Below, piece after piece: positions 1-64,000 of a stretch of 64,000 nucleotides of DNA (the first letter of the stretch is position 1; each line of letters begins with the position of its first letter). Position numbers and translations under genes: made by a program. Source of the DNA: an uncultured Spirochaetota bacterium (GTDB lineage: Bacteria; Spirochaetota; Spirochaetia; SZUA-6; DRHE01); the NCBI GenBank assembly GCA_963745745.1, contig CAVUYS010000006.1:4503-68502 (forward strand). Direction: 5' to 3'. The notes under the pieces are model-generated. The model did not search any database and was not told the DNA's origin. It saw only the letters and a program-made list of their open reading frames with translations.

Positions 1-373
1 GTGCGCCTGCTGGACATCAAGTGCCAGAGCCCCAGCCAGAAGGCCAAGGAGCTTTCGGGCGGCAACCAGCAGAAGGTCTGCCTGGCCAAGGCCTTCGCGG
101 TCAAGCCCCGCCTGCTGTTCGTCTCCGAGCCCACCCGCGGCATCGACGTGGGCGCCAAGAAGCTGGTCCTGGACGCCCTCCTGCGCGCACAACCGGGAGT
201 ACGGCACCACCATCGTCATGGTCTCCAGCGAGCTGGAGGAGCTGCGCTCGATCTGCGACCGGGTCGCGATCGTGGACGAGGGCCGGATCGCCGGCATCCT
301 GGCCCCGCACGCCGAGCTTTCGGACTTCGGCCTGCTCATGGCCGGCGAGAAGGTGGAGGCACCCCGTGCGTAA
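1..373 (+). pseudogene. ABC transporter ATP-binding protein, C-terminal part (5' end outside window); frame interrupted near 185-190
   Basis: Frame 1 shows the LSGGNQQK signature and [16 protein letters not shown] (Walker B/D-loop). The expected continuation [35 protein letters not shown]... is in frame 2 and ends at TAA 371-373. Confidence 0.8.
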
Positions 374-1413
374 TCTCCGGCAGCTCGTCAGCGACTTCGG
401 CTGGCCGCGGGTCATCATCTTCCTGTTCCTGGTGGCTGCTGTTCGTCGGCGCGCCCTTCGTGCAGGTGCGCATCGACGCCTCGATCTCCGACGTGCTCAA
501 CCGCTTCGGCCAGAACGGCCTGTTCGTGCTGGCCATGGTGCCCATGATCCAGTCCGGCTGCGGGCTGAACTTCGGCCTGTCCATCGGGGTCATCGCGGGC
601 CTGCTCGGCGCCACCCTTTCGATCCAGTTCGGGCTGACCGGCTTCCTGGGCTTCTTCGCGGCCATCGCCCTGGCCGCTCCCTTCGCCGTGCTGTTCGGCT
701 GGCTGTACGGCAAGCTGCTGAACAAGGTCAAGGGCGAGGAGATGACCATCGCCATGTACGTGGGCTTCGCCGGGGTGATGTTCATGTGCATCATGTGGCT
801 GCTGCTGCCGTACACCAGCCCCACCATGGTCTGGGGCTACGCCGGCAAGGGACTGCGCACCACCATCACGGTGGAGGGCTTCTGGCTGCGGATCCTCAAC
901 GACTTCCTGGCCATCCGCATCGGACAGTTCTTCGTGCTTCCCGACCGGCGCTCCTGCTTTTCGTGGGCTTGTGCGCCGGCCTGATCTGGCTCTTCCTGCG
1001 CACCAAGACCGGCACGGCCATGACCGCGGTCGGCTCCAACCCCGACTACGCCCGCGCCTCCGGCATCAGCGTGGACCGGATGCGCACCATCTCCGTGATC
1101 ATCTCCACCCTGCTCGGGGCCATCGGCATCGTCGTCTACCAGCAGAGCTTCGGCTTCATCCAGCTCTACAACGCGCCGCTGTTCATGCCGCTGTCGGCGG
1201 TGGCGGCCATCCTGATCGGCGGGGCCTCGATCAACAAGGCCAGCATGCTCAACGTGGTGGTGGGCGCCTTCCTTTTCCAGGGCCTGCTGACCATGACCCC
1301 CTCGGTCATCAACTCCGCCCTGCAGACCGACATGTCCGAGATCATCCGCATCATCGTTTCCAACGGGATGATCCTGTACGCGCTGACGCGCAAAACCGAA
1401 GGCGGCCTCATGA
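366..1413 (+). pseudogene. ABC transporter permease (sugar/nucleoside type), frameshifted as assembled
   Basis: GTG 366 overlaps the upstream stop (GTGCGTAA). Hydrophobic permease sequence runs in frame 3 ([23 protein letters not shown]), then frame 1 from ~440 ([15 protein letters not shown]...[17 protein letters not shown]), then frame 3 again from ~940 ([39 protein letters not shown]...). There is no in-frame stop before the next ATG at 1410. Confidence 0.7.
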
Positions 1414-2561
1414 GCAACTCCAGCGGCAAGAGCAGCTCCCTGGGCAGATTCTTCACCGAGTACGCCGTCGTGATCATTTTCCTGGTCATCACCCTGGCCT
1501 CCATCAAGCCCTCCGGCCTGTCCCTGGTCTACATCGTCCAGGAGATCATCACCCGCCTGGGCCGCAACTCCTTCCTGGTGCTGGCCCTGCTGCTGCCGAT
1601 CTACGCGGGCATGGGCCTGAACTTCGGCATGACCCTGGGGGCCATGGCCGGCCAGATCGGCCTGATCTTCGCCATCAACTGGAACATCACCGGCGTGCAG
1701 GGCCTGGCCTTCGCCGCCCTGCTGGGCATGCCGGTCTCCCTGCTGCTGGGCTGGGTGTGCGGCGCGGTGCTGAACCGGGCCAAGGGCCGGGAGATGGTCA
1801 CCGGCTACATCCTGGCCTTCTTCATCAACGGCATCTACCAGTTCGTGGTCCTGTACCTGATGGGCTCCGTGATCCCGATCACGCTCCCCGGCCATCCTGC
1901 TGTCGCGCGGCTACGGCATCCGCAACACCCTGAACCTGGACGGGGTGCGCCAGTCCCTGGACAACCTGCTGATGCTGCAGCCTGGGCCCCTTCGCCCTGC
2001 CGATCGCCACCTTCCTGGTCATCGCCCTGCTGTGCCTGTTCATCATCTGGTTCCGCAGGACGCAAGCTCGGGCAGGACATGCGGGCGGTGGGCTACGACA
2101 TGGCGGTGGCCGACATGGCCGGGATCGCGGTGGACCAGACCCGCATCATCGCCATCATCATCTCCACCGTGCTGGCCTGCTTCGGCCAGATCATCTTCCT
2201 GCAGAACATGGGCAACGTGGCCACCTACAACGCCCACGACCAGACCAGCTTCTTCGCGGTGGCCGCCATCCTGGTCGGGGGGGCCTCGGTGAAGAAGGCC
2301 ACCATCCCCAACGTCTTCATCGGCGTGGTGCTGCTGCACTCGCTGTTCGTGGTCTCGCCGCTGGCCGGCCAGAACCTGTTCGGCTCGGCCATGATCGGAG
2401 AGTACTTCCGCCAGTTCATCGGCTACGGGGTCATCGCCCTGTCCCTGGTGCTGTACGCCTGGCGCTCCCGCAGGGAAGCCGAGCGCGCCCGGGAGGGGTT
2501 GCGCGGAGCGGCGGTCCAGGCGGCCGCGGCCGGCACCGCCGCCAAGGCAGGCGCGCCATGA
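1410..2561 (+). pseudogene. ABC transporter permease, second membrane subunit, frameshifted as assembled
   Basis: ATG 1410 sits in an ATGA junction and starts MSNSSGKSSSLGRFFTEYAVVIIFLVITL... in frame 3. Between ~1885 and ~2060 the plausible sequence (AILLSRGYGIRNTLNLDGVRQSLDNLLML, GPFALPIATFLVIALLCLFIIWFRR) passes through frames 1 and 2 before returning to frame 3 (KLGQDMRAVGYDM...). Stop is TGA 2559-2561. Confidence 0.7.
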
Positions 2562-3025
2562 GGGGGGTGACGGTTTCCCGCCTGGTCCGGCGCCGCCGCC
2601 TGGCCATCCGCATCGGCCTGCTGGCCGTGTACGCCGGGCTCATCGTCCTTCTGTTCGTCAGCGGCAAGGCGCACGTGGTCCTGCTGGACAACAAGGACAC
2701 GGAAACAGCCGAGGCTCCGGACGGAGTGTTGGTGTCGGTGAACGGCGGCGAGGAGCTGGAGCTTTACCGGGGCGACCGGGACAAGGCCACGGTGCAAGGC
2801 CGGTCCATGCGGGTGCGCCTGGAAATCTTTGCCGACGGAACGATCGTCGAGAAACGCCTGCGCCTGCCCCTCGGGCAGGACATGCTGCTGCTGTCGCTGC
2901 CTTCCCTGCTGGCCGGAAGCGAGCCGGCCCTGGTTCCCTTCGTGCCGGCCGCGGCGTCGGCGCCGCTGGAGGAGGAAGCCTTCAGCTCCGAGGACCTGTC
3001 CGAGGAAGAGCTCCCCCCGCCCTAA
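2558..3025 (+). CDS. hypothetical membrane-anchored protein, translationally coupled to the permease
   Basis: 155-aa ORF with an ATGA overlap to the upstream stop. It has a basic N-terminus, one TM helix (LAIRIGLLAVYAGLIVLLFV), strong GC3 bias and an acidic C-terminal tail. No family recognised. Confidence 0.55.
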   Translation: MRGVTVSRLVRRRRLAIRIGLLAVYAGLIVLLFVSGKAHVVLLDNKDTETAEAPDGVLVSVNGGEELELYRGDRDKATVQGRSMRVRLEIFADGTIVEKRLRLPLGQDMLLLSLPSLLAGSEPALVPFVPAAASAPLEEEAFSSEDLSEEELPPP

Positions 3026-3077
3026 CTTGACTCCGCTGCTCAGATTCATGATCTTCCACCCATCAGGAGGACGCATC

Positions 3078-3851
3078 ATGAAACGCTACACACAGGGCCT
3101 CGCCCTGTTCATGCTCGCGCTTTCCGGCGGCCTGGCCTTCGCCCAGGACATCATGGAGCCGGGCAGGACCTATATCAATTATCCCGGGCCCGGCGGAGTC
3201 ACCCTGCAAGGCTACCTGGCTCTGCCCCCGGGCAGCGGAGCGCACCCCGCGGTGCTGATGATCCACGAGTGGTGGGGCCTGAACCGCGACATCACCCTGC
3301 TGGCCGACGCCTTGGCCAAGGAAGGCTACCTGGTGCTGGCCGCGGACGGTTTCCGCGGCAGCGTGGCCACCACCCCGGAGCAGGCCATGAAGCAGGTCAC
3401 CGGCACGCCGCGCGAGCAGGTCGCCGCGGACCTGGACGCGGCCCTGGAGTTCCTGCGCTCCCACCCCTTGGCCGATCCGGCCCGGGTGGCCACGGTGGGC
3501 TTCTGCTTCGGCGGGACCCAGTCCATGTTCCAGTCCACCCGGCAGGCCAACCTGGCCGCCACGGTCATCTTCTACGGCGGCGGCCCGATCCAGGACGCCT
3601 CCGGCCTGGGCAGCATGGGCCGCTCCGGACCGGTGCTGGGCATCTACGGGGAGCAGGACTCGAGCATCCCGGTGGCCCAGGTGCGGGCCTTCGAGAACGC
3701 GCTGAAATCCCGGGGCATCAGCTCCACCGTCACCCTTTACCCGGGTGTGGGGCACGCCTTCGTGAAGAGCAATACCTACCGCAACGGCGCCGCGGCCGAA
3801 CAGGCCTGGAGGCAGATGGTGGCCTTCCTGGCCGGCGCCCTGAAGGGGTAG
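3078..3851 (+). CDS. secreted dienelactone hydrolase family protein
   Basis: AGGAGG lies 8 nt upstream of ATG 3078. Signal peptide MKRYTQGLALFMLALSGGLAFAQ. Body shows HEWWGLN, GFCFGG (nucleophile elbow) and a GVGHAF C-terminal His motif, typical of DLH alpha/beta hydrolases. Confidence 0.8.
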   Translation: MKRYTQGLALFMLALSGGLAFAQDIMEPGRTYINYPGPGGVTLQGYLALPPGSGAHPAVLMIHEWWGLNRDITLLADALAKEGYLVLAADGFRGSVATTPEQAMKQVTGTPREQVAADLDAALEFLRSHPLADPARVATVGFCFGGTQSMFQSTRQANLAATVIFYGGGPIQDASGLGSMGRSGPVLGIYGEQDSSIPVAQVRAFENALKSRGISSTVTLYPGVGHAFVKSNTYRNGAAAEQAWRQMVAFLAGALKG

Positions 3852-3894
3852 TGCGGAGGTCCCCCGGGAGGCGCTCTTCGGCAAGGGTCACGCC

Positions 3895-4377
3895 TTGAGC
3901 AAGTGGCGGGACCTGACCATCCCCGGGCAGTTCGCCTGCCATGAAACTGTCGAGGTGGTAGGACCCCAGGGAAGGGTGGGCGGAGCGGTGGTGGTCGGCC
4001 CGCCGCGGGACCGCACCCAGGTCGAGGTTTCCCTGGCCAACGCCCTGGTGCTGGGACTGGCAGCGCCGCTGCGCGAGTCGGGCCGGTTGGATGGTACCCC
4101 GGGGGTCACGCTGGTCGGAAGCGCCGGGCAGGTGGTGCTGGAAAGCGGGCTGATCGCCGCCGCGCGGCACATCCACATGCACCCGCGCGACGCCCGGGAC
4201 TATGGGGTGGCCGACGGCCAGCGCGTGCGGGTGCGCGTCCCCGGCGAGCGGGGCCTGATCTTCGAGCAGGTCGTGGTGAGGGTGAGCGAGCAGTACGCCC
4301 TGGAAATGCACGTCGACGTGGAAGAGGGGCGCGCCGCCGGGGTGAAGGATTTCCAGCTCGTGGAGCTGCTGCGGTAG
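3895..4377 (+). pseudogene. pduL: PduL-type phosphotransacylase (PTAC), 5'-truncated remnant
   Basis: Translation ...PGQFACHETVEVVGPQG...TQVEVSLANALVLGLAAPLRESGRLDGTPGVTLVG...AARHIHMHPRDA...GERGLIFEQVVVRVSEQYALEMHVDVEEGRAAG matches PduL from about residue 45 onward. In-frame similarity (AEVPREALFGKGHAL) continues upstream to the stop at 3841-3843. The N-terminal region with the first RHxH motif is missing. Confidence 0.7.
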
Positions 4378-4387
4378 AACCCGCGCC

Positions 4388-5447
4388 TCAGGCCAGGGCC
4401 TCCAGTCCGTCCGGGGCCACCATGGCCTTCAGGCCCAGTCCTTTCGCCGCGTATTCGAAGGCGGCAACCGTCTCCTCCACCGGGAAGACCTGGGTGACCA
4501 GGGAGGCGATCTCGAAGCCGCCGTCGGAGAGTATTCTCGCGGCGTTGTGAAAATCCAGCATGCTCGAGCCCGTCGTGGCAGTGACGAAAAGCTCCTTGTA
4601 ATGGATGAGGTTCGTATTCAAGGCCACCATCTCCTTTGCCCTGCGGCAGGCCCCCGAACAGGGAAACCCGCCCGTGGCAGCCGGCCAGCTCCAGGGCGAG
4701 GGCCTGCATCTCCGGGACGGAGCAGGCCGTGATGACCACGTCGGCGCCCCTGCCGGAGGTGATCCTGCTGATCTCGGATTTCAGATCGACTTCGGAAGAA
4801 TGGATGACGCAGTCCACCCCGTACTTGCTCACCGCGGCGAGGCGAACGGCGGAGAGGTCCGCGACGATCACCCGCCCGCCCGCCCTCTTGTTCAGCAGGG
4901 CATGCAGGGCTCCAATGGGCCCCGCGCCGATGATCAGGACCGTGTCCCCGGGGACCGTCTTGTGGGCCTCATAGGCATTGTATACACAGGAAAGCGGCTC
5001 GATCAGAACCGCCTGCCGATAGCTCACCTGAGCGGGTATCCGCACCACGTTGCCGATGGCCCCGGCAGGGATGCGCAGGTATTGGGCAAATCCCCCGTCG
5101 ATGCTGATGCCGAACGCTTCATAGGTCGGACAGAGCTGGTTGAATCCCTGGATGCACATGTGGCAGGAGCCGCAGCCGATGTTGGGCGCGATGGCCACCC
5201 GGTCTCCTGCCGCAAAGCGTCGGACCTTGGCCCCGGCCTTGGCGATTTCACCGCAGGTCTCGTGCCCCAGGATCCGTTTTGCCCCCGCCGGAATCTTGAA
5301 ATGCCCATGACGGTAGATGCGGTTGTCGGTCCCGCAGACGGCGCAGGCCTTGACCCGGACGAGCAATTCGTTTTCACCGATTTCCGGGACGGGAATCTCC
5401 TCGACGCGGATGTCGCCGACGCCATAATAGACAGCCGCTTTCATCAA
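4388..5447 (-). pseudogene. Zn-dependent alcohol/polyol dehydrogenase (MDR family), one frameshift as assembled
   Basis: MKAAVYYG...CAVCGTDNRIY...GHETCGEI...GCGSCHMCIQG (catalytic and structural Zn motifs) and GAGPIGAL (Rossmann). The C-terminal 80 aa (MVALNTNLIHYKELFVTATTGSS...) are in another frame. The shift maps to a T3/A3 run at 4635-4637. Confidence 0.8.
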
Positions 5448-6265
5448 ACCTCCATGCCGTAGCGATGCGCCTTGTGCGTGGGGTACACAGCGATCTGCGG
5501 GATGGTGACCTCCGGGGCGCGGGTCGCGACATAGAGGGCGAGCTCGGCGACGTTCTCCACCTCGATGCAGCTGGCATAGATCCCCTCTTTGCTTTCCTTC
5601 TCATCCAGCCAGCCCTCCAGGTAGGCAGGCAGGGTGCCGTCATACAGCCCTTTGTCGATGATCCGGGTCATCGGCGTCTTCACGTGCGACGGGTTGATGA
5701 CGGTCACCCCGATTTTCTTCTTCATTCCCTCCAGGAGGATATTCTTGCTGAGGCCCATCATGCCGTGCTTGGAGGCCCGGTAGGGGCAATGCCCCGGTCC
5801 TGAAGCCAGCCGCGCGGAGGAGGAGCCCATGTTGATGATCCTCCCGCCGCTCTCCTGTTTTTCCATGATCCTGAACGCTTCCCGGCAGCAGAGGAACACT
5901 CCGGTGAGATTCGGACCGATGGTCTTGTTCCATTCCTCGAGGGTCACTTCAGCGATGGGCGGGGCCAGCGAATCGCGGCCGGCGCTGTTCACCAGGATGT
6001 CCAGCTTCCCCCAACGCTGGAGCGCATCGTGAAAGAAAGCGATCACCTGCCCTTCGTCCGTCACATCCCCGCGCCTGGCCGCGCAGACCCCATGCCCGCC
6101 CTTGATGTCCGCCTCGACCCTCCCGAGGCCTTCTTCATCCAGGTCGACGAGCAGAACCTTGCAGGCGTTGGCGGCGTAGATCTTGGCGACCGCCTCGCCG
6201 ATGCCCGAAGCGCCTCCGGTGACGATGGCAACCTTGCCTTCCAGTCTCTTTCCCTGGTTTTCCAA
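5444..6265 (-). CDS. short-chain dehydrogenase/reductase (SDR)
   Basis: KVAIVTGGASGIGEA, NSAG and YRASK motifs. Likely TTG start at 6265 with GGAGGGG upstream (the ORF extends to 6325). The stop overlaps the downstream ADH start (ATGA). Confidence 0.8.
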   Translation of the reverse strand: MENQGKRLEGKVAIVTGGASGIGEAVAKIYAANACKVLLVDLDEEGLGRVEADIKGGHGVCAARRGDVTDEGQVIAFFHDALQRWGKLDILVNSAGRDSLAPPIAEVTLEEWNKTIGPNLTGVFLCCREAFRIMEKQESGGRIINMGSSSARLASGPGHCPYRASKHGMMGLSKNILLEGMKKKIGVTVINPSHVKTPMTRIIDKGLYDGTLPAYLEGWLDEKESKEGIYASCIEVENVAELALYVATRAPEVTIPQIAVYPTHKAHRYGMEV

Positions 6266-6309
6266 ATTGCCCCTCCGATCGTTTCGCCTTCCTGATCTTA
6301 CCTCATTTT

Positions 6310-6351
6310 TTGCTTGCGGTGCCATTTGGAGTATGATAATCTAGAATCATA
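6310..6351 (+). promoter_or_regulatory. candidate promoter (TTGCTT-16-TATGAT) plus palindrome TATGAT-N8-ATCATA in a divergent AT-rich intergenic region
   Basis: Read directly. The only AT-rich stretch between the SDR start (6265, minus) and the SBP start (6438, plus). Palindrome arms are at 6332-6337 and 6346-6351. Confidence 0.3.
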
Positions 6352-6437
6352 TTCTGTTGTATTCCTGACAAAAATCCACGGAGAAAGGAGGGAACGCTTC
6401 TTCGATACAGGGTTCTGAAAACATAGGAGGGAGAACG

Positions 6438-7821
6438 ATGAACAAGAAGCTGCGCATTCTGGCTGTCCTGCTGGTCCTCGTCCTTCTCGGCGGAGGCCTC
6501 GTCGCAGGGCAATCCACCAAACAACTGGCTCAAAAATATCGAAACGCAAACCCGGGTGAAAGCTTCACCGTCGGCTGCATCACCTGGTGGCTCGGGCAGG
6601 AGTACGCCATCATGGTGTACCAGGCCGTCGAGCAGGCCGCCAAGCAGATGGGATTGAAGTTCCGGGGCGCCGTGGCCAGCACGGAGTCGGACTGGATCGA
6701 GCTCACCGAGAGCATGATCGCCGCCGGAGCCAAGGCCATCGTCTACAACGTTCCGAACATGGCGGTCATGAAGCAGGTGGCCGATATCGCCAACCAGAAC
6801 AAGGTCTTCATCGCCACCTACTTCGGCTACACGGGCGACATCCTGCCCGGCGACTACGGCCCGTATTGGGTCATCGACAACACGCCCTTCTCCGACGAGC
6901 AGACCTTCATTCCCCTCACCCTGCTCATGCAGAAAATGAAGGAAGCGGGAAAGAACAAGCTGCTGATCCACCAGGCCAGCAAATCCGCCGCGACGGTCTC
7001 CACCGTGTACATCAACCTGGGCATCTACCAGGCACTGCAGAAATATCCCGAGATGAAGCTGTCCGGGTTCCAGTACGGTGAGTGGGGCTTCGAGCCCGGC
7101 AGGGCCGCCGCCGAAGCCTCCCTGGCGATGTCCAAGGACTATCAGGGGATGTGGGGCGCCAACGACGGCCAGACCATGGGCGCGCTCAAGGCGCTCAAGG
7201 ACAGGGGCCTGAACATCGGCGCCTTCTCCGCCTCCCGGGACATGGAGTTGACCACCGCCCAGGAGATCATGAAGGGCAACTTCCTGTGCACCTCCGGGTT
7301 CGCCATCCCCTATTTCGGCGGACGGCTGGTCCCGATGCTCTACGACATGTGCGTGGGCGAGTGGTATCCCGCGCCGGACGAGATGCTGCAGACCGGCACC
7401 CTGGACCTCTACGGGAGACCCGGCGAGCTGGAGAAGCTGGCCAAGGAGCGCCGGCATCGACAAGCACCCGAGCTTCAACACGGGTCCCCTCAAGGAGAAC
7501 ATGGAGCAGATCCTCGCCCAGATGAAGGCGTCTCCGCCCAACTACCCCTACGACTTCCGGCTGCTGTCCCAGTCGAAGTGCAAGGAGCTGGGCCTGAAAT
7601 ACGACCGGCACGCGGGCGGGGGGACCTTCCTCGGTTCTCACGACTACTACTTCATCGCCAAGACGAAGAAGTTCGGCGGCAGCGTCGAGGCGGTGCGCAA
7701 GCACGTCAAGGCCCTTCACAAGTACTTCCTGGACATCAGCTGGATGACGGACCTGAAGGCGGCGAAGGAGTACGCGAAGCAGTTCCCGCCGGAGCTGAAG
7801 ACAGAGCCGAACTGGCAGTAG
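6438..7821 (+). pseudogene. ABC sugar transporter periplasmic binding protein (PBP1 type) with extended C-terminus, one frameshift as assembled
   Basis: GGAGGGAG RBS and signal/anchor MNKKLRILAVLLVLVLLGGGLVAG. PBP1-like body. Sequence continues in another frame after ...GELEKLAKE near 7449 (AGIDKHPSFNTGPLKENMEQILAQMK...), ending at TAG 7819-7821. Confidence 0.75.
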
Positions 7822-7850
7822 AGTTGGAGCATTCCTTCGGTTGACAAACA

Positions 7851-7889
7851 GGAGCGCAACCTACTCCTCGCGGAGGAAGGCTGCGCTCC
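7851..7889 (+). terminator. intercistronic stem-loop / partial terminator after the binding-protein gene
   Basis: Perfect 8-bp stem GGAGCGCA/TGCGCTCC (7851-7858 / 7882-7889) followed by TTCTTAAAAA. Sits between the SBP and ATPase genes, a common attenuator position in ABC operons. Confidence 0.4.
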
Positions 7890-7910
7890 TTCTTAAAAAG
7901 GCGGGCGGAC

Positions 7911-9446
7911 ATGGTGGATAAGACAGGCGCCCCGATTCTGCGCGTCAAGAACGTATCCAAGACCTTCGGCGGCGTCGTTTGCGCCCTGGACGATGTAAGC
8001 CTGGAGGTCTATCCGAACGAGATCGTCGGGGTCGTAGGGGAGAACGGCGCAGGCAAGACGACCCTCATGAAGATCCTGGTAGGCATTCACGCGCCGGATC
8101 GAGGCGAATGGGAGCACAACGGCGTGGTCGTGCCGTTTCCCAGGAATCCTCAGGAAGCCGCCCGGAAGGGCATCTCCATCGTGTACCAGGAGAAGGGCGT
8201 CATCCCCAGCCTCAAGGTGTACCAGTTCCTTTTTCTCGGCAATGAAAACAAATACCGGGGCGGAATTGGCCTGCAAATCGGCAAGATGAAGCAGCACGCC
8301 CGCGAGATCCTCGAAGAGTTCCACGTCCAGTGCGACATCGAGGATTTCATGTACGACCTGCCCCTCTCCACCCAGAAGATGGTGGAAATCGCCAAGGCGG
8401 TCCTGAGGATACGCCTGGAGCAGAACAGGGACACGACCGATTCGGTCATCATTCTGGACGAACCTACCGCGCCGCTCACGCTCGAGGAGCGCCGCGGCCT
8501 GCTGGGTGAGATCCTGCGGATGAAGACCAACACCTCCTTCGTGTACGTGACCCACATCATGCAGGAGGTGATGGAATACATGGACGAGGTGGTGGTGCTG
8601 CGCGACGGGAAAAAGGTGGGCTACTTCGACATGTCCGTGCAGAAGGCCACCGAGGACGACCTGGGCAGGGCCATCGTGGGCCGGGATTTCCTGACCCAGC
8701 CGCACGAAAAAGGGCCGCAGGTGGACCCAGGCGGCGAAGCGGTGCTGTCCGCGAAGGATTTGACGACGCGCGGCTGCTTCTACGACATCTCTTTCGACCT
8801 TCACCGCGGGGAGTGCATAGGATTGTTCGGTCCGGCCGGGTCGGGAAAGAGCGAGATCATCAAGACCATCGCCGGCTTGCGAAGCCACGATTCGGGCCGG
8901 CTGCTGCTGCAGGGCCGGGAAACCAGGCAGAATGAACCGGCGCACAAGAGGCTCTCGCGGGGAGTCGGGTATTTTTCCGGCGATACCGCGAATGAGCTTC
9001 TTCACGACTGGCCGATCACGAAGAACATTTCGATTCTGAACATCAGCAAGGTGGTGGGAAAGGTCCTGCGCTTTCTGCGCTTCAAGGCCGAAAAGACCCT
9101 GGCCGCCAGGATCGTGGAACAGCTTCGCATCCGGACCCCGGACGTCAACACGCTCATCAGCTCCTTGAGCGGAGGCAGCAAGCAGAAGGTCACCGTCGGC
9201 AAGTGGTTCGAGAAGAACCCGGTGATCCTGCTGCTGGAAGACCCGACCATCGGCATCGACGTCGGCTCGCGGGAGGACATCTATCAGGCCGTCCTGTCGA
9301 TGAAAAGGGGAGGCATGTCCATGATCCTGGTCAGCGACGACTTGAAGGAGTATTCCACGCTGTGCGACAGAATACTATTGATGAAGCAGGGAAGGGCGAC
9401 GGAGAGCATCAGCGCGGAGCAGCTCAGCGAGGTGCTGAAAACGTGA
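7911..9446 (+). CDS. sugar ABC transporter ATP-binding protein (two NBDs, CUT2 family)
   Basis: Intact 511-aa ORF with GENGAGKTT and GPAGSGKSE Walker A motifs, LSGGSKQK signature and LLLEDPTIGIDVG. Confidence 0.9.
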   Translation: MVDKTGAPILRVKNVSKTFGGVVCALDDVSLEVYPNEIVGVVGENGAGKTTLMKILVGIHAPDRGEWEHNGVVVPFPRNPQEAARKGISIVYQEKGVIPSLKVYQFLFLGNENKYRGGIGLQIGKMKQHAREILEEFHVQCDIEDFMYDLPLSTQKMVEIAKAVLRIRLEQNRDTTDSVIILDEPTAPLTLEERRGLLGEILRMKTNTSFVYVTHIMQEVMEYMDEVVVLRDGKKVGYFDMSVQKATEDDLGRAIVGRDFLTQPHEKGPQVDPGGEAVLSAKDLTTRGCFYDISFDLHRGECIGLFGPAGSGKSEIIKTIAGLRSHDSGRLLLQGRETRQNEPAHKRLSRGVGYFSGDTANELLHDWPITKNISILNISKVVGKVLRFLRFKAEKTLAARIVEQLRIRTPDVNTLISSLSGGSKQKVTVGKWFEKNPVILLLEDPTIGIDVGSREDIYQAVLSMKRGGMSMILVSDDLKEYSTLCDRILLMKQGRATESISAEQLSEVLKT

Positions 9447-10417
9447 ACCATTCAACCAAGCGGAAAGCAGGCCTGCGCGGCGCCTGGGAAGCGACGAGGA
9501 ATTACCCGGTGATTCTCATCGTGGTAGGGCTGGTGGCCATCTTCTCGGCCCTGTACACGAAGCGCTTTCTCTCGCCCGTCAATTTCACGGCTACGCTTCG
9601 GCAGTTCGTCACCCTCATGCTGTTTTCCATCGGGCCTTCCATCGTGATGCTGCTCGGCTCCATGGACCTGTCCTTCATCGGCGTCTGGATGCTGGGCAGC
9701 ATCCTGCTGTGGATACTCACGCCCATCTTTGGCCCCCTGTCCCTGCTGGTTTTCCCGCTCCTGGGCCTGGCGACCGGCTTTATGGTCGGCGTGGTTCACA
9801 CCAAAGGCAGGATACCTTCCTTCATCCTGACCCTGGCCACCCTCATCACCTACTGGGGGCTGACCGTGATGCTTTCGGGAGGCTACCCGCGGCCGGTGAA
9901 GGGCTACGAGTGGATAACGGCGTCACTCATCCCGCGTGTCCCGACCCCTTTCCTGCTGTGCATCCCCATCGTCCTGGTAGCCATCATCGTCGTGCTGCGC
10001 ACCCGCCTGGGCGTCTATTTCTCCGCCATCGGCTCGAACGAAGAGGGGGTGAGGCTGGCGGGGATCAACGTGGACCGGTACAAGATCATCGCCTTCATGC
10101 TGAGCGGGACCTTCACGGGGATCGGCTCCATCATCCTCTTCGAGCACCTGGGGGGTTCGGCGCCGGTGGATTTCAACATGAATAACGTGGTCAGGCCGCT
10201 GGTGGCCATCATCCTGGGCGGGACTCCGCTGGTGGGCGGAAGCGGCGGTCCGCACCGGACGATCCTCGGGGTGTTCACCTTCTCCATCCTGTACCGCGGC
10301 CTGCACCTCTCGCCGCTGCGGCCGGAGGTCATCGATCTGGTCGTAGGCGTCGTGCTCATCCTGTCCATCATAATCAGCTCCAAGGGTACGCGGATGAAGG
10401 GGGTGGACATCACATGA
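9443..10417 (+). CDS. sugar ABC transporter permease
   Basis: GTG 9443 overlaps the ATPase stop (GTGA). Multi-TM protein with the RbsC-like core ...YFSAIGSNEEGVRLAGINVDRYKIIAFMLSG... Confidence 0.85.
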   Translation: MNHSTKRKAGLRGAWEATRNYPVILIVVGLVAIFSALYTKRFLSPVNFTATLRQFVTLMLFSIGPSIVMLLGSMDLSFIGVWMLGSILLWILTPIFGPLSLLVFPLLGLATGFMVGVVHTKGRIPSFILTLATLITYWGLTVMLSGGYPRPVKGYEWITASLIPRVPTPFLLCIPIVLVAIIVVLRTRLGVYFSAIGSNEEGVRLAGINVDRYKIIAFMLSGTFTGIGSIILFEHLGGSAPVDFNMNNVVRPLVAIILGGTPLVGGSGGPHRTILGVFTFSILYRGLHLSPLRPEVIDLVVGVVLILSIIISSKGTRMKGVDIT

Positions 10418-10477
10418 CCCAGAGCGAACCGTGCGCCGGACCGGCGCCGCACGCAAGCGCTGAAGACGACCACGATC

Positions 10478-11389
10478 ATGCCCATCGCGGCCACCATCGT
10501 GGTCGTCGGCCTCTTCCAGATCCTGAATCCTTCCTTCCTGAGCTACCAGGGCATCGTGACCATCGTGTACGCCATGTCCTACTTCCTCATCGCCGCCTGC
10601 GGTCTGACCCTGGTCATCATGATGGGTTCCTTCGATTTCTCGGTCGTGAGCGTCATGAAGCTGTCGGCGCTGCTGTGCGTCCTTTACATCGAGAAGATCG
10701 GGCTCCTGGTCATCCCCTTCGCCCTGGCCGTGAGCGCCGCCATCGGGTTGGTCAACGGCGTCCTGTTTGCCAAGCTGAAGGTGCCTTCGTTCATGGCCAC
10801 GCTCGGCATCTCGGTGGTCCTCGACGGGATCTCGCTGCTGTCTTCGAGGGGCTTCCTGCACCTGCTGGAGAATGAAAGGTTCCGCAGCCTCTCGGTCACC
10901 TTCATCGCCGGCCTGCCGTCGATTTTCTACTGGGCCCTCGGGGTCTGGCTCCTGGGCACGGTGGTTTCGGCGGCAACGCCCTTTGGCAGGCGGGTCTTCG
11001 CCATCGGCGGCAACCCCAGGGCCGCCGCGCTGTCCAGCATCAACGTCGACCGGCATCGGATCATCGTGTTCGTGCTGAGCAGTTTCCTGGCGGGGCTGGC
11101 CGGGGTGTTGTACGTATCCCAGCAGGGCGGCTGGTCGATGGACATCGGCGGGCAGATGATGATCCCCCTGTTCGCCAGCGTCGTCGCCGGCGGAACCTCC
11201 CTCAGGGGCGGAATCGGCGGCCCGCAGCGAACGCTGTTGGGAGTGATCATCATCACCTGGATCCAGTCCGGGCTGCTCATGATGGGTCTGGGGCGCGAAA
11301 TCCAGTTCGTGATCCTGGGCGTCATCGCCATCATCATGGCCGTGGCCACCACCGAGCGGGGAAGGGTGACGCGCCTGATCGTGAAGTGA
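10478..11389 (+). CDS. sugar ABC transporter permease (second subunit)
   Basis: Multi-TM ORF with ...VFAIGGNPRAAALSSINVDRHRIIVFVLSS... A likely true start is ATG 10414 (ATGA overlap with the upstream stop), which is in another frame. That implies one more indel between 10417 and ~10450. Confidence 0.8.
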   Translation: MPIAATIVVVGLFQILNPSFLSYQGIVTIVYAMSYFLIAACGLTLVIMMGSFDFSVVSVMKLSALLCVLYIEKIGLLVIPFALAVSAAIGLVNGVLFAKLKVPSFMATLGISVVLDGISLLSSRGFLHLLENERFRSLSVTFIAGLPSIFYWALGVWLLGTVVSAATPFGRRVFAIGGNPRAAALSSINVDRHRIIVFVLSSFLAGLAGVLYVSQQGGWSMDIGGQMMIPLFASVVAGGTSLRGGIGGPQRTLLGVIIITWIQSGLLMMGLGREIQFVILGVIAIIMAVATTERGRVTRLIVK

Positions 11390-11402
11390 GGTGCGGCCGC
11401 CT

Positions 11403-12191
11403 TTACACCGCGCTGCGGATCATTCCCCCGTCGACCTTCATGCTCTCCCCGTTGACCGCGGACCCCAAAGGGCTGCACAGGAAGGTCACCGCCGCCGCCA
11501 GCTCCTCGGGCCTGATCAGCCGGGCGAGCAGGGAAGTCGGCCTGTTTTCCTTCATGAAGCGCTTCTCGGCCGCTTCGTACTCCATGTCGGGGAAGAGGCC
11601 CTTGATGAATTTCTCCACCCCTTCGGTCCTGGTCGGACCCGGCAGCACGGAATTGACCGTGACCTCGGTGCCCTTGGTGAGCTCGGCCATGCTGCGGGAG
11701 AGGGAGAGCTGCACGATCTTGGTCGCGTTGTAATGCGCCATCTCGGGCGCCGGATTGACGGCGGATTCGGAAGAGATGAACACGATGCGCCCGCTGTTGC
11801 GCTTCAGCATGCGCTTCAAATAGTGCCTTCCCAACCGCAGGCCGCTGAAGATGTTCACCTCGAAGAGGTGCTGCCACCGGGAATCGGGGCAGTCGAAAAA
11901 ATCGACGGATTCGTAGATTCCGAGATTGTTCACCAGAATGTCGAGCTCCGGGTGGGTCTTGATGGTTTTTTCGCAGCCGGCGGCGGTGCCGTTGTCCGCG
12001 ACCAATTGCTGCAGCTTGGCGCCCGGATTGGCGCTTTTGATGATTTCGCAGGCGCGTGATACGGATTCCGCCGTCCTGCCATTGACGATGACGGTGGCTT
12101 TTTCCTGGGCGAGGGCGCGGGCGATCGCCAGCCCGATCCCCCCGGTCGAGGCGGTGACCAGAGCGACTTTGTCATGAAGCTTGAGATCCAC
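11403..12191 (-). CDS. short-chain dehydrogenase/reductase (SDR)
   Basis: Intact 262-aa ORF with KVALVTASTGGIGLAIA, NNLG and YNATK motifs. Confidence 0.85.
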   Translation of the reverse strand: MDLKLHDKVALVTASTGGIGLAIARALAQEKATVIVNGRTAESVSRACEIIKSANPGAKLQQLVADNGTAAGCEKTIKTHPELDILVNNLGIYESVDFFDCPDSRWQHLFEVNIFSGLRLGRHYLKRMLKRNSGRIVFISSESAVNPAPEMAHYNATKIVQLSLSRSMAELTKGTEVTVNSVLPGPTRTEGVEKFIKGLFPDMEYEAAEKRFMKENRPTSLLARLIRPEELAAAVTFLCSPLGSAVNGESMKVDGGMIRSAV

Positions 12192-12229
12192 TTGCAGCCT
12201 TCCTTTCTCCGGTTCGGATTCGATTTACG

Positions 12230-13726
12230 CTACCTTGCCCACTTGAAGGTCCGTTCCACCGCCCTCTTCCAGTCGCCGTAGAGCTGGTCGCGCTGGGTTT
12301 GCCCCATCTTGGGCCTGTACACCTTTTCGACCTTCCACTTGCGCTCCAGCTCCTCCTGGCTTTCCCAGAAGCCCACGCCCAGCCCGGCCAGGTAGGCGGC
12401 GCCGAGGGAAGCCATTTCGGTGATGACCGGCCGTTCCACGGGCAGGCCCAGGATGTCCGCCTGGAACTGCATGAGGAAGTCGCTCTTGGTCGCGCCCGCC
12501 GTCCACCCGCAGCGACGGGGGCGCCTGCCCGCAGTCCGCCTCCATGGCCACCACCAGGTCCTTGGTCTGGTAGGCGATGGATTCCAGGGCGCTGCGGGCC
12601 AGGTGCTCGATGCCCGTGCCGCGGGTGATGCCGATGATCAGGCCCCGGGCGTACATGTCCCAGTACGGGGCGCCCAGTCCGATGAAGGCGGGCACCATGT
12701 AGACCCCGCCGGTGTCCGGCACCTTCTCGGCCAGGGCGCTGGCCTGGGCGGCGTCGCTCGATGACTCTCAGGCCGGTCTTCAGCCACTCGATGGCCGCCC
12801 CGCCGATGAAGGTCACCCCTTCCAGCGCGTACTCCACCCTGTCCCCGATGCGCCAGCCCAGGTCCGTGGTGAGGCCGTGCTTGGAGCGCGCCGGGGCCGT
12901 GCCGGTGTTCATGAACACCGCCAGCGCCGTCCCGTAGGAGTTCTTGGCCATGCCGGGGTGAAAGCAGGCCTGGCCGAAGGTGGCCGCGTGCTGGTCCCCC
13001 GCGTCCCCGGCGATCGGCACCTTCGCGCCGAACACCTCGACAGAGGTGTGGGCCATGACCCCGCTGGAGGGCAGGAGCTTCGGCAGGATCTTCTCGGGTA
13101 TCCCGAGCCAGCCCATGATCTCCCGGTCCCAGCCCAGCTTGTGGATGTTCAGCAGCATCGTCCGGGAGGCGTTGGAGAAGTCGGTCACGTGCGCCGAACC
13201 GCCCGTCAGGTTCCAGATCAGCCAGGAGTCGATGTTGCCCATGCAGAGGTTGTCGCGCTCGATCTGAGCCCGGACCTCCGGCACGTTGTCCATGAGCCAC
13301 CTGATCTTCGTGGCCGAGAAGTAGGCGTCGATCACCAGGCCGGTCTTCTCCGTCACCGCCGGTTCGCGGCCGGCGGCCTTCAGCTCGTCGCAGATGGCGG
13401 CGCTCCGGCGGCACTGCCAGCAGATGGAGTTGTACAGGGGACGCCCGCTGTCGCGCTCCCAGAGGATGGTGCTCTCGCGCTGGTTGGTGATGCCGATCCC
13501 CAGGACCTCCCCGGGCTCGACCCGCGCCCTCCTGCAGCGCCTGGGCCATGCAGTCGCGCACGGAGCTCCAGATTTCGAGGGGGTCGTGCTCGACCCAGCC
13601 CGGCTGCGCGTAGATCTGCCGCAGCTCCCGGTAGGCCATCGAGTGGACCATCCCCTCGTGGTTGAACAGGATCACCCGGCTGCCGGTCGTGCCCTGGTCA
13701 ATGGCCAGGATGTAGCCTTTTTTCAT
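12230..13726 (-). pseudogene. glpK: glycerol kinase, at least three frameshifts as assembled
   Basis: Pieces in three frames: MKKGYILAIDQGTTGSRVILFN...; ...TEKTGLVIDAYFSATKIRWLMDNVPEV...DAGDQHAATFGQACF...; ...[23 protein letters not shown]...; ...[15 protein letters not shown]...[14 protein letters not shown]... Shifts are near 13521 (C-run), 12757 and 12497. Confidence 0.85.
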
Positions 13727-13750
13727 TTCAGCCTCGTGGATGCCTCCACC

Positions 13751-14501
13751 TTACACCATCGAGAACCCGCCGTCCACGATCAGGGTCTGGCCCGTGCAGT
13801 AGTCGGAATCCTCCGACGCGAAGTACAGCACCGCCCCGAGCAGGTCCCTGGTCCTGCCCAGACGCTTCATGGGAATGCCGGCCGTGATCTGCCGGGTCCA
13901 ATTCGGGTCCGCCATGGCCGCCTTGGCCATACCCGTGTCCGTCGTCCCGGGCAGGATGGCGTTGACCTGGATGTTGTGCGGGGCCAGCTCCAGTGCGAAG
14001 ACGCGGGTCAGGGGGAGAACGGCCCCCTTGGTGGAGCTGTAGGCGCACAGCCCCGCCTGCCCGCCGACCGCCGCGATCGAGGAGATGTTGATGATCTTCC
14101 CGCTCTTTGCCTTTGATCATCTCGCGGGCCGCGGCCGCCGCGCAGAAGAACAGGCCCTTCACGTTCACCGCCAGCAGCTTGTCCCACATCTCCTCGGTGG
14201 TCTCCAGAACCGGGGCCGTGAACAGGATGCCGGCGTTGTTCACCAGGATGTCCAGCCTGCCGAACTTCTTGACGGTTTCCGCCACCAGGCGCTCGGCTTC
14301 CGCCTTCCTGCTGATGTCGGTCTTGACGAACAGGGCCTTGCCGCCGGAAGCGTTGATCCCCGCGGCCACCGAGCCCCCGGCCTTGTCATCCAGGTCGGCG
14401 ACGACGACGCTCGCCCCCTCCTTGGCCATCCCGAGCGAATAAGCCTCCCCGATCCCCAGGGCCCCACCGGTTACGATCGCGACCTTGCCTTGCAGTCTCA
14501 T
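13751..14501 (-). pseudogene. short-chain dehydrogenase/reductase (SDR), one frameshift as assembled
   Basis: GGAGG RBS and MRLQGKVAIVTGGALGIGEA..NNAG in one frame. ...GKIINISSIAAVGG..YSSTKGAV...DYCTGQTLIVDGGFSMV is in another frame, ending at TAA 13751-13753. Shift near 14100. Confidence 0.8.
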
Positions 14502-14609
14502 CGCTCCACCTCCCGCAGATAGCAAATGTTATATTCAAACCATATCCCGATATTTTTTTATCATTCAATACTCCAGCCGTCAAGTCTTTTACCGGAATCG
14601 AGCCTGGCT

Positions 14610-14639
14610 TTGACATATTATGAGCGGATATGTTAGAAT
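14610..14639 (+). promoter_or_regulatory. sigma70-like promoter TTGACA-18-TAGAAT for the DeoR gene, with CATAT-N9-ATATG palindrome in the spacer
   Basis: TTGACA 14610-14615 and TAGAAT 14634-14639, read directly, in the AT-rich divergent intergenic region 14502-14684. Confidence 0.5.
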
Positions 14640-14684
14640 CCAATCACGAACAAGCATGGTCGGGTTCAGGAAATCGTCAACACT

Positions 14685-15413
14685 TTGCGCATCCGCAACA
14701 TGGTCAGCATCAGGGAACTCACCAGGAAGTTCGACGTTTCCGAGATGACCATTCGGCGGGACCTCAACCTGCTGGCCGCGGAAAACCTCATCGACCTGAT
14801 TCCGGGCGGCGCCATGCTGAAACGACCGGAGGAGACCGAAAGCCGCTACCTGGTCACCAAGGAAGAGTCGGTTCGCACGATCGAGAAGCTGAAGATCGGG
14901 CAGCGGGCGGTCACCCTGGTGGAGCCCAACGAGACCATCATCCTGGACATCGGCACCACGACCGAATACCTGGCCAAGTTCCTGCGGGAGGACGCGCCGA
15001 TCACGGTTCTCTGCTACTCGCTGAACGCACTGGTTGAGGTGTACAAGAAAAAGAACTGCGCCATCATCTTCGCCGGCGGGTACTATCATCCCCAGACCAT
15101 GATGTTCGAAAGCGCGGAAGGCATCGAGCTGATCAAGCACACCCGGGCCGACAAGGCCTTCGTCTCCGCCGCCGGCATCCACGACGAGCTGGGGGTGACC
15201 ACCGTCTACCCCCACGAGCTACAGGCCAAGAAGACCATCTTGAGCTCGGCCAGAAGCCGCATCCTGGTGGTGGACTCCTCGAAGTTCGGCAACACCAAGA
15301 GCGTCTATTTCGCCGACATCGCCGATTTCCAGACCATCATCACCGACAGCGGCATCCCCGACAAGTACGCGGCTTTCATCCGGGAGCGGGGCATCGAGCT
15401 GATCGTAGTCTAG
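14685..15413 (+). CDS. DeoR family transcriptional regulator
   Basis: N-terminal HTH ...VSIRELTRKFDVSEMTIRRDLNLL... and a C-terminal sugar-phosphate sensor domain (ILDIGTTT, VVDSSKFG). In-frame similarity (QEIVNTLRI) extends upstream of the TTG start, and ATG 14656 is in another frame, so the 5' end may carry an indel. Confidence 0.85.
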   Translation: MRIRNMVSIRELTRKFDVSEMTIRRDLNLLAAENLIDLIPGGAMLKRPEETESRYLVTKEESVRTIEKLKIGQRAVTLVEPNETIILDIGTTTEYLAKFLREDAPITVLCYSLNALVEVYKKKNCAIIFAGGYYHPQTMMFESAEGIELIKHTRADKAFVSAAGIHDELGVTTVYPHELQAKKTILSSARSRILVVDSSKFGNTKSVYFADIADFQTIITDSGIPDKYAAFIRERGIELIVV

Positions 15414-15436
15414 CCGCGGCGCATAGGAGGAATTGC

Positions 15437-16369
15437 ATGGAACGACCAGCGTATTTCGGGAATCTCCCCTACCCACCGGGGAGCAAGAAGCCCTGCGTGA
15501 TCCACGATGGGGATCAAAAGAAGGACTTCTTCTCGCACGAAGTGCCCGAGGAGAGCAACGTCTACACCGTCATCGTCAGCACGGACAAGCTGCATTGCGG
15601 GATGATGGCCATGGCCCCTGGGAGCACGTGGCGTTTCGTCGACGAGCACCTCGGCGATGAGTGCTACTACCTGCTGCAGGGCAACCTCACCGAGCTGGAG
15701 TGCGACAGCGGCGAATGCGTCGAAGCGAACGCCGGGGACACGCTGTACATCCCCATGGGCTGCAAGCACAAGGGCTACAACTTCTCCGAGGAGAAGCAGA
15801 TCCTGTTCTGGTCCATCGCGCCGAAAATGTGGCCGGAGAAAACCGACACTTCCTATCCGGCGGAGAAGATTCGCTTCTATAAGCACGGGAAGGACGAGTT
15901 CAACCTCAGCGGCCTGCCCGAGGGCAAAGTGGGCTTGCGCAAGCAGTTCAAGCTCCGCCAGCGCGACGTCAACCAGCTGGGCAGCTTCCCTCTTCCCGGC
16001 GCCGAAGCGCGAAAGAAGCCCATCCACTACTATGTGCAGAACAAGTCCAACAGCCTGACCACCGTGTTCGGGGCGAAGTTCCCCGTGCGGCTGCGCTTCC
16101 ACGTCAGCAACGACTTCATGCACGTCGGCGAGATCTACCTCCCCTGCGGGGGCGTCGGCAGCCGCTGCTCGGAGGTGGACTGGCATGAGGGGGACACGGC
16201 AATGCTGGTCACGCGCGGCCAGATCACCTTCTTCATGCCCGAAACCGAGGAGGTGTACTTCGCCAAGACGGGCGATGTCATGTATATCCCCGAACGGGTG
16301 AAGTACCAGCTCATCAACTACGATGACACTCCCGTGGAGGCCTATTTCGCGATCGGCGGAGGGCTCTGA
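15437..16369 (+). CDS. bicupin-domain protein of unknown function
   Basis: AGGAGG RBS and an intact 310-aa ORF. Two cupin-like halves (…GDECYYLLQGNL…GDTLYIPMGCKH… and …HEGDTAMLVTRGQITF…GDVMYIPERVKY…). Confidence 0.65.
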   Translation: MERPAYFGNLPYPPGSKKPCVIHDGDQKKDFFSHEVPEESNVYTVIVSTDKLHCGMMAMAPGSTWRFVDEHLGDECYYLLQGNLTELECDSGECVEANAGDTLYIPMGCKHKGYNFSEEKQILFWSIAPKMWPEKTDTSYPAEKIRFYKHGKDEFNLSGLPEGKVGLRKQFKLRQRDVNQLGSFPLPGAEARKKPIHYYVQNKSNSLTTVFGAKFPVRLRFHVSNDFMHVGEIYLPCGGVGSRCSEVDWHEGDTAMLVTRGQITFFMPETEEVYFAKTGDVMYIPERVKYQLINYDDTPVEAYFAIGGGL

Positions 16370-16372
16370 ACC

Positions 16373-17519
16373 CTAGGTCAGACCGGTCTGCAGCCACTCC
16401 CGCTTTTTCGCCGAGGCGAGAATCGCGTCGCACACGATCTGTGTCTTCTGGCCGTCCGCGAAATCAGGCACCCTCTTGCCTCCATCGCCCAGGTCCGCCA
16501 GGAAATCCGCGGCAGCGTGCACGAAGGTGTGCTCGTAGCCCGTCCCCATCCCCGGCACCCACCAGCGGTCCATGTAGGGCTGGTTGGAATCCCAGACCGA
16601 TATCGTCTTCCAGCCGCGCGCCTGCTTGTCGTCCTGGTGGTTGTAGAAATGCAGCTCGTGAGGGATTTCGGCGTCGAAGCGAAGGGAACCCAGCTCGCCG
16701 TTGATCTCGAAGCAATTGGCGTTCTTCCGGCCGCGGGCATACCGCGTCGCCTCGAAGGTGCCGATCGATCCGTTCGCGAAGCGGACCAGGCACTGACTGG
16801 CATCGTCGATCTCGACCTTCGCCATCGTCGCCGGGTCCTCCTGGCGCTGCCGCTCCTTGATGAAGGTCTCGGTGAGCGCGGAGAGCTCCACGATCGGTCC
16901 GTTGAGCCACATGGCGATGTCCAGCGTGTGCGCGAGCAGATCGCCCGTCACCCCGCTGCCCGCTTCCTTCGCGTCCAGGCGCCAGAACGTGCTGCCGCCC
17001 AACGGGGCATCCGCGCTGATGGTCCAGTCCTGGAGGTAGGTGGCACGGTAGTGGAACACCCGCCCGAGGGCGCCGCCGTCGATCATCTGTCTGGCCAGGG
17101 TCACGGGAGGGAAGCGCCTCTGGTTGAACCAGATCATGGTCTTCTTCCCGCTCTTCGCGGCGGCCTCGACCATCTCTTTTCCCTGCCGCTGCATTCAGCG
17201 CGAGGGGTTTCTCGGTGGCGACCAGCTTTCCCGCCTGCAGGGCGGCGATGGCAATGTCGCGATGCAGCATGTTGGGCACGCAGATGTCGATGAGGTCGAT
17301 GTCCTTCCTGTCCAGCAGCCTCCGCCAGTCGGTTTCCGTTTCCTGCCAGCCCCAGCGGTCCGCGAACTCTTTCGCCCTGCCTGCATCCCGGGCGCACAGC
17401 ACCTTCGTGCACGCCGCAATGTCAGAGGGGAAAAAGATGTTGGCCTGCCGGTAGGCGTTCGAGTGCATCCTGCCCATGAAGCCGGTGCCGATCATCGCGA
17501 TGTTCAGGTTCTTCCTCAT
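16373..17519 (-). pseudogene. Gfo/Idh/MocA family oxidoreductase, one frameshift as assembled
   Basis: GGAGG RBS. MRKNLNIAMIGTGFMGRMHSNAY...EKPLALNA is in one frame. The rest (QGKEMVEAAAKSGKKTMIWFNQRRF...) is in another frame, to a stop at 16373. Shift near 17193. Confidence 0.85.
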
Positions 17520-17532
17520 CTTGAGTTCCTCC

Positions 17533-17562
17533 AAAAAGGGCCGTCCCCCGAAGGGACGGCCC
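17533..17562 (-). terminator. rho-independent terminator after the binding-protein gene
   Basis: Perfect 10-bp stem GGGCCGTCCC/GGGACGGCCC with a 5-nt loop, followed on the minus strand by TTTTT (forward AAAAA 17533-17537). Confidence 0.7.
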
Positions 17563-17590
17563 CGTGCAAACCCCTGCAGCTTCTGCGAGA

Positions 17591-18526
17591 TTACTGCAGA
17601 TACTTGTCGACGTTCGTCTTGTCGATCATCTCGCCGGGGATGAGGACTTCCTTGGCGTAGTCCTTCTGTCCGGCGAACACCTTCTTCAGCACCTCAACGG
17701 CGCTGGTGCCCATGACGTAGGGCTGCTGGCGGCAGGTGGCGGTGATCTCTCCCGCCTTGATCGCCTTGAGGTTGGCCAGGTCGCCGTCGAAGCCAACGAT
17801 GATAATCTTGTCCTGCAGCCCAAGGGCCTTTGCGGCCTGTTTGACCGCCAGGGCGCCCGGGTCCCAGGCTGAGAATACAACGCTGATCCGGGGGTTGGAC
17901 TGCAGCTCGTCGGTGGCGTACTGCATGGCTCGATCGGTCATCCAGTCGGTGGGGCGGAAGGTGATCTTCATCCCCGCGGCCTCGCAAACCTCTCTCACGC
18001 CCTTCGCCCTCTTGTCCCCGTTCGGATGTCCGACCTGTCCTCCGATCAGCAGCAGCTCGCCCTTCCCCTTCACCTTGTCCACGATGTAGCGGCCCGTCAG
18101 CCTGGCGGCTTCGAGGTTGTCGGTGCCGATGAAGGTCAGCACGGACGGGTGGTTGACCGTCGCGTCGACGACGACGACTGGGATGCCCTTCTTCTGGGCA
18201 GCGTCCAGGGACGGTCCCAGGGCCCGCGCGTCGACCGGCATGATGACCAGGCCGTCAAGCCCCTTGATGATCGCGTTGTCCAGCGCCTGCACCTGCAGCT
18301 CGGCCTTGGTTTCCGCCGGCATCAGGGACACGTACTCGTAACCCAGCTCCTTGCATTTGTCCTCGACGCCCTTGTTGATGTTGTAAGAGAAGATCAGCGT
18401 CGGGGCGAAGCCCGTGTAGCCGATCAACATCTTCCCGCCCTTGCCGTGGCCTTGGGCGAACGCGCCGCTCGACAGGCACAGACCGGCCAAGATCAGCACC
18501 AGGACCATCTTCCTGATTCTTGCCAT
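17591..18526 (-). CDS. sugar ABC transporter periplasmic binding protein (RbsB-like)
   Basis: AAGGAG RBS, signal peptide MARIRKMVLVLILAGLCLSSGAFA, and a PBP1 body (…VVVVDATVNH…IIIVGFDGD…). Confidence 0.85.
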   Translation of the reverse strand: MARIRKMVLVLILAGLCLSSGAFAQGHGKGGKMLIGYTGFAPTLIFSYNINKGVEDKCKELGYEYVSLMPAETKAELQVQALDNAIIKGLDGLVIMPVDARALGPSLDAAQKKGIPVVVVDATVNHPSVLTFIGTDNLEAARLTGRYIVDKVKGKGELLLIGGQVGHPNGDKRAKGVREVCEAAGMKITFRPTDWMTDRAMQYATDELQSNPRISVVFSAWDPGALAVKQAAKALGLQDKIIIVGFDGDLANLKAIKAGEITATCRQQPYVMGTSAVEVLKKVFAGQKDYAKEVLIPGEMIDKTNVDKYLQ

Positions 18527-18592
18527 TCCCTTTTCTCCTTTTCCGCAACCCCGATTTCGAATATCCGGTAACACCGGATGTCTATCCCCTTG

Positions 18593-19536
18593 CTAGTCCG
18601 ACTTCCTCTGCAGGCTGTCGGTCATGACTGCCAGGATGATCACGATGCCGATCGTGATGCGCTGCCAGAACGAGCCCAGCCCGATGTGGATCAGCCCCGT
18701 TTCGAGGGACTTGATGATCAGGACCCCCACGACGGTCCGAAAAACCCCGCCTTTGCCGCCGAAAAGGCTCGTCCCCCCGATCACCACCGCGGCGATGGCC
18801 TGCAGCTCCCACCCGTCCCCCGTGTTGGGAGTGGCCAGGTCGAACTTCGCCGTGTACATCACCCCCGCCAGACCCGCGAGGAAGCCCCCGATGACATAGT
18901 AGATGATCTGGTTGCGTTTGACCTTGACCCCGGAAAGCCGCGAGACGGTGCTGTTTCCCCCGATGGCGTAGGCGTTGAAGCCCAGCCGCGTCCACCCCAG
19001 GATGAAATAGATGGCCAGCACGCAGATCGCCAGAATGATCCCGGGCCAGCGCAGGCCCGTCCCCAGCACGGTGAAGCTCTTCGGGAAGATGGACATGTCC
19101 TTGCCGGCGCCAATGATCAGGGACACGCCTTTGGCTATTCCCATCATCCCCATGGTGACGATAAAGGCGGGAACGCCCGTGGTGACGACGATCGTTCCGT
19201 TGACCAGGCCGGCCAGGGCGCCGACGCCCACGCCGACGAGGATCGCCAGCAGGATCGGCAGCTGGCTCATCAGGACCGAGCCCACGAGGACCGTGGAGAC
19301 GGCCATGATGGAGCCCACCGAGAGGTCCAGCCCGCCGGAAATCAGCACGATCGTGGTCCCGCAGGCGACGACTCCGAGTATCGCGGAGTGGACGATGATG
19401 TTGGAAAAGGTGGCGAGCTGGCGGAACGACGGCGCCAGTACGGAAAACACGATGAGAATGGCCAGCAAAGCTAGCAGCTGAGGCACCCCTGGCCTCCCCA
19501 GCACGGCTTTTCCGCTCATTTTCTCCGCAGACACGC

Positions 19537-19552
<16 letters not shown>
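18593..19552 (-). CDS. sugar ABC transporter permease (RbsC-like)
   Basis: 319-aa multi-TM ORF with …FNAYAIGGNSTVSRLSGVKVKRNQIIYYVIGG…. Confidence 0.85.
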
Positions 19553-21083
<1,531 letters not shown>

Positions 21084-21136
21084 GCCTGTGCCCGCGTGTG
21101 CTCATATGCCCATAACATGAATAATTGCTCAAGAGG

Positions 21137-21165
21137 AGCTTAACAGACCGGCAGCGGGCTGTCAA
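21137..21165 (-). promoter_or_regulatory. sigma70-like promoter TTGACA-17-TAAGCT for the ABC operon
   Basis: Reverse complement of 21160-21165 is TTGACA and of 21137-21142 is TAAGCT, with a 17-nt spacer. Lies between the SDR stop (21173) and the ATPase start (21083). Confidence 0.45.
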
Positions 21166-21172
21166 GTTTTTA

Positions 21173-21925
21173 TCAATCCATGTAGTAGCCGCCGTTGATG
21201 TTGACGGTCTCCCCGTTGATGTAGCCGGCCTGGTCGGAGGCCAGGAAGCACATCAGGTGGGACATGTCCGCTTCCGTGCCCAGGCGCCGCACCGGGATGC
21301 GGGAGGCGATGTCGTCCTTCTTGGCCTCGTCCCAGTAGTGCATCAGGTCGGTCATCACCGCGTGGGGGGCGATGGCGTTGCAGGTGACCCCGTGGGGCCC
21401 CAGCTGCCGGGCCACGGAGCGGGTCAGGCTGATCACCGCCCCCTTGGAGGCCCCGTAGGCGAAAACCGTCGTGTTGTCGCCGTTCTTCCCCGTGATCGAG
21501 GCGACGTTCACGATGCGCCCGTACTTCTGGGCCTTCATGATCGGGGTCACGGCCCGGATGGCGTACAGAACGCCCTTCACGTTGACGTCGATCGTCTTGT
21601 CGATGATCTCGTCGCTGGTCTCCTCGATGCTGCCGGGGATCAGGATGCCGGCGTTGTTGATCAGGATGTCCACCCGGCCGAACTCGGCCTTGGTGCCGAG
21701 GATCAGCTGGTCCACCTGGGCGCGATCGGCCACGTCGCAGAACACCCCCTTGGCCCGCCCGCCGGCCTTCTGGATGCGCCGGACGGTCTCCTCCATTTCC
21801 TTGCGGCTCACGTCGGCGATCACCACCACCGCCCCCTCCGCCGCCATGTCCTCGGCGGTCTGCTTGCCCATGCCCTTGGCGGCGCCCGTGATGATGGCGA
21901 CCTTGTCGACAAAACGCTTTTCCAT
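21173..21925 (-). CDS. short-chain dehydrogenase/reductase (SDR), last gene of BMC locus A
   Basis: GAAGGAG RBS. MEKRFVDKVAIITGAAKGMGKQ, NNAG and YGASKGAV motifs. 250 aa. Confidence 0.85.
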   Translation of the reverse strand: MEKRFVDKVAIITGAAKGMGKQTAEDMAAEGAVVVIADVSRKEMEETVRRIQKAGGRAKGVFCDVADRAQVDQLILGTKAEFGRVDILINNAGILIPGSIEETSDEIIDKTIDVNVKGVLYAIRAVTPIMKAQKYGRIVNVASITGKNGDNTTVFAYGASKGAVISLTRSVARQLGPHGVTCNAIAPHAVMTDLMHYWDEAKKDDIASRIPVRRLGTEADMSHLMCFLASDQAGYINGETVNINGGYYMD

Positions 21926-21945
21926 TACGCGAACTCCTTCAATGC

Positions 21946-22744
21946 TCAATATTTCGAGGTGCTCTTGCTGCCGGTGACGATAGCGATGCCGCCGCTGGTG
22001 CCCAGGCGGGTGGCCCCGGCCTGGATCATGGCCCGGGCGTCCTCGGTGGAGCGGATGCCGCCCGCGGCCTTGACCCCCATTTCCGGCCCCACCGTGCGGC
22101 GCATGAGGGCCACGTCCTGGACGGTGGCCCCGCCGGAGGCGAAGCCGGTGGAGGTCTTCACGAAGTCGGCCCCCGCCTTCTTGGCGATCTGGCAGGCCAG
22201 CACCTTCTCCGCGTCGGTGAGCAGGGCGCACTCGATGATCATCTTCATGACCGTGGTCTGCCGGCAGGCCCTCAACACCGCCCGGATGTCCTCCTCCACG
22301 GTCTTGAGGTCCCCGGATTTCAGGGCGCCCACGTTGATCACCATGTCGATCTCGCTGGCCCCGTTCTCCACGGCGTAGCGGGTCTCCAGCCCCTTGGCGC
22401 GGCTGTCCATGGCCCCCAGGGGGAAGCCCACCACGGCGCAGACCTTCACCCCCGTGCCGCGCAGCTTGCGCGCGCACTGCGTCACCCAGGTGGAGTTCAC
22501 GCACACCGAGTAGAACTTGTACTCGATCGCCTCGGCGCACAGCTTGTCCACCTGGGCCTGGGTGGAGTCAGGCTTCAGCAGGGTGTGGTCGATGTACTTG
22601 GCCAGCTCCGGCGCCGGCAGCGGAGGCCGCTCCCGAGGACTTCGCCTCCGCCGCAGCCCCGGCGCCGCTGCCCGTCGCCTTCAGGCGGGCCAGCACCTCC
22701 TGCGTGATCTTTTCCACCATTTCCCTGGTATCCATCCGCTTCAT
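21946..22744 (-). pseudogene. deoC: deoxyribose-phosphate aldolase (DERA) with N-terminal encapsulation-peptide-like extension; one frameshift in the linker as assembled
   Basis: ATG 22744 (ATGA overlap with the rpiB stop) gives [46 protein letters not shown]. The catalytic domain ([38 protein letters not shown]...DFVKTSTGF...) is in the +1 frame. The shift is at a CC/GG dinucleotide near 22609. Confidence 0.85.
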
Positions 22745-23220
22745 CCTCTTTCCACTGCCATGATCTTGTTGACCCGCGCCCAGTGCCTTCCGCCGGCGAA
22801 AGGGGTTTGCAGCCAGGTCTTGACGATCGCGGCCAGCGCGTCCGCGCTGTGCAGCGGCCCGCCCAGGGTGAGCAGGTTGGCGTTGTTGTGCTCCCGGCTG
22901 TTCACCGCCGTTTTCTGGTCGTAGCACATCGCCGCCCGGATGCCCTTCACCTTGTTGCAGACCATGCAGGAGCCGATGCCCGCCCCGTCGATCATGATCC
23001 CCCGGTCGCAGTCGCCGGAGGCGACCTTGCGGGCCACCTTCAGCGCGAAGTCCGGGTAGTCCACGCTGTCCTTGCTGTGGGTGCCCACGTCCACGACCGT
23101 GTAGCCCAGGGTCTGCAGGTACTTCTCCAGGAATTCCTTGGCCTCGAAGCCGCCGTGGTCCGAGCCCAGGGCCACCCGCCGCACCGGCCCTGCCTCAGGG
23201 GTCGCCGCATCCGCGCTCAC
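22741..23220 (-). CDS. rpiB: RpiB/LacA/LacB family sugar-phosphate isomerase
   Basis: 159-aa ORF with GSDHGGF, GIMIDGAGIGSCMVCNKVKGIRAA, REHNNANLL and GGRHWARV. GTG start overlaps the upstream BMC-P stop. Confidence 0.85.
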   Translation of the reverse strand: MSADAATPEAGPVRRVALGSDHGGFEAKEFLEKYLQTLGYTVVDVGTHSKDSVDYPDFALKVARKVASGDCDRGIMIDGAGIGSCMVCNKVKGIRAAMCYDQKTAVNSREHNNANLLTLGGPLHSADALAAIVKTWLQTPFAGGRHWARVNKIMAVERG

Positions 23221-23495
23221 TGGCCGCCTCCGCTCTGGATGCGGTCCACGATGCCCACCACCACGGTGCGCACCGCGGCCATGGAGTTGCCCAGGATCAT
23301 CCGGCTGGAGTTGCCTTCGTCGATGATCAGCACCGTGTCCCCCTCCCCCGCCTGCACCGTATCCAGGCCCACCATGCTCTTGCCCTTGGGCTTTCCTTCC
23401 GGGTCCACGGGCTGCAGCACCAGCAGCTTGTGACCCTGCAGGTCGCTGGACTTCATCGTGGCCACCACCGTGCCGATCACGCGGGCCAGGGTCAT
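23217..23495 (-). CDS. BMC-P pentamer vertex protein (EutN/CcmL family), paralog P4a
   Basis: MTLARVIGTVVATMK...LLVLQPVD...DTVQAGEGDTVLIIDEGNSSR...VVGIVD, typical EutN/PduN length and motifs. Confidence 0.9.
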   Translation of the reverse strand: MTLARVIGTVVATMKSSDLQGHKLLVLQPVDPEGKPKGKSMVGLDTVQAGEGDTVLIIDEGNSSRMILGNSMAAVRTVVVGIVDRIQSGGGQ

Positions 23496-23755
23496 GCGTC
23501 CACCCGGTCCACGATGGCCATCACGGTGGCATCCGAGGTGTTGAACCAGTCCGTCAGGGCCAGGGCCGCCTCGCGGCCGCCTTCCCAGAGCACCAGGTCC
23601 CCGGGGCCGGCCTGCACGGTGTCACAGGCGATGAGCGCCTCCCCGTAGGCCTGCCCTCCCTCGTCCACCGGCTGCAGCAGCAGGAGCTTCACCCCTTCCA
23701 GGGCCGGGTCCTTGGCCGTGCACATCACCGAGCCGATGATCTTCCCCAGCTTCAT
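23492..23755 (-). CDS. BMC-P pentamer vertex protein (EutN/CcmL family), paralog P3a
   Basis: MKLGKIIGSVMCTAKDP...LLLLQPVD...CDTVQAGPGDLVL...VMAIVDRVD. 4-nt overlap with P4a. Confidence 0.9.
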   Translation of the reverse strand: MKLGKIIGSVMCTAKDPALEGVKLLLLQPVDEGGQAYGEALIACDTVQAGPGDLVLWEGGREAALALTDWFNTSDATVMAIVDRVDA

Positions 23756-23765
23756 GGGCCGCCTC

Positions 23766-25213
23766 TCACACGATCCGGAAATAGTCGATCAGCGCGCAGC
23801 GCCGCTCCCGGCTGAAGGTGCGTGGCCCGGGTCAGCCCTTCGCCCGTCGGGCTGGCGATGGTCCAGCTGGTGAACCCCGCCCCGCCGAAGCCCAGCCCGT
23901 CGTAGGCCGAGCCGTTCTTCACGAACAGCGAGCAGTTCATCACCTTGGCCATCTTCGACAGCTTCTCGATGTTGCGGGAATGCATCACGGCCGTGTGCCG
24001 GAAGCCGTGCTCGCAGGCCACCGCCAGCTCGATGGCCTCGTCCACGTTGGCCAGGCGCACCAGCGGCAGCACCGGCATGAGCTGCTCGGTCCAGACCAGC
24101 GGGTGGTCGCGCCCCACCTCGCACAGCAGCAGGCGCGTGCCGGCGGGCACCTCCACGCCGATGGCCCTGGCGATGACCCCCGCGTCCTTGCCCACGAAGT
24201 CCTTGTTGGCCGCCCCTTCCCGTCCCGGGCCTCCCGCCTCCTTGATCACCAGGCGGGTCACCGCCGCGGTCTGTTCGGCGTTGAGCTCGAAGGCCCCGTG
24301 CTTCTTCATCTCCGCCTTGAGCTCGTCGGCGATCGAGGAGACGGCCAGTACTTCCTTCTCGTCGATGCAGATCACGTTGTTGTCCAGGCTGGCCCCGCTC
24401 ACGATGTCCCGGCCGGCCTTGACCAGATCCGCGGTCTCGTCCACCACCACCGGCGGGTTGCCCGGTCCGGCGGCGATCGACCTTCTTGGCGCTCTTCATC
24501 GCCGCCCGCACCACCGCCGGGCCCCCGGTCACCACCAGCAGGTTGACCAGGGGGCTCTCGAAGAGCTTCTGGGCCGTGTCGATCGTGGGCTCGGCCACCG
24601 TGCACAGCACGTTGGCCGGTCCCCCGGCCCGCTGGATGGCCTCGTTCAGGATGCTCACCGTGCGGGCGCTCACCTTGCGGGCCGCCGGGTGGGCGTTGAA
24701 GACCACCGCGTTTCCCGCCGCCACCATGCCGATGGCGTTGTTGAAGATGGTCTCCGTCGGGTTGGTGCTCGGGGTGATGGAGCCCACCACCCCGTAGGGA
24801 GCCCGCTCCACCAGGGTCAGGCCGTGGTCGTCCGTGAAGCTGACCGGCACCAGGTCCTCCACCCCGGGGGTGGCGGTGATGGCGATGCGGTTCTTGAGCA
24901 CCTTGTCCTCGGCCCGGCCCATGCCGGTCTCCTCGACCGCCAGGCGGGCGATCTCCTCCAGGTGGGCCAGCCCCGTTTCCCGCATGGCGGCGATCATCCG
25001 GCGGCGGGTTTCCAGGGTGCACCCCGCGAGGTCCTCGAACGCCTTGCGGGCGGCGCGCACCGCGGACTCGATGTCCCCGAACACGCCCGCCTGCCCGGCC
25101 AGTGCCCCACCCTGCGCGCTGGCGGTCACCGGCGCAGCAGCTCCTCCGGGAGTCTGCAGCCTGGCCACCACCTGCTCCACCAGGGCCCGGATCGCAGCCT
25201 CGTTTACTTCCAT
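23766..25213 (-). pseudogene. CoA-acylating aldehyde dehydrogenase (PduP/EutE-like) with N-terminal encapsulation peptide; two frameshifts as assembled
   Basis: MEVNEAAIRALVEQVVARLQTPGG... then the ALDH core (…PYGVVGSITPSTNPTETI…, …LDNNVICIDEKEV… with the catalytic Cys, …EQLMPVLP…). Shifts are near 24478 and 23823. The restored C-terminus …TFSRERRCALIDYFRIV ends at TGA 23766-23768. Confidence 0.85.
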
Positions 25214-25794
25214 ACGCCCATCCCCTCATGCGGCAGGTCCAGCACGTGCTCCCGGATGTCCGGGTGGGGATTGGCCAGGAGCACCTCCCGGCACAAGAGG
25301 CCCTTGTCCGAAACCAGGCGCACTCCGGCGGCCAGGCCCGCCTCCACCTCGTGGATCCTGCCCATCAGCTTCACCGTGCTCTTGCCGCCCATGCCGCCGG
25401 CCAGGCGGATCTCCACCACCCGCACCGCGGAGGCCTTGGCCGCCGCGTCCGCCGCCTCGATGCCGGCGGACACCGAGAGGCTTTCGATGATGCCCAGCGC
25501 GTCCCATTCCCCGGCGCGCGCTTCCCCGCGCAGAGCCGGGATCACCTGCGGGTCCAGGTTCTGGATGAAAAGCTCGTCCACCAGCTCGGCGTTGCGCCCG
25601 GTCTTGCCGGCGGCCAGCGAGGCCTCCACCGAGGCCACGTCCCCCGTGATCAGGATCACCAGGCGCCCGGGCTCCACCAGGCGCGTGGTGATCACCGCCA
25701 CCGGCGCGGCCTTGACCATGGCGTCCAGGGCCTGCACCCCCAGCGCGATGCTGGAGTACTCCTGCACCCCGATCACGTCGTACTGCCTGCTCAT
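25204..25794 (-). CDS. BMC-T shell protein (two tandem canonical BMC domains)
   Basis: 196 aa. Two BMC-domain halves (…IGVQEYSSIALGVQALDAMVKAAPV…ITGDVASVEASLAAG… and …ALGIIESLSVSAGIEAADAAAKASAV…GRIHEVEAGLAAG…). Confidence 0.8.
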   Translation of the reverse strand: MSRQYDVIGVQEYSSIALGVQALDAMVKAAPVAVITTRLVEPGRLVILITGDVASVEASLAAGKTGRNAELVDELFIQNLDPQVIPALRGEARAGEWDALGIIESLSVSAGIEAADAAAKASAVRVVEIRLAGGMGGKSTVKLMGRIHEVEAGLAAGVRLVSDKGLLCREVLLANPHPDIREHVLDLPHEGMGVWK

Positions 25795-26078
25795 TTGCGG
25801 AACACCACTTCGCCGTGCTCGTCCACCAGGTCCACGATCCCCGAGATCAACGCGTCCACCGGCTTCTTGTCGCTGAATTGCATCTGCCGCGCCGAAGGCC
25901 CTTGGGTCACCATGACCAGCTCCCCCGCCCCGGCGCCGATGCCGTCCAGGGCCACCAGGTAGTCCCGGCGCCCCCGGCCCCGCTGGTCGCAGAGCTCCAC
26001 CAGCAGGAATTTTGCGCCGGGGATGCCGTCGCTGCGGCGCGTGGCCACGACCGTGCCGGCCACCCTGGCGAAGATCAT
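25791..26078 (-). CDS. BMC-P pentamer vertex protein (EutN/CcmL family), paralog P2a
   Basis: [15 protein letters not shown]...FLLVE...[17 protein letters not shown]...[13 protein letters not shown] overlap with the downstream BMC-T. Confidence 0.9.
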
Positions 26079-26374
26079 GCCTGGTCCTTCTGGTAGACCG
26101 TTCGGCCGTCCAGCTCCACGGTGTCCACGATGGCCACGATGGCCGCGTCGCTGGGCTTGCCGTCGGTGACCGCGGTCAGCCGGGCGCTGGAGCCGGCCAC
26201 GTAGAAGACCACCTCCCCGGGCCCGGCGCCGACCGTGTCCATGGCCACCACGTAGTCCTTCTTGCCGGCCATGGTGGCGGGGTCGAGCTTTTCCAGCAGA
26301 AGGAACTTGATCCCCTCGATCCTGGGCTCCTTGCGCGTGGATACGACCGTCCCGGTCACTCGGGCCAGGAGCAT
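26075..26374 (-). CDS. BMC-P pentamer vertex protein (EutN/CcmL family), paralog P1a
   Basis: [17 protein letters not shown]...FLLLEKLD...[20 protein letters not shown]...IVAIVDTVE. 99 aa. Confidence 0.9.
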
Positions 26375-26375
26375 T

Positions 26376-26689
26376 CTAGGCCTTCTTCTTGGCCGCGGCC
26401 TGCTGGCGTCCCAGGGGCAGGGCCTCGTCCACGTTGCCGTGCGGCCGCGGGATGATGTGCACCGACACGATCTCCCCCACCCGCTCGGCGGCCCGCTGCC
26501 CGCGTCCACCGCCGCCCGCACGGCCGCCACGTCCCCGCGCACGATCGCCGTCACGTAGCCCCCGCCGATCTTCTCGAAGCCGATCAGCTCCACCTTCGCC
26601 GCCTTCACCATCGCGTCCGAGGCTTCCACCATCGCCGCAAACCCGCGGCACTCGATCATCCCCAAGGCGTCCGAATACACGCTCTCCAT
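26376..26689 (-). pseudogene. BMC-H hexamer shell protein (PduA/EutM-like), one frameshift as assembled
   Basis: [75 protein letters not shown], then off-frame. The C-terminus [29 protein letters not shown]... is in another frame. A G is missing relative to the locus-B copy at about 26500. Confidence 0.85.
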
Positions 26690-26701
26690 GTCTCCTTCCT
26701 C

Positions 26702-27347
26702 CTATTCTTTCTGTCCCCCGGCCTCGCGCCCCGACAGGCCCGCCAGCCGGCTCTCCACGATTTCCTTGCTCACCAGCACTTCCGCCTCGTCCCCCGCGAT
26801 GTACACCCGCCCAAAGCTGCCAAACCCCGACACGTCGATGATGTTGATGTGCGAGGTCTTCTCCGCCTCGTTGGCCGCGTAGAAGGCGTACCCCGCCGGC
26901 TCCATCTCCAGCACGTACAGCGTGTCCCCCCGCAGCACCATGTTCCCGTGGCGCACCTTGTTGATCAGCTGCGCGTGGTGGTCGGAGATGTTCTTGATCA
27001 GCTGGCTGGTCAGCACCTGGGGCTTCATGCCGGTCCTCTTCCCTGGCCCCCAGCTCCTTCAGCATCGCCGCCCCCGCCTGCCGCGCGTCGGCCTGGCTGT
27101 CGGAGTGCACCTCCAGCAGCCCGAACAGCCGCTCCACGATCTGGATGCCCGGGGTCACGTTGGTGGCCTTCAGGGCGATGTCGGTGAAGCGGTTGATCTC
27201 GATGCCCGGGGAGATCTCCACCACCATGCAGGCCTGCTGGGCCACCGGGTAGTAGCCCTTGGAGGTGGTGGCCAGAAAGGAGGCCATCTGGAACTGCAGG
27301 CTGTCCAGGAAGATGTAGGTCCTCAGGTCGATCCGGTTCTCCGCCAT
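26702..27347 (-). pseudogene. permuted two-domain BMC-T shell protein (PduB/EutL-like topology), one frameshift as assembled
   Basis: Same protein as the intact 214-aa copy at 32330-32974 (about 96% aa identity by manual count). There is an extra C relative to that copy near 27030. Each half carries …E(I/M)xPxxxxxxxxxxAxKxxxVxxxxxxxxGxxGxLxxxGxxxxV…. Confidence 0.75.
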
Positions 27348-27348
27348 C

Positions 27349-27645
27349 TCACTCCCCCTTGCCGCCCAAAGGCAGCGCCGCGTCCACGTTGGCATGCGGC
27401 CGCGGAATGATGTGCACCGACACCACCTCGCCCACCCGCTCGGCGGCCCGCTGCCCGGCGTCCAGCGCCGCGCGCACCGCCGCCACGTCGCCGCGCACGA
27501 TCGCCGTCACGTAGCCCCCGCCGGTCTTCTCGTAGCGCTTCAGCTCCACCCTGGCCGCCTTGACCATCGCGTCGGAAGCTTCCACCATGGCCGCGAATCC
27601 GCGGCACTCGATCATGCCCAGCGCCTGGCCCAACGCCTCTTCCAT
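27349..27645 (-). CDS. BMC-H hexamer shell protein (PduA/EutM-like), first gene of locus A
   Basis: [73 protein letters not shown]...VHIIPRPH. 98 aa. Confidence 0.9.
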
Positions 27646-27806
27646 ATCCCTGCCCTCCTGCTTCTGGCTGTTAGAAAATTCACACCTCTTCGAGATATCG
27701 TAAGAAAGCTAACACTCCTAAGCCAAAATATCGGCCAAAATTATCATTAATGGCCCAGTATTGCACCAAAAATTTCAGTTGTCAATACATTGTTGTTAAG
27801 ATAGGA

Positions 27807-27812
27807 TATAAT
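27807..27812 (+). promoter_or_regulatory. consensus -10 box TATAAT placed 6 nt before the DeoR start codon (leaderless-type arrangement)
   Basis: TATAAT 27807-27812 and ATG 27819, with no Shine-Dalgarno in between (CAGACG). Lies in the AT-rich divergent region 27646-27818. Confidence 0.4.
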
Positions 27813-27818
27813 CAGACG

Positions 27819-28595
27819 ATGGGGAAACAAGAGCGCATCCAGCAGATCGTGGAGACCCTGCGGTCCCAGGATCTGGGCGTGTCCTCGATCCGCGAGCTGG
27901 CCGGCCGCCTGGCCGTGTCCGAGATGACCATCCGCCGGGACCTGGAGCTGCTGGCCCGCGACAACGTGGTGCGCCTGGTGCACGCCGGGGCGGTGCTGGT
28001 TTCCCCGGAGGCCGCTGCCCCGCGCTACTCGCTGGCGGAGGCCGGCGCGCACATGGCCGAGGAGAAGCGCCGGATCGGCCGAAGGGCCGCCGCGCTGATC
28101 CAGCCCCAGGACATCGTGATCGTGGACTCCGGCTCCACCACCGAAAGCCTGGTCAACGCCATCCCGGACGGCCTGCCCCTGACCCTGATCTGCTTCTCCC
28201 TGAACATCCTGGTGGCGGCGCACCGCAACAAGGAATGCCGGATCGTGTTCGCCGGAGGAGAGCTGCACGAGAACACCCTGATGTTCGAGAGCCCCGAAGG
28301 GGCCCAGCTCATCCGCCGCTCCCGGGCCAACAAGGCCTTCCTTTCGGCCAGCGGCGTGAGCGACCGGTTGGGGGTCACCTGCGCCAACTCCTACGAGGTG
28401 GAAACCAAGAAGGCGGCCATCGCCTCCTCCCTGCAGCGCATCCTGGTGACCGACTCCAGCAAGTTCGGGCGCATCCACCCTTCCCACTTCGCCGAACTGC
28501 AGGACTTCTCCGCCCTGGTCACGGACGCGGGCCTGCCCGCGGAAAGCGCCGAGTTCCTCCGCGCCAACGGCATCCAGATTCTTCTCGCCGAGTGA
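27819..28595 (+). CDS. DeoR family transcriptional regulator, divergent from BMC locus A
   Basis: MGKQERIQQIVETLRSQDLGVSSIRELAGRLAVSEMTIRRDLELL (HTH_DeoR) and a DeoR C-terminal sensor domain (IVIVDSGSTT, LVTDSSKFG). Confidence 0.85.
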   Translation: MGKQERIQQIVETLRSQDLGVSSIRELAGRLAVSEMTIRRDLELLARDNVVRLVHAGAVLVSPEAAAPRYSLAEAGAHMAEEKRRIGRRAAALIQPQDIVIVDSGSTTESLVNAIPDGLPLTLICFSLNILVAAHRNKECRIVFAGGELHENTLMFESPEGAQLIRRSRANKAFLSASGVSDRLGVTCANSYEVETKKAAIASSLQRILVTDSSKFGRIHPSHFAELQDFSALVTDAGLPAESAEFLRANGIQILLAE

Positions 28596-28612
28596 CGCCC
28601 CGGTAAGCTGTT

Positions 28613-29482
28613 TCAAGCGACCTCCAGGCGGTAGGTGCTGGTGAAGGTGCCTCCGGCCTCCAGGCGCAGGATGCCTTCCTTGGCCGACAGCTCGCCGGTG
28701 GCGCCGGGGCTGTCCGGCAGGCCGAACCAGGGCTCGAGGCAAAGGAACGGGCAGCGCCCCGGCTTGGCCCAGACCCCCAGGTAGGGGGCCCCTCCGGTAA
28801 TCACCGAAACGCTGCGGGGGTTCTGGCTGTTGCGGATGGAAACGATCCCGGAGGCCGGGTGCTTGAGGATCAGCACCCCGCGCTCGAACAGGTCCGGGCG
28901 CAGGAAGATCTGCCGGCTGGTGTCGAACACCGGGGCGGTCTGGTCCAGCATCAGGCCGTTGTCGAAAAAGTGCCTTTCCAGATTCTCCTCATCGCCGAAG
29001 TGCAGGTAGTAGTTCTCCAGCTGCCCTCCGGCGAAGGGCACCCGGATGGCGGGGTGCGAGCCGATGGAAAAGAGCATCTCCGCGGAGCCGATGTTGGTCA
29101 CCTCGTACTGCACCGCCAGCCCTGAGTCCTGCACCAGGAAGGTGACGCGCAGCCGGAAATCGAAGGGGTACTGCCGGCGGGTTTCCTCGCCGGAGCTCAG
29201 TTCCAGCGCGACGCTGGAGGCTCCCGCGGCGGCCCGCGTGAACAGGCTGCGGCGGGCGAAGCCGTGCTGCGGCAGGCTGTACTCGGCGCCCCGGTGGGTA
29301 TACTTGTTGTTCTTCAGCCCGCCGACGTTCGGGAACAGGATGGGGGCGGAGCCGCTCCACCAGGTCTGGTCCCCCGGCCAGATGTACTCCGTGCCCGATT
29401 GCCGGTCCCTCAGGCTCTTCAGCTCCGCGCCCATCTCCTCGATGCGGGCCTCGAAGCGCTCCCCGGCGATGACGACGGCCAC
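28613..29482 (-). CDS. aldose 1-epimerase (galactose mutarotase-like) family protein, last gene of BMC locus B
   Basis: GTG 29482 gives MAVVIAGERFEARIEEMGAELKSLRD...PILFPNVGGL...LPQHGFAR...SIGSHPA...PFLCLEPW, typical of the YihR/LacX-like epimerase family. Confidence 0.8.
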   Translation of the reverse strand: MAVVIAGERFEARIEEMGAELKSLRDRQSGTEYIWPGDQTWWSGSAPILFPNVGGLKNNKYTHRGAEYSLPQHGFARRSLFTRAAAGASSVALELSSGEETRRQYPFDFRLRVTFLVQDSGLAVQYEVTNIGSAEMLFSIGSHPAIRVPFAGGQLENYYLHFGDEENLERHFFDNGLMLDQTAPVFDTSRQIFLRPDLFERGVLILKHPASGIVSIRNSQNPRSVSVITGGAPYLGVWAKPGRCPFLCLEPWFGLPDSPGATGELSAKEGILRLEAGGTFTSTYRLEVA

Positions 29483-29499
29483 AGCAGACTCGGTACGGC

Positions 29500-30340
29500 T
29501 CAGTACGCGGACTTGCCCACGGCGCCGGTGACGATGGCCACCCCGGCCACCGCGCCCAGCCGGGTGGCGCCCGCGTTGATCAGGATCATGGACTTCTCGA
29601 AGGAGCGCACCCCGCCGGAGGCCTTCACGCCCATGCCCGAGCCCACGGTCCGGCGCATCAGGGCGATGTCCTCCGGGGTGGCCTCCCCGCCTCCGAAGCC
29701 GGTGCAGGTCTTCACGAAGTCGGCGCCGGCCTTTTTGGCCAGCTCGCAGGCCAGCACCTTCTCCTCCTGGCTGAGCAGGGCGGTCTCGATGATCACCTTC
29801 AGGATCGTGGTGCCGTGGCTGGCCCGCCGCACGGCCCGGATGTCCTCTTCGACATACTTCAAATCGCGCGACTTCAGGGCCCCGATGTTCAGCACCATGT
29901 CCAGCTCCGAGGCGCCGTCCTCCAGGGCGCCGCGCCCTTCGAAGGCCTTGGCGCGGGAGGACATGGCCCCCAGGGGGAAGCCGATCACCGAGCACACCTT
30001 CACGCCGGTTCCGCGCAGCTTGCGGGCCACATAGGCCACCCGGCAGGAGTTGACGCACACGGAGAAGAAGCGGTACTGCAGCGCCTCGGCGCACAGCTTG
30101 TCGAAGGCCTCCAGCGGCGCCTCGGGGCGCAGCATGGTGTGGTCGATGTACTTGGCCAGCTCCGCCGGGGACAGGGCCGCAACCGCGGCGGGCCCCGCTG
30201 CCGGCCTCGCGACGGCCCGCGCCGGCGGAGGCCTGGCCCGCGCCGGCCAGCTTGGCCATGACCTCGCCCACGATGCGCTGCACCAGCTCCTTCTGATCCA
30301 TGTCCCCGATGATCTTCCCGATCAAATCCTTCTGCTCCAT
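29500..30340 (-). pseudogene. deoC: deoxyribose-phosphate aldolase (DERA), second copy, with N-terminal encapsulation-peptide-like extension; one frameshift in the linker as assembled
   Basis: ATG 30340 gives MEQKDLIGKIIGDMDQKELVQRIVGEVMAKLAGAGQASAGAG. The catalytic domain (…[42 protein letters not shown]…DFVKTCTGF…) is in the +1 frame, ending at TGA 29500-29502. The shift is somewhere in 30170-30225. Confidence 0.85.
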
Positions 30341-30344
30341 GAAG

Positions 30345-30848
30345 CTAGATCCCTCCTCGCTCGATCGACATCAGCTTGTTCACGCGCGCCCAGTGCCGCC
30401 CGCCCGCGAAGCGGGTCTCCAGCCAGAGCCGGGCCAGCTCGCAGAGCTGGTCCCCGCTGTGCAGGGGCCCGCCCAGGGCGAGCACGTTGGCGTTGAAGTG
30501 TTCCCGGCTCATCACCACGGTGCGCGGGTCGTGGCAGGCGGCCGCCCGGATGCCCTTCACCTTGTTGCAGGCCATGGCCGAGGCAATGCCGGCCATGTCC
30601 ACCACGATGCCCCGCTCGCAGTCCCCGGAGGCCACCTTGCGGGCCACCTTCACGGCGATGTCGGGGTAGTCCACGCTCTCCTTGCCATGGGTGCCCACGT
30701 CGCTCACCTTGTAGCCGAGGGTCTGCAGGTACAGTTTGAGCACCTCCTTGCCCTCGAAACCGCGGTGGTCGGCGCCCAGGGCCACGTGCTGCACCTGGTC
30801 CGGACCGCTGCCGGCCTGTTCCCCGCCGCCCAAGCTCACCATGCTCAC
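30345..30848 (-). CDS. rpiB: RpiB/LacA/LacB family sugar-phosphate isomerase, divergent second copy
   Basis: 167 aa with GADHRGF, GIVVDMAGIASAMACNKVKGIRAA, REHFNANVL and GGRHWARV. About two-thirds identical to the locus-A copy by eye. Confidence 0.8.
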   Translation of the reverse strand: MSMVSLGGGEQAGSGPDQVQHVALGADHRGFEGKEVLKLYLQTLGYKVSDVGTHGKESVDYPDIAVKVARKVASGDCERGIVVDMAGIASAMACNKVKGIRAAACHDPRTVVMSREHFNANVLALGGPLHSGDQLCELARLWLETRFAGGRHWARVNKLMSIERGGI

Positions 30849-31123
30849 GCGTCCTTTCCCGTTCGGATCTGGTCCACGATGGCGAAGATCGTAGTGCGCA
30901 CGGCCGCCTTGGGGGCGCCCAGGATCTGGCGGCTGGAGTTGCCCTCGTCGATCAGCATCACGGTGTCCCCCTCCCCGGCCTGCACGGTGTCGCAGGCGAT
31001 CACCGTCCGGCCCGCGGGGTTTCCGTACGGGTCCAGCGGCTGCACCAGCAGCAGCTTCCGGCCCCGCAGATCCGGGATCTTCATCGTGGAAACCACCGTG
31101 CCCGTCACCCGCCCCAGGGTCAT
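30845..31123 (-). CDS. BMC-P pentamer vertex protein, paralog P4b
   Basis: [15 protein letters not shown]...LLLVQPLD...CDTVQAGEGDTVMLIDEGNSSR...FAIVD. Counterpart of P4a. Confidence 0.9.
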   Translation of the reverse strand: MTLGRVTGTVVSTMKIPDLRGRKLLLVQPLDPYGNPAGRTVIACDTVQAGEGDTVMLIDEGNSSRQILGAPKAAVRTTIFAIVDQIRTGKDA

Positions 31124-31383
31124 GCGTCCACCCGATCCACGATGCCCATCACCGCCGCATCCGCGGGATTGAAGGAGTCCGGCAGGGTCATGGCCGCCTC
31201 GCGGCCGCCCTCCCACAGCACCAGGTCGCCCGGGCCGGCCTGCACCGCGTCGCAGGCGATCAGGGGGTCCCCGTAAGCCCGCCCCCCCTCGTCCACCGGC
31301 TGCAGGAGCAGCAGCCTGGCCCCTTCCAATCCGGGGTCCTTGACGGTGCACATCACCGAGCCGACGATCCTGCCCAGCTTCAT
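31120..31383 (-). CDS. BMC-P pentamer vertex protein, paralog P3b
   Basis: MKLGRIVGSVMCTVKDP...LLLLQPVD...CDAVQAGPGDLVL...VMGIVDRVD. 69 of 87 residues identical to P3a by manual count. Confidence 0.9.
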   Translation of the reverse strand: MKLGRIVGSVMCTVKDPGLEGARLLLLQPVDEGGRAYGDPLIACDAVQAGPGDLVLWEGGREAAMTLPDSFNPADAAVMGIVDRVDA

Positions 31384-31390
31384 GCCGGTC

Positions 31391-31678
31391 TCACTTGCGG
31401 AACACCACTTCGCCGTCCTGGTCCACCAGGTCCACAATGCCGCAGACCACCGCGTCCACCGACCGGCGGTCGGTCAGCTCGGTGTTGCGCGCGGAAGGTC
31501 CCTGGGCCACCATCACCAGCTCCCCCTCCCCCGCGCCCACCGTGTCCACCGCGACCAGGTATTCCCCCCGGCCCTCCAGGCGCGGGGTGCAGGCCTCCAC
31601 GAGCAGGAACCTGGCCCCGGGGACCGTGTCGGCCCGGCGGGTCAGGACCACGGTGCCGGCGACCCTGGCGAAGGTCAC
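31391..31678 (-). CDS. BMC-P pentamer vertex protein, paralog P2b
   Basis: GTG start (GTGA overlap). [14 protein letters not shown]...FLLVE...GAGEGELVMVAQGPSAR...VCGIVDLVD. Counterpart of P2a. Confidence 0.85.
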   Translation of the reverse strand: MTFARVAGTVVLTRRADTVPGARFLLVEACTPRLEGRGEYLVAVDTVGAGEGELVMVAQGPSARNTELTDRRSVDAVVCGIVDLVDQDGEVVFRK

Positions 31679-31974
31679 GCCTGGTCCTTGCGGTAGACCG
31701 CCCGCCCGCCGACGTCCACGTCGTCCACGATCCCGATGACCGCGGCATCCGTGGGCCTGCCGTCGGTGGCCTCCGTCAGGCGGGCGGCGCTGCCGGACAC
31801 GCACAGCACCACCTCGTCCACCCCGGCGTCCACCGCGTCCATGGCCACCAGGTAGTCCTTCTTGCCGGCCATGCTCGTGGGGTCCAGCTTCTCCACCACC
31901 AGAAAGCGCACTCCCTCGGTGCGCGGCTCCTTGTGAGTGGAAACGACAGTGCCGATGACCCGGGCTAGAAACAT
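31675..31974 (-). CDS. BMC-P pentamer vertex protein, paralog P1b
   Basis: MFLARVIGTVVSTHKEP...FLVVEKLD...VLCVSGSAAR...VIGIVDDVD. 67 of 99 residues identical to P1a by manual count. Confidence 0.9.
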   Translation of the reverse strand: MFLARVIGTVVSTHKEPRTEGVRFLVVEKLDPTSMAGKKDYLVAMDAVDAGVDEVVLCVSGSAARLTEATDGRPTDAAVIGIVDDVDVGGRAVYRKDQA

Positions 31975-31990
31975 GGGGTCCGGGGCGCGC

Positions 31991-32308
31991 CTATTTCTTC
32001 TTGGCCGCGGCCGCGGCCTGCTGGCGTCCCAGGGGCAGGGCCTCGTCCACGTTGCCGTGCGGCCGCGGGATGATGTGCACCGACACCACCTCCCCCACCC
32101 GCTCGGCGGCCCGCTGCCCGGCGTCCAGCGCCGCCCGCACCGCCGCCACGTCCCCGCGCACGATCGCCGTCACGTAGCCCCCACCGGTCTTCTCGAAGCC
32201 GGTCAGCTCCACCTTCGCCGCCTTCACCATCGCGTCCGAGGCTTCCACCATCGCCGCAAACCCGCGGCACTCGATCATCCCCAAGGCGTCCGAATACACG
32301 CTCTCCAT
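31991..32308 (-). CDS. BMC-H hexamer shell protein (PduA/EutM-like)
   Basis: Intact 105-aa [87 protein letters not shown]... Confidence 0.9.
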   Translation of the reverse strand: MESVYSDALGMIECRGFAAMVEASDAMVKAAKVELTGFEKTGGGYVTAIVRGDVAAVRAALDAGQRAAERVGEVVSVHIIPRPHGNVDEALPLGRQQAAAAAKKK

Positions 32309-32329
32309 GCCCTTCCTCCTGCCTTCCTC

Positions 32330-32974
32330 TTATTCTTTCTGTCCGCCGGCCTCGCGCCCCGATAGGCCCGCCAGCCGGCTCTCCACGATTTCCTTGCTCA
32401 CCAGCACTTCCGCCTCGTCCCCCGCGATGTACACCCGCCCGAAGCTGCCGAAGCCCGACACGTTGATGATGTTGATGTGCGAGGCCTTCTCCGCCTCGTT
32501 GGCCGCGTAAAAGGCATATCCTGCCGGCTGCATCTCCAGCACGTACAGCGTGTCCCCCCGCAACACCATGTTCCCGTAGCGCACCTTGTTGATCAGCTGG
32601 GCGTGGTGGTCGGAGATGTTCTTGATCAGCTGGCTGGTCAGCACCTTGGGCTTCATGCGGTCCTCTTCCCTGGCCCCCAGCTCCTTCAGAATCGCCGCCC
32701 CCGCCTGCCGCGCGTCGGCCTGATTGTCGGAGTGCACCTCCAGCAGCCCGAACAGCCGCTCCACCACCTGGATGCCCGGGGTCACGTTGGTGGCCTTCAG
32801 GGCGATGTCCGTGAAGCGGTTGATCTCGATGCCCGGGGAGATCTCCACCACCATGCAGGCCTGCTGGGCCACCGGGTAGTAGCCCTTGGAGGTGGTGGCC
32901 AGAAAGGAGGCCATCTGGAACTGCAGGCTGTCCAGGAAGATGTAGGTCCTCAGGTCGATCCGGTTCTCCGCCAT
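32330..32974 (-). CDS. permuted two-domain BMC-T shell protein (PduB/EutL-like topology)
   Basis: AGGAGG RBS and an intact 214-aa ORF. Two roughly 100-aa halves each end in a …A(L/E)KxxxVxxxxxxxxGxxGxxxxxGxxxxV… core. Family call is by pattern and locus context, not by search. Confidence 0.75.
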   Translation of the reverse strand: MAENRIDLRTYIFLDSLQFQMASFLATTSKGYYPVAQQACMVVEISPGIEINRFTDIALKATNVTPGIQVVERLFGLLEVHSDNQADARQAGAAILKELGAREEDRMKPKVLTSQLIKNISDHHAQLINKVRYGNMVLRGDTLYVLEMQPAGYAFYAANEAEKASHINIINVSGFGSFGRVYIAGDEAEVLVSKEIVESRLAGLSGREAGGQKE

Positions 32975-32983
32975 GGCTTCCTC

Positions 32984-33763
32984 CTAGTGCATCTCCCGCC
33001 CGCCGGTGATGTTGAACGCCTGGCCGGTGCAGTAGTCCCCGCTCACGGTCAGGAAGTGGACGAAGTCCACGACGTCCTCGATGCGGGTCAGCCGCCCCAG
33101 GGGGATCTTGGCGGTGAACTTCTTCACCACCTCCTTCTCGGGCAGCTTCAGGTTCTCGGTGTAGGCCTTGCTCACCTCGCCCCACACCCCGGTGGCCTCG
33201 GTGATGCCGGGGCAGACGCAGTTGACCTTGACGTTGGCCTCGGCCAGCTCGAAGGCCAGCGCGTGGGTCAGGCTGATGATCGCGCCCTTGGCCGCCGAAT
33301 AGTGGGCCATCAGCGCGGAGCCGGTCTTCCCGGATTTTGACGAGAAGTTGATGATCCGTCCATCCTTCAGGGCGCGCATGCCGGGCGCCACGGCCTGCGC
33401 GCAGTACAGGGCGCCGTGCACATTGACCCGCATGATGCGGTCCATCAGCTCCGGGGTGATCTGCTCGAAGGGTCGCTGGTCCACCAGCCCGGCGTTGTTC
33501 ACCAGGCAGAATACCGGACCCAGGACCCGGGCGATTTCCGCGAAGCAGGCCAGCACCGCCTCCCGGTCCGTGATGTCCACCACGTAGCCGACCGCGGTGC
33601 GGCCCTGCGCGGCCAGGCGCTCCGCCTCCTGTTTCACTGCCGGATTGATGTCCAGCAGCGCCACCTTCGCGCCGTCCGCGGCGTAGCGCTCGGCGATCGC
33701 CAGGCCGATGCTGCGGGCCGCCCCGGTAATCACGCAGACCCTGTTAGCCAATGTTAGAGCCAT
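32984..33763 (-). CDS. short-chain dehydrogenase/reductase (SDR), first gene of BMC locus B
   Basis: MALTLANRVCVITGAARSIGLAIA, NNAG, YSAAKGAI. 259 aa. The stop lies 9 nt before the BMC-T start. Confidence 0.85.
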   Translation of the reverse strand: MALTLANRVCVITGAARSIGLAIAERYAADGAKVALLDINPAVKQEAERLAAQGRTAVGYVVDITDREAVLACFAEIARVLGPVFCLVNNAGLVDQRPFEQITPELMDRIMRVNVHGALYCAQAVAPGMRALKDGRIINFSSKSGKTGSALMAHYSAAKGAIISLTHALAFELAEANVKVNCVCPGITEATGVWGEVSKAYTENLKLPEKEVVKKFTAKIPLGRLTRIEDVVDFVHFLTVSGDYCTGQAFNITGGREMH

Positions 33764-33779
33764 GACCGGAAGCCTAAAG

Positions 33780-33811
33780 AAACCGCTGGTTTTTGTCAAC
33801 CGAAAACGGTT
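33780..33811. promoter_or_regulatory. two adjacent AACC/GGTT palindromes (AAACC-GCT-GGTTT and AACCG-AAAA-CGGTT) flanking a TTGTCA box: candidate DeoR operator
   Basis: Read directly at 33780-33792 and 33798-33811, in the 91-bp divergent region between SDR (33763, minus) and DeoR (33855, plus). Confidence 0.35.
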
Positions 33812-33854
33812 TTTTCTGGACATTTTTGGCTTTTTTCGGTACTCTGCCTCGTAC

Positions 33855-34625
33855 ATGCTTCCGTACGAACGGCAGGAGCGGATCCTGGCATCGCTGCAGG
33901 ACCGGCGTTTCCTGAAAATCGAGGACCTCTTGCGGCTGACCGGCAGCTCGCTCACGACCCTGCGCAGGGACATCGAGCAGCTGGCCGACGGCGGCAGGGT
34001 GCGCAAGTCCCGGGGCGGGATTCTGCTGACCGATTCCGTCGCGCCGGAAGCCGTGGATCCGCTGTACCGCACCCGCGAGCGGCAGAATACTGATGAAAAA
34101 GAGCGCATCGGCGCGGCCGCGCAAGCGCACATCGCCGAAGGGGACATCCTGTTCCTGCTCAACGGGACCACCACCCGCGCGGTGGCCGAGCAGCTGGACC
34201 CGGCCAAGCGGGTGACCATCATCACCAACGGCATCGACATCGCCGCGGCCCTGCGCGGCAAGCCCAACGCCGAGGTGATCCTGCTGGGCGGGGTCGTGGA
34301 CTACGCCCACAACACGCTGTGCGGCCCGCTGGCGCTGAAGAGCCTGGAGCACCTGCACGCCGCGCGGCTCATCTCCGGAGCGGGGGGCATCACCGAAGAG
34401 AAGGGCGTCACGATCTACCCGTATCTGGTTTCCGCCTACTACCAGAACATCGTGCGCATGGTGAGCGAGGTGATCCTCGTGGCCGACCGCTCCAAACTGG
34501 GGCGCAACGCCCTCGTGCAGGCCACCGCCCTGGAGGAGGTGGACCTGATCATCACCGACAAGGTCGTGCCGCCCGAGCACCTGCGGATGTTCGAGCGGCA
34601 CGGCGTGCGCTGCGAGCAGGTCTAG
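33855..34625 (+). CDS. DeoR family transcriptional regulator, divergent from BMC locus B
   Basis: MLPYERQERILASLQDRRFLKIEDLLRLTGSSLTTLRRDIEQL (HTH) and a DeoR C-terminal domain (LFLLNGTTT, LVADRSKLG). Confidence 0.85.
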   Translation: MLPYERQERILASLQDRRFLKIEDLLRLTGSSLTTLRRDIEQLADGGRVRKSRGGILLTDSVAPEAVDPLYRTRERQNTDEKERIGAAAQAHIAEGDILFLLNGTTTRAVAEQLDPAKRVTIITNGIDIAAALRGKPNAEVILLGGVVDYAHNTLCGPLALKSLEHLHAARLISGAGGITEEKGVTIYPYLVSAYYQNIVRMVSEVILVADRSKLGRNALVQATALEEVDLIITDKVVPPEHLRMFERHGVRCEQV

Positions 34626-34643
34626 CCGCGGCCGGGAGGGAAC

Positions 34644-35697
34644 GTGAAAGCAGCCGTGTATTTCGGAAAGAACGACGTGCGCCTCGAGGAGGTGCCGGAA
34701 CCGGCCTGCGGCCCGGGGGAGCTGCGCGTGCGCATCGAGGCCTGCGCCGTGTGCGGCTCGGATCTGAAGACCTTCCAGAGCGGCAACCCGCGCATGAAGC
34801 CGCCCATGACCATGGGGCACGAGTTCTCGGGCCGCCTGGATGCGGTGGGCCGGGGCGTGCGCGGCTTCGCCGTCGGCGAACGCGTGGTGATGGCCACCTC
34901 GGTGTCCTGCGGGGAGTGCTTCTACTGCCGGAAGGGCTGGAGCAACCTGTGCGCGAACCTCAAGCCCATGGGCTTCTTCTTCCCCGGGGGCATGGCCGAG
35001 TACCTGGTCATCCCGGAGCTGGCGGTGCGAAACGGCCACGTGGTCAAGGTGCCCACCCCAACGGGTGAAGGCGCGCTGGCCCCCGAGCACGCCGCCCTGG
35101 CCGAGCCGGTGAGCTGCGCGGTGAACTGCGCCGAGTTGTGCGGCATCGGCGAGGGGGATACGGTCGTGGTGGTGGGAGCCGGCCCCATGGGGCTCATGAA
35201 CCTGTTCGTGGCCCGGGAGTTCGGCGCCCGCAAGCTGATCCTGGCCCAGCGCCCGGGCAAGCGCCTGGAGCAGGCGCGGGCCTTCGACTGCGGCCGCCTG
35301 GTGGACACCGGCGACGGAGGACCTGCGCAAGGTGGTGCTGGAGGAGACCGGCGGCCTGGGCGCCGACTGCGTCATCGTGGCCGCCCCCTCGGCGGCCGCC
35401 CAGGCGGAGGCCCCGGGGCTGGTGCGCAAGCGGGGCACGGTCTGCCTGTTCGCCTCCCTGCCGGTGGGCTCCAACCTCCTGTCCGTGGACAGCCGCACCA
35501 TCCACTACGGCGAAATCCGGGTGGTGGGCGCCAGCGATTCCACCGCCCGGCAGGTGGAGAAGGCGCTGGCCATCCTGGCCAAGCCCGGCTTCCCGAAGGA
35601 GAAGCTGGTCAGCCACCAGCTGGGCCTGCGGGATTTCGCCCGCGCCTTCCAGATGATGCTGGACCGCGACGGCCTGCGGATCGTGCTGCGGCCCTGA
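34644..35697 (+). pseudogene. Zn-dependent alcohol/polyol dehydrogenase (MDR family), one frameshift as assembled
   Basis: GGGAGGG RBS and GTG start. MKAAVYFG…CAVCGSDLK…GHEFSG…CGECFYCRKG…GAGPMGL in one frame. …LRKVVLEETGGLGADCVIVAAPS… is in another. Shift near 35315. Confidence 0.8.
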
Positions 35698-35706
35698 AGG
35701 CGGGCG

Positions 35707-36190
35707 CTACCCCCGGATCACCGCGCGGAGGTAGAAGAAGGCGATCGCCCCGCTTACCGCCAGCTTGACCGCCAGGGCCAGCATGGTGCCGGCGAACACC
35801 CCCCAGCCGGCCCGCAGAGCCTGGGCCGACACTTGCCCCGGCCAGCAGCTCCCCCAGCACGGCGCCGACGAAAGTGCCCAGGATCGCGCCGAACGGCGGG
35901 AGCAGGATCATGCCGACGATCATGCCGATGATGGAGCCCCAGATCCCGCCCTTGCCCGCGCCCCATTTCCTGGCCGTGAGCACCGGCAGCACGTTGTCCA
36001 GCACGGTCATTGCCGCGGCCAGCGCGCCCAGCACGATCAGGACCGGCAGGCTGAAGGTGTCCCAGCCTCGCGCCAGGCAGAGCACCAGCAGAGCCAGGTA
36101 GCTGATCAGGGGGCCCGGCAGGATCGGCAGCACGCAGCTCACCATCCCGGCGGCCAGAAGCAGGAAGCCCAGGATCACCAGCGCGGTCAT
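35707..36190 (-). pseudogene. DUF456-like small integral membrane protein, one frameshift as assembled
   Basis: MTALVILGFLLLAAGMVSCVLPILPGPLISYLALL…ARKWGAGKGGIWGSIIGMIVGM…; the C-terminus ALRAGWGVFAGTMLALAVKLAVSGAIAFFYLRAVIRG is in another frame, ending at TAG 35707-35709. Shift near 35825. Confidence 0.65.
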
Positions 36191-36202
36191 GAGGCGCGAG
36201 AC

Positions 36203-36622
36203 TCAGCGCGCCTCGTTGGGGTCAAGCGTGATCAGGCCTACGGACAGGTCCTGCTGGTCCATGGGGGAGAGGCTGCCGGAGTAGCGGCCGGCTTCCAGCT
36301 CGATGCGTTCACCACCGGTGACGCGCAGCCAGGACTGTCACCCACAGCCCCGGCCGGTGAAGGAGAAATGCACCGTCCGGGCCGGACCCCCCGCCTCGGG
36401 CTGGAGGGCAAAGTCGAGCCGGATTTCCCGCTCCGACTCGCCGCGCACCAGCAGGCGGACCTGGTAGCTCCCGGGCTCGCCGATGTCGACGGCGAAGCGG
36501 ACTACAGCGGGGTTGGCCGGGTCAACCGCGAGCTGTTCCTTCTCGACCCACACGGTCTGGGCGCCGGCAGCCAGCGCCGCGAAGCACAGGGTCGCAAACG
36601 TCAGCGTCAGGATTCGTCGCAT
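36203..36622 (-). pseudogene. secreted hypothetical protein with an in-frame TGA (36338-36340)
   Basis: Signal peptide MRRILTLTFATLCFAALAAGA. The ORF stops at TGA after …FTGRGCG, but the same frame continues with strong GC3 bias for 44 more codons (QSWLRVTGGERIELEAGRYSGSLSPMDQQDLSVGLITLDPNEAR) to TGA 36203-36205, 12 nt before the next gene. Confidence 0.55.
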
Positions 36623-36634
36623 GACTTGCCCCCC

Positions 36635-39600
36635 TTACCCCACCAGCAGATTCTGCAGCAGGGCCTTGTCCAGCTCGCCGGCCTGCAGCGGCTCCCGCCC
36701 GGAAGGCTTGCCCAGCCCGGATAGGAAAGCAGCCCGCGGCAGGGGGATGAACAGCCCGGCCTGGCCGGCCTCTGCCCCGGCAGTCAGACCCCAGCGCACG
36801 GCCGCCTTGCCGTCGGCGGACAGGCCGGCATCCAACAGCAGGTCGTGCGGCGCCTCGAGGCCCGCGCCCTGGCGGTCCAGCGCCTCTAATAGATAAGCCG
36901 CGTTGCGGGAGTTCCAGTAGAGGGTGATGCGAACCTCGGGGCCGGCCGCCCGCAGGGCCGCCAGCACCTTCCGCTCGGCACCCTTGCCCGCCTCCGCCAG
37001 AAGCTGCTCGGGATTCACCAGCACCGTCACGGGGCCGCCCGCGCCTTTCAGCCCCTCGGCCAGCAAGGCCGGATCCGGCAGGATCCGCTCGAAGAAGCGC
37101 TCGTAGACCTCTTCGGTCTCCCCGTAATACCACAACCGGGCCTGTCCGCGCCGCTGCAGAGCCAGGCAGTCGGTGAAGGCCACGTTGTTGGCCCGGTCCA
37201 GGCCGCCCGCGATCAGGATGCGCGGCACGCCGTTGGCCCCGGGTGCGGCGACGGCCACCGCTGCCGGTCTGCGCAGCAGGTCCACCCAGCCCGGCTCCAG
37301 GCCGGCCAGGCCTTCGGCCTGCACGGGGATGCCTCGGGTGGAGGCGAAGGCCAGGAAGCGGTCCAGGACCTCGGCGGCCAGCACGGGGGACAGGCGCAGC
37401 AGGGGCTGGCGGGCCTTGCCCAGCAGCGCTTCCAGGCGCGCCCGCGCCTCGGCGGCCTGCAGTGGCTTGCCGCCGGCGCTCGGCGCCGACCCACCGCCCC
37501 GGCCCGCGGCCTGCAGCAGCTTGACCAGGCCGAAGCGGCCCTTCTCGCACAGCAGTCCGCCTCCTGCGGCCCCGGAGGCCGCGGCGCCGTTTGCGCCGGC
37601 GCCGGCTCCCTTCAGGGTGCGCTCTTTCACGCGCACCAGCAGGCCGCCGTGGGAGCGCAGCTCCACAGGACAGCCCACGGAGCACAGCGAGCAGAAGCCC
37701 TCCTGGATCGCTTCGATCAGAGGCACGGTCTTGCCGTCGGGGATCTTCTCCGTGAGCGCCCCCACGGGGCAGGCGGAGACGCACTGCCCGCAGTTGATGC
37801 ACAACGGGTCCTCGCCGAAGCTCACCCCGAAGGTAGGCACGACCAGGGACTGGAAGCCGCGGCGCACGTAGCCCAGCACGCCCAGACCCTGCACCTCCAG
37901 GCAGATGCGGATGCAGCGCCCGCAGAGCACGCACTTGGCCGGGTCGCGCCGGATGAAGGGGTGGCTCTCGTCGATGGGGTGCTTCTGGATCTCCCCCTCG
38001 TAGTGCCGGGCGCTGGCCCCGTACTCCTGGGCGTACTCTTTCAGGCGGCACTCGTGCACGTCCTGGCAGCCGCACTCCAGGCAGCGGCGGGCCTCGGCCC
38101 GGGCCTGCTCCGCGCTGAGGCCCTGCTCGATCTCCTCGAAGCTCTTCACGCGCGCGGAGGCCTCGGTCATGGGCATGGCCTGGCGGGCCACGCGCGGCTC
38201 CTGCTGGAACTCCGCCTCGGTGGGCTTGCCGAAATCCTCCTTCTTGCTGAGGAACTCCACCGGACGGCGGTAGTCCCCGCCGGCCAGCCAGGCCAGGATG
38301 GCCCGGGCCGCGTGCTTGCCGCCGGCGATGGCCCGGATGGCGATGTCCGCCCCGGTGGGCAGGTCCCCCGCGGCGAACACCCCGGGCACGCCCGTGCGCC
38401 CGGTCTCCTCGTCGCATTTCAGCAGGCCGCGCTCGTCCAGCAGCCCGGCGGTCTTGGCCAGGGCAGAGGTGTCCGGGTACTGCCCGATGGCGCTGATCAC
38501 CGTGTCCACCTCGACCTCGAAGTCGCTGCCCTCCAGGGGCACGGGGCGGCGGCGCCCCGAGGAGTCCGGCTCGCCCAGCTGCATCTTGATCAGGCGCAGC
38601 GCCTTCAGGCCCTTGCCCTTCTCCTGGATCATCATCGGGGCCACCAGGTAGTAGAAGTGCACGCCCTCCTCCAGGGCTTCGTGCACCTCCGCCTGCGAGG
38701 CGGGCATTTCCACGTCGGTGCGCCGGTAGAACAGGTTCACCTCCCGCACGCCCAGGCGCGCGGCGGTGCGCGCCGAGTCGATGGCCGTGTTCCCGCCGCC
38801 GATGACCGCCACCCGGTCGCCGAGCTGCGGCCGGCGGCCCAGGGCCACCTCGCGCAGGAAGTCGATGCCGATGAGCACGCCCGGACGGTCCTCGCCCTGG
38901 ATGCGCAGGCCCGATCCCTTCCAGGCCCCGAAGGCCAGGAGCACGGCGTCGTAGGACTTGCGCAGCTCCTCCAGCTGCACGTCCCGCCCCAGGCGCACGC
39001 CGGTTTTCAGCTCCACGCCCAGCCGCAGGATGCTCTGCACCTCTTTGTCCAGCACCGGCTGCGGCAGGCGATAGTCGGGGATGCCGTAGCGCAGCATGCC
39101 CCCGGCCTTCTCCTCGGACTCCAGCACGGTCACCGCCACGCCGGCTTGGGCCAGGTAGTAGGCGGCGGAGAGGCCCGCCGGGCCCGCGCCGATCACCACC
39201 ACGCGCCGGCCGGTCTTGGCGGCCACGGGCGGGTCGTATGGGGCCGCGGAGCCCATGTCCAGGTCGGCCGCGTAGCGCTTGCACCAGTCGATCCCGACCG
39301 GCTCGTCCACCAGGTTGCGGCGGCAGGCCTCCTCGCAGGGCCGCGGGCAGACCCGGCCGATGGACAGCGGGAAGGGGCAGTCCCGCTTGATCAGGGCCAG
39401 GGCCTCCCGGTCGTTGCCGTTGGCGATCAGGCCCAGGTAGCCCTGCACGTCCAGGTTGGAGGGGCAGGTCAGGGTGCACGGCGCCTTGCAGTCCCCGTAG
39501 TGGTTGGACAGCATCAGCTCCAGGGCCATGCGCCGGGTGGCCCGCAGGTCCGCGTCGTCGGTGACGACCCGCATACCCTGGCGCACCCTGGTGGAGCAGG

Positions 39601-39778
39601 CCGGCACGAAGCCCTTGGCCCCCTCGACGCGCACCACGCATACCCAGCAGGAGGCGTAGGGCTCCAGGCGGGGGTCGTGGCAAAGAGTGGGGATGCGCAG
39701 GCCCTGGGCCTCGGCCACGTCCAGGATGGTCTGCTCGGGCCGGGCCAGAAGGCGCCGGCCGTTCAGCTCGATCTCCAC
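36635..39778 (-). CDS. multidomain iron-sulfur flavoprotein: N-terminal 2Fe-2S ferredoxin + GltD/NfnB-like NAD(P)H-FAD oxidoreductase + 4Fe-4S clusters + NuoG/formate-dehydrogenase-like C-terminal domain
   Basis: Intact 1047-aa ORF (GTG 39778). IELNGRRL…PTLCHDPRLEPYASCWVCVV (NuoG-type 2Fe-2S); VVVIGAGPAGLSAAYYL and VAVIGGGNTAIDSART (two dinucleotide folds as in GltD); CVLCGRCIRIC, CINCGQCVSACP, CSLCSVGCP cluster motifs. Confidence 0.75.
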   Translation of the reverse strand: MEIELNGRRLLARPEQTILDVAEAQGLRIPTLCHDPRLEPYASCWVCVVRVEGAKGFVPACSTRVRQGMRVVTDDADLRATRRMALELMLSNHYGDCKAPCTLTCPSNLDVQGYLGLIANGNDREALALIKRDCPFPLSIGRVCPRPCEEACRRNLVDEPVGIDWCKRYAADLDMGSAAPYDPPVAAKTGRRVVVIGAGPAGLSAAYYLAQAGVAVTVLESEEKAGGMLRYGIPDYRLPQPVLDKEVQSILRLGVELKTGVRLGRDVQLEELRKSYDAVLLAFGAWKGSGLRIQGEDRPGVLIGIDFLREVALGRRPQLGDRVAVIGGGNTAIDSARTAARLGVREVNLFYRRTDVEMPASQAEVHEALEEGVHFYYLVAPMMIQEKGKGLKALRLIKMQLGEPDSSGRRRPVPLEGSDFEVEVDTVISAIGQYPDTSALAKTAGLLDERGLLKCDEETGRTGVPGVFAAGDLPTGADIAIRAIAGGKHAARAILAWLAGGDYRRPVEFLSKKEDFGKPTEAEFQQEPRVARQAMPMTEASARVKSFEEIEQGLSAEQARAEARRCLECGCQDVHECRLKEYAQEYGASARHYEGEIQKHPIDESHPFIRRDPAKCVLCGRCIRICLEVQGLGVLGYVRRGFQSLVVPTFGVSFGEDPLCINCGQCVSACPVGALTEKIPDGKTVPLIEAIQEGFCSLCSVGCPVELRSHGGLLVRVKERTLKGAGAGANGAAASGAAGGGLLCEKGRFGLVKLLQAAGRGGGSAPSAGGKPLQAAEARARLEALLGKARQPLLRLSPVLAAEVLDRFLAFASTRGIPVQAEGLAGLEPGWVDLLRRPAAVAVAAPGANGVPRILIAGGLDRANNVAFTDCLALQRRGQARLWYYGETEEVYERFFERILPDPALLAEGLKGAGGPVTVLVNPEQLLAEAGKGAERKVLAALRAAGPEVRITLYWNSRNAAYLLEALDRQGAGLEAPHDLLLDAGLSADGKAAVRWGLTAGAEAGQAGLFIPLPRAAFLSGLGKPSGREPLQAGELDKALLQNLLVG

Positions 39779-41729
39779 GAAGCGCGTGCGCGGGGCGACT
39801 GCGCCGGGGCGCGGCCTTGCGGACGGCCGGCTTGTTCCGGGCGGCCGGCTTCTTGGCGGCGACCTTCTTCGACACGGCCTTCCGCGGCGCGATCTTCCGG
39901 GCGCTCACGCGGCACCGCCTTCCGCGGCAGCGGCTCGGCAGCCCCGACGGCGGCCGCCTCCGGACCGGTGAGCACCTCGATGGCGTCGAACCGGCAGGCC
40001 TGGAAGCACAGGCCGCACTGGATGCACTTGTCCTGGATGATCGTATGCACTTTCTTTCGTTCTCCCACGGCGGCCTGGGTCGGGCAGACCTTGGCGCAGG
40101 CCATGCAGCCCGTGCAGGTCTCGGGAACCACGCGGTAGCGGATCAGGGCCCGGCACTGTCTTGGCCCGGCAGCGCTTCTCGCGGATGTGCTCTTCGTACT
40201 CCTCCCGGAAGTACCGCAGGGTGGTGAGCACCGGGTTGGGCGCGGTCTGCCCCAGCCCGCACAGGGAGGCCAGGCGCACCTTGGCGGCCAGCTCCTCGAA
40301 GCAGCTCGATGTCGGACATCCGGCCCTGGCCGTCGCAGATGCGCTCCAGGGTCTCCAGCATCCGCTTGGTGCCGATGCGGCAGAAGGTGCACTTGCCGCA
40401 GGACTCGCTCTGGGTGAAGCTCAGGAAGTAGCGGGCCACGTCCACCATGCAGGTGGACTCGTCCATCACCACCATGCCGCCGGAGCCCATGATCGCCCCG
40501 GTGGCGGTGAGCGAGTCGTAGTCGACCTGCACGTCCAGCAGGCTCTCCGGGATGCAGCCCCCGGAGGGGCCGCCCATCTGCACGGCCTTGAACTTCTTGT
40601 CCCCGGCGATGCCCCCGCCGACCTCGAAGATCACCTCGCGCAGGGTGATGCCCATGGGCACCTCGATCATGCCCCCGCGCTTGATCTTGCCGGCCAGGGC
40701 GAACACCTTGGTGCCCTTGCTCTTGGCCGTGCCCAGCTTGGCGTACTCCGCCCCGCCCTTGCGCAGGATGTACGGGACGTTGCCGTAGGTCTCCACGTTG
40801 TTGATGTTCGTCGGGGCGCCCCACAGCCCGCGCTCCGCGGGGAAGGGCGGGCGCAGCGTGGGCATGCCGCGCTTGCCCTCGATGGAGTCCATCAGGGCCG
40901 TCTCCTCGCCGCAGACGAAGGCCCCGGCTCCCTCCTTGACGTGGATCTCGAAGCTGAAGTCGGTTCCCATGACGCGCTGCCCGAGCAGCTTCTTCCGCTT
41001 GGCCTGCTGGATGGCGATCTCCAGGCGCTTGATGGCCAGCGGGTACTCGGCCCGCACGTAGATGTAGCCCTCGTCCGCGCCGATGGCGTAGGCCGCGATG
41101 ACCATGCCCTCCAGCACCGCGTGCGGGTCGCTCTCCAGCAGGCTGCGGTCCATGAAGGCCCCCGGGTCCCCCTCGTCCGCGTTGCAGATCAGGTAGCGCT
41201 TGCCCGGGCGGCTCGCGCGGGCCAGGGACCACTTCAGGCCCGTGGAGAAACCCGCCCCGCCGCGCCCGCGCAGGCCGGAGGTCTGCACCTCGTCGATGAC
41301 CTGCTCCGGGGTCATGGAGGTCAGGACCTTGCGCAGGGCCTGGTAGCCTTCCGCGGCCAGGTAGTCCTCGATGGACTCCGGGTCGATGACCCCGCAGTTG
41401 GCCAGCACGATCTTGCGCTGCCGGGCCAGGTAGGGGTAGTCCTCGGGGATCAGCAGCTCCTGCACGGGGCTGCCCCCGACCACGTGAGCCTCCACCACCT
41501 GCCGGGCCTTGCCGGCGTCCAGGTCGCCGTACAGGAAGCGTTCGCCCCCTTCCGTGCGCACCTCCACCAGGGGCTCGCGGTGACAGGCCCCGATGCAGCC
41601 GGTGGAAGTCACCGGGATTTTCAGCCCGCGCGCGGCGAGCTCCGCCAGCAGGGCCTCGTGCACCTGCCGGGCCCCGGCGGCAATGCCGCAGGAGCCCATG
41701 CCGACCACCAGCTCCGTGACCGCGCTCAT
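39763..41729 (-). pseudogene. NuoF/HydB-like NADH-binding FMN iron-sulfur subunit with C-terminal 2x[4Fe-4S] domain; two to three frameshifts as assembled
   Basis: [20 protein letters not shown]…[16 protein letters not shown]…[10 protein letters not shown]…[12 protein letters not shown]… Then …[15 protein letters not shown]… and …[12 protein letters not shown]…[12 protein letters not shown]… in other frames (shifts near 40310 and 40150). The 3' end is uncertain (see finding on 39779-39908). Confidence 0.75.
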
Positions 41730-42189
41730 GACTTGCCCTTTCGTCAAGACCTTCTTCAGCTTGTCGCCGGTGAGCCGGCCGTACACCTCCGCGTCCAGCA
41801 TGACCACCGGAGCCAGGGAGCAGCAGCCCAGGCAGGCCACCTTCTCCAGCGAGTACTCCCCGTCCGCGGTGGTCTGGCCCGGCCTCCACGCCCAGCTCCA
41901 TCTTCAAGGTCGTGTCCAGCGAGTCCGCCCCGTTCACGTGGCAGGCCGTGCCGTGGCAGACCTTCAGGGTGTGCCTGCCCGGGGGCTGGAAGCGGAACTG
42001 GGCGTAGAAGGTGGCCACCCCGTAGATCTCCGCCGGGGACTTGCCCGTGACCCGGGCGATGCGGGCCATGTCCTCGTTGGAGAGGAAGCCCCGCAGCTCC
42101 TGGGTCTTCTGCAGCAGGGGAATGACGTTGCCTTTTTGGCCCCGCCAGGCTTCGAGCAAGCGCTCGAAGGAATCCGCGACATGTTCCAC
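41726..42189 (-). pseudogene. NuoE/HydC-like 2Fe-2S thioredoxin-fold subunit, frameshifted as assembled
   Basis: GTG 42189: MEHVADSFERLLEAWRGQKGNVIPLLQKTQE…LKVCHGTACHVNGA… The rest, …[25 protein letters not shown]…, is in another frame (shift near 41890). There is no in-frame stop before the nuoF-like ATG 41729. Confidence 0.7.
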
Positions 42190-42280
42190 GATTGTGCCCT
42201 TTCGCTTACTCTGGAGGTTGGCGCCGATATCCTACCACGACCGGTCCGATTCGGCAATAGAAATGCGGCCCTGAGCCGCC

Positions 42281-42309
42281 TTGACAGGCCGGGACCTGGA
42301 GGCGAGGAT
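42281..42309 (+). promoter_or_regulatory. candidate promoter TTGACA-17-GAGGAT ending 8 nt before the kinase ATG
   Basis: TTGACA 42281-42286, GAGGAT 42304-42309, ATG 42318. No SD in between. Confidence 0.3.
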
Positions 42310-42317
42310 GAGCCTCC

Positions 42318-43316
42318 ATGGAGGCGGTGAAGCGGATCCTGGCGGTCGGGGATGTCAACCTGGACCTCCTGCTCACAGGCCTGGACCGCCTCCCCGCAGC
42401 CGAGGAAGAGTCCCTCGCCCGCGGCCTGGAGTTCCTGGTCGGCGGGCAGACGGGCACCGTGGCCCGCGCGCTCGCCCGGCTGGGGCTGGCCGTCCGCTTC
42501 GCGGGCCGGGTGGGCGACGACGACTACGGCCGCCTGGCGCTGCGGGAGCTCTCCACGGCGGGCGTGGACACCGGCAGCCTGATCGTCGACCCCGCCTTGC
42601 GGACCGGGGTGACAGTGGTGCTTTCCACCGGCGCCCAGCGCGCCTATGCCACTTATGCCGGCTCCGCGGCCCAGGCCCGGCGCTCCGACGTGACCGCGGA
42701 GAGCCTGGCCTGGGCCGACCACCTGCACGTCGGTTCGTACTACCTGCAAGCGGCACTGCGGCCGCAGCTGCCGGAGTTGCTCCGGGAGGCCCGGCGCCGG
42801 GGGCGGAGCACTTCCCTGGATCCCGGCTGGGACCCCTCCGGCAGGTGGGGGCAGGAAATCCGCGACCTGCTGCCCTTGGTCGACCTCTTCCTGCCCAACC
42901 AGGCCGAGGCCGCCGCAATCTCGGGTGAGCAGGCGCCGGAGAAGGCGTTGGCCGCGCTGTCCGCGCTGGCCTCCCCGGACGCGGTGGTCGTGGTCAAGAT
43001 GGGCGCGGCCGGCTGCCTGGCCGGAAACCGGGCCGAGGCCTGGCGCTGCCCCGCCTTCCGGGTAAAGGTCGTCGAGGTGACCAGTGCGGGGGACGTGTTC
43101 GGCGCGGGCTTCCTCTACGGGTTTCTGGGCGGCTGGAACCTGCCGGAGGCGGCCCGCTTCGCCAGCGCCTGCGGGGCCCTGGCCGTGCAGCGACCCGGCA
43201 GCGGCGGCATCGTGGCCGGCCTGCGCCAGGTCCAGGAGTTCCTCGCCTCCAGGCAGGAGGAGGCGGTCCCGATAAAACTGATCCAGGAGGCGGACATTGA
43301 ATCCGAGCCAAGATGA
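42318..43316 (+). CDS. PfkB family carbohydrate kinase (FrlD-like)
   Basis: Intact 332-aa ORF. ILAVGDVNLDL, GGQTGTVARALARLG and the C-terminal TSAGDVFGAGFLYG anion-hole motif. Confidence 0.85.
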   Translation: MEAVKRILAVGDVNLDLLLTGLDRLPAAEEESLARGLEFLVGGQTGTVARALARLGLAVRFAGRVGDDDYGRLALRELSTAGVDTGSLIVDPALRTGVTVVLSTGAQRAYATYAGSAAQARRSDVTAESLAWADHLHVGSYYLQAALRPQLPELLREARRRGRSTSLDPGWDPSGRWGQEIRDLLPLVDLFLPNQAEAAAISGEQAPEKALAALSALASPDAVVVVKMGAAGCLAGNRAEAWRCPAFRVKVVEVTSAGDVFGAGFLYGFLGGWNLPEAARFASACGALAVQRPGSGGIVAGLRQVQEFLASRQEEAVPIKLIQEADIESEPR

Positions 43317-44400
43317 CCGGCACATGCTGGAGGAAATCGAGAACCAGCCCGAGGCGTGGGCCCGCAGCATCCAGATCGTGGAGGCCATGGCCGGCCGGCT
43401 GCGCACGCTGGCCCGGGGCCGGGAGGAAGTCCTGTTCACCGGCTGCGGCTCCGGCTTGAACGCGGCCGAGGCCATCGCCCCGGCCTTCCAGCGCTGCACC
43501 GGCATCCGCGCCCGCGCGGTCCCGGCGGCCGAGCTGGTGTTCTTCGCCGAGACCGTGCTGGTCCCCGACAGCCGCGCGCTGGTCGTGGCCATTTCGCGCT
43601 CCGGCGCCACCACCGAGACGCTCCTGGCCGGAGAGGAGGCCCGGCGGCGGGACCTGCCGACCCTGGCGCTCACCTGCCGGCAGGACAGCCCCCTGGCGCG
43701 GCAGAGCACGGAGGCCATCGTGTTGGAGCCGGCCGGCGAGCGGAGCGTGACCACCACCCAGAGCCTGACCAGCATGGTCCTGAGCGGCCAACTGACCGCC
43801 GGCATCCTCTCCGGCAACACCGAGTACCTTGGGCAGTTGCGCCGCCTGCCCGAGCTGGCTGGAGCACGCATGGAGCGGTTCCACCGTCTGGGACGCCGGG
43901 TCGGGGAGGAGGCCGCCATCCGCAAGTTCGCCTTCGTGGCCAGCGGCTCCCTGCGCGGTATAGCCAGGGAAGCCCAGCTCAAGATCAAGGAGATGGTGCT
44001 CCTTCCCGCCGACGCCTATCCCCTGCTGGACTACCGCCACGGTCCCAAGTCCAACGTCGATCGCGGCATGCTGGTCACGGTCCTGAGCACCGACCGCACC
44101 CGCGTGGTGGAAGACGAGCTCATGGTCGAGATGAAAAGCCTGCAGGGCCGGCTGCTGTTCATCGGCCAGAAGGCCGATACCGGCATCGCCGCTTCCGCGG
44201 ACTACGTCGTCGAGTTGGAGTCGGGGCTTGCGGATTTCGCGCGCGACGTCCTGTGCCTGGTGCCGCTGCACTTCCTGGCGTACTACAAGTCCCTGGCCGA
44301 AGGCCAGAGCCCATCGACCCCGAAGAACCTGAGCTACTGGGTGCGCACCGAGGGGTTGAGCGGAGCGGGCGGGTCCAAGGGATCGGGCTCCCCGGCCTGA
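43297..44400 (+). CDS. SIS-domain sugar(amine)-phosphate isomerase/deglycase (AgaS/FrlB-like)
   Basis: AGGAGG RBS and TTG start. FTGCGSGLNAA…AISRSGATTET (SIS motif), followed by a second SIS half. Overlaps the kinase gene by 20 nt. Confidence 0.8.
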   Translation: MNPSQDDRHMLEEIENQPEAWARSIQIVEAMAGRLRTLARGREEVLFTGCGSGLNAAEAIAPAFQRCTGIRARAVPAAELVFFAETVLVPDSRALVVAISRSGATTETLLAGEEARRRDLPTLALTCRQDSPLARQSTEAIVLEPAGERSVTTTQSLTSMVLSGQLTAGILSGNTEYLGQLRRLPELAGARMERFHRLGRRVGEEAAIRKFAFVASGSLRGIAREAQLKIKEMVLLPADAYPLLDYRHGPKSNVDRGMLVTVLSTDRTRVVEDELMVEMKSLQGRLLFIGQKADTGIAASADYVVELESGLADFARDVLCLVPLHFLAYYKSLAEGQSPSTPKNLSYWVRTEGLSGAGGSKGSGSPA

Positions 44401-45890
44401 AAGGTTCGCCCGCCTGGGGCCAGGCGCCCGGGGACAAGCCTCCCCTTCCACCAGCCGCGCTCCGGCAGGCGCAGCGCACCCTCCGCCTCAAGGCAGGCCA
44501 GGGCTTCCGCGATGTCCTCCGGCTCCCAGCCGGAGAGCAGGCCGTAATCGCGGAAGCAGTCCAGCTCGTCGCGGACCACCTCGTAGCAGCGCCGGCCGCA
44601 GAGCACCTGCACCGCCTGGCGCCGGGTGAAGCGGCGGCGATGCCGCCGGAAGAAGGCTCGCAGCGCCAGCCGGCCTTCCGCCGGCTCCCCGGCCCGGCCC
44701 GCGCACACGTCGCAGCCCGAGCAGGGCGGGGCCGGCAGGCCCAGCGCCTCCAGCAGCGCCGCCCGCCGGCAGGTGCCCGGGTCGCGCACGCGCTCCAGCA
44801 GGCGCAGGTAGCGGCGGCGCTCCAGCTCCGAGGTCAGGCCCGGCCCTGCGGCGAAGGCCAGGTCCTCCGCTCCATACAGCAGCAGGCATTCCGCCGGCCG
44901 GCCGTCGCGTCCGGCGCGGCCGGACTCCTGCAGGTAGGCCTCCACGGAATAGGGCACGTCCCGGTGCACGACGGTGCGGATGTCCGGTTTGTCCACGCCC
45001 AGCCCGTAGGCCGAGGTGGCCGTGAGCACCCCGTCGCCGGAGCGCAGGAACCAGGCCTCCACCTGCCGCCTCTCCCCGGGCTCCAGACCCGCGTGATAGA
45101 AGAACACCTCCGCACTGCCCAGGCGGCGGCGCAGGAGGCGGGCGGCGGACTCGGCCGCCGGGCGGCTGCGGCAGAACACCAGCGCGGGTCGCGCGGCCGC
45201 GGGGCCGGCCCCGCCCAACAGGCCGCACAGGGCCCGCTGCTTGGAAAGCACCTCTGTGAAACGGTAGCGCAGGTTGGGGCGGTCCGGGTCGGCCTGCACC
45301 AGGACCGGCTCGCGCCCGGCGAACAGGTGCGCCCGCACGGCCCGCAGGGTTTCCGGGCTGGCCGTGGCCGTGAAGGCGCTCAGGCGCCCGACCTCCAGGT
45401 GTCGGAAGCGGCGCCCCAGCTCCAGGTAGTCGGGGCGGAACTCCGGTCCCCACTCGGCCACGCAGTGCGCCTCGTCCACCACCGCGTGGGCCACCTTCAG
45501 GCCGCGCAGCAGCTCCCGCACGCCCGGGGTGCCCAGCGCCTCCGGCGTGGTGTACAGCAGGCGCAGCTCCCCGCGGGCGGCCTGCTCCCCGATGCGGCGG
45601 CGCTCCCCGGCGCTCTGTCCCCCGCGCAGCGCGTCCGCGGGCAGCGCCGCCTGCCGGCAGTGGGAAAGCTGGTCCTCCAGCAGCGACAGCAGGGGCACCA
45701 CCACCAGGGTGATCCCGTCCAGCACCCGGCTGGGAAGCTGGAAGCACAGGGACTTGCCGGCTCCGGTGGGCAGGACCACGATCTGGTCGGCGCCCTCCAG
45801 GACGTTGGCGATCACCAGGCGCTGGATGGGGTACAGGTACTTCAGGCCGAAGTCGCGCTCGGCCAGCTGGGCTACGGGGTCCGGGGTCAC
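44334..45890 (-). CDS. recQ: RecQ family ATP-dependent DNA helicase
   Basis: GTG 45890 (GTGA overlap). YPIQRLVI…LPTGAGKSLCFQLP…VVDEAHCVAEWGPEFRPDY…TATA…AYGLGVDKPDIRTVVH…QESGRAGRDG… Zn-finger-like CSGCDVC. Confidence 0.85.
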   Translation of the reverse strand: MTPDPVAQLAERDFGLKYLYPIQRLVIANVLEGADQIVVLPTGAGKSLCFQLPSRVLDGITLVVVPLLSLLEDQLSHCRQAALPADALRGGQSAGERRRIGEQAARGELRLLYTTPEALGTPGVRELLRGLKVAHAVVDEAHCVAEWGPEFRPDYLELGRRFRHLEVGRLSAFTATASPETLRAVRAHLFAGREPVLVQADPDRPNLRYRFTEVLSKQRALCGLLGGAGPAAARPALVFCRSRPAAESAARLLRRRLGSAEVFFYHAGLEPGERRQVEAWFLRSGDGVLTATSAYGLGVDKPDIRTVVHRDVPYSVEAYLQESGRAGRDGRPAECLLLYGAEDLAFAAGPGLTSELERRRYLRLLERVRDPGTCRRAALLEALGLPAPPCSGCDVCAGRAGEPAEGRLALRAFFRRHRRRFTRRQAVQVLCGRRCYEVVRDELDCFRDYGLLSGWEPEDIAEALACLEAEGALRLPERGWWKGRLVPGRLAPGGRTFQAGEPDPLDPPAPLNPSVRTQ

Positions 45891-46678
45891 CCTTTCCTGA
45901 GGCTCATGCGGAAGAAGTAGTCGTCCATGATCTCCACCAGCTCGGGGGAGAACTCCAGGGCGCAGGTCACGCGCCGGCGCTGCTTGTCGGTGAGCGTGCT
46001 GTCCTCGATTTTCCCGCTGACCATGAACTGGTAGGTCTGGAAGTACAGCTTGACGATCAGGGTCTGGCCCGCGGCCAGACCCTGGGCCGAAAGGGGCAGC
46101 TCCAGCACCAGGCGGTTCACCGCCAGGGACAACAGGCGGGCGGGAACCTTCTGGGCCGCGTGCTGGCACTCCACGTAGTTGTTGTAGCGCATGACCCGGG
46201 CCACGGCCGGATCGATGGCCACCTGGCGGTCCTTGTAGCCGGTGTACTGGTTCTTCAACCCTTCGAAAGACAGCACGTAGTCGCCGATGATCTCCACCAG
46301 CTCGGCGGGGCAGCTCTTATAGACGATCTCCATCAGGCAGACGTTGGTCTTGCCCTTGACCGGTCCAATGCGCTCCAGGTTCCCTCGCAAGAGCAGGTTC
46401 ATCGGAGTCTTGGCCGGCTGCTTCTGGAAGGCGATGGTGAGCGAAGCCGCTTTGGCGCGGAACTGCTGGAAGAAGTTGATCTCCTCCGGGGTCAGGATGA
46501 CCAGCAGGATGATCCGGGACATGGAGAGCTGGTAGGGGGCGCAGATCAGCATGTAGTCTTCGATTTTCAGCAGGGTCTGGGACTGCAGCAACCCGAGCTT
46601 CTTGACGGCGTAGGGGTTGAAGCGCACGATCTCGGAAGCGAACTTCTGCTGGTACTCCTGCACCCGTGAAGCGGCCAT
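45887..46678 (-). CDS. hypothetical protein (two internally similar halves), translationally coupled to recQ
   Basis: 263-aa ORF from ATG 46678. Visibly more A/T-rich than its neighbours. No family recognised with confidence. Confidence 0.5.
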   Translation of the reverse strand: MAASRVQEYQQKFASEIVRFNPYAVKKLGLLQSQTLLKIEDYMLICAPYQLSMSRIILLVILTPEEINFFQQFRAKAASLTIAFQKQPAKTPMNLLLRGNLERIGPVKGKTNVCLMEIVYKSCPAELVEIIGDYVLSFEGLKNQYTGYKDRQVAIDPAVARVMRYNNYVECQHAAQKVPARLLSLAVNRLVLELPLSAQGLAAGQTLIVKLYFQTYQFMVSGKIEDSTLTDKQRRRVTCALEFSPELVEIMDDYFFRMSLRKG

Positions 46679-46731
46679 AGCTCCTGTAATTGTAATAACC
46701 TGTATGAATAAGTCAAGCAGAGACGCAATTA

Positions 46732-46759
46732 TTGACACGCCGCGTCATTCCGGTATGCT
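46732..46759 (+). promoter_or_regulatory. candidate promoter TTGACA-16-TATGCT ending 9 nt before ATG 46769
   Basis: Read directly. No SD between the -10 box and the start codon. Confidence 0.4.
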
Positions 46760-46768
46760 TGGCACGGT

Positions 46769-47773
46769 ATGAATGAAGGCAAACTGCCTCCCGCCGTGCT
46801 GGAACGCCTGCTGCGGCACACCGCCTCCGCCGGCAGGGAGGTGCTGGTGGGCGCGGAGGCCGGCGAGGACGCGGCCGTGGTGCGCGGCGGGCGGCGGCTG
46901 GTGCTCACCGCCGACCCCATCACCTTCACCGAGGAGAACATCGGCCTGTACGCGGTGGCGGTGAACTGCAACGACATCGTGGCCATGGGCGGCAGGCCGC
47001 GCTACCTGATCACCACCCTGCTGCTGCCCCCGCGCTTCCCCGCCTCCCGGCTGTCGGCCATCTTCCGGGAAATCCGCGGCGCCGCCGAAACCGCCGGGGT
47101 GCTGTGGGTCGGCGGGCACACGGAGGTGACTTCGGCCGTGACGCGGGTGGTGATCTCGGCCCAGGCCATCGGCTTCCTGCGCCATCCCCCGCTGCTGACC
47201 TCCGCGGCCCGGCCCGGGCAGGCGCTGGTGATGACCAAGTGGGCCGCCCTGGAGGCCTGCACCCTGATCGCCCGGGAAAAGCCGGCGGAGGTGCGCCGCC
47301 TCCTGGGGGCCGCCGGCCACCGCGAGGTGCTGGGCTGGCTGGCCTCCCCCGGGATCGGCATCCTGCCCGAAGGCCGCATCCTGGAGCGCTTCCGCCTGGC
47401 CGCCGGCCACGACCCCACCGAAGGGGGCATCGCCACCGGGATCCACGAGATCGCCTCGCGCTCCGGCGTGGGCATCCTGCTGCGGGAAGAGGACATCCCC
47501 GTGCATCCGCACGCCCGGGCCATCTGCCGGCACTTCGGCCTGGACCCTTTGGGCGCCCTGAGCTCCGGGGTGTTCCTGTTCACCGCCTCCCCCGAGGAGG
47601 CCCGCCGGGCCTGCGCCGCGCTGGCCCGCAAGGGCATTTCGGCGGCGGCGATCGGGGAGATCACCGAGCCCGGCCAGAAAGTACGCATCCTGCGCGCGGG
47701 CCGCCGATTGGCCCTGAAGCGCTTCGCCCGCGACGAGGTGCTCAGGCTGCAGAGGACGGCGGGCAAGCCATGA
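46769..47773 (+). CDS. AIR synthase-related (PurM/ThiL/HypE superfamily) protein
   Basis: Intact 334-aa ORF. …GEDAAVV…LVLTADPITF…AVAVNCNDIVAMGGRP…GGHTEV… matches PurM-superfamily N-domain motifs. Confidence 0.7.
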   Translation: MNEGKLPPAVLERLLRHTASAGREVLVGAEAGEDAAVVRGGRRLVLTADPITFTEENIGLYAVAVNCNDIVAMGGRPRYLITTLLLPPRFPASRLSAIFREIRGAAETAGVLWVGGHTEVTSAVTRVVISAQAIGFLRHPPLLTSAARPGQALVMTKWAALEACTLIAREKPAEVRRLLGAAGHREVLGWLASPGIGILPEGRILERFRLAAGHDPTEGGIATGIHEIASRSGVGILLREEDIPVHPHARAICRHFGLDPLGALSSGVFLFTASPEEARRACAALARKGISAAAIGEITEPGQKVRILRAGRRLALKRFARDEVLRLQRTAGKP

Positions 47774-48060
47774 TCCGGGTGGAGGGCCGGGAGCAGCCGG
47801 TAGCGTCCAGCCCCGCGGTTTCCATCCTGGTGCTGCTGCAGCGGGCCGCGGTGCCCATCCACACCGTCTGCGGGGGCAGGGCGCAGTGCGGCCGCTGCCT
47901 GATCCAGGTGCTGGAAGGCTCCGAGCGGATGAACCGCCCGGGACCCGCGGAGCTCCTGCGCCTCAAGGCCCTGTCGGCCGGCCCGGATTATCGGCTGGCC
48001 TGCCAGAGCTACACCCGCGGGGACCTGCGCATCCGGATCGTGAACCCGTCCGCCGTGTGA
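47770..48060 (+). CDS. small 2Fe-2S ferredoxin-like protein
   Basis: ATGA overlap with the upstream stop. 96 aa with Cys pattern C-x5-C-x2-C…C (CGGRAQCGRC…LAC). Confidence 0.6.
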   Translation: MIRVEGREQPVASSPAVSILVLLQRAAVPIHTVCGGRAQCGRCLIQVLEGSERMNRPGPAELLRLKALSAGPDYRLACQSYTRGDLRIRIVNPSAV

Positions 48061-48066
48061 GTTCGC

Positions 48067-48095
48067 GATATAGTTGACTAATTTAGTCCTATATC
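48067..48095. promoter_or_regulatory. nested AT-rich palindrome GATATAG-tt-GACTAA-t-TTAGTC-CTATATC overlapping a TTGACT box upstream of the FTR1 gene
   Basis: Arms 48067-48073/48089-48095 (7 bp) and 48076-48081/48083-48088 (6 bp), read directly. ATG is at 48108. Confidence 0.4.
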
Positions 48096-48107
48096 CTACC
48101 CTGCCTC

Positions 48108-48926
48108 ATGCTCGAAAGCTTCCTGGTGCTGTTCCGCGAAACCCTGGAAGCCGCCCTGGTGGTCGGCATCGTCCTGGGCTACCTGGCCCGCACGGGACAG
48201 ACCCGCTACCGCCTGACCGTCTGGGTAGCCGTGGCCGCGGGGGCGGCGGCCAGCGTGCTCATCGCCTGGCTGTTCCAGCGGCTGGCCGGCGGGTTCGAAG
48301 GCAGGGCGGAGCAGATTTTCGAGGGCCTGGTCATGCTGGCCGGGGCCGCGCTGCTCACCACCCTCATCGTCTGGATGGCCGGAAAGCGCGACGCGGCGGT
48401 CAAATTGGAGCACGGGGTGGAGCGGCACCTGGCCCCCGGGGGCAGCCACGGAGTCGGGCTGTTCCTGCTGGTGTTCCTGTCCGTGGTGCGGGAAGGCGTG
48501 GAGAGCGTGATCTTCCTGGGGGCGGCGCGCTTCGGCACCGGATCGGGCAGCCTGTGGGGGGCCCTGGCCGGCCTGGCGGCCGCTTCGCTGCTGGGCTTTC
48601 TGCTGTTCCGGGGAGCCGTCCGCGTTCGCCTGGGCCTGTTCTTCACCGTGACCAACGTGCTGCTGCTGCTGTTCGCCGCCGGACTGGTGGCGCACGGACT
48701 GCACGAGCTGGTGGAAGCCGGCTGGCTGCCGGCCCTGGTGGATCCGGTCTGGGACCTGAACCCGCTGCTTCCGGAGCAGGGCCTGCTGGGCAGCCTGCTG
48801 CGGGGCCTTTTCGGCTACAACGGGAACCCCAGCCTGCTGGAGCTGCTGGGCTACGCGGCGTACGCGGCCGTCGCGGCGTCCTTGTGGCGGAGCCTGGCGC
48901 GCAAGCGCCGGACGCCGGTCAACTGA
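48108..48926 (+). CDS. FTR1/EfeU family high-affinity iron permease
   Basis: Intact 272-aa multi-TM ORF with two REXXE motifs (RETLE at the N-terminus, REGVE mid-protein). Confidence 0.85.
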   Translation: MLESFLVLFRETLEAALVVGIVLGYLARTGQTRYRLTVWVAVAAGAAASVLIAWLFQRLAGGFEGRAEQIFEGLVMLAGAALLTTLIVWMAGKRDAAVKLEHGVERHLAPGGSHGVGLFLLVFLSVVREGVESVIFLGAARFGTGSGSLWGALAGLAAASLLGFLLFRGAVRVRLGLFFTVTNVLLLLFAAGLVAHGLHELVEAGWLPALVDPVWDLNPLLPEQGLLGSLLRGLFGYNGNPSLLELLGYAAYAAVAASLWRSLARKRRTPVN

Positions 48927-48982
48927 AGGATTTGCGACACCCTCACCCCCGGACATCCCTGACCAGATTAGTTATGAAAAAG

Positions 48983-49011
48983 TTGACACTCTGCCCGTAT
49001 GCTTCTATGAT
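48983..49011 (+). promoter_or_regulatory. sigma70-like promoter TTGACA-17-TATGAT
   Basis: TTGACA 48983-48988 and TATGAT 49006-49011. First ATG downstream is 49025. Confidence 0.5.
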
Positions 49012-49024
49012 GGTCGAAACTGCC

Positions 49025-50521
49025 ATGATACAAGAACTGTTGCGCGTAGAACGCGTGAACAAGACGTTTCCCGGAGTCCATGCCTTGAAGGACGTGAGCC
49101 TGAAGATCGGCAGGGGTGCGGTGCTCGCGCTGGTCGGGGAAAACGGCGCGGGCAAGTCCACCCTCATGAACGTCCTGTCCGGCATCCACCAGAAGGATTC
49201 GGGGAAAATCTTCATCGAGGGCCGCGAGGTCACGATCCATTCTCCCCTGCACTCCCAGCACCTGGGGTTGAGCATCATCCACCAGGAGCTCAACCTGGTG
49301 CCGCATTTCAGCGTGGCGGAAAACATCTTCGTGGGCCAGGAGAAGAAGCGCGGCGGCATCTTCCTGGACAGGACCCGGACCCTGCGGGAGGCGAAAACGG
49401 TCCTCGACAGGGTCGGCCTCGCGATCGATCCCAACGTCCTCGTGCGCACCCTCTCCATCGCCCAGCGCCAGATGATCGAGATCGCGAAGGCCCTGTCCCG
49501 CAATGCCAAGCTCATCGTGATGGACGAGCCCACCTCGTCCATTTCCGGCCGCGAGATCGAGCGGCTTTTCAGGATCATCAGGGACCTGAAGGCGAACGAC
49601 GTGTCGGTCATCTTCATCTCGCACAAGCTGGAGGAGGTCTTCGCGATCGCCGACCGGATCGCCGTCATGCGGGACGGGGAAATGATCGGTGAGCTGGACT
49701 CGAAGCAAAGCACCCCGGACGCCGTGATCCAGATGATGGTGGGCCGCGAGATCACCGACATCTTCCCCAAGACAGCGACCGGTACCGGAGAAGAGCTCTT
49801 CGAGGTGCGAAACCTTGTTCGGGCCGGGCAGAAGCAGCCCCTGAGCTTCTCCCTACGACGGGGCGAGATCCTCGGATTCTCGGGGCTGGTCGGCGCGGGC
49901 CGCTCGGAGCTTCTCCAGGCCATCTTCGGCATCGACGCGCACGAATCGGGGGAGATCCTGCTCGAGGGCAGGCCGGTCAGGATCGGGAGCCCGAAGGATG
50001 CCATCGGGTTGGGAATCGGGTTCGTCCCCGAGGACCGCAAGCTCAAGGGTCTCATGCTCGGCCTGGCCGTGAGGGACAACATCTCCATCGCCAGCCTGGA
50101 CAAGATCAGCAGGCGCGGCGTGGTCAGGAACGGCGCCGAACGGATCTCCGTCGATGAGTTCATCCAGAAGCTCAGGATCAAGACGTCGGGCCGCGACCAG
50201 CTCGCCCTGCACCTGAGCGGCGGCAACCAGCAGAAGGTCGTGCTCGCCAAGTGGCTGGCCATCAGGCCGAAGATCCTCATCGTCGACGAGCCGACGCGCG
50301 GCGTCGATGTCGGGGCGAAGAAGGAGATCCATGCCATCCTGAACATGCTGGCCGGCGAGGGGGTCGCGATCATCATGATCTCCTCGGAGCTGCCGGAGAT
50401 CCTCGGGATGAGCGACAGGATCATCGTGATGCACGAGGGCCAGATCACGGGGGAGCTCCTCCGCCGGGAGGCGACGCAGGAGAAGATTCTCACCCTCGCC
50501 CTGTCCAGAGAGACGGCGTAG
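49025..50521 (+). CDS. sugar ABC transporter ATP-binding protein (two NBDs, CUT2 family)
   Basis: MIQELLRVERVNKTFPGVHALKDV…GENGAGKST…LSIAQRQ…GLVGAGRSE…LSGGNQQK…. Start chosen downstream of the promoter; in-frame ATGs also exist at 48974, 49007 and 49010. Confidence 0.85.
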   Translation: MIQELLRVERVNKTFPGVHALKDVSLKIGRGAVLALVGENGAGKSTLMNVLSGIHQKDSGKIFIEGREVTIHSPLHSQHLGLSIIHQELNLVPHFSVAENIFVGQEKKRGGIFLDRTRTLREAKTVLDRVGLAIDPNVLVRTLSIAQRQMIEIAKALSRNAKLIVMDEPTSSISGREIERLFRIIRDLKANDVSVIFISHKLEEVFAIADRIAVMRDGEMIGELDSKQSTPDAVIQMMVGREITDIFPKTATGTGEELFEVRNLVRAGQKQPLSFSLRRGEILGFSGLVGAGRSELLQAIFGIDAHESGEILLEGRPVRIGSPKDAIGLGIGFVPEDRKLKGLMLGLAVRDNISIASLDKISRRGVVRNGAERISVDEFIQKLRIKTSGRDQLALHLSGGNQQKVVLAKWLAIRPKILIVDEPTRGVDVGAKKEIHAILNMLAGEGVAIIMISSELPEILGMSDRIIVMHEGQITGELLRREATQEKILTLALSRETA

Positions 50522-50551
50522 CGCACACCATCGGAGAGAAGGTAGGTACCA

Positions 50552-51553
50552 ATGCAGACGGCAAAGGGAGACGCCCCGGGGACACTGCCGGGCGCAAAAC
50601 CCAGCTTCATCAGGAGGGTGAGAAACGCCTCGTCCTTCGGGATCGTCGCGATCCTCGTGGTCATGTCGGCCATCCTCTCGGTGTCCACTTCCCAGTTCCT
50701 GACGTCGGAAAACCTGCTATCCGTGTTCCGGCAGTTCTCCTTCATCGGGATCATGGCCATCGGGCAGGTGATGGTCATCATCACCGGCGGGATCGACCTG
50801 TCGGTCGGCTCGGTCTTCGCCTTCGCCGGCGTCACCAGCGCGTTTGCGATGACCAAGTTGGACCTGGGGGTCCCCGTGGGCCTGCTCGTGGGAATCGTCT
50901 CGGGGCTGGCCTTCGGCCTCATGAACGGGCTTTTCGTCACGAAGCTGCGCCTCCCGCCCTTCATCGCCACACTGGGAACGTTGAGCATCGCGCGCGGCCT
51001 CTCGTACGCGCTGACCGGCGGTTTCCCGATTCCTGACCTTCCCCCGGCGTTCAAATTCATGGGCCAGGGCTACATCAGCGTCATTCCCTTCCCGGTCATC
51101 CTCCTTGTCGTGCTGGGCCTCATTTTCACTTTCTTCCTGAGGCAGACCGTCTTGGGCCGTCGGATCTACGCCACGGGGAGCAACGAGGAAGCCGCGCGGG
51201 TCTCGGGCGTCAACACCTCCAACATCAAGATCCTCGTCTTCGCGCTGTCGGGAGTCCTCGCGGGAATCGCGGGCATGGCCACGGCCGCGCGCCTGGGAGT
51301 CGCCCAGTCCACCGCGGGGGTGGGCTACGAGATGGACGCGATCGCCGCGGCCATCATCGGTGGGGCGAGCGTGACAGGGGGCGTGGGGACCGTGCTTGGC
51401 TGCATCCTGGGCGCCGCGATCATGGGCGTCCTGAAAAACGGGCTGATCCTGCTCAGCGTCTCTGCCTACTGGCAGCAGACAGTGATCGGCGTGGTCATCA
51501 TCATCGCCGTGACCTTCGACCTTTTCCGCCAGCGCTCGCGGATGGGGAAATGA
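50552..51553 (+). CDS. sugar ABC transporter permease (RbsC-like)
   Basis: Intact 333-aa multi-TM ORF with …RRIYATGSNEEAARVSGVNTSNIKILVFALSG…. Confidence 0.9.
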   Translation: MQTAKGDAPGTLPGAKPSFIRRVRNASSFGIVAILVVMSAILSVSTSQFLTSENLLSVFRQFSFIGIMAIGQVMVIITGGIDLSVGSVFAFAGVTSAFAMTKLDLGVPVGLLVGIVSGLAFGLMNGLFVTKLRLPPFIATLGTLSIARGLSYALTGGFPIPDLPPAFKFMGQGYISVIPFPVILLVVLGLIFTFFLRQTVLGRRIYATGSNEEAARVSGVNTSNIKILVFALSGVLAGIAGMATAARLGVAQSTAGVGYEMDAIAAAIIGGASVTGGVGTVLGCILGAAIMGVLKNGLILLSVSAYWQQTVIGVVIIIAVTFDLFRQRSRMGK

Positions 51554-51636
51554 TCGGTGAGCGGCACCCGTTTTTCTCTTCCATTGCCGTTACAAGCGGA
51601 GTCAACGCTTGGACGATACTACAAAAGGAGGAACAC

Positions 51637-52590
51637 ATGAAGAGTGTTCTGAGACGAGTCGGGCTTGTGCTAGTGATTCTCATCCTCTCGAGCTTCGCGG
51701 TGTATGCCGCGGGTTCGAAGGAAGTGACGATCGCGGTCGTTCCCAAGGCGCTGGACAACGCCATCTTCCTCGACGCGAAGGACGCGGCCGAGAAGACGGG
51801 CAAGGAGCTGGGCGTGAAAATCCTGTGGGTCGGCTCGACGAAGTCGGACGCGGCCGAGCAGGTCAGCGTTCTCGAGGGCCTGATCCAGAAGAAGGTTGAC
51901 GGCATCCTGGTGAGCTGCAACGACGCCAACGCGCTGAAGGACGTCATCGATCGCGCCATGGACAAGGGCATCAAGGTCGCGACCTTCGACTCCGACTCCC
52001 CGGACAGCAAGCGCCTGTTCTACGCCGGGACCGACAACTATGGCATCGGCAAGCAGGCGGCAGAGTTCATGAAGGAACTCCTCCCCAGGGGCGGCAAGGT
52101 TGCCATCCTGACGGGCGTCCTGGGCGCGCCGAACCTTGAGCAGCGCATCGTCGGCTTCCGCGACGGCGTGAAGGGCACGAAGATCCAGATCCTCCCCGTC
52201 CAGACCGGCGAGGACGACGTGCAGAAGTCGGTCGAGGTCGTCAACCAGTTCACCGCGGCCAACAAGGACCTGGCGGGCTGGTTCTTCGACGGCGGCTGGC
52301 CGTATTTCGCCGACGCCGAGGCCCTGAAGGAGATCAAGACCTTCATGGGCAAGGGTGGCAAGATCGTCAGCATCGACACCTTCTTCCCCATGCTGAAGTT
52401 CGTGCAGCTGGGCATGGTCGACAAGCTGATCGGCCAGAACTACGTGGCCATGGGCACGATCGGGATCCAGGAGCTGTACAAGGCGATCAAGGGCGAGCCC
52501 CTCACCAAGGGCGAGATCATCGACACCGGCTCGGAAGTCGTCGACAAGAGCAACGTGGACCAGGTTCTCCCCACGAAGAAGCCCTGGTAG
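51637..52590 (+). CDS. sugar ABC transporter periplasmic binding protein
   Basis: AAGGAGG RBS, signal peptide MKSVLRRVGLVLVILILSSFAVYA, PBP1 body (…IAVVPKALDNAIF…KVATFDSD…). Confidence 0.85.
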   Translation: MKSVLRRVGLVLVILILSSFAVYAAGSKEVTIAVVPKALDNAIFLDAKDAAEKTGKELGVKILWVGSTKSDAAEQVSVLEGLIQKKVDGILVSCNDANALKDVIDRAMDKGIKVATFDSDSPDSKRLFYAGTDNYGIGKQAAEFMKELLPRGGKVAILTGVLGAPNLEQRIVGFRDGVKGTKIQILPVQTGEDDVQKSVEVVNQFTAANKDLAGWFFDGGWPYFADAEALKEIKTFMGKGGKIVSIDTFFPMLKFVQLGMVDKLIGQNYVAMGTIGIQELYKAIKGEPLTKGEIIDTGSEVVDKSNVDQVLPTKKPW

Positions 52591-52622
52591 GAACCCCTCC
52601 GGGACTGATTCGGACTGATGCT

Positions 52623-52663
52623 GAGCCGCCGGGTGCAGAGATGCGCTCGGCGGCTCTTGTATT
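52623..52663 (+). terminator. rho-independent terminator of the ABC operon
   Basis: Perfect 9-bp stem GAGCCGCCG/CGGCGGCTC (52623-52631 / 52648-52656), 16-nt loop, then TTGTATT. Confidence 0.6.
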
Positions 52664-52722
52664 CCGGGATTGCTCTCTCGCCGGCGCGGCTCAGCGCGCC
52701 CCGACCGAGACGGGGCGGCCGC

Positions 52723-53331
52723 TCAGGCCAGGCCGCGGCGCCACAACGCACGCACCCGCCGCGCGGCGCGCCCGCGGTGCGAAAGACGGTCCTTTTCCCG
52801 GTCGCTGAGCTCGGCCACGGTGCGCCCGCGCTGCGGGAGGAACACGATCGGGTCGTAGCCGAAACCGCCGCTCCCGCGCGGCTCGTGGGCCAGCGTGCCG
52901 CGGCAGATTTCCTGGGCCGTGAAAAAGCGCGGCTCCTCGATCACCAGCGCGATGCAGCACACGAAAAAACAGGAGCGATCCGGCAGAGCCTCGGCCCTGG
53001 CCAACAGCAGCCGGCAGCGGTCCGCGTCGCTGAGCTTCGCTCCGCCCGGCTGCGAGCCGTAGCGCGAGGAGCGGATCCCCGGCTCCCCGCCCAACGCCGC
53101 GACCTCCAGCCCGGAATCATCGGCCAGGACCGGCCGCCCCACCAGCGAAAAGAGGTGGCGGGCTTTGCCCAGGGCATTGTCCAGGTAGGTGGAGCCGTTC
53201 TCCTCGAAGTCGAAAGCGACCCCCAGGTCGGAGGGTGTGAGCAGGCGCACGCCCGGGAACAACCGGGTGAACTCCCGGACCTTGTGAGCGTTGTTCGTGG
53301 CCACCACCAGCTCTCTACCCATCCTGCTCAT
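52723..53331 (-). CDS. rdgB: non-canonical purine NTP pyrophosphatase (RdgB/HAM1 family)
   Basis: Intact 202-aa ORF. LVVATNNAHKVREF…ENGSTYLDNA…ADDSGLEV…GEPGIRS…GSGGFGYDPIF-like …SHRGRA. Confidence 0.85.
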   Translation of the reverse strand: MSRMGRELVVATNNAHKVREFTRLFPGVRLLTPSDLGVAFDFEENGSTYLDNALGKARHLFSLVGRPVLADDSGLEVAALGGEPGIRSSRYGSQPGGAKLSDADRCRLLLARAEALPDRSCFFVCCIALVIEEPRFFTAQEICRGTLAHEPRGSGGFGYDPIVFLPQRGRTVAELSDREKDRLSHRGRAARRVRALWRRGLA

Positions 53332-53379
53332 GGGGCCGTATTGTAGCCGCTTGCCCGGCCCGCTCCAAGCCCCGCGCGC

Positions 53380-54240
53380 TTACGCGGCCTTCGGCCCGGC
53401 CTGCTGCCGGCGCCGCAGCGAGTACAGGGCCGTATCGATCGTGCCCTTGGGCAGGCCCAGCGCCGCGGCGATCTCCCGGTTGCTGGGCGTCAGGCGCACG
53501 GCCGCGATGCGCCGTTGACTGCGGCACAGGGCGCGGCGGGCCTTGCGCAGGCGCAGCTCCAGGGCCTCCCGGCGACGGGGCTCCGTCTCCCGCCCCAGCT
53601 CCTGCTCCAGCAGGCACAGCGCGGCGAAGGCTCGGGTGCGGCGGGCGGCCAGCAGCTCCAGGCGGCGCTCGTGGGGTAAAAGAGCCTGCCGCAGCCGGGC
53701 GCCGGTCTGCTCCAGCAGCTCCGGGTCGACCTGAGCCAGCTCCGCCAGCTCCCGCAGCTCCTCCGCGGACAGGGTGCGCACCTGCTTCAGGGCCCAGGCC
53801 AGCAGGCGGTTGCGCTCCCCGCGGCGCACCGCCCCGCCTCCCTCCTCCAGGCGGAACAGGCCGGACGCCCGGCGGCGCATCCCGGGCGGCTCGGGGGGCG
53901 CGGGCTCCTCCCGCAGCGCCGGCGGCTCCCAGAAGGCAGCCAGGCTTCCCGAGGTCCACAGGCGCTCCCGGCGCCGCCGGGTCCGCACGTAGGCCAGGTA
54001 CTGCCAGCGCAGCACCGATTGCAGGTACCACTCGAAGGGCTTGCCCTGCTCCCGGAAGCGCCGCAGGGTGCGCACCAGGCGCGGGTAGCACAACAAGTAA
54101 AACTCCCCCGCGTCATCCTCGCTGCGGCTGCCCCGCAGCCGCGGGTAGGCGTACACCCTGGCGGAGAGCAGGGAGAGCAGCTCCTCCAGCCCCTGGCCAG
54201 TGGCCTGGAAGCGGAGCACCTGCTCGTTGAGCTCGGCCAT
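53380..54240 (-). CDS. hypothetical regulatory protein with sigma-70 region-4-like C-terminal HTH
   Basis: AAGGAGG RBS. 286 aa, Arg/Glu-rich. The C-terminal LTPSNREIAAALGLPKGTIDTALYSLRRR resembles a sigma region 4.2 HTH. The N-terminal part is only loosely region-2-like. Confidence 0.45.
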   Translation of the reverse strand: MAELNEQVLRFQATGQGLEELLSLLSARVYAYPRLRGSRSEDDAGEFYLLCYPRLVRTLRRFREQGKPFEWYLQSVLRWQYLAYVRTRRRRERLWTSGSLAAFWEPPALREEPAPPEPPGMRRRASGLFRLEEGGGAVRRGERNRLLAWALKQVRTLSAEELRELAELAQVDPELLEQTGARLRQALLPHERRLELLAARRTRAFAALCLLEQELGRETEPRRREALELRLRKARRALCRSQRRIAAVRLTPSNREIAAALGLPKGTIDTALYSLRRRQQAGPKAA

Positions 54241-54385
54241 GCTGTTCCTCCTTTAGCGGCAGGAATAGCAAACGCCGTGCCAGCGCGCGCGCGCCCGCGA
54301 GGGGTTCAGGAAGGGGGATTTACGTTCGCTTACAATTCAGGGCCAGCCGGCAGGCAGGTCGCCGGCAGCGGCAGGGCGCGGCCGC

Positions 54386-55379
54386 TCAGCCGGCCAGCAA
54401 TGGGCCCACCCCGGCCAGCACCGCGCGGCGCACCTCGCTCAAGGTGCCGGTCAGGGCGCAGCCGGCGGCCCGGGCGTGCCCGCCGCCGCCCATGGACTGG
54501 GCCAGCTTGCCCACGTCCACCCGGCTGGCCGAGCGGAAGCCCACGGAGAAGCGCCGCGGGGCCTCCTGGCGCAGGAACACGATCACCTCGGCATCGGCCA
54601 CGCTCTGCAGCACCCGGTACACCTCGTCCGAGCCGCGGGCAAAGGAGGCGCCGGCGTGGCGGAAGTCGGCCAGGGTCCACCAGGTCAGCAGCACCTGCCC
54701 GTCCAGCAGGCTCTCCGCCCGGCGCAGGGCCTCGGCCAGCAGGCGCACGCGCGGCAGGGTCCAGCCGGCGTGGATGCGCCGGTACACCCGCTGCGGGCTG
54801 GCCCCGGCCTCCACCAGCCGGGCCACCGCCTGCATGGCCTCGCCGCTAACCTGTCCCGGTCCCAGGTGGCGGAAGAAGCCGGTGTCCGTGCACAGCCCGA
54901 ACAGCAGCAGCTCGGCGTCTTCCGCGGGGATTTTCTCCCCCAGCGACTCCAGCAGGAGCTGCACCATGTAGGCCACGGCCGGGGCGGAGGGCTCCACCCA
55001 GCGGACCGTGCCGAAGGGCTGGCCGGCGGCGTGGTGATCGATCACCAGCACCGGCAGGCCGGCTACTGCCGCCTCCAGAGCGGGCCCCAGGCGGTCCGCG
55101 GTGGAGCAGTCCACCACCACGGCGGCGGCCCGCCCCGAGGCCGTCCTCGGGAGCCGGCGGTGGAGCATCGACGCGGAAAAGAGACTGGAAGCCCGCCACT
55201 TCCGGCCGGTCGAAAGGTCCCTGGTCGGCCAGCACGACCGTCTTGCCGCGGCGCTCCAGGAAACGGGCCATGGCCACGGCCGAAGCCACGCAGTCCCCAT
55301 CGGGCTCCATGTGCCCGACCACCAGGTAGCGGTCGTACCTGGTCAGGAAGGCGGCGACCTCGGCAGGCGCGCGGATCAT
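54386..55379 (-). pseudogene. nrnA: DHH/DHHA1 phosphoesterase (NrnA-like), one frameshift as assembled
   Basis: MIRAPAEVAAFLTRYDRYLVVGHMEPDGDCVASAVAM… in one frame. …VVVDCSTADRLG…LVIDHHA…GLCTDTGFF…MGGGGHARAAG (DHH and GGGH motifs) in another. Shift near 55130. Confidence 0.8.
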
Positions 55380-56543
55380 AGCTTCAGCAGCTCCATCTGC
55401 GGCCGGCCGCCGGTGACCCGCGCGTCCCCCCCGCGAATCAGCACGTCCACTTCGCAGCGGATCCCGAAGCCCGGCAGGTACACCCCGGGCTCCACGGAAA
55501 AGCAGGAGCCTTCGATCAGCCGGCGCGGATCGGGGAACTCCACCGAATCCAGGTTGGCCCCGTAGCCGTGGAGCTGGGCGTCGATGGCGTGCCCGGTGCG
55601 GTGCTTGAGGTGCTCTCCGTAGCCCGCCTCCTGCAGCACGGCGCGCACCCGGCGGTCCACGTCGGCCCCGGCCGGCTGCTCGCCCCGGCCCAAGGCCTCG
55701 CGGATGAACCGCAGGCCCTCGTCCCGGGCCCGCGCCACCGCGGCGAAAGCCCTCTGCACCTCGTCTTCCGCCCGTCTTGGCCAGGACCCCCACCCAGGTG
55801 ATGTCCGCGTACACGGAACCGGCGCGCGTTTGCCGAGCCCACAGGTCCAGGAGCAGCACCTGGCCGGATTCCAGAAGAGCCCCTCCGCCCGGCGGAGGCT
55901 CGTAGTGGGGGTCGGCGGAATGCCTGCCCACGGCGACCACCGGCGGGGACTCGGTTTCCAGGCCGCGGGCGCGGAACTCTTCCAGGATCCAGGCCTGCAC
56001 CTCCCCCTCGGCAAGCGGCCGGCCCGCGCCCAGCTCGGCGCCGAGGCGCTCCCAGACCCCGGCCACGATCGAATACAGGTGCACCGCGGCGGCCTCATGG
56101 CTGCGGGCGCCCTCTTCGTCCAGGATCCCCAGGAAGCGCTGGATCAGGGCCTGGGAGGAGCGCAGGGTGAAGCCGCATTCCTCCAGCAGTTGGGTGGTGC
56201 CGTGGTCCAGGTAGGAGAGCATGGGCAGCTGGCTGGAGTACTGGCAGGCCACCGGCCCCAGCCCGCGGGCCAGCTCCCGCAGGCCCGCCAGGAACTGCTC
56301 CCGGGAGGCGTAGGCGAGCCTGGTCCCGGGCAGGGAGTCCAGGATGCGCTCCTCGATGGCGTGCACCAGCTTGCGGGGCTCCCCCTGGGCGGGCACCAGG
56401 TACACCCAGGGGCGCGTGTTGTGCACCGAGTCGGGGATTCCCAGAATGCGATCGGAGATGCGGTCGCGGTGCTGGAGGTTATAGAATAGCCAACCGCCGA
56501 GGCCCTCCTGGGCCACGGCGTGCTGGGCCCGGGGCAGGTTCAC
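55376..56543 (-). pseudogene. M24 family Xaa-Pro peptidase-like protein, one frameshift as assembled
   Basis: N-terminal part (…LLDLWARQTRAGSVYADITWVGVLAK) and C-terminal part (AEDEVQRAFAAVARARDEG…HRTGHAID…SVEPGVYLPGFGIRCEVDV) are in different frames. Shift near 55770. ATGA overlap with the nrnA-like start. Confidence 0.75.
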
Positions 56544-56549
56544 AACGGG

Positions 56550-56942
56550 TCAGTACTTTATATCGAGGGTTTCCCCGCCGAAGGCGGCGTTGGACGCCTC
56601 GGTCTTGCGGAGAATGCCCCAGGTCAGGTCCTTGACGTCATCGATCACGTACAGGCGGATGAAGTCGAACTTGCCGTCCCGGTAGAACGCCGAGAAGTAC
56701 GGGTAGCTCGGCTCCTTGCCGAATACGATCTCGGCCTTGCCCCCGGACTTGGACAGCCAGCGATGGGGGATGTAGAGCTCGTCCACCTGCATGCTGCTGC
56801 GCATGTAGAGGACCTTGTAGCCCTCCGGGTGGCTCAGGATCTTCAGGATGGGCACGGTAACCACGTAGACGTTCGGCAGCTCCTGGCCGAAAGCCAGAAA
56901 CCCCAGCATCAGCAGAAGCAGACACGCTATCGCCCTTTTCAT
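56550..56942 (-). CDS. secreted hypothetical protein
   Basis: 130-aa ORF with signal peptide MKRAIACLLLLMLGFLAFG. No family recognised. Confidence 0.55.
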   Translation of the reverse strand: MKRAIACLLLLMLGFLAFGQELPNVYVVTVPILKILSHPEGYKVLYMRSSMQVDELYIPHRWLSKSGGKAEIVFGKEPSYPYFSAFYRDGKFDFIRLYVIDDVKDLTWGILRKTEASNAAFGGETLDIKY

Positions 56943-56998
56943 AGGCCGCAGCCTCCTACGAATGTATCGGCATCCATGGCCATTTTCACCCACCCTTT

Positions 56999-57937
56999 TT
57001 ACAGGGTGGCCAGCATCAGCGCCTTGATGGTGTGCTTGCGGTTCTCCGACTCGTCCCACACCCGGGAGGCCGGTCCCTCGATCACCTCCACGCTGACCTC
57101 GTTGCCCTTGACCGCCGGCAGGCAGTGCAGGAAGATCGCCTCCGCCTTGCCGGTGGCCTTCATCATGTCCCGGTTGACCTGGTAGGGGCGCAGGAGCTCC
57201 AGGCGCTCCTGGCTCTTGGCCTCCTCGCCCATGGAGACCCACACGTCCGTGTAGACGGCGTCCGCCCCGCGCACCCCCTTGGCGATGTCGGCGGTGATCT
57301 CCAGGCGGCTGCCGCTGGCCTGGGCCCACTCCCGGCACTGCTTCACGATCTCCTCCTCCGGGTGCAGGGAGGCGGGGGCCACGATGGTGAAGTCCACGCC
57401 CATCTTGGCGCAGCCCACCAGCAGGGTGCGGGCCACGTTGTTGCGCCCGTCCCCGGCGAAGGCCATCTTGACCCCCTTCAGGCGGCCGCAGGCCTCCTCC
57501 AGGGTCATCAGGTCGGCCAGCACCTGGGTGGGGTGGTACAGGTCGGTCAGGCCGTTCCAGACCGGCACGCCGGAGTAGCGGGCCAGGGTGTCCACGGTGT
57601 CCTGCTTGAAGCCGCGGAACTGGATGCCGTCGAACATGCGCCCCAGCACCCGGGCGGTGTCCTCCACGGACTCCTTGGCCCCCAGCTGGATGTCGGCGGA
57701 GGACAGGAACACCGGGTGGCCGCCCTCCTCGCCGAAGGCGGTCTCGAAGGCGCAGCGCGTGCGGGTGGAGCGCTTCTCGAACAGCAGGGCCACGGTCTTG
57801 CCCAGGAAGCGCTGGTGCACGTTGCCGGACCTGCGCTCGCGCTTGACCTGGATGGACAGGTCCAGCAGGAAGCGGATCTCCTCGGGGGAGAGGTCCTTCA
57901 GGGTCAGCAGCGACCGCCCCTTCAGGTTGAACGCCAT
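56999..57937 (-). CDS. argF: ornithine carbamoyltransferase
   Basis: AAGGAG RBS. 312 aa with STRTR, HPTQ and HCLP motifs. Anabolic versus catabolic role cannot be decided from sequence. Confidence 0.9.
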   Translation of the reverse strand: MAFNLKGRSLLTLKDLSPEEIRFLLDLSIQVKRERRSGNVHQRFLGKTVALLFEKRSTRTRCAFETAFGEEGGHPVFLSSADIQLGAKESVEDTARVLGRMFDGIQFRGFKQDTVDTLARYSGVPVWNGLTDLYHPTQVLADLMTLEEACGRLKGVKMAFAGDGRNNVARTLLVGCAKMGVDFTIVAPASLHPEEEIVKQCREWAQASGSRLEITADIAKGVRGADAVYTDVWVSMGEEAKSQERLELLRPYQVNRDMMKATGKAEAIFLHCLPAVKGNEVSVEVIEGPASRVWDESENRKHTIKALMLATL

Positions 57938-59252
57938 ACGGACTCCTTTGCGCGCAGAATCTGCTCCAGATCGGGCTTGCCGATCTCCTGCAGCTCGTAG
58001 CCGACGCGGAGCATCGGCTTGCCGATCTTGATGATGCGGGTCAGGTCCACCGGGGTGGCCACCACCACCAGGTCGCAGTCCACCGCCTCGATGGTCGCTT
58101 CCAGGTCGCGGATCTGCTCCTTCCCGTAGCCCACCGCGGGCAGCACCTGCCCGATGCCCGGGTAGGCCTCGAAGGTGCGCCGGATCAGGCCCTTGGCGTA
58201 CGGGCGCGGGTCCACGATGGAGGCGGCGCCGTACTTGCGGGCGGCCATGACCCCGGCCCCGTACTTCATTTCCCCGTGGGTCAGGGTGGGGCCGTCCTCC
58301 ACCACCAGGACCCTCTTCCCGGCGATGACCTGGCCGCCTTCCACCAGCAGCGGGGAAGCGGCGTCCACCACGGCGGCCTTGGGGTTCAGGCGCAGGATGC
58401 TGGCCCGCACCGCGTCCACCCCTTCGGGGGAGGCGGTTTCGATCTTGTTGATCACGATGACGTCGGCCCGCAGCAGGTTGACGCGCCCCGGGAAGTAGGA
58501 CAGCTCGTGCCCCGGGCGGTGGGGGTCCACCAGGGTGATCCACAGGTCCGGCTTGAAGAAGGGGATGTCGTTGTTGCCGCCGTCCCAGAGGACGACCTGG
58601 GCCTCTTTCTGCGGCCTCGGCCAGGATGGCCGCGTAGTCCACCCCGGCGTAGACGGTGAAGCCCATCTTCGAGGTGCGGCTCGTACTCTTCCATTTCTTC
58701 TATAGTGCAGCCGTGCTTCTGCATGTCCTCCAGGCTCTGGAAGCGCTGCACCCGCTGGCGCTCCAGGTCCCCGTAGGGCATGGGGTGGCGCACCACCACC
58801 GCCCGGCGGCCGTGGTCTTTCAGGATCTGGGCCACCCGGCGGGTGGTCTGGCTCTTGCCGCAGCCCGTGCGCACCGCGCACACGGCGATCACCGGCACCT
58901 TGGCCTGGAGCATGGACTGCCCGGCGCCGATCAGGCGGAAGTCCGCGCCGCAGGCCACCACCTCGGAGGCCTTCTCCATGACGTGCTGGTGGGACACGTC
59001 GGAGTAGGAGAACACCACCTCCTCCACCTTCTCCCGCTCCACCAGGGCCGGCAGCTCCGCCTCGGCCAGGATGGGGATGCCTTCCGGGTAGTGCCTGCCG
59101 GCCAGGGCCGGCGGGTAGCGGCGCCCTTCGATGTTGGGGATCTGGGTGGCGGTGAAGGCCACCACCCGCACGTCGGTGCGGTCGCGGAACAGCACGTTGA
59201 AGTTGTGGAAGTCGCGCCCCGCGGCTCCCATGATGACCAGCTTGCGCGCCAT
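57922..59252 (-). pseudogene. P-loop NTPase of the cyclic 2,3-diphosphoglycerate synthetase-like family, two frameshifts as assembled
   Basis: MARKLVIMGAAGRDFHNFNV…AVRTGCGKSQTTR…VVRHPMPYGDL…EEYEPH in one frame. GFTVYAGVDYAAILAEA is in a second frame. …VVLWDGGNNDIPFFKPDL…INKIE… is in a third. Shifts near 58668 and 58615. Confidence 0.7.
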
Positions 59253-59353
59253 GGTGCTATAAATTACCCCAACCCGGGAGGCCGTTGCAAGCAATCGGGC
59301 CGCGTGCGGCTGGCCGCCTGCGGCGGCCCGGCGCTGCCCGCCGCTCCCCGTGA

Positions 59354-59383
59354 TTGACACGGCCGCGGGGGCCCCGCTATCAT
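59354..59383 (+). promoter_or_regulatory. sigma70-like promoter TTGACA-18-TATCAT for tRNA-Leu
   Basis: TTGACA 59354-59359 and TATCAT 59378-59383, 11 nt before the mature tRNA 5' end. Confidence 0.5.
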
Positions 59384-59394
59384 GGTCCATATCC

Positions 59395-59479
59395 GCTGCG
59401 GTGGTGGAATTTGGTAGACACGCTAGCTTGAGGGGCTAGTGCGGGTTTCCGCATGGAGGTTCAAGTCCTCTCCGCAGCA
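59395..59479 (+). tRNA. tRNA-Leu (anticodon GAG), class II with long variable arm, CCA not encoded
   Basis: Manual fold: acceptor GCTGCGG/CCGCAGC, D-arm GTGGAATTTGGTAGACAC, anticodon stem CTAGC/GCTAG with loop TTGAGGG (GAG at 34-36), variable arm GCGGGTTTCCGCA, T-arm GGAGGTTCAAGTCCTCT, discriminator A. Confidence 0.85.
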
Positions 59480-59486
59480 AAGCTCG

Positions 59487-62114
59487 ATGCCCGAGCAGAT
59501 ATTGGCCACCAAGCTCCACGTCCCCGCGCCCCGGCCGAAGGCGGTCCCCCGCCCCCGGTTGATCGAGCGGTTGAACGAGGGCCTCCACCACAAACTGACG
59601 CTGATCTCGGCCCCCGCCGGTTTCGGCAAGACCACGCTGGTCAGCGAATGGATTGCCGGCAGCAGGCAGCCGGCCGCCTGGCTCTCGCTGGACGAAGGGG
59701 ACAGCGATCCGACCCGCTTTCTGGCCTATCTGGTCGCCGCGCTGCGATCGGTCGCGGCAAATATCGGAGAAGGGGTATCGGCCGTCTCCAGTCCCCCAAT
59801 CGCCGCCGACCGAATCGATCCTGACGGCCCTGCTCAATGAAATCGCCGCCATCCCGGAAGCCTTCATCCTCGTGCTTGACGACTATCACCTCATCGATGC
59901 CAAGCCGGTCGAGGATGCCCTCGCCTTCCTGCTCGAGCACCTGCCGCCGCGCATGCACCTGGTCATCGCCACCCGCGAGGATCCCCGGCTCCCCCTGGCC
60001 CGGCTGCGCGCCCGGGGGCAGATGGCCGAGCTGCGCGCCGCGGACCTGCGCTTCACCCCCGCCGAAACCACCGAGTTCCTCAACCGGATGATGGGGCTGG
60101 GCCTCGCGGCGGAAGACATCGCCGCGCTGGAAACCCGGACCGAGGGTTGGATCGCCGGCCTGCAACTGGCCGCGATCTCGATGCGGGGACATGAGGATGC
60201 CCCAGGCTTCATCAGATCGTTCACCGGCAGCCACGGTTTCGTGCTGGATTACCTGGTGGAAGAAGTCCTGGAACGGCAGCCCGAAAGCGTCCAGACCTTC
60301 CTGCTGCGCACCTCGATCCTCGACCGCCTGTGCGGTCCCCTGTGCGACGCCGTCCTGCCCGGCTCCTCCGCCTCCGGCCAGGCGACCCTGGAATACCTCG
60401 AACACGCCAACCTGTTCATCGTTTCCCTCGACAATGAGCGGCGCTGGTACCGCTATCACCATCTTTTCGCGGAATTGCTGAGGCAGCGGCAGCAAAGGAA
60501 AGCCGCAGTCGACGGCCGAGCTGCACGGCCTGGCCAGCCAGTGGTACGAAGACAACGGCCTGGAAATCGATGCGTTCCACCACGCCGCCGCCGCCAACGA
60601 CATCGAGCGCGCGGAGCGCCTGATCGAAGGAAAGGGGATGCCCCTGTACTTCCGCGGCGCGATGGCCCCGGTCCTTCACTGGCTGGAGTCGCTGCCGACC
60701 GCGGTCCTGGATGCCAGGCCTTCGTTGTGGGTGACGTATGCCTCGTCGTTGATGATGTCGGGCAAACCGGGCGGCGTCGAACCGAAACTGCAGGCCGCCG
60801 AAGCCGCCCTGCAAAGCGCCGAACCGGACGGCAAGACGCGGAACCTCGTGGGACACATTGCCGCCATGCGGGCCCTGGTGGCCGCCTCCCGGAACGAGGC
60901 GGAAACCATGATTGCCCAGTCGCGCCGCGCACTGGAGTATCTGCATCCCGACAACCTGTCCGTCCGCACCATCACGTCCCTGACGCTCGGGATCGCCCAT
61001 CAGCTCCAGGGAGACCGCGCCGCGGCCGGCCGGGTCTTTGCCGAAGCCATGGACATCGGCCAGGCGTCCGGGAACATGATGATCACCGCGGCGGCCGCGA
61101 CCTCTCTTGGCCAGGTGCAGGAATCGGAAAACCAGCTCCATCCGGCGGCCGAGACCTACCGGCGCCTCCTGCCGATGGTCGGCGATCCGGCCCATATGGT
61201 GACCGGCGAAGCACACCATGGCCTGGCCCGGATATACTACCAATGGAACGACCTGGATGCCGCCGAGCGGCACGCGCAGCAGTGCGCCCGACTGGCGCAG
61301 CAGATAGAATGTGACATAGCCGTTGCCTGCGAGGTGCTGCTTGCCCGCCTCAGGCTTGCGCGGGGAGATCCAGCCGGCGCGGCTGCCCTGTTGGCCAGGG
61401 CCGGCGAGACCGCCCGCGCGTCGAACTTCGTGAACCAGCTCCCTCACATCGCCGCGGCGCAGGTGATTACGCTGCTTCACCAGGGCAATCCCGCGGCAGC
61501 CGCCCAGGTGGCGCAATCCCATGACATACCCCTGAGCCAGGCCCGGGTCATGCTGGCCCGGGGGGACGCCGCCGCGGCGCTTGCGCTTTTGGAGCCGATA
61601 CGCGGACACATGGATGCCAAAGTGCTGGCACGATGAGCGGCTGAAGATCATGATCCTGCAGGCATTGGCGCTCCATGCGCAGGGCGATACGGACGACGCC
61701 CTGCGGCACCTGGGCGACGCGCTCGCGCTGGCCCAGCCCGGCGGCTTCGTCCGCATCTTCGTGGACGAGGGTCCGCGAATGGCCAGTCTGTTGTCCGAAG
61801 CGGCCACGAACGGGATCATGCCGGACTATACGGCACGGCTGCAAACGGCATTCGAGGCCGAGGATCGAAAGAGCGAAGTCGACTCCGATCCGAATCATTG
61901 CCAGGGCCTGTGATCCTTGAGCCGACGGGAGTTGGAAGTATTGCGCCTTGTCGCCCAGGGGCTCTCGAACCAGGAGATCAGCGAGCGGCTTTTCCTCTCC
62001 TTGAGCACCGTGAAGGGGCATAATCTGAGGATTTTCGAGAAGCTGCAGGTGAAAAGACGCACCGAAGCCATAGCCCGCGCCCGCGAATTGGGCCTGCTGC
62101 GGTCAAAGCACTAG
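59487..62114 (+). pseudogene. MalT-like LuxR family regulator (STAND NTPase + TPR-like + LuxR HTH), at least four to five frame interruptions
   Basis: MPEQILATKLHVPAPRPKAVPRPRLIERL…LISAPAGFGKTTL (P-loop)…ILVLDDYH (Walker B)…EGWIAGLQLAAIS…, a long helical-repeat region, and C-terminal [35 protein letters not shown]. The pieces lie in different frames (breaks near 59785, 60520, 61620, 61905-61920). Confidence 0.8.
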
Positions 62115-62199
62115 AACTTCTTCACATCTAAAAACAGTACCTCAAATCAATACTAAAGTCTCTATGTCGCCATACGGTCGCGTGGTTAGTCTCCGCGCC

Positions 62200-62415
62200 A
62201 TGATCTATCAGATCAGGATCAAGGGCCTTCTGGATCGTCAGTGGACGGACTGGTTCGGCGGCATGACCATCTCTGCGACGGAAGACGGCGACACCCTGTT
62301 GACCGGTCCGGTCGAGGATCAGGCCGCGCTGCACGGGCTGCTGAAGAAAGTGCGCGATTCGGGAATGTCATTGGTCTCGGTCGGCCCCATCGAGCCCGAC
62401 CGAGGAGGAAGATGA
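62200..62415 (+). CDS. small conserved hypothetical protein
   Basis: MIYQIRIKGLLDRQWTDWFGGMTISATEDGDTLLTGPVEDQAALHGLLKKVRDSGMSLVSV… I recall similar small proteins but cannot name the family. The ORF also has an upstream in-frame start at 62164. Confidence 0.45.
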   Translation: MIYQIRIKGLLDRQWTDWFGGMTISATEDGDTLLTGPVEDQAALHGLLKKVRDSGMSLVSVGPIEPDRGGR

Positions 62416-62458
62416 GTAGATCCGCCCGAAACCAGAGAGAAGTCAAGTCCAAGGAGGA

Positions 62459-62882
62459 ATGAGATGCAAACACAGACCATGGATCAGGAAAGTGCTTCTT
62501 TCCACGCTCTGGATATTCGCGATGTTCAATTATCTTTACGCGGATGTGTACACGCTGTTCTTCAATCCCGTGCTTCAGAAAGAATCGTGGCAGAAGTTCG
62601 CTGGAAGGATTCGCCGGATCCATTCCCATCACCCAGGGATTCGTGCTGATAACAGCGGTATTGATGGAAACGGCGATTGCCATGGTCATCCTGTCCCGGG
62701 TATTGAAGTACAGGGCGAATCGCTGGGTGAACATCGTCTCGGGCGCATTCCATACCCTGTTCGTCTTCTGGTCGCTGATCGGGGACCCGTGAACTCTTTT
62801 CTATGTCTTTTTTGCAGTCATCGAAATGGCGTGCACCCTGCTCATCGTCTGGCTGGCAATCAGGTGGAAACCGAGCGGCTGA
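62459..62882 (+). pseudogene. small multi-TM membrane protein, two frameshifts as assembled
   Basis: Hydrophobic pieces in three frames: …KVLLSTLWIFAMFNYLYADVYTLFFNPV…, …FAGSIPITQGFVLITAVLMETAIAMVILSRVLKYRANRWVNIVSGAFHTLFVFWSLIGDP, and …FYVFFAVIEMACTLLIVWLAIRWKPSG, ending at TGA 62880-62882. Confidence 0.5.
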
Positions 62883-62893
62883 GTGACAGAGAT

Positions 62894-62929
62894 GCAAAGA
62901 GCCGGAATGGCGACAAACCGGCTCTTTGC
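62894..62929. terminator. bidirectional stem-loop terminator between convergent genes
   Basis: Perfect 12-bp stem GCAAAGAGCCGG/CCGGCTCTTTGC with a 12-nt loop, read directly. Confidence 0.65.
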
Positions 62930-62937
62930 TTGCCTCA

Positions 62938-63708
62938 TCAGCGGCTCAATACTCGACGTTTATACGCCCGCATCGCGAAGAAATAAGCTACAGCCATGAT
63001 CCCGACACACCACGCGATGGCTATCCAGATGTCGTTCCCGACCGGCTGGTTCGACAGCAGCGCGCGTATTGCGTCTACAATCGAGGTTACCGGTTGGTTT
63101 TCCGCGAAGACCCGGACAGCAGGAGGCATGGTGCCGGTCGGTACAAACGCGGAGCTGATGAACGGGAGAAAAACCAGTGGAAAGGAAAAGGCGCTCGCTC
63201 CGTCAATCGTCTTTGCTGACAGCCCCGCAATCGCGGCAATCCATGTCAGGGCCAGCGTAAAAAGCGCGAGGATTCCAATGACGGCAAGCCAGGACAGAAT
63301 GCCGGCGGGCGAGCGGAAGCCCATCAAGAGCGCGACAAGGACAATGACGACAAGTGAAATCGCGTTTGAAACCAGGGACGTCAGAACATGGCCCCACAGA
63401 ACGGCGGAGTGAGCGATCGGCATGGAGTGGAACCGTTCGAATATCCCCTTCTGGACATCCAGGAACAGCCTGTACGCCGTGTACGCGATGCCGCTGGCGA
63501 TGGCGATCAGAAGGATGCCGGGCAACAGGTAGTTCACGTAGTTGTCCGTCCCCGACTGGATCGCGCCGCCGAACACGTAGACGAACAACAGCATGAACAG
63601 GATCGGCATGAGGGCGACCTTGATGATGGTATCCATGCTGCGGAAGATGTGCCGCATGGAACGCCCCAGCATCACGCTCATGTCACTGAGAAGGTATCTG
63701 GCCTCCAT
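62938..63708 (-). CDS. ABC-2 type exporter permease (DrrB-like)
   Basis: Intact 256-aa six-TM ORF. Start sits directly after the upstream ATPase gene (TAAATG junction). Confidence 0.8.
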   Translation of the reverse strand: MEARYLLSDMSVMLGRSMRHIFRSMDTIIKVALMPILFMLLFVYVFGGAIQSGTDNYVNYLLPGILLIAIASGIAYTAYRLFLDVQKGIFERFHSMPIAHSAVLWGHVLTSLVSNAISLVVIVLVALLMGFRSPAGILSWLAVIGILALFTLALTWIAAIAGLSAKTIDGASAFSFPLVFLPFISSAFVPTGTMPPAVRVFAENQPVTSIVDAIRALLSNQPVGNDIWIAIAWCVGIMAVAYFFAMRAYKRRVLSR

Positions 63709-64000
63709 TTACTGTATCCTCCCGAGTCATATGCAGGAATATCTCCTCCAGCGTCGGCTGCTTTTCGACATACTCAACTTTCGCGGGCGGAAACAGCTTT
63801 TTGAGCTCCGCTGAGCGTCGCATCAGCAACAATCCGACCCTCATGCAGGATGGCAATTCGATCCGCAAGCTCTTCCGCCTCGTCAAGGTATTGCGTGGTC
63901 AGGAAGACCGTTGTGCCGCCCTTCGCCAGCTCCCTGATCATTTCCCAGACCTGGAGGCGCGCCTCTGGGTCCAGCCCTGTCGTCGGCTCGTCAAGAAAGA
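63683..64000 (-). pseudogene. ABC exporter ATP-binding protein (DrrA-like), C-terminal part (5' end outside window), frameshifted as assembled
   Basis: Reverse translation gives …[58 protein letters not shown]…, then …[30 protein letters not shown] in another frame (shift near 63835). A natural end …GRIQ-TAA abutting the permease ATG is in yet another frame. Confidence 0.75.

Follow-up and report, generated by a model that had tools for sequence, protein, structure and literature searches.

How can a microcompartment operon without an aldehyde dehydrogenase work, when a complete operon of the same kind lies directly beside it? In the established SPU scheme, deoxyribose-phosphate aldolase (DERA) cleaves a deoxypentose phosphate in the shell to give glyceraldehyde-3-phosphate and acetaldehyde, and aldehyde dehydrogenase (AldDH) converts the acetaldehyde to acetyl-CoA, so trapping it. 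Within a 64-kb stretch of DNA from an uncultured Spirochaetia lineage (hereafter, the window), positions 21173-33763 hold two SPU2-type microcompartment operons, called here locus A and locus B, both on the minus strand and arranged head-to-tail, each beside a divergent DeoR-family regulator of its own.

Two SPU2-type operons in tandem

Locus A encodes two BMC-H proteins, a CcmP-like BMC-Tdp, a BMC-Ts, four BMC-P, a CoA-acylating AldDH with an encapsulation peptide (EP), a DERA also tagged with an EP, and an RpiB-like protein. Locus B encodes BMC-H, BMC-Tdp and four BMC-P together with a DERA, likewise EP-tagged, and an RpiB-like protein, flanked by SDR and aldose-1-epimerase genes; it lacks BMC-Ts and AldDH, its gene order is otherwise that of A, and P2 adjoins P3 at a distance of 7 nt. 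The gene calls were checked by Pfam, NCBIfam and PDB searches and all were confirmed, so that the genes listed in a first-pass annotation of this DNA were recovered in the places and order it gave (Table 1), including the gap of 17 bp between the stops of A's DeoR (28595) and the epimerase (28613). As also claimed there, only one locus contains AldDH and each has a private DeoR; tblastn detected no second AldDH in the 64-kb window, where that of locus A is the sole one. The flanks of A hold SDRa, an ABC sugar transporter and GFO/IDH, and those of B hold SDRb, the epimerase and Zn-ADH.

Table 1 Features of the two loci, with their regulators and adjoining genes, in window coordinates.
Feature	Position	Strand	Evidence and remarks
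SDRa oxidoreductase, A, last gene, without terminal extension	21173..21925	-	Pfam adh_short E 1e-57
DERA, A, N-terminal encapsulation helix + linker	21946..22735	-	NCBIfam deoC equivalog 287 bits; +1 at ~22620
RpiB-like, A	22741..23220	-	Pfam LacAB_rpiB E 2e-53; NCBIfam rpiB 151 bits
BMC-P4, A	23217..23495	-	Pfam EutN_CcmL E 2e-25
BMC-P3, A	23492..23755	-	Pfam EutN_CcmL E 3e-24
AldDH, A	23766..25213	-	frame broken twice here (+1 at ~24478, +1 at ~23821)
BMC-Ts, A only, 196 aa, two tandem BMC domains, PduT-like	25204..25794	-	Pfam BMC, two stretches, E 4e-34
BMC-P2, A	25791..26078	-	Pfam EutN_CcmL E 2e-26
BMC-P1, A	26075..26374	-	Pfam EutN_CcmL E 3e-26
BMC-H2, A, 104 aa	26376..26689	-	Pfam BMC E 1.2e-30 (corrected sequence); frame broken here (-1, ~26501)
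BMC-Tdp, A, CcmP-like, 214 aa	26702..27347	-	frame broken here (+1, ~27029-27031); 96% nt identity to B copy
BMC-H1, A, first in operon, 98 aa	27349..27645	-	Pfam BMC E 1.5e-30; exact protein on 22 contigs
DeoR-family regulator of A, divergent from A, convergent with B	27819..28595	+	Pfam DeoRC + HTH_DeoR
Aldose 1-epimerase-like, B, last gene	28613..29476	-	Pfam Aldose_epim E 2e-24
DERA, B, N-terminal encapsulation helix (…DQKELVQRIVGEVMAKLAG) + linker	29500..30340	-	NCBIfam deoC equivalog 257 bits; +1 at ~30220
RpiB-like, B	30345..30848	-	Pfam LacAB_rpiB E 4e-47
BMC-P4, B	30845..31123	-	Pfam EutN_CcmL E 9e-26
BMC-P3, B	31120..31383	-	Pfam EutN_CcmL E 4e-25
Putative deletion scar, 7-nt spacer, P2 stop to P3 start	31384..31390	-	junction alignments
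BMC-P2, B	31391..31678	-	Pfam EutN_CcmL E 6e-24
BMC-P1, B	31675..31974	-	Pfam EutN_CcmL E 1.5e-26
BMC-H, B	31991..32308	-	Pfam BMC E 6e-30
BMC-Tdp, B, CcmP-like, 214 aa	32330..32974	-	PDB CcmP 4HT5 E 3.5e-70; NCBIfam CcmP 279 bits
SDRb oxidoreductase, B, first gene, without terminal extension	32984..33763	-	Pfam adh_short E 3e-53
DeoR-family regulator of B, divergent from B	33855..34625	+	Pfam DeoRC + HTH_DeoR
Zn-dependent alcohol/polyol dehydrogenase, after B's DeoR	34644-35694		ADH_N + ADH_zinc_N, two frames

In Pfam, the BMC-H genes matched BMC (PF00936) at about E 1e-30 and all eight BMC-P genes matched EutN_CcmL (PF03319) at about E 1e-24 to 1e-26; Aldedh (E 1e-37), DeoC (E 2e-20) and LacAB_rpiB (E 2e-53 for A, 4e-47 for B) were also found. 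The expected shell matches to PF00936 or PF03319 were thus obtained for BMC-H, BMC-Ts and BMC-P, but the 214-aa protein first annotated as a permuted BMC-T stayed under the PF00936 cut-off (20.7 vs 24.5 bits). Despite this miss, its PDB and NCBIfam matches, with PF27545 on record, identify it as a CcmP-like BMC-Tdp. For BMC-Ts, eut_PduT was the top NCBIfam match, under its cut-off. Residues 4-481 of the frame-corrected AldDH matched NCBIfam PRK15398 with 660 bits (cut-off 403). DERA-B aligned with the solved DERA 8QPS over 220 residues (phmmer, E 5.5e-78) and retains the active-site motifs. In the RpiB-like protein of A, Asp stands in place of the catalytic Cys (motif IDGAG, read by eye), and in that of B an Asp falls opposite the catalytic Cys of C. 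thermocellum RpiB when the two are aligned (CtRpiB; PDB 3HE8, 3PH3).

The assignment of both runs to the SPU class was upheld and could be narrowed to SPU2 with Supplementary Data 2 of Sutter 2021 (PMC8217296). As in SPU2 (PMC8217296; PMC11585597), the only enzymes are AldDH, DERA (PF01791) and an RpiB-like protein (PF02502), the shell genes are one or two BMC-H, four BMC-P, a CcmP-like BMC-Tdp and BMC-Ts, N-terminal EPs are present on AldDH and DERA, Asp occupies the catalytic Cys position of the RpiB-like protein, and the host falls among the SPU2 hosts (Spirochaetes, KSB3, Vecturithrix). As an SPU2 locus, A is canonical and has the gene order of the related loci surveyed. Genomes with SPU2 have been described as having one such locus each, without satellites and without other BMC types beside it (Sutter 2021, PMC8217296), and loci without AldDH were removed from the SPU set, all SPU loci being said to contain AldDH (Dwyer 2024, PMC11585597). 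Unlike the catalogued SPU2 loci, the two loci here stand in tandem, and one lacks AldDH and BMC-Ts though it is otherwise intact and under selection. To the first-pass annotation, no described tandem of a full and an AldDH-less locus, each with a private regulator, was known; such a tandem is indeed absent from these two key SPU papers, and among 79 related genome loci the AldDH-less copy occurred only in this lineage, that is, in the window and in a second MAG of the same genus-level clade (L003).

Integrity of the pair

Colinearity with L003 extends across both loci, for 13.8 kb at 91% nt identity. The Epim-DeoR-BMC-H junction, which connects B to A, was present in at least 10 of the 22 independent metagenome contigs that carry A's BMC-H1 (all 10 among the matches listed). 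P2 is directly followed by P3 in L085, L086 and L003, as in the window, and in the remaining surveyed loci that cover this junction P2 and P3 are without exception separated by AldDH.

The reading frames of the two loci are disrupted by six single-base indels, five in locus A and one in locus B; those in DERA-A and DERA-B sit in the linkers. All six are window-specific, and none of them recurs in independent contigs from this population, of which as many as five were compared per indel: the indel in A's BMC-Tdp is missing from L085, L088, L090, L091 and L003 (an unbroken 214 aa in L090 and L091), that in BMC-H2 from L088, L090, L091 and L003, and both AldDH indels from L082, L083, L084 and L003, while DERA-A is unbroken in L082 (254 aa) and DERA-B in L085, L087 and L089 (279 aa). 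Indels were also found in the non-BMC genes Zn-ADH (35314) and GFO/IDH (17190), and L003 has indels of its own at other places. Because the indels are window-specific and unrelated genes are also affected, the frameshifts are sequencing errors and not gene decay. Between the window and L003, dN/dS was 0.06-0.24 for the B genes at dS 0.2-0.45, which shows locus B to be under purifying selection, and 0.0-0.5 for the A genes, also on either side of each window frameshift (0.1-0.3 around those of AldDH).

These data bear on two further explanations. One of the loci might be a decaying remnant, either A through its indels or B through the loss of AldDH and BMC-Ts, and the pair would then record gene loss under way and serve no joint function; another Spirochaete MAG (L023) indeed contains a second SPU2 locus in a degenerate state. 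We regard this as very improbable, since the indels are absent from the independent contigs and similar ones affect unrelated genes, dN/dS is far below 1 on either side of each of them and in all B genes, and the layout of B has been stable over lineages at dS ~0.3; the 5:1 split between A and B is not significant with six events (rough binomial estimate ~0.16). The tandem or the AldDH-less junction might also be produced by a collapsed or duplicated repeat, as a segment of ~1 kb that is 96% identical between the loci could mislead an assembler. Duplication during assembly had been named in the first-pass annotation as a ground for rejecting the layout. However, identical P2-P3 and Epim-DeoR-BMC-H junctions recur in assemblies made independently, with different assemblers, from different samples, so that the tandem is genuine, and the genes on either side of the P2/P3 junction, being paralogs of only 42-48% identity, are not repeats. 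An artefact of this kind is scarcely credible.

Origin of locus B

Enzymes and BMC-P proteins share just 64-79% identity between the two loci (enzymes 65-70%). DERA-A groups with the single-locus Spirochaete type (77% vs 64% identity), and DERA-B with the SDR/epimerase-flanked type, another SPU2 sub-lineage (73% vs 65%). The earlier description of B as a partial duplicate therefore had to be given up. An ortholog of B, on contig L004 (RpiB 92%, DERA 91%, P1 86% identity), yet contains BMC-Ts and AldDH. Contig L095 carries an A locus, DeoR and the Epim/DERA-B/RpiB-B end and overlaps L004 with 97.7% identity over 1852 nt; from this 1.85-kb overlap of contigs from different samples, the sister lineage appears to have both loci complete. 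Because the sister lineage keeps both, and the P2-P3 junction is identical in the window and L003 with no indel at that point, the state of B is best explained by one clean, secondary, ancestral deletion of BMC-Ts and AldDH between P2 and P3. The AldDH of the sister lineage's B locus is ~88% identical to A's AldDH at the nt level, which suggests that the loss was tolerated because A made this AldDH redundant.

The Tdp-H2 segment is 96% identical at the nt level between A and B over ~1 kb, and the Tdp and H copies of A and B cluster by genome, not by locus. BMC-Tdp and BMC-H of B thus evolve in concert with BMC-Tdp and BMC-H2 of A, homogenized by gene conversion.

Regulation and encapsulation signals

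The DeoR of A probably starts at 27819 (27750 in the models of the gene callers), and sigma-70-like promoters lie back-to-back at 27757-27807. The two DeoR regulators are ~45% identical to each other and no obvious common operator was seen between the A and B promoter regions, which argues for independent rather than coordinated induction. A simple consensus scan, a method blind to Rho-dependent termination, found no terminator-like structure in the interval from the final gene of B to A's convergent deoR.

The N-terminal helices of AldDH, DERA-A and DERA-B are conserved and have the highest helical hydrophobic moments (1.5-1.75), and no encapsulation-type extensions were found on the SDRs, RpiBs or epimerase. 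SPU DERAs with such N-terminal extensions, as well as a DERA-RPI complex, have been reported (Dwyer 2024, PMC11585597).

How locus B may obtain its AldDH

Since B lacks AldDH, we propose that it is a second, separately induced cargo-and-shell cassette whose products would co-assemble with those of A. The proposal draws on the same kind of N-terminal amphipathic helix on both DERAs and AldDH, on the near-identity of BMC-H and BMC-Tdp maintained in the two loci through gene conversion, and on the lack of a detected terminator between B and A's deoR, owing to which read-through from B could antagonize A's repressor and transcribe A. Judged from the sequence, B most likely borrows the AldDH of A; the full reading, in which paralogous tandem SPU2 operons co-assemble after B lost its AldDH and share the AldDH of A, we hold to be somewhat more probable than its negation.

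Two other ways of working would leave A's AldDH out of account. B may form an autonomous AldDH-less compartment that encloses only the DERA/RpiB-like complex; the aldehyde, acetaldehyde or other, would then exit the shell and be handled by cytosolic enzymes such as the neighboring SDR or the Zn-dependent dehydrogenase, or the direction or substrate of DERA-B would be such that no volatile aldehyde arises. B does retain all of a minimal shell (BMC-H, BMC-T and four BMC-P) with its own regulator and is selected in its own right, its flanking genes differ from those of A, suggesting a different substrate, and its DeoR protein and promoter region are also unlike A's. Yet AldDH is present in every curated SPU locus and in the sister lineage's B ortholog, aldehyde trapping is the accepted rationale of the organelle, neither SDR nor epimerase has an encapsulation-type extension, and DERA-B has a canonical deoC signature with its active-site motifs preserved, so that we consider an autonomous B rather unlikely. 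Supply of AldDH, and perhaps also of PduL or ADH, from a distal satellite locus instead of A is doubtful still further: satellites carry AldDH in ACI and enzyme modules in HO, SPU3 and SPU6, and the genome stretch examined was 64 kb, but this stretch holds no second AldDH, SPU2 is described as free of satellite loci, a complete AldDH with a matching EP lies 3.4 kb downstream of B's end, and the ~88% identity of the sister AldDH to A's points to redundancy with A.

Comparison with other multi-locus systems

In the Acidobacterial ACI type, AldDH is always on a satellite, and in HO type I, BMC-P and aldolase are on a satellite (Sutter 2021, PMC8217296). The proposed borrowing of AldDH by B resembles these main-plus-satellite systems, as a needed component is encoded outside the locus holding the rest and the two loci must therefore cooperate. 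Unlike ACI and HO satellites, which are distal and partial, B has the full make-up of a main-type locus (BMC-H, BMC-P, signature enzyme and its own regulator) and immediately adjoins a complete locus of the same subtype. Having both BMC-H and BMC-P, it is a main locus by the catalogue definition, and the term satellite, used for it at first, does not fit. The carboxysome ccmK3/ccmK4 satellites are likewise separately regulated extra shell genes, thought to tune an existing organelle, but they encode shell proteins only, whereas B adds a signature enzyme and a full vertex set.

Salmonella enterica also has two BMC operons per genome, Pdu and Eut, each with its regulator and shell genes. Their regulation keeps mixed compartments from forming (work cited in Sutter 2021, PMC8217296), which counts against co-assembly of A and B. 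However, Pdu and Eut, kept unmixed by regulation, are each enzymatically complete and B is not, and the facet genes common to A and B are homogenized, pointing to mixing rather than exclusion. If A and B do co-assemble, the pair would act as one consolidated locus, in which a single shared AldDH may serve two substrate-specific feeder and regulatory arms.

Gene content of the two loci

Three-frame translation of the minus strand (21100-34300), in a window with a G+C content of ~67%, recovered exactly the gene series listed in the first-pass annotation, and searches of Pfam, NCBIfam and the PDB bore out the family calls of its ORFs. In both loci, PF00936 (BMC-H/T) and PF03319 (BMC-P) shell genes, well over the Pfam cut-offs, are clustered with enzyme genes. 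The BMC-H genes matched at E ~1e-30 and the eight BMC-P genes, four per locus and arranged as two adjacent pairs, at 1e-24 to 1e-26, and the 196-aa BMC-Ts of locus A contains two BMC domains. Pfam matches in the region also included Aldedh, LacAB_rpiB, DeoC, adh_short, Aldose_epim and DeoR. The 214-aa protein listed as a permuted BMC-T fell below the Pfam BMC cut-off; its best PDB matches (4HT5 and 5LSR, E ~4e-70) and its sole NCBIfam match, CcmP, identify it as a CcmP-type BMC-Tdp.

The frame-corrected aldehyde dehydrogenase (AldDH) of locus A is EutE-like (PRK15398, full length, 660 bits in NCBIfam), and the deoxyribose-phosphate aldolases (DERA) of both loci matched the deoC equivalog, with 287 bits for A and 257 bits for B. 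In both DERAs the deoC match begins only after an additional helix and linker, 46-52 residues in all, an N-terminal extension of the kind that sets SPU DERAs apart from housekeeping ones. AldDH, DERA-A and DERA-B share one pattern of N-terminal amphipathic helix, and inspection of the termini revealed no targeting extension on either SDR or on the epimerase. DERA-B aligned over 220 residues with the solved DERA 8QPS (phmmer E 5.5e-78) and keeps the Schiff-base motifs. An RpiB-type gene (PF02502) adjoins DERA in both loci; RpiB-B has an Asp aligned to the catalytic Cys of CtRpiB, and RpiB-A, read by eye, has the identical IDGAG motif with Asp at the Cys position. Asp in place of Cys66 is a hallmark of all SPU RPIs (Dwyer 2024, PMC11585597).

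Coordinates of features in the window and in two related contigs
Feature	Position	Strand	Remark
Locus A, complete SPU2-type operon	21173-27645	-	
deoR-A	27819-28595	+	probable start
Locus B, AldDH-less SPU2-type operon	28613-33763	-	
DeoR-B gene	33855-34625	+	
Indel in BMC-Tdp (A)	27029		single base
Indel in BMC-H2 (A)	26501		single base
Indels in AldDH (A)	24478, 23821		single base
Indel in DERA-A	22620		single base
Indel in DERA-B	30220		single base
Split in Zn-dependent dehydrogenase	35314		
Indel in GFO/IDH/MocA oxidoreductase	17190		window-private
Palindrome, SDRb/DeoR-B promoter region	33798-33811		perfect
Sugar gene cluster downstream of A	14600-21083		annotation from L082
Iron-sulfur flavoprotein	36635-39778	-	~1047 aa
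A-locus BMC-Ts of the sister lineage	L095:7458-7937		in-frame deletion
Lone BMC-Tdp and nearby 488-aa protein	L064:10004-12678		

Frame-breaking indels

Six single-base indels break two shell genes, the AldDH gene and both DERA genes in the window, and with five of them in locus A, this locus could be taken for pseudogenised. When independent contigs from the same population (93-97% nucleotide identity) and L003, a second MAG with the colinear pair, were aligned to the window, each of the six proved private to it. The genes are intact in other contigs: BMC-Tdp at 214 aa in L090 and L091, DERA-B at 279 aa in L085, L087 and L089, and DERA-A at 254 aa in L082. Unrelated genes of the window are likewise split by window-private single-base indels, namely a Zn-dependent dehydrogenase, with ADH_N and ADH_zinc_N in different frames, and a GFO/IDH/MocA oxidoreductase. 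L003 and L082 have indels of their own, different from those of the window; both DERA linkers, a G+C-rich low-complexity hotspot, are broken in L003 too. On either side of each indel, dN/dS was 0.1-0.4 (Nei-Gojobori). Pseudogenisation of locus A was ruled out by the indel-free independent contigs, the unrelated genes affected and the low flanking dN/dS; the marks of a decaying locus are absent, the lesions not being common to relatives and dN/dS being 0.0-0.5, not near 1. We take the indels to be errors in the assembly consensus. Across the assembly, frame-breaking errors seem to occur at ~1 per 2-3 kb. Because the frameshifts of the window are sequencing errors, automated annotation would miscall AldDH, both DERAs and two shell genes as pseudogenes.

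Probable assignment to SPU2

A survey with the BMC-Tdp protein against one genome per GTDB species gave 79 loci, drawn from the best 80 BMC-Tdp relatives only. Their hosts are mostly Spirochaetota MAGs, with some Moduliflexus/Vecturithrix (KSB3) and Lentimicrobiaceae, and the gene order was constant: DeoR(-), then BMC-H, BMC-Tdp, BMC-H, P1, P2, (BMC-Ts), AldDH, P3, P4, RpiB and DERA. Locus A has this consensus order and matches the small enzyme set, four BMC-P, CcmP-like Tdp and BMC-Ts of SPU2, a subtype hosted by Spirochaetes, Bacteroidetes and KSB3, among others (Sutter 2021 Supplementary Data 2, PMC8217296). The published BMC-P tree labels one survey relative, L077 (Spirochaeta LUC14_002_19_P3), as SPU2. 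BMC-Ts is present in locus A and not in locus B; it is not strictly defining for SPU2, because several related surveyed loci are also without it.

Locus B follows the order of A but is without the initial BMC-H and without BMC-Ts and AldDH; its flanks are an SDR and an aldose-1-epimerase gene. P2 abuts P3, with 7 nt from the P2 stop to the P3 start, and no PF00171 gene was found within the span of the locus; the CoA-acylating AldDH (PF00171) with an encapsulation peptide (EP) belongs to A only. The curation of Dwyer 2024 (PMC11585597) dropped AldDH-less loci and says that every SPU locus has AldDH, so that locus B lies outside the curated SPU definition, although it is otherwise SPU-like in every respect. 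The idea that B is a satellite was not upheld: it has BMC-H and four BMC-P and lies 1 kb from A with only a DeoR gene between, and for these reasons it is not a satellite sensu Sutter 2021 (PMC8217296). In that catalogue of >280 SPU loci in seven subtypes, SPU2 has neither satellite loci nor co-occurring BMC types.

In full-text literature searches, neither a tandem SPU pair nor a Spirochaete SPU compartment was found described. The observation of the first-pass annotation is confirmed, and its interpretation is partly supported. In our survey, genomes that otherwise had two SPU2-like loci had them far apart, as in a Vecturithrix with AldDH in each (L030 and L039). The tandem pair of the window stays within the SPU2 framework.

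Recurrence, selection and concerted evolution

The layout is not confined to the window. L003, a different MAG ('uncultured Spirochaetota'), is colinear with window positions 35695-21946 at 91% nucleotide identity, and its P2-P3 junction matches that of the window, free of indels. The exact BMC-H1 protein of locus A was found on 22 contigs, one of them labelled Spirochaetia family DRHE01, and the succession Epim-DeoR-BMC-H was seen in at least 10 of them; two contigs (L085 and L086) reach into B, where P2 is directly followed by P3. Because these junctions recur in independent contigs, the layout belongs to a natural lineage rather than to a single assembly.

Between the window and L003, the B genes gave dS of 0.2-0.45, on a scale where synonymous distances near 0.4-0.7 approach saturation, and dN/dS of 0.06-0.24. 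Low dN/dS at such dS indicates that locus B, with no AldDH of its own, has long been maintained in working order. Across the BMC-Tdp/BMC-H2 segment, A and B are 96% identical, and the copies cluster by genome, not by locus, a pattern of concerted evolution by gene conversion.

The divergence between the window and L003 is a mosaic, with identities of 76-95% (mostly 84-92%) over locus B and the left flank and 92-99% (mostly 95-99%) over locus A, and dS of ~0.3 for locus B versus ~0.05 for locus A. Locus A may thus have passed between lineages recently, by homologous exchange or in a sweep.

Origin of locus B

Locus B had been proposed to be a partial duplicate of A. A recent duplication is contradicted by the 64-79% protein identity between the A and B copies of BMC-P, RpiB and DERA, and by DERA-B, which groups elsewhere. 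For the A genes, the nearest relatives belong to the single-locus Spirochaete type (L005-L013; DERA 77% vs 64%), and DERA-B is closest to a type with the same SDR and epimerase flanks (L029, L030, L040, L048, L050 and L073; 73% vs 65%), all six of which have AldDH between P2 and P3. The B ortholog L004 (RpiB 92%, DERA 91%, P1 86%, P3 91%) yet has BMC-Ts and AldDH between P2 and P3. L004 overlaps L095, a contig with a complete A locus along with RpiB-B, DERA-B, Epim and DeoR, with 97.7% identity over 1852 gap-free nt. In the sister lineage, both tandem SPU2 loci thus seem to be complete. These comparisons point to a single clean deletion of BMC-Ts and AldDH from B, common to the window and L003 lineages. 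The junction alignments gave no clear signature of a repeat-mediated deletion at the borders; all copies conserve the P2 3' end, and a short GCATGA motif occurs repeatedly.

The BMC-Ts/AldDH module of L004 shares ~88% identity with the A-locus module in each of the three lineages, and the AldDHs of A and L004 adjoin within the single-locus Spirochaete clade of a neighbour-joining tree, which, like all our trees, has no support values. We considered a move of the module from B to A, at first inferred from the A BMC-Ts being 86% identical to that of L004 and 72% to the A copy of L095. It was ruled out because the A loci of the window and L095 are 85-95% identical at the nucleotide level through the module and because of the AldDH placement; the L095 BMC-Ts score is depressed by an in-frame 37-aa deletion. 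The order of events suggested by the identities and trees is an older copy of the A module into B, followed by the deletion from B in the ancestor of the window and L003.

The deletion in the A-locus BMC-Ts of the sister lineage, of ~37 residues, removes most of the first BMC domain, and BMC-Ts may be dispensable in this clade. A Dive96 Spirochaete MAG (JAJSAL010000008.1) has two SPU2-like loci ~95 kb apart, of which L031 is complete and L023 is degenerate (one BMC-P, AldDH and a 110-aa DERA fragment), in contrast to the well-preserved AldDH-less locus B. L064, tried as a second AldDH-less case, was not comparable, being a lone BMC-Tdp with unrelated neighbours in a 36% GC Spirochaetota MAG; neither BMC-H nor BMC-P turned up within 10 kb of it. 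A 488-aa protein near this BMC-Tdp has an N-terminus, MEQKQVVDIIVRQVIDKLKD, that looks EP-like.

Promoters, regulators and flanking genes

Co-regulation of the two loci is disfavoured by the identity of only ~45% between DeoR-A and DeoR-B and by the two promoter regions, in which no shared operator was evident. The palindrome AACCGAAAACGGTT in the divergent SDRb/DeoR-B region has no counterpart in the promoter region of A and is a candidate operator. A -35/-10-like pair ends ~7 nt ahead of the SDRb ATG, and SDRb may be nearly leaderless. The last gene of B is convergent with deoR-A, 17 bp apart, and no intrinsic terminator was detected between them, folds being no better than those of shuffles. 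Gene callers start DeoR-A at 27750 (281 aa). A strong sigma-70-like promoter of the BMC operon (TTGACA-17-AATACT, extended TG) and a divergent promoter lie within 27750-27819, and the true start is probably at 27819 (258 aa), as called on some contigs.

Sugar genes, among them those of an ABC transporter and a GFO/IDH oxidoreductase, come after locus A, and the flanks of locus B hold SDRb, the epimerase and the Zn-dependent dehydrogenase; the differing flanks suggest that A and B are fed by different substrates. Downstream of A and on its strand lie genes for an ABC sugar ATPase, permease, periplasmic binding protein and GFO/IDH/MocA oxidoreductase; beyond these are genes for a cupin, a DeoR regulator (the third), a further SDR and an FGGY sugar kinase. 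The whole set is plausibly a feeder pathway for the substrate of A. On the other side of the pair, the iron-sulfur flavoprotein (Fer2_4, Fer4_20, Pyr_redox_2, Fer4/Nqo3-like), which adjoins a DUF456 gene, has no evident relation to the BMC loci.

Discussion

In the SPU scheme, acetaldehyde is converted to acetyl-CoA by an EP-tagged AldDH, and in PTAC-less subtypes acetyl-CoA is thought to exit via the BMC-Tdp pore (Dwyer 2024, PMC11585597). Locus A fits this scheme fully. Locus B, judged by its genes, could form a shell and target DERA-B into it, and it encodes nothing to consume the aldehyde. The most economical reading is that the products of B co-assemble with those of A and would share the AldDH of A. 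It fits with the like N-terminal helices of AldDH, DERA-A and DERA-B, with facet proteins that appear to be kept interchangeable by gene conversion, and with the position of the only AldDH in the 64-kb window, 3.4 kb downstream of B. Read-through from B could in addition counter the deoR-A repressor and transcribe A, a speculation that the convergent deoR-A and the lack of a detected terminator allow. A bolder version, which we consider rather unlikely, makes the two operons a modular plug-in system in which B, under its own induction, supplies shell and cargo for a second sugar substrate and its products form obligate hybrid compartments with the AldDH of A, the convergent geometry hard-wiring the coupling through antisense silencing of deoR-A and read-through. 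If true, it would be the first natural case in which two complete-looking BMC loci obligately cooperate, instead of enforced exclusion, and in which gene conversion maintains interchangeable facet proteins.

BMC loci are usually seen as self-contained modules. In locus B, the shell and the signature enzyme look complete, yet the enzyme that justifies compartmentalisation has been lost. In the best-studied two-locus genome, that of Salmonella with Pdu and Eut, regulation prevents mixing (cited in Sutter 2021, PMC8217296), whereas here an AldDH-less locus is conserved across diverged lineages beside a complete paralog with homogenised facet genes. If the two loci cooperate, natural BMCs could be built from two regulons with a common core enzyme, engineered cargo-swap cassettes would have a natural precedent, and catalogues that drop AldDH-less loci as incomplete would lose real biology. 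The pair also illustrates how BMC loci can evolve by exchange of paralogs, by clean deletion of a module and by concerted evolution. A metabolosome locus that selection maintains without AldDH, and that appears tied by gene conversion to a complete paralog, would be unexpected to specialists and could be tested by heterologous expression.

Follow-up and report, generated by a model that had tools for sequence, protein, structure and literature searches.

The window, the whole stretch of 64,000 nucleotides that was analysed, contains two neighbouring clusters of bacterial microcompartment shell genes, each with four BMC-P pentamer genes of types P1 to P4. Locus A has the complete gene order of an SPU2 operon (BMC-H, Tdp, BMC-H, P1, P2, Ts, AldDH, P3, P4, RpiB, DeoC), while locus B reads SDR, Tdp, BMC-H, P1, P2, P3, P4, RpiB, DeoC and aldose epimerase. 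In the direction of transcription of the two operons, the features are:

33708..34625, plus strand: DeoR-family regulator, divergent from locus B (ORF; PF08220/PF00455 on the equivalent gene of related contigs)
32984..33742, minus strand: short-chain dehydrogenase that opens the locus B operon (PF00106, 181 bits)
32330..32974, minus strand: locus B BMC-Tdp, 214 aa, CsoS1D/CcmP-like double-BMC trimer (PF27545 CsoS1D_N on orthologs of identical length)
31991..32308, minus strand: locus B BMC-H hexamer (PF00936, 103.5 bits; 99% identity with the BMC-H of locus A in contig L003)
31675..31974, minus strand: B1, BMC-P type P1, divergent (PF03319, 93.1 bits; P1 clan; DAGVDE replacing GAGxGE)
31391..31678, minus strand: B2, BMC-P type P2, GTG start (PF03319, 88.2 bits; P2 clan)
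31120..31383, minus strand: B3, BMC-P type P3 (PF03319, 88.7 bits; P3 clan)
30845..31123, minus strand: B4, BMC-P type P4 (PF03319, 90.7 bits; P4 clan)
30345..30848, minus strand: locus B RpiB, ribose-5-phosphate isomerase B type (PF02502, 160 bits)
29500..30340, minus strand: locus B DeoC-type aldolase with an N-terminal encapsulation-peptide (EP)-like helix and linker (PF01791)
28613..29482, minus strand: aldose 1-epimerase, last gene of locus B (PF01263, 87.6 bits)
27750..28595, plus strand: DeoR-family regulator between the loci, divergent from locus A (ORF; PF08220/PF00455 on orthologs)
27757..27807, no strand assigned: divergent pair of sigma-70-like promoter matches, DeoR gene/locus A (TTGACA-17-AATACT on the minus strand)
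27349..27645, minus strand: locus A first BMC-H, 98 aa (PF00936, 105 bits)
26702..27347, minus strand: locus A BMC-Tdp (two frame pieces by tblastn; 1-nt insertion at ~27031 in this assembly, an indel relative to L003)
26376..26689, minus strand: locus A second BMC-H (frame broken in this assembly by a 1-nt deletion at ~26502)
26075..26374, minus strand: A1, BMC-P type P1 (PF03319, 92 bits; closest to the Haliangium HO-shell pentamer)
25791..26078, minus strand: A2, BMC-P type P2 (PF03319, 92.8 bits; ortholog of the 'kermit'/SPU2-like green subclade via L018 and L057)
25204..25794, minus strand: BMC-Ts, 196 aa, tandem BMC domains (PF00936 in two stretches, 117 bits)
23752..25213, minus strand: AldDH (intact orthologs of 474-475 aa with PF00171 in L003 and L087)
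23492..23755, minus strand: A3, BMC-P type P3 (PF03319, 85.9 bits)
23217..23495, minus strand: A4, BMC-P type P4 (PF03319, 89.5 bits)
22741..23220, minus strand: locus A RpiB (PF02502, 181 bits)
21946..22744, minus strand: locus A DeoC-type aldolase with an N-terminal EP-like helix (PF01791; linker frame broken in this assembly)
21173..21925, minus strand: short-chain dehydrogenase beyond locus A (ORF; 250-aa L004 ortholog with PF00106)

The sigma-70-like sites (two found, 0.7 expected) are consensus matches only.

The initial annotation had called eight BMC-P genes, and all eight are indeed full-length PF03319 members (profile match 1-83 of 83 positions), with EutN_CcmL scores of 86-93 bits and E-values of 1e-24 to 1e-26 against a cut-off of 25 bits. 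No further BMC-P gene was found when all six-frame ORFs of the window were searched with the BMC-P HMM. Structural relatives were sought in the PDB for A1, A3 and A4, covering types P1, P3 and P4. The best match of A1 was the Haliangium ochraceum HO-shell pentamer (5v74/6mzx; 90 bits to 5v74), which has been seen capping the vertices of the solved shell; for A3 the match to 5v74 scored 58 bits, and A4 scored 55 bits against EutN 2hd3 and 50 bits against 5v74. No solved structure is close to P3 or P4. The BMC-P fold is settled by these Pfam and PDB sequence matches. B1 had no identical entry on record in an exact-sequence look-up.

The manual identities between locus A and locus B counterparts were reproduced exactly by global pairwise alignment (67/99 for A1/B1 and 69/87 for A3/B3), to which we can add 63/95 for A2/B2 and 57/92 for A4/B4. 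As had also been noticed, the four types differ more from one another (31-49% identity) than do the counterparts. The 4-nt overlaps at A1/A2, A3/A4, B1/B2 and B3/B4 were confirmed from the coordinates and upstream sequences, the shared letters being ATGA, or GTGA at B1/B2. Overlaps of the 4-nt type also link P4 to RpiB, and RpiB to the DeoC of locus A, and therefore reflect a compact operon rather than anything specific to pentamer pairs.

The IVD motif, for whose role the HO shell paper is reportedly the source, is invariant across all eight BMC-P. The acidic sixth position of the GAGxGE-type loop (see PMC13370225 for the role of this motif) is likewise retained in all eight; P3 and P4 have a QAGxGD variant in common, and B1 has lost the canonical glycines. 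Because each protein keeps both the acidic loop residue and IVD, all eight can presumably occupy shell vertices, with P1 probably the principal cap.

Both loci combine shell genes with the SPU signature enzymes, RpiB (PF02502) and DeoC (pfam01791/PF01791). The core AldDH is present once, in locus A, and is an SPU feature that locus B by itself lacks. The SPU2 shell set is also present: a CcmP-like Tdp (214 aa), a Ts (196 aa) and standard BMC-H (103-105 bits). The Tdp proteins of L057 and of Spirochaetes DG_61 carry the catalogue label ccmP-like 'petrol2', and synteny with the window is seen in two SPU2 loci of the catalogue, L018 (Atribacteria RBG_19FT_COMBO_35_14) and L057 (Spirochaeta LUC14_002_19_P3). 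We collected 80 related genome loci, and their hosts (Spirochaetota, Atribacterota, Bacteroidales, Moduliflexus and KSB3) match the range of taxa listed for SPU2 in the catalogue (Sutter et al. 2021, PMC8217296). The region therefore very probably encodes a single SPU2-type metabolosome for sugar-phosphate utilisation, in two neighbouring operons with separate regulation, in the metagenome-assembled genome of a high-GC Spirochaetota.

Catalogue labels could be transferred to two of the pentamer types. The 95-aa P2 orthologs of L018 and L057 are labelled 'kermit' (P_kermit_spu2like), and the 100-aa protein at the P1 position of Spirochaetes DG_61 is labelled 'viridian1'. By orthology, P2 corresponds to the SPU2-specific extra green copy 'kermit', and P1 to the green subclade 'viridian1', the same as that of the pentamer capping the solved Haliangium shell (the HO main-locus BMC-P is in viridian1_mixed-spu). 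P3-P4, the always-adjacent pair next to RpiB/DeoC, would by elimination be the grey/orange pair of the 'BMC-P triplet', an indirect assignment that is based on adjacency and on P1 and P2 having mapped to green. Taken together, the four types would make up the SPU2 pentamer complement, a BMC-P triplet and one extra copy of the green clade.

Four types per locus had been put forward as exceptional, and this was not borne out. A census covered 57 loci of species-representative genomes that had enough flanking sequence. Of the 40 with P2, 39 carried exactly four BMC-P, ordered P1-P2...P3-P4, and all 17 loci lacking P2 carried three, ordered P1...P3-P4; P3 and P4 were adjacent in every locus examined (~60). 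In a 280-sequence tree (neighbour-joining only, with position-based type labels and an unrooted split test), P1, P2, P3 and P4 each formed a perfect, fully separated clan, with a clean split between P1+P2 and P3+P4. The four BMC-P types thus appear to be ancient orthologous groups that define the family. Four is the norm for SPU2, as documented in the catalogue (Sutter et al. 2021, PMC8217296), which is the very outcome that the initial annotation had named as speaking against its claim. With the four-paralog set already catalogued, the claim as stated brings nothing new for BMC biology.

The four types might instead be explained as obligate heteropentamers, for example mixed P3/P4 assemblies made from translationally coupled genes, which would break the five-fold symmetry of the vertex. 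The constant P3-P4 adjacency, the 4-nt P3/P4 overlap in the window, the common QAGxGD loop and the placement of both types on one side of the split are consistent with this idea; however, no BMC-P heteropentamer has been reported, hetero-hexamers of CcmK being the only known case (PMC10681173), and the P4-RpiB overlap shows that coupling is not pair-specific. We consider heteropentamers unlikely.

In other respects the window agrees with the SPU2 loci of Sutter et al. (2021, PMC8217296): the enzyme set consists of AldDH, pfam01791 and pfam02502 alone, EP-like helices are found at the N-termini of AldDH and DeoC, the shell genes comprise one or two BMC-H, a CcmP/CsoS1D-like Tdp, Ts and four BMC-P, and the host phylum Spirochaetes fits. 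It differs in the absence of a PduS homolog and in a second partial copy two genes away. Because of this short distance the catalogue definition would merge both copies into one locus, with a total of eight BMC-P, three BMC-H, two Tdp and one Ts. SPU2 loci are described as having no satellite loci and only occasional splits, a satellite locus being a shell-gene cluster without either BMC-H or BMC-P (Sutter et al. 2021, PMC8217296). Locus B contains both and is, by that definition, a second main-type cluster. A precedent for a partial SPU-locus duplicate without some enzymes exists in the SPU6 loci, which belong to a different subtype and phylum, with AldDH carrying its EP at the C-terminus, a Tdp of the blue clade and only the BMC-P triplet. 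Other triplet loci (PVM, HO, MIC3, MIC4, MUF2) also have multiple conserved BMC-P paralogs, two of which are always adjacent; a fourth copy has been added in MIC4 and MUF2, and MIC3 has five, which the catalogue terms 'unusual', but their signature enzymes differ and none is described with two complete quartets. The only unusual feature here is the partial tandem locus copy.

By tblastn of the window, AldDH and BMC-Ts are absent from locus B, and the single Ts is that of locus A. The locus B Tdp, which has a weak PF00936 match, is 98% identical in amino acids to that of locus A. For P2, P3 and P4, the locus A and locus B copies come out as sister groups in the neighbour-joining tree, together with L024. 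B1 has a long branch there and falls apart from A1. Locus B appears to be a lineage-specific partial duplicate of the SPU2 locus, which doubles the BMC-P count.

Could locus B be a decaying remnant of this duplication, with BMC-P genes that have no function of their own? The missing core AldDH and BMC-Ts, the raised A-versus-B dN/dS (up to 0.75, for P4) and the lost glycines of B1 would fit such a scenario. Against it, none of the four BMC-P genes of locus B is disrupted and their between-strain dN/dS (0.03-0.13) indicates purifying selection, the AldDH-less layout is kept in a second lineage, L092 (~83% B1 identity), the DAGVDE motif of B1 is conserved in L024, and an EP-tagged DeoC and its own regulator are retained. 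Decay is thus very unlikely. Between-strain dN/dS was 0-0.14 for all eight genes, a sign of purifying selection, which upholds the earlier view that all four types are maintained in both loci.

The junctions in the short contigs L005 and L094 resemble an assembler cross-over within the repeated Tdp-BMC-H block. Frame-breaking indels of 1-2 nt affect several genes of this assembly: Tdp-A, the second BMC-H of locus A, AldDH (twice) and both DeoC genes. The DeoC frame of locus B is broken in the linker near 30225 (a 2-nt gap relative to L003, whose 280-aa ortholog is intact), and that of locus A was recovered by tblastn as two pieces, 22744-22679 and 22614-21949 (L004 has an intact ortholog of 265 aa). 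Genuine indels, and hence real pseudogenisation of locus A in this strain, are less likely than assembly error, since the related long-read contigs L001 and L002 have different genes broken and all genes are intact in the short-read contigs L003, L004, L006, L024 and L087. That the doubled locus is itself an artefact, the SPU2 loci of two co-existing strains having been joined in tandem, is extremely improbable: the assembly has many small indels and L005 and L094 fuse the upstream region of one locus to the P1 of the other, but the order B-epimerase-DeoR-A recurs in independent assemblies from different samples (long-read L001 and L002, short-read L003 and L092), and the loci differ by 21-38% in BMC-P protein sequence and in gene content, far beyond strain variation.

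Taking the two loci as a true partial duplication, their genes have not diverged evenly. The A and B nucleotide sequences are 93-100% identical across the Tdp-BMC-H block; precisely where P1 begins, this declines to 70-79%. Correspondingly, A-versus-B dS is 0.11 for this block and 0.32-0.71 for the BMC-P genes and DeoC; homogenised facet genes thus lie beside divergent pentamer genes. Between lineages, dS is 0.33-0.81 throughout, with strong GC3 bias, and is probably near saturation. Such values do not discriminate whether the Ts and AldDH of locus A share a history with the B genes, and dN and identity tables were used in place of dS.

A functional division of labour between the loci may be proposed on the basis of gene content. 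Under its own DeoR regulator, locus B would probably provide a different cargo, RpiB and EP-tagged DeoC, along with pentamers to match, for shells whose hexamers and trimers are essentially the same, while relying on locus A for the only AldDH. A further-reaching reading, which we regard as quite unlikely, is that the two quartets are matched to cargo and not to facets, the BMC-P, especially P3-P4, having a lumen- or cargo-facing role. Gene conversion would keep the hexamer and trimer genes near-identical within the genome, and each quartet would stay diverged along with its own RpiB and DeoC. If this were true, cargo might be nucleated or chosen by BMC-P, or the pentamers might distinguish two kinds of organelle made of the same tiles, a role exceeding passive vertex capping. 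With two diverged, selectively maintained quartets, near-identical hexamer and trimer genes and a single AldDH in one genome, the A/B pair is a natural experiment on why metabolosomes keep several pentamer paralogs, and bears on whether such paralogs can replace one another as caps or act in ways specific to a cargo or a condition.

The initial annotation proposed eight genes for BMC-P pentamers, one each of types P1-P4 in two adjacent operons (A1-A4 in locus A, B1-B4 in locus B), and all eight were found, each on the minus strand. They align to the full length of the PF03319 (EutN/CcmL) profile, scoring 86-93 bits where the gathering score is 25, and a search with an HMM derived from these eight proteins revealed no ninth BMC-P gene in the window. 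Global alignment reproduced exactly the claimed numbers of identical residues, 67/99 for A1/B1 and 69/87 for A3/B3, and gave 63/95 for A2/B2 and 57/92 for A4/B4. As claimed, the types differ more from one another (31-49% identity), the closest two being P1 and P2 (47-49%, global alignment). The 4-nt start/stop overlaps between paired BMC-P genes are real; they also link P4 to RpiB and RpiB to DeoC-A, and thus reflect a compact high-GC operon. The enzyme and shell genes of both loci were assigned by Pfam matches and are listed here in operon order.

Genes of loci A and B
27645-27349, minus strand, locus A, first BMC-H
27347-26702, minus strand, locus A, Tdp (BMC-T trimer type)
26689-26376, minus strand, locus A, second BMC-H
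26374-26075, minus strand, locus A, P1 (A1)
26078-25791, minus strand, locus A, P2 (A2)
25794-25204, minus strand, locus A, BMC-Ts (BMC-T trimer type)
25213-23752, minus strand, locus A, aldehyde dehydrogenase (AldDH)
23755-23492, minus strand, locus A, P3 (A3)
23495-23217, minus strand, locus A, P4 (A4)
then, minus strand, locus A, RpiB, DeoC and a short-chain dehydrogenase
first, minus strand, locus B, a short-chain dehydrogenase
32974-32330, minus strand, locus B, Tdp
32308-31991, minus strand, locus B, BMC-H
31974-31675, minus strand, locus B, P1 (B1)
31678-31391, minus strand, locus B, P2 (B2)
31383-31120, minus strand, locus B, P3 (B3)
31123-30845, minus strand, locus B, P4 (B4)
then, minus strand, locus B, RpiB, DeoC and aldose 1-epimerase

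AldDH and Ts each occur once in the window, both in locus A, and PduS has no match in it (tblastn). A divergently oriented DeoR regulator lies beside each locus, and the DeoR/locus-A intergenic region contains a pair of sigma-70-like promoter consensus matches. At the N-terminus of AldDH and of both DeoC proteins, a short helix precedes a linker rich in Ala, Gly and Pro, the pattern of SPU encapsulation peptides (EPs) in the catalogue of Sutter et al. 2021 (PMC8217296).

Sugar-type ABC transporters are encoded by two gene sets, at 17591-21083 and 7845-11389, made up of a periplasmic binding protein, BPD_transp_2 permeases and a double ABC ATPase; one set lies immediately downstream of locus A. 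At 14637-15413 is the gene for a third DeoR regulator, and a GFO/IDH/MocA oxidoreductase and more short-chain dehydrogenases are encoded nearby. Upstream of locus B, the region 36635-44400 encodes a 1089-aa Fe-S flavoprotein (Fer2_4, Fer4_20, Pyr_redox_2), a NuoF-like protein (Complex1_51K), a PfkB sugar kinase and a SIS-domain protein. Linkage of the large flavoprotein to the locus is conserved, as it is also found upstream in the single-locus relative L087. The sole RNA gene of the window is a tRNA-Leu (GAG) at 59395-59479 (ARAGORN; Rfam at gathering thresholds).

Four types per locus had been regarded as exceptional, but they are a known signature of SPU2, a sugar-phosphate-utilisation subtype of the catalogue. 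Species-representative genomes were scanned with a P1/P2 alignment, yielding 80 related loci, all from phyla listed as SPU2 hosts (Bacteroidetes, Spirochaetes, Atribacteria, Moduliflexus, KSB3 and others; PMC8217296). BMC-P genes were counted by HMM over six-frame ORFs, with frameshift fragments merged, in the 57 loci with 6.5 kb or more of sequence downstream of P1. Exactly four were detected in 39/40 loci containing P2, the norm for this locus family, and three in all 17 loci without P2 (Chloroflexia, Acidimicrobiia and others). The order is constant in the four-gene loci (P1-P2, a gap of 1.5-4.5 kb, P3-P4), and triplet loci read P1, gap, P3-P4. With types defined by position, P1, P2, P3 and P4 each form a perfect clan in a neighbour-joining tree (280 sequences), and P1+P2 split cleanly from P3+P4. 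The four types are old orthologous groups. One Spirochaetota chromosome (CP070841.1, 10001-10581) has P1-P2 without P3-P4 within +/-10 kb, the sole such related locus with full flanks; it is probably a split locus, a kind mentioned for SPU2 by the catalogue.

Two catalogued SPU2 loci were recovered among the survey loci, in Atribacteria RBG_19FT_COMBO_35_14 (L018) and Spirochaeta LUC14_002_19_P3 (L057), and in both the P2 ortholog (95 aa) bears the catalogue label 'kermit' (P_kermit_spu2like). In Spirochaetes DG_61, the P1 position is occupied by a 100-aa protein with the label 'viridian1', also the subclade label of the main-locus BMC-P entry of Haliangium ochraceum (HO), in agreement with the best solved-structure match of A1, the HO-shell pentamer 5v74 (90 bits). 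P3 and P4 match solved pentamers less strongly (50-58 bits). The window genes are the BMC-P genes of a catalogued SPU2 metabolosome, a subtype whose only enzymes are AldDH, pfam01791 and pfam02502 (PMC8217296). In the Atribacteria locus, a further gene, 440 aa long, lies between P2 and Ts (L018, 10663-11985) and has no match in the window; from its N-terminal sequence and its position beside Ts, we read the product as PduS-like.

Among genome representatives, eight BMC-P genes within +/-10 kb were found only in the window's species. The locus B-epimerase-DeoR-locus A layout was found again in independent assemblies (L001, L002 and L003), and also in a second metagenomic lineage (L092) with B1 ~83% identical. 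In a third lineage (L024, L087-L091) there is one locus only, which is complete and combines Ts and AldDH with P1-P4, RpiB and DeoC of the b-type. For P2, P3 and P4 each, the smallest clade consists of the window's A and B copies and L024, a grouping that suggests a lineage-specific duplication. B1 has a long branch; both B1 (31675-31974) and its L024 ortholog (1283-1582) have DAGVDE where other P1-type proteins have GAGxGE, a conserved b-lineage change adding two acidic residues to the hexamer-contacting loop. The count of eight arises from a partial tandem duplicate, and locus B is maintained. The catalogue provides a precedent in SPU6 for a duplicate set without some enzymes; for SPU2 it describes no such partial duplicate. 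The five pentamers of MIC3 are called unusual there, and the consolidated window count of eight exceeds them (PMC8217296).

The exact A1 protein was found on 23 metagenome contigs and in the Spirochaetota MAG MFD00709.bin.3.160 (L007); the contigs are 90-95% DNA-identical to the window and thus represent other strains. Relative to L003, a short-read contig, the reading frame in the window is broken by indels of 1-2 nt at ~30225 (DeoC-B linker), ~27031 (Tdp-A), ~26502 (BMC-H-A), and ~24478 and ~23822 (both AldDH). The DeoC-A linker is also frame-broken (22614-22679), and the zinc-ADH gene has such an indel at ~35300. These may be real pseudogenes. The affected genes are all intact in related short-read contigs, and other long-read contigs break different genes, which argues that the indels are probably long-read assembly errors. 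All eight BMC-P genes are free of them. Purifying selection between strains acts on all eight (dN/dS 0-0.14, window versus L003); A-versus-B dN/dS is higher (0.23-0.75).

Within this one genome, the Tdp-BMC-H blocks of locus B (32974-31977) and locus A (27347-26376) share 93-100% nucleotide identity; precisely where P1 begins, at its first codon, this decreases to 70-79%. The identical boundary was found in another strain (L002), 90% identical overall. Similarly, A/B dS is 0.11 for Tdp and BMC-H versus 0.32-0.71 for the four BMC-P genes and DeoC, and protein identity is 98-99% for Tdp and BMC-H, 62-79% for BMC-P, 71% for RpiB and 65% for DeoC. Against the single-locus lineage L087, Tdp, BMC-H, Ts and AldDH of locus A are 86-96% identical, whereas its P1, P2, P4, RpiB and DeoC are just 59-73% identical, no closer than to other phyla. 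Near-identical Tdp-BMC-H beside diverged pentamers, RpiB and DeoC suggests that the facet genes were homogenised, probably by gene conversion, with two distinct pentamer, RpiB and DeoC sets retained; the block looks like a conversion tract ending at the first pentamer gene. In the related Spirochaetaceae contigs L024 (1-6368) and L087 (6659-13935), b-type P1-P4, RpiB and DeoC occur together with a Ts and an AldDH that share 86-92% identity with the locus A copies. In two short-read contigs (L005, 1813-7017; L094, 1-2821), the region upstream of one locus is connected to P1 of the other; these could be assembler cross-overs in the near-identical repeat, or real recombinants.

From the four types, the initial annotation had suggested heteropentamers, vertex specialisation or non-vertex roles. 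Its observation stands; its interpretation started from an incomplete premise, the feature it highlighted being the SPU2 signature. No BMC-P hetero-oligomer has been reported, according to PMC10681173, and the reason for several BMC-P paralogs is stated as unknown in the literature (PMC8217296; PMC11585597). The IVD motif and the acidic sixth residue of the GAGxGE-type loop are kept in all eight proteins. The counterpart of this acidic residue in carboxysome shells forms a salt bridge with the arginine of the hexamer's (A/P)RPH (PMC13370225), and the BMC-H proteins of the window carry KAAK/KAAR and PRPH. With these motifs, all eight could plausibly occupy vertices. Conservation is highest in P1 and lowest in P2; as P1 is also closest to a proven cap, it is likely the principal pentamer. 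Locus B, which is without AldDH, encodes an EP-tagged aldolase and a regulator of its own. Most likely, it would supply shells of the same tiles with alternative cargo and with a set of pentamers to match, and would depend on the AldDH of locus A. With the four-type set already known from SPU2, these loci are chiefly of value as a natural system for testing the pentamer-paralog question.
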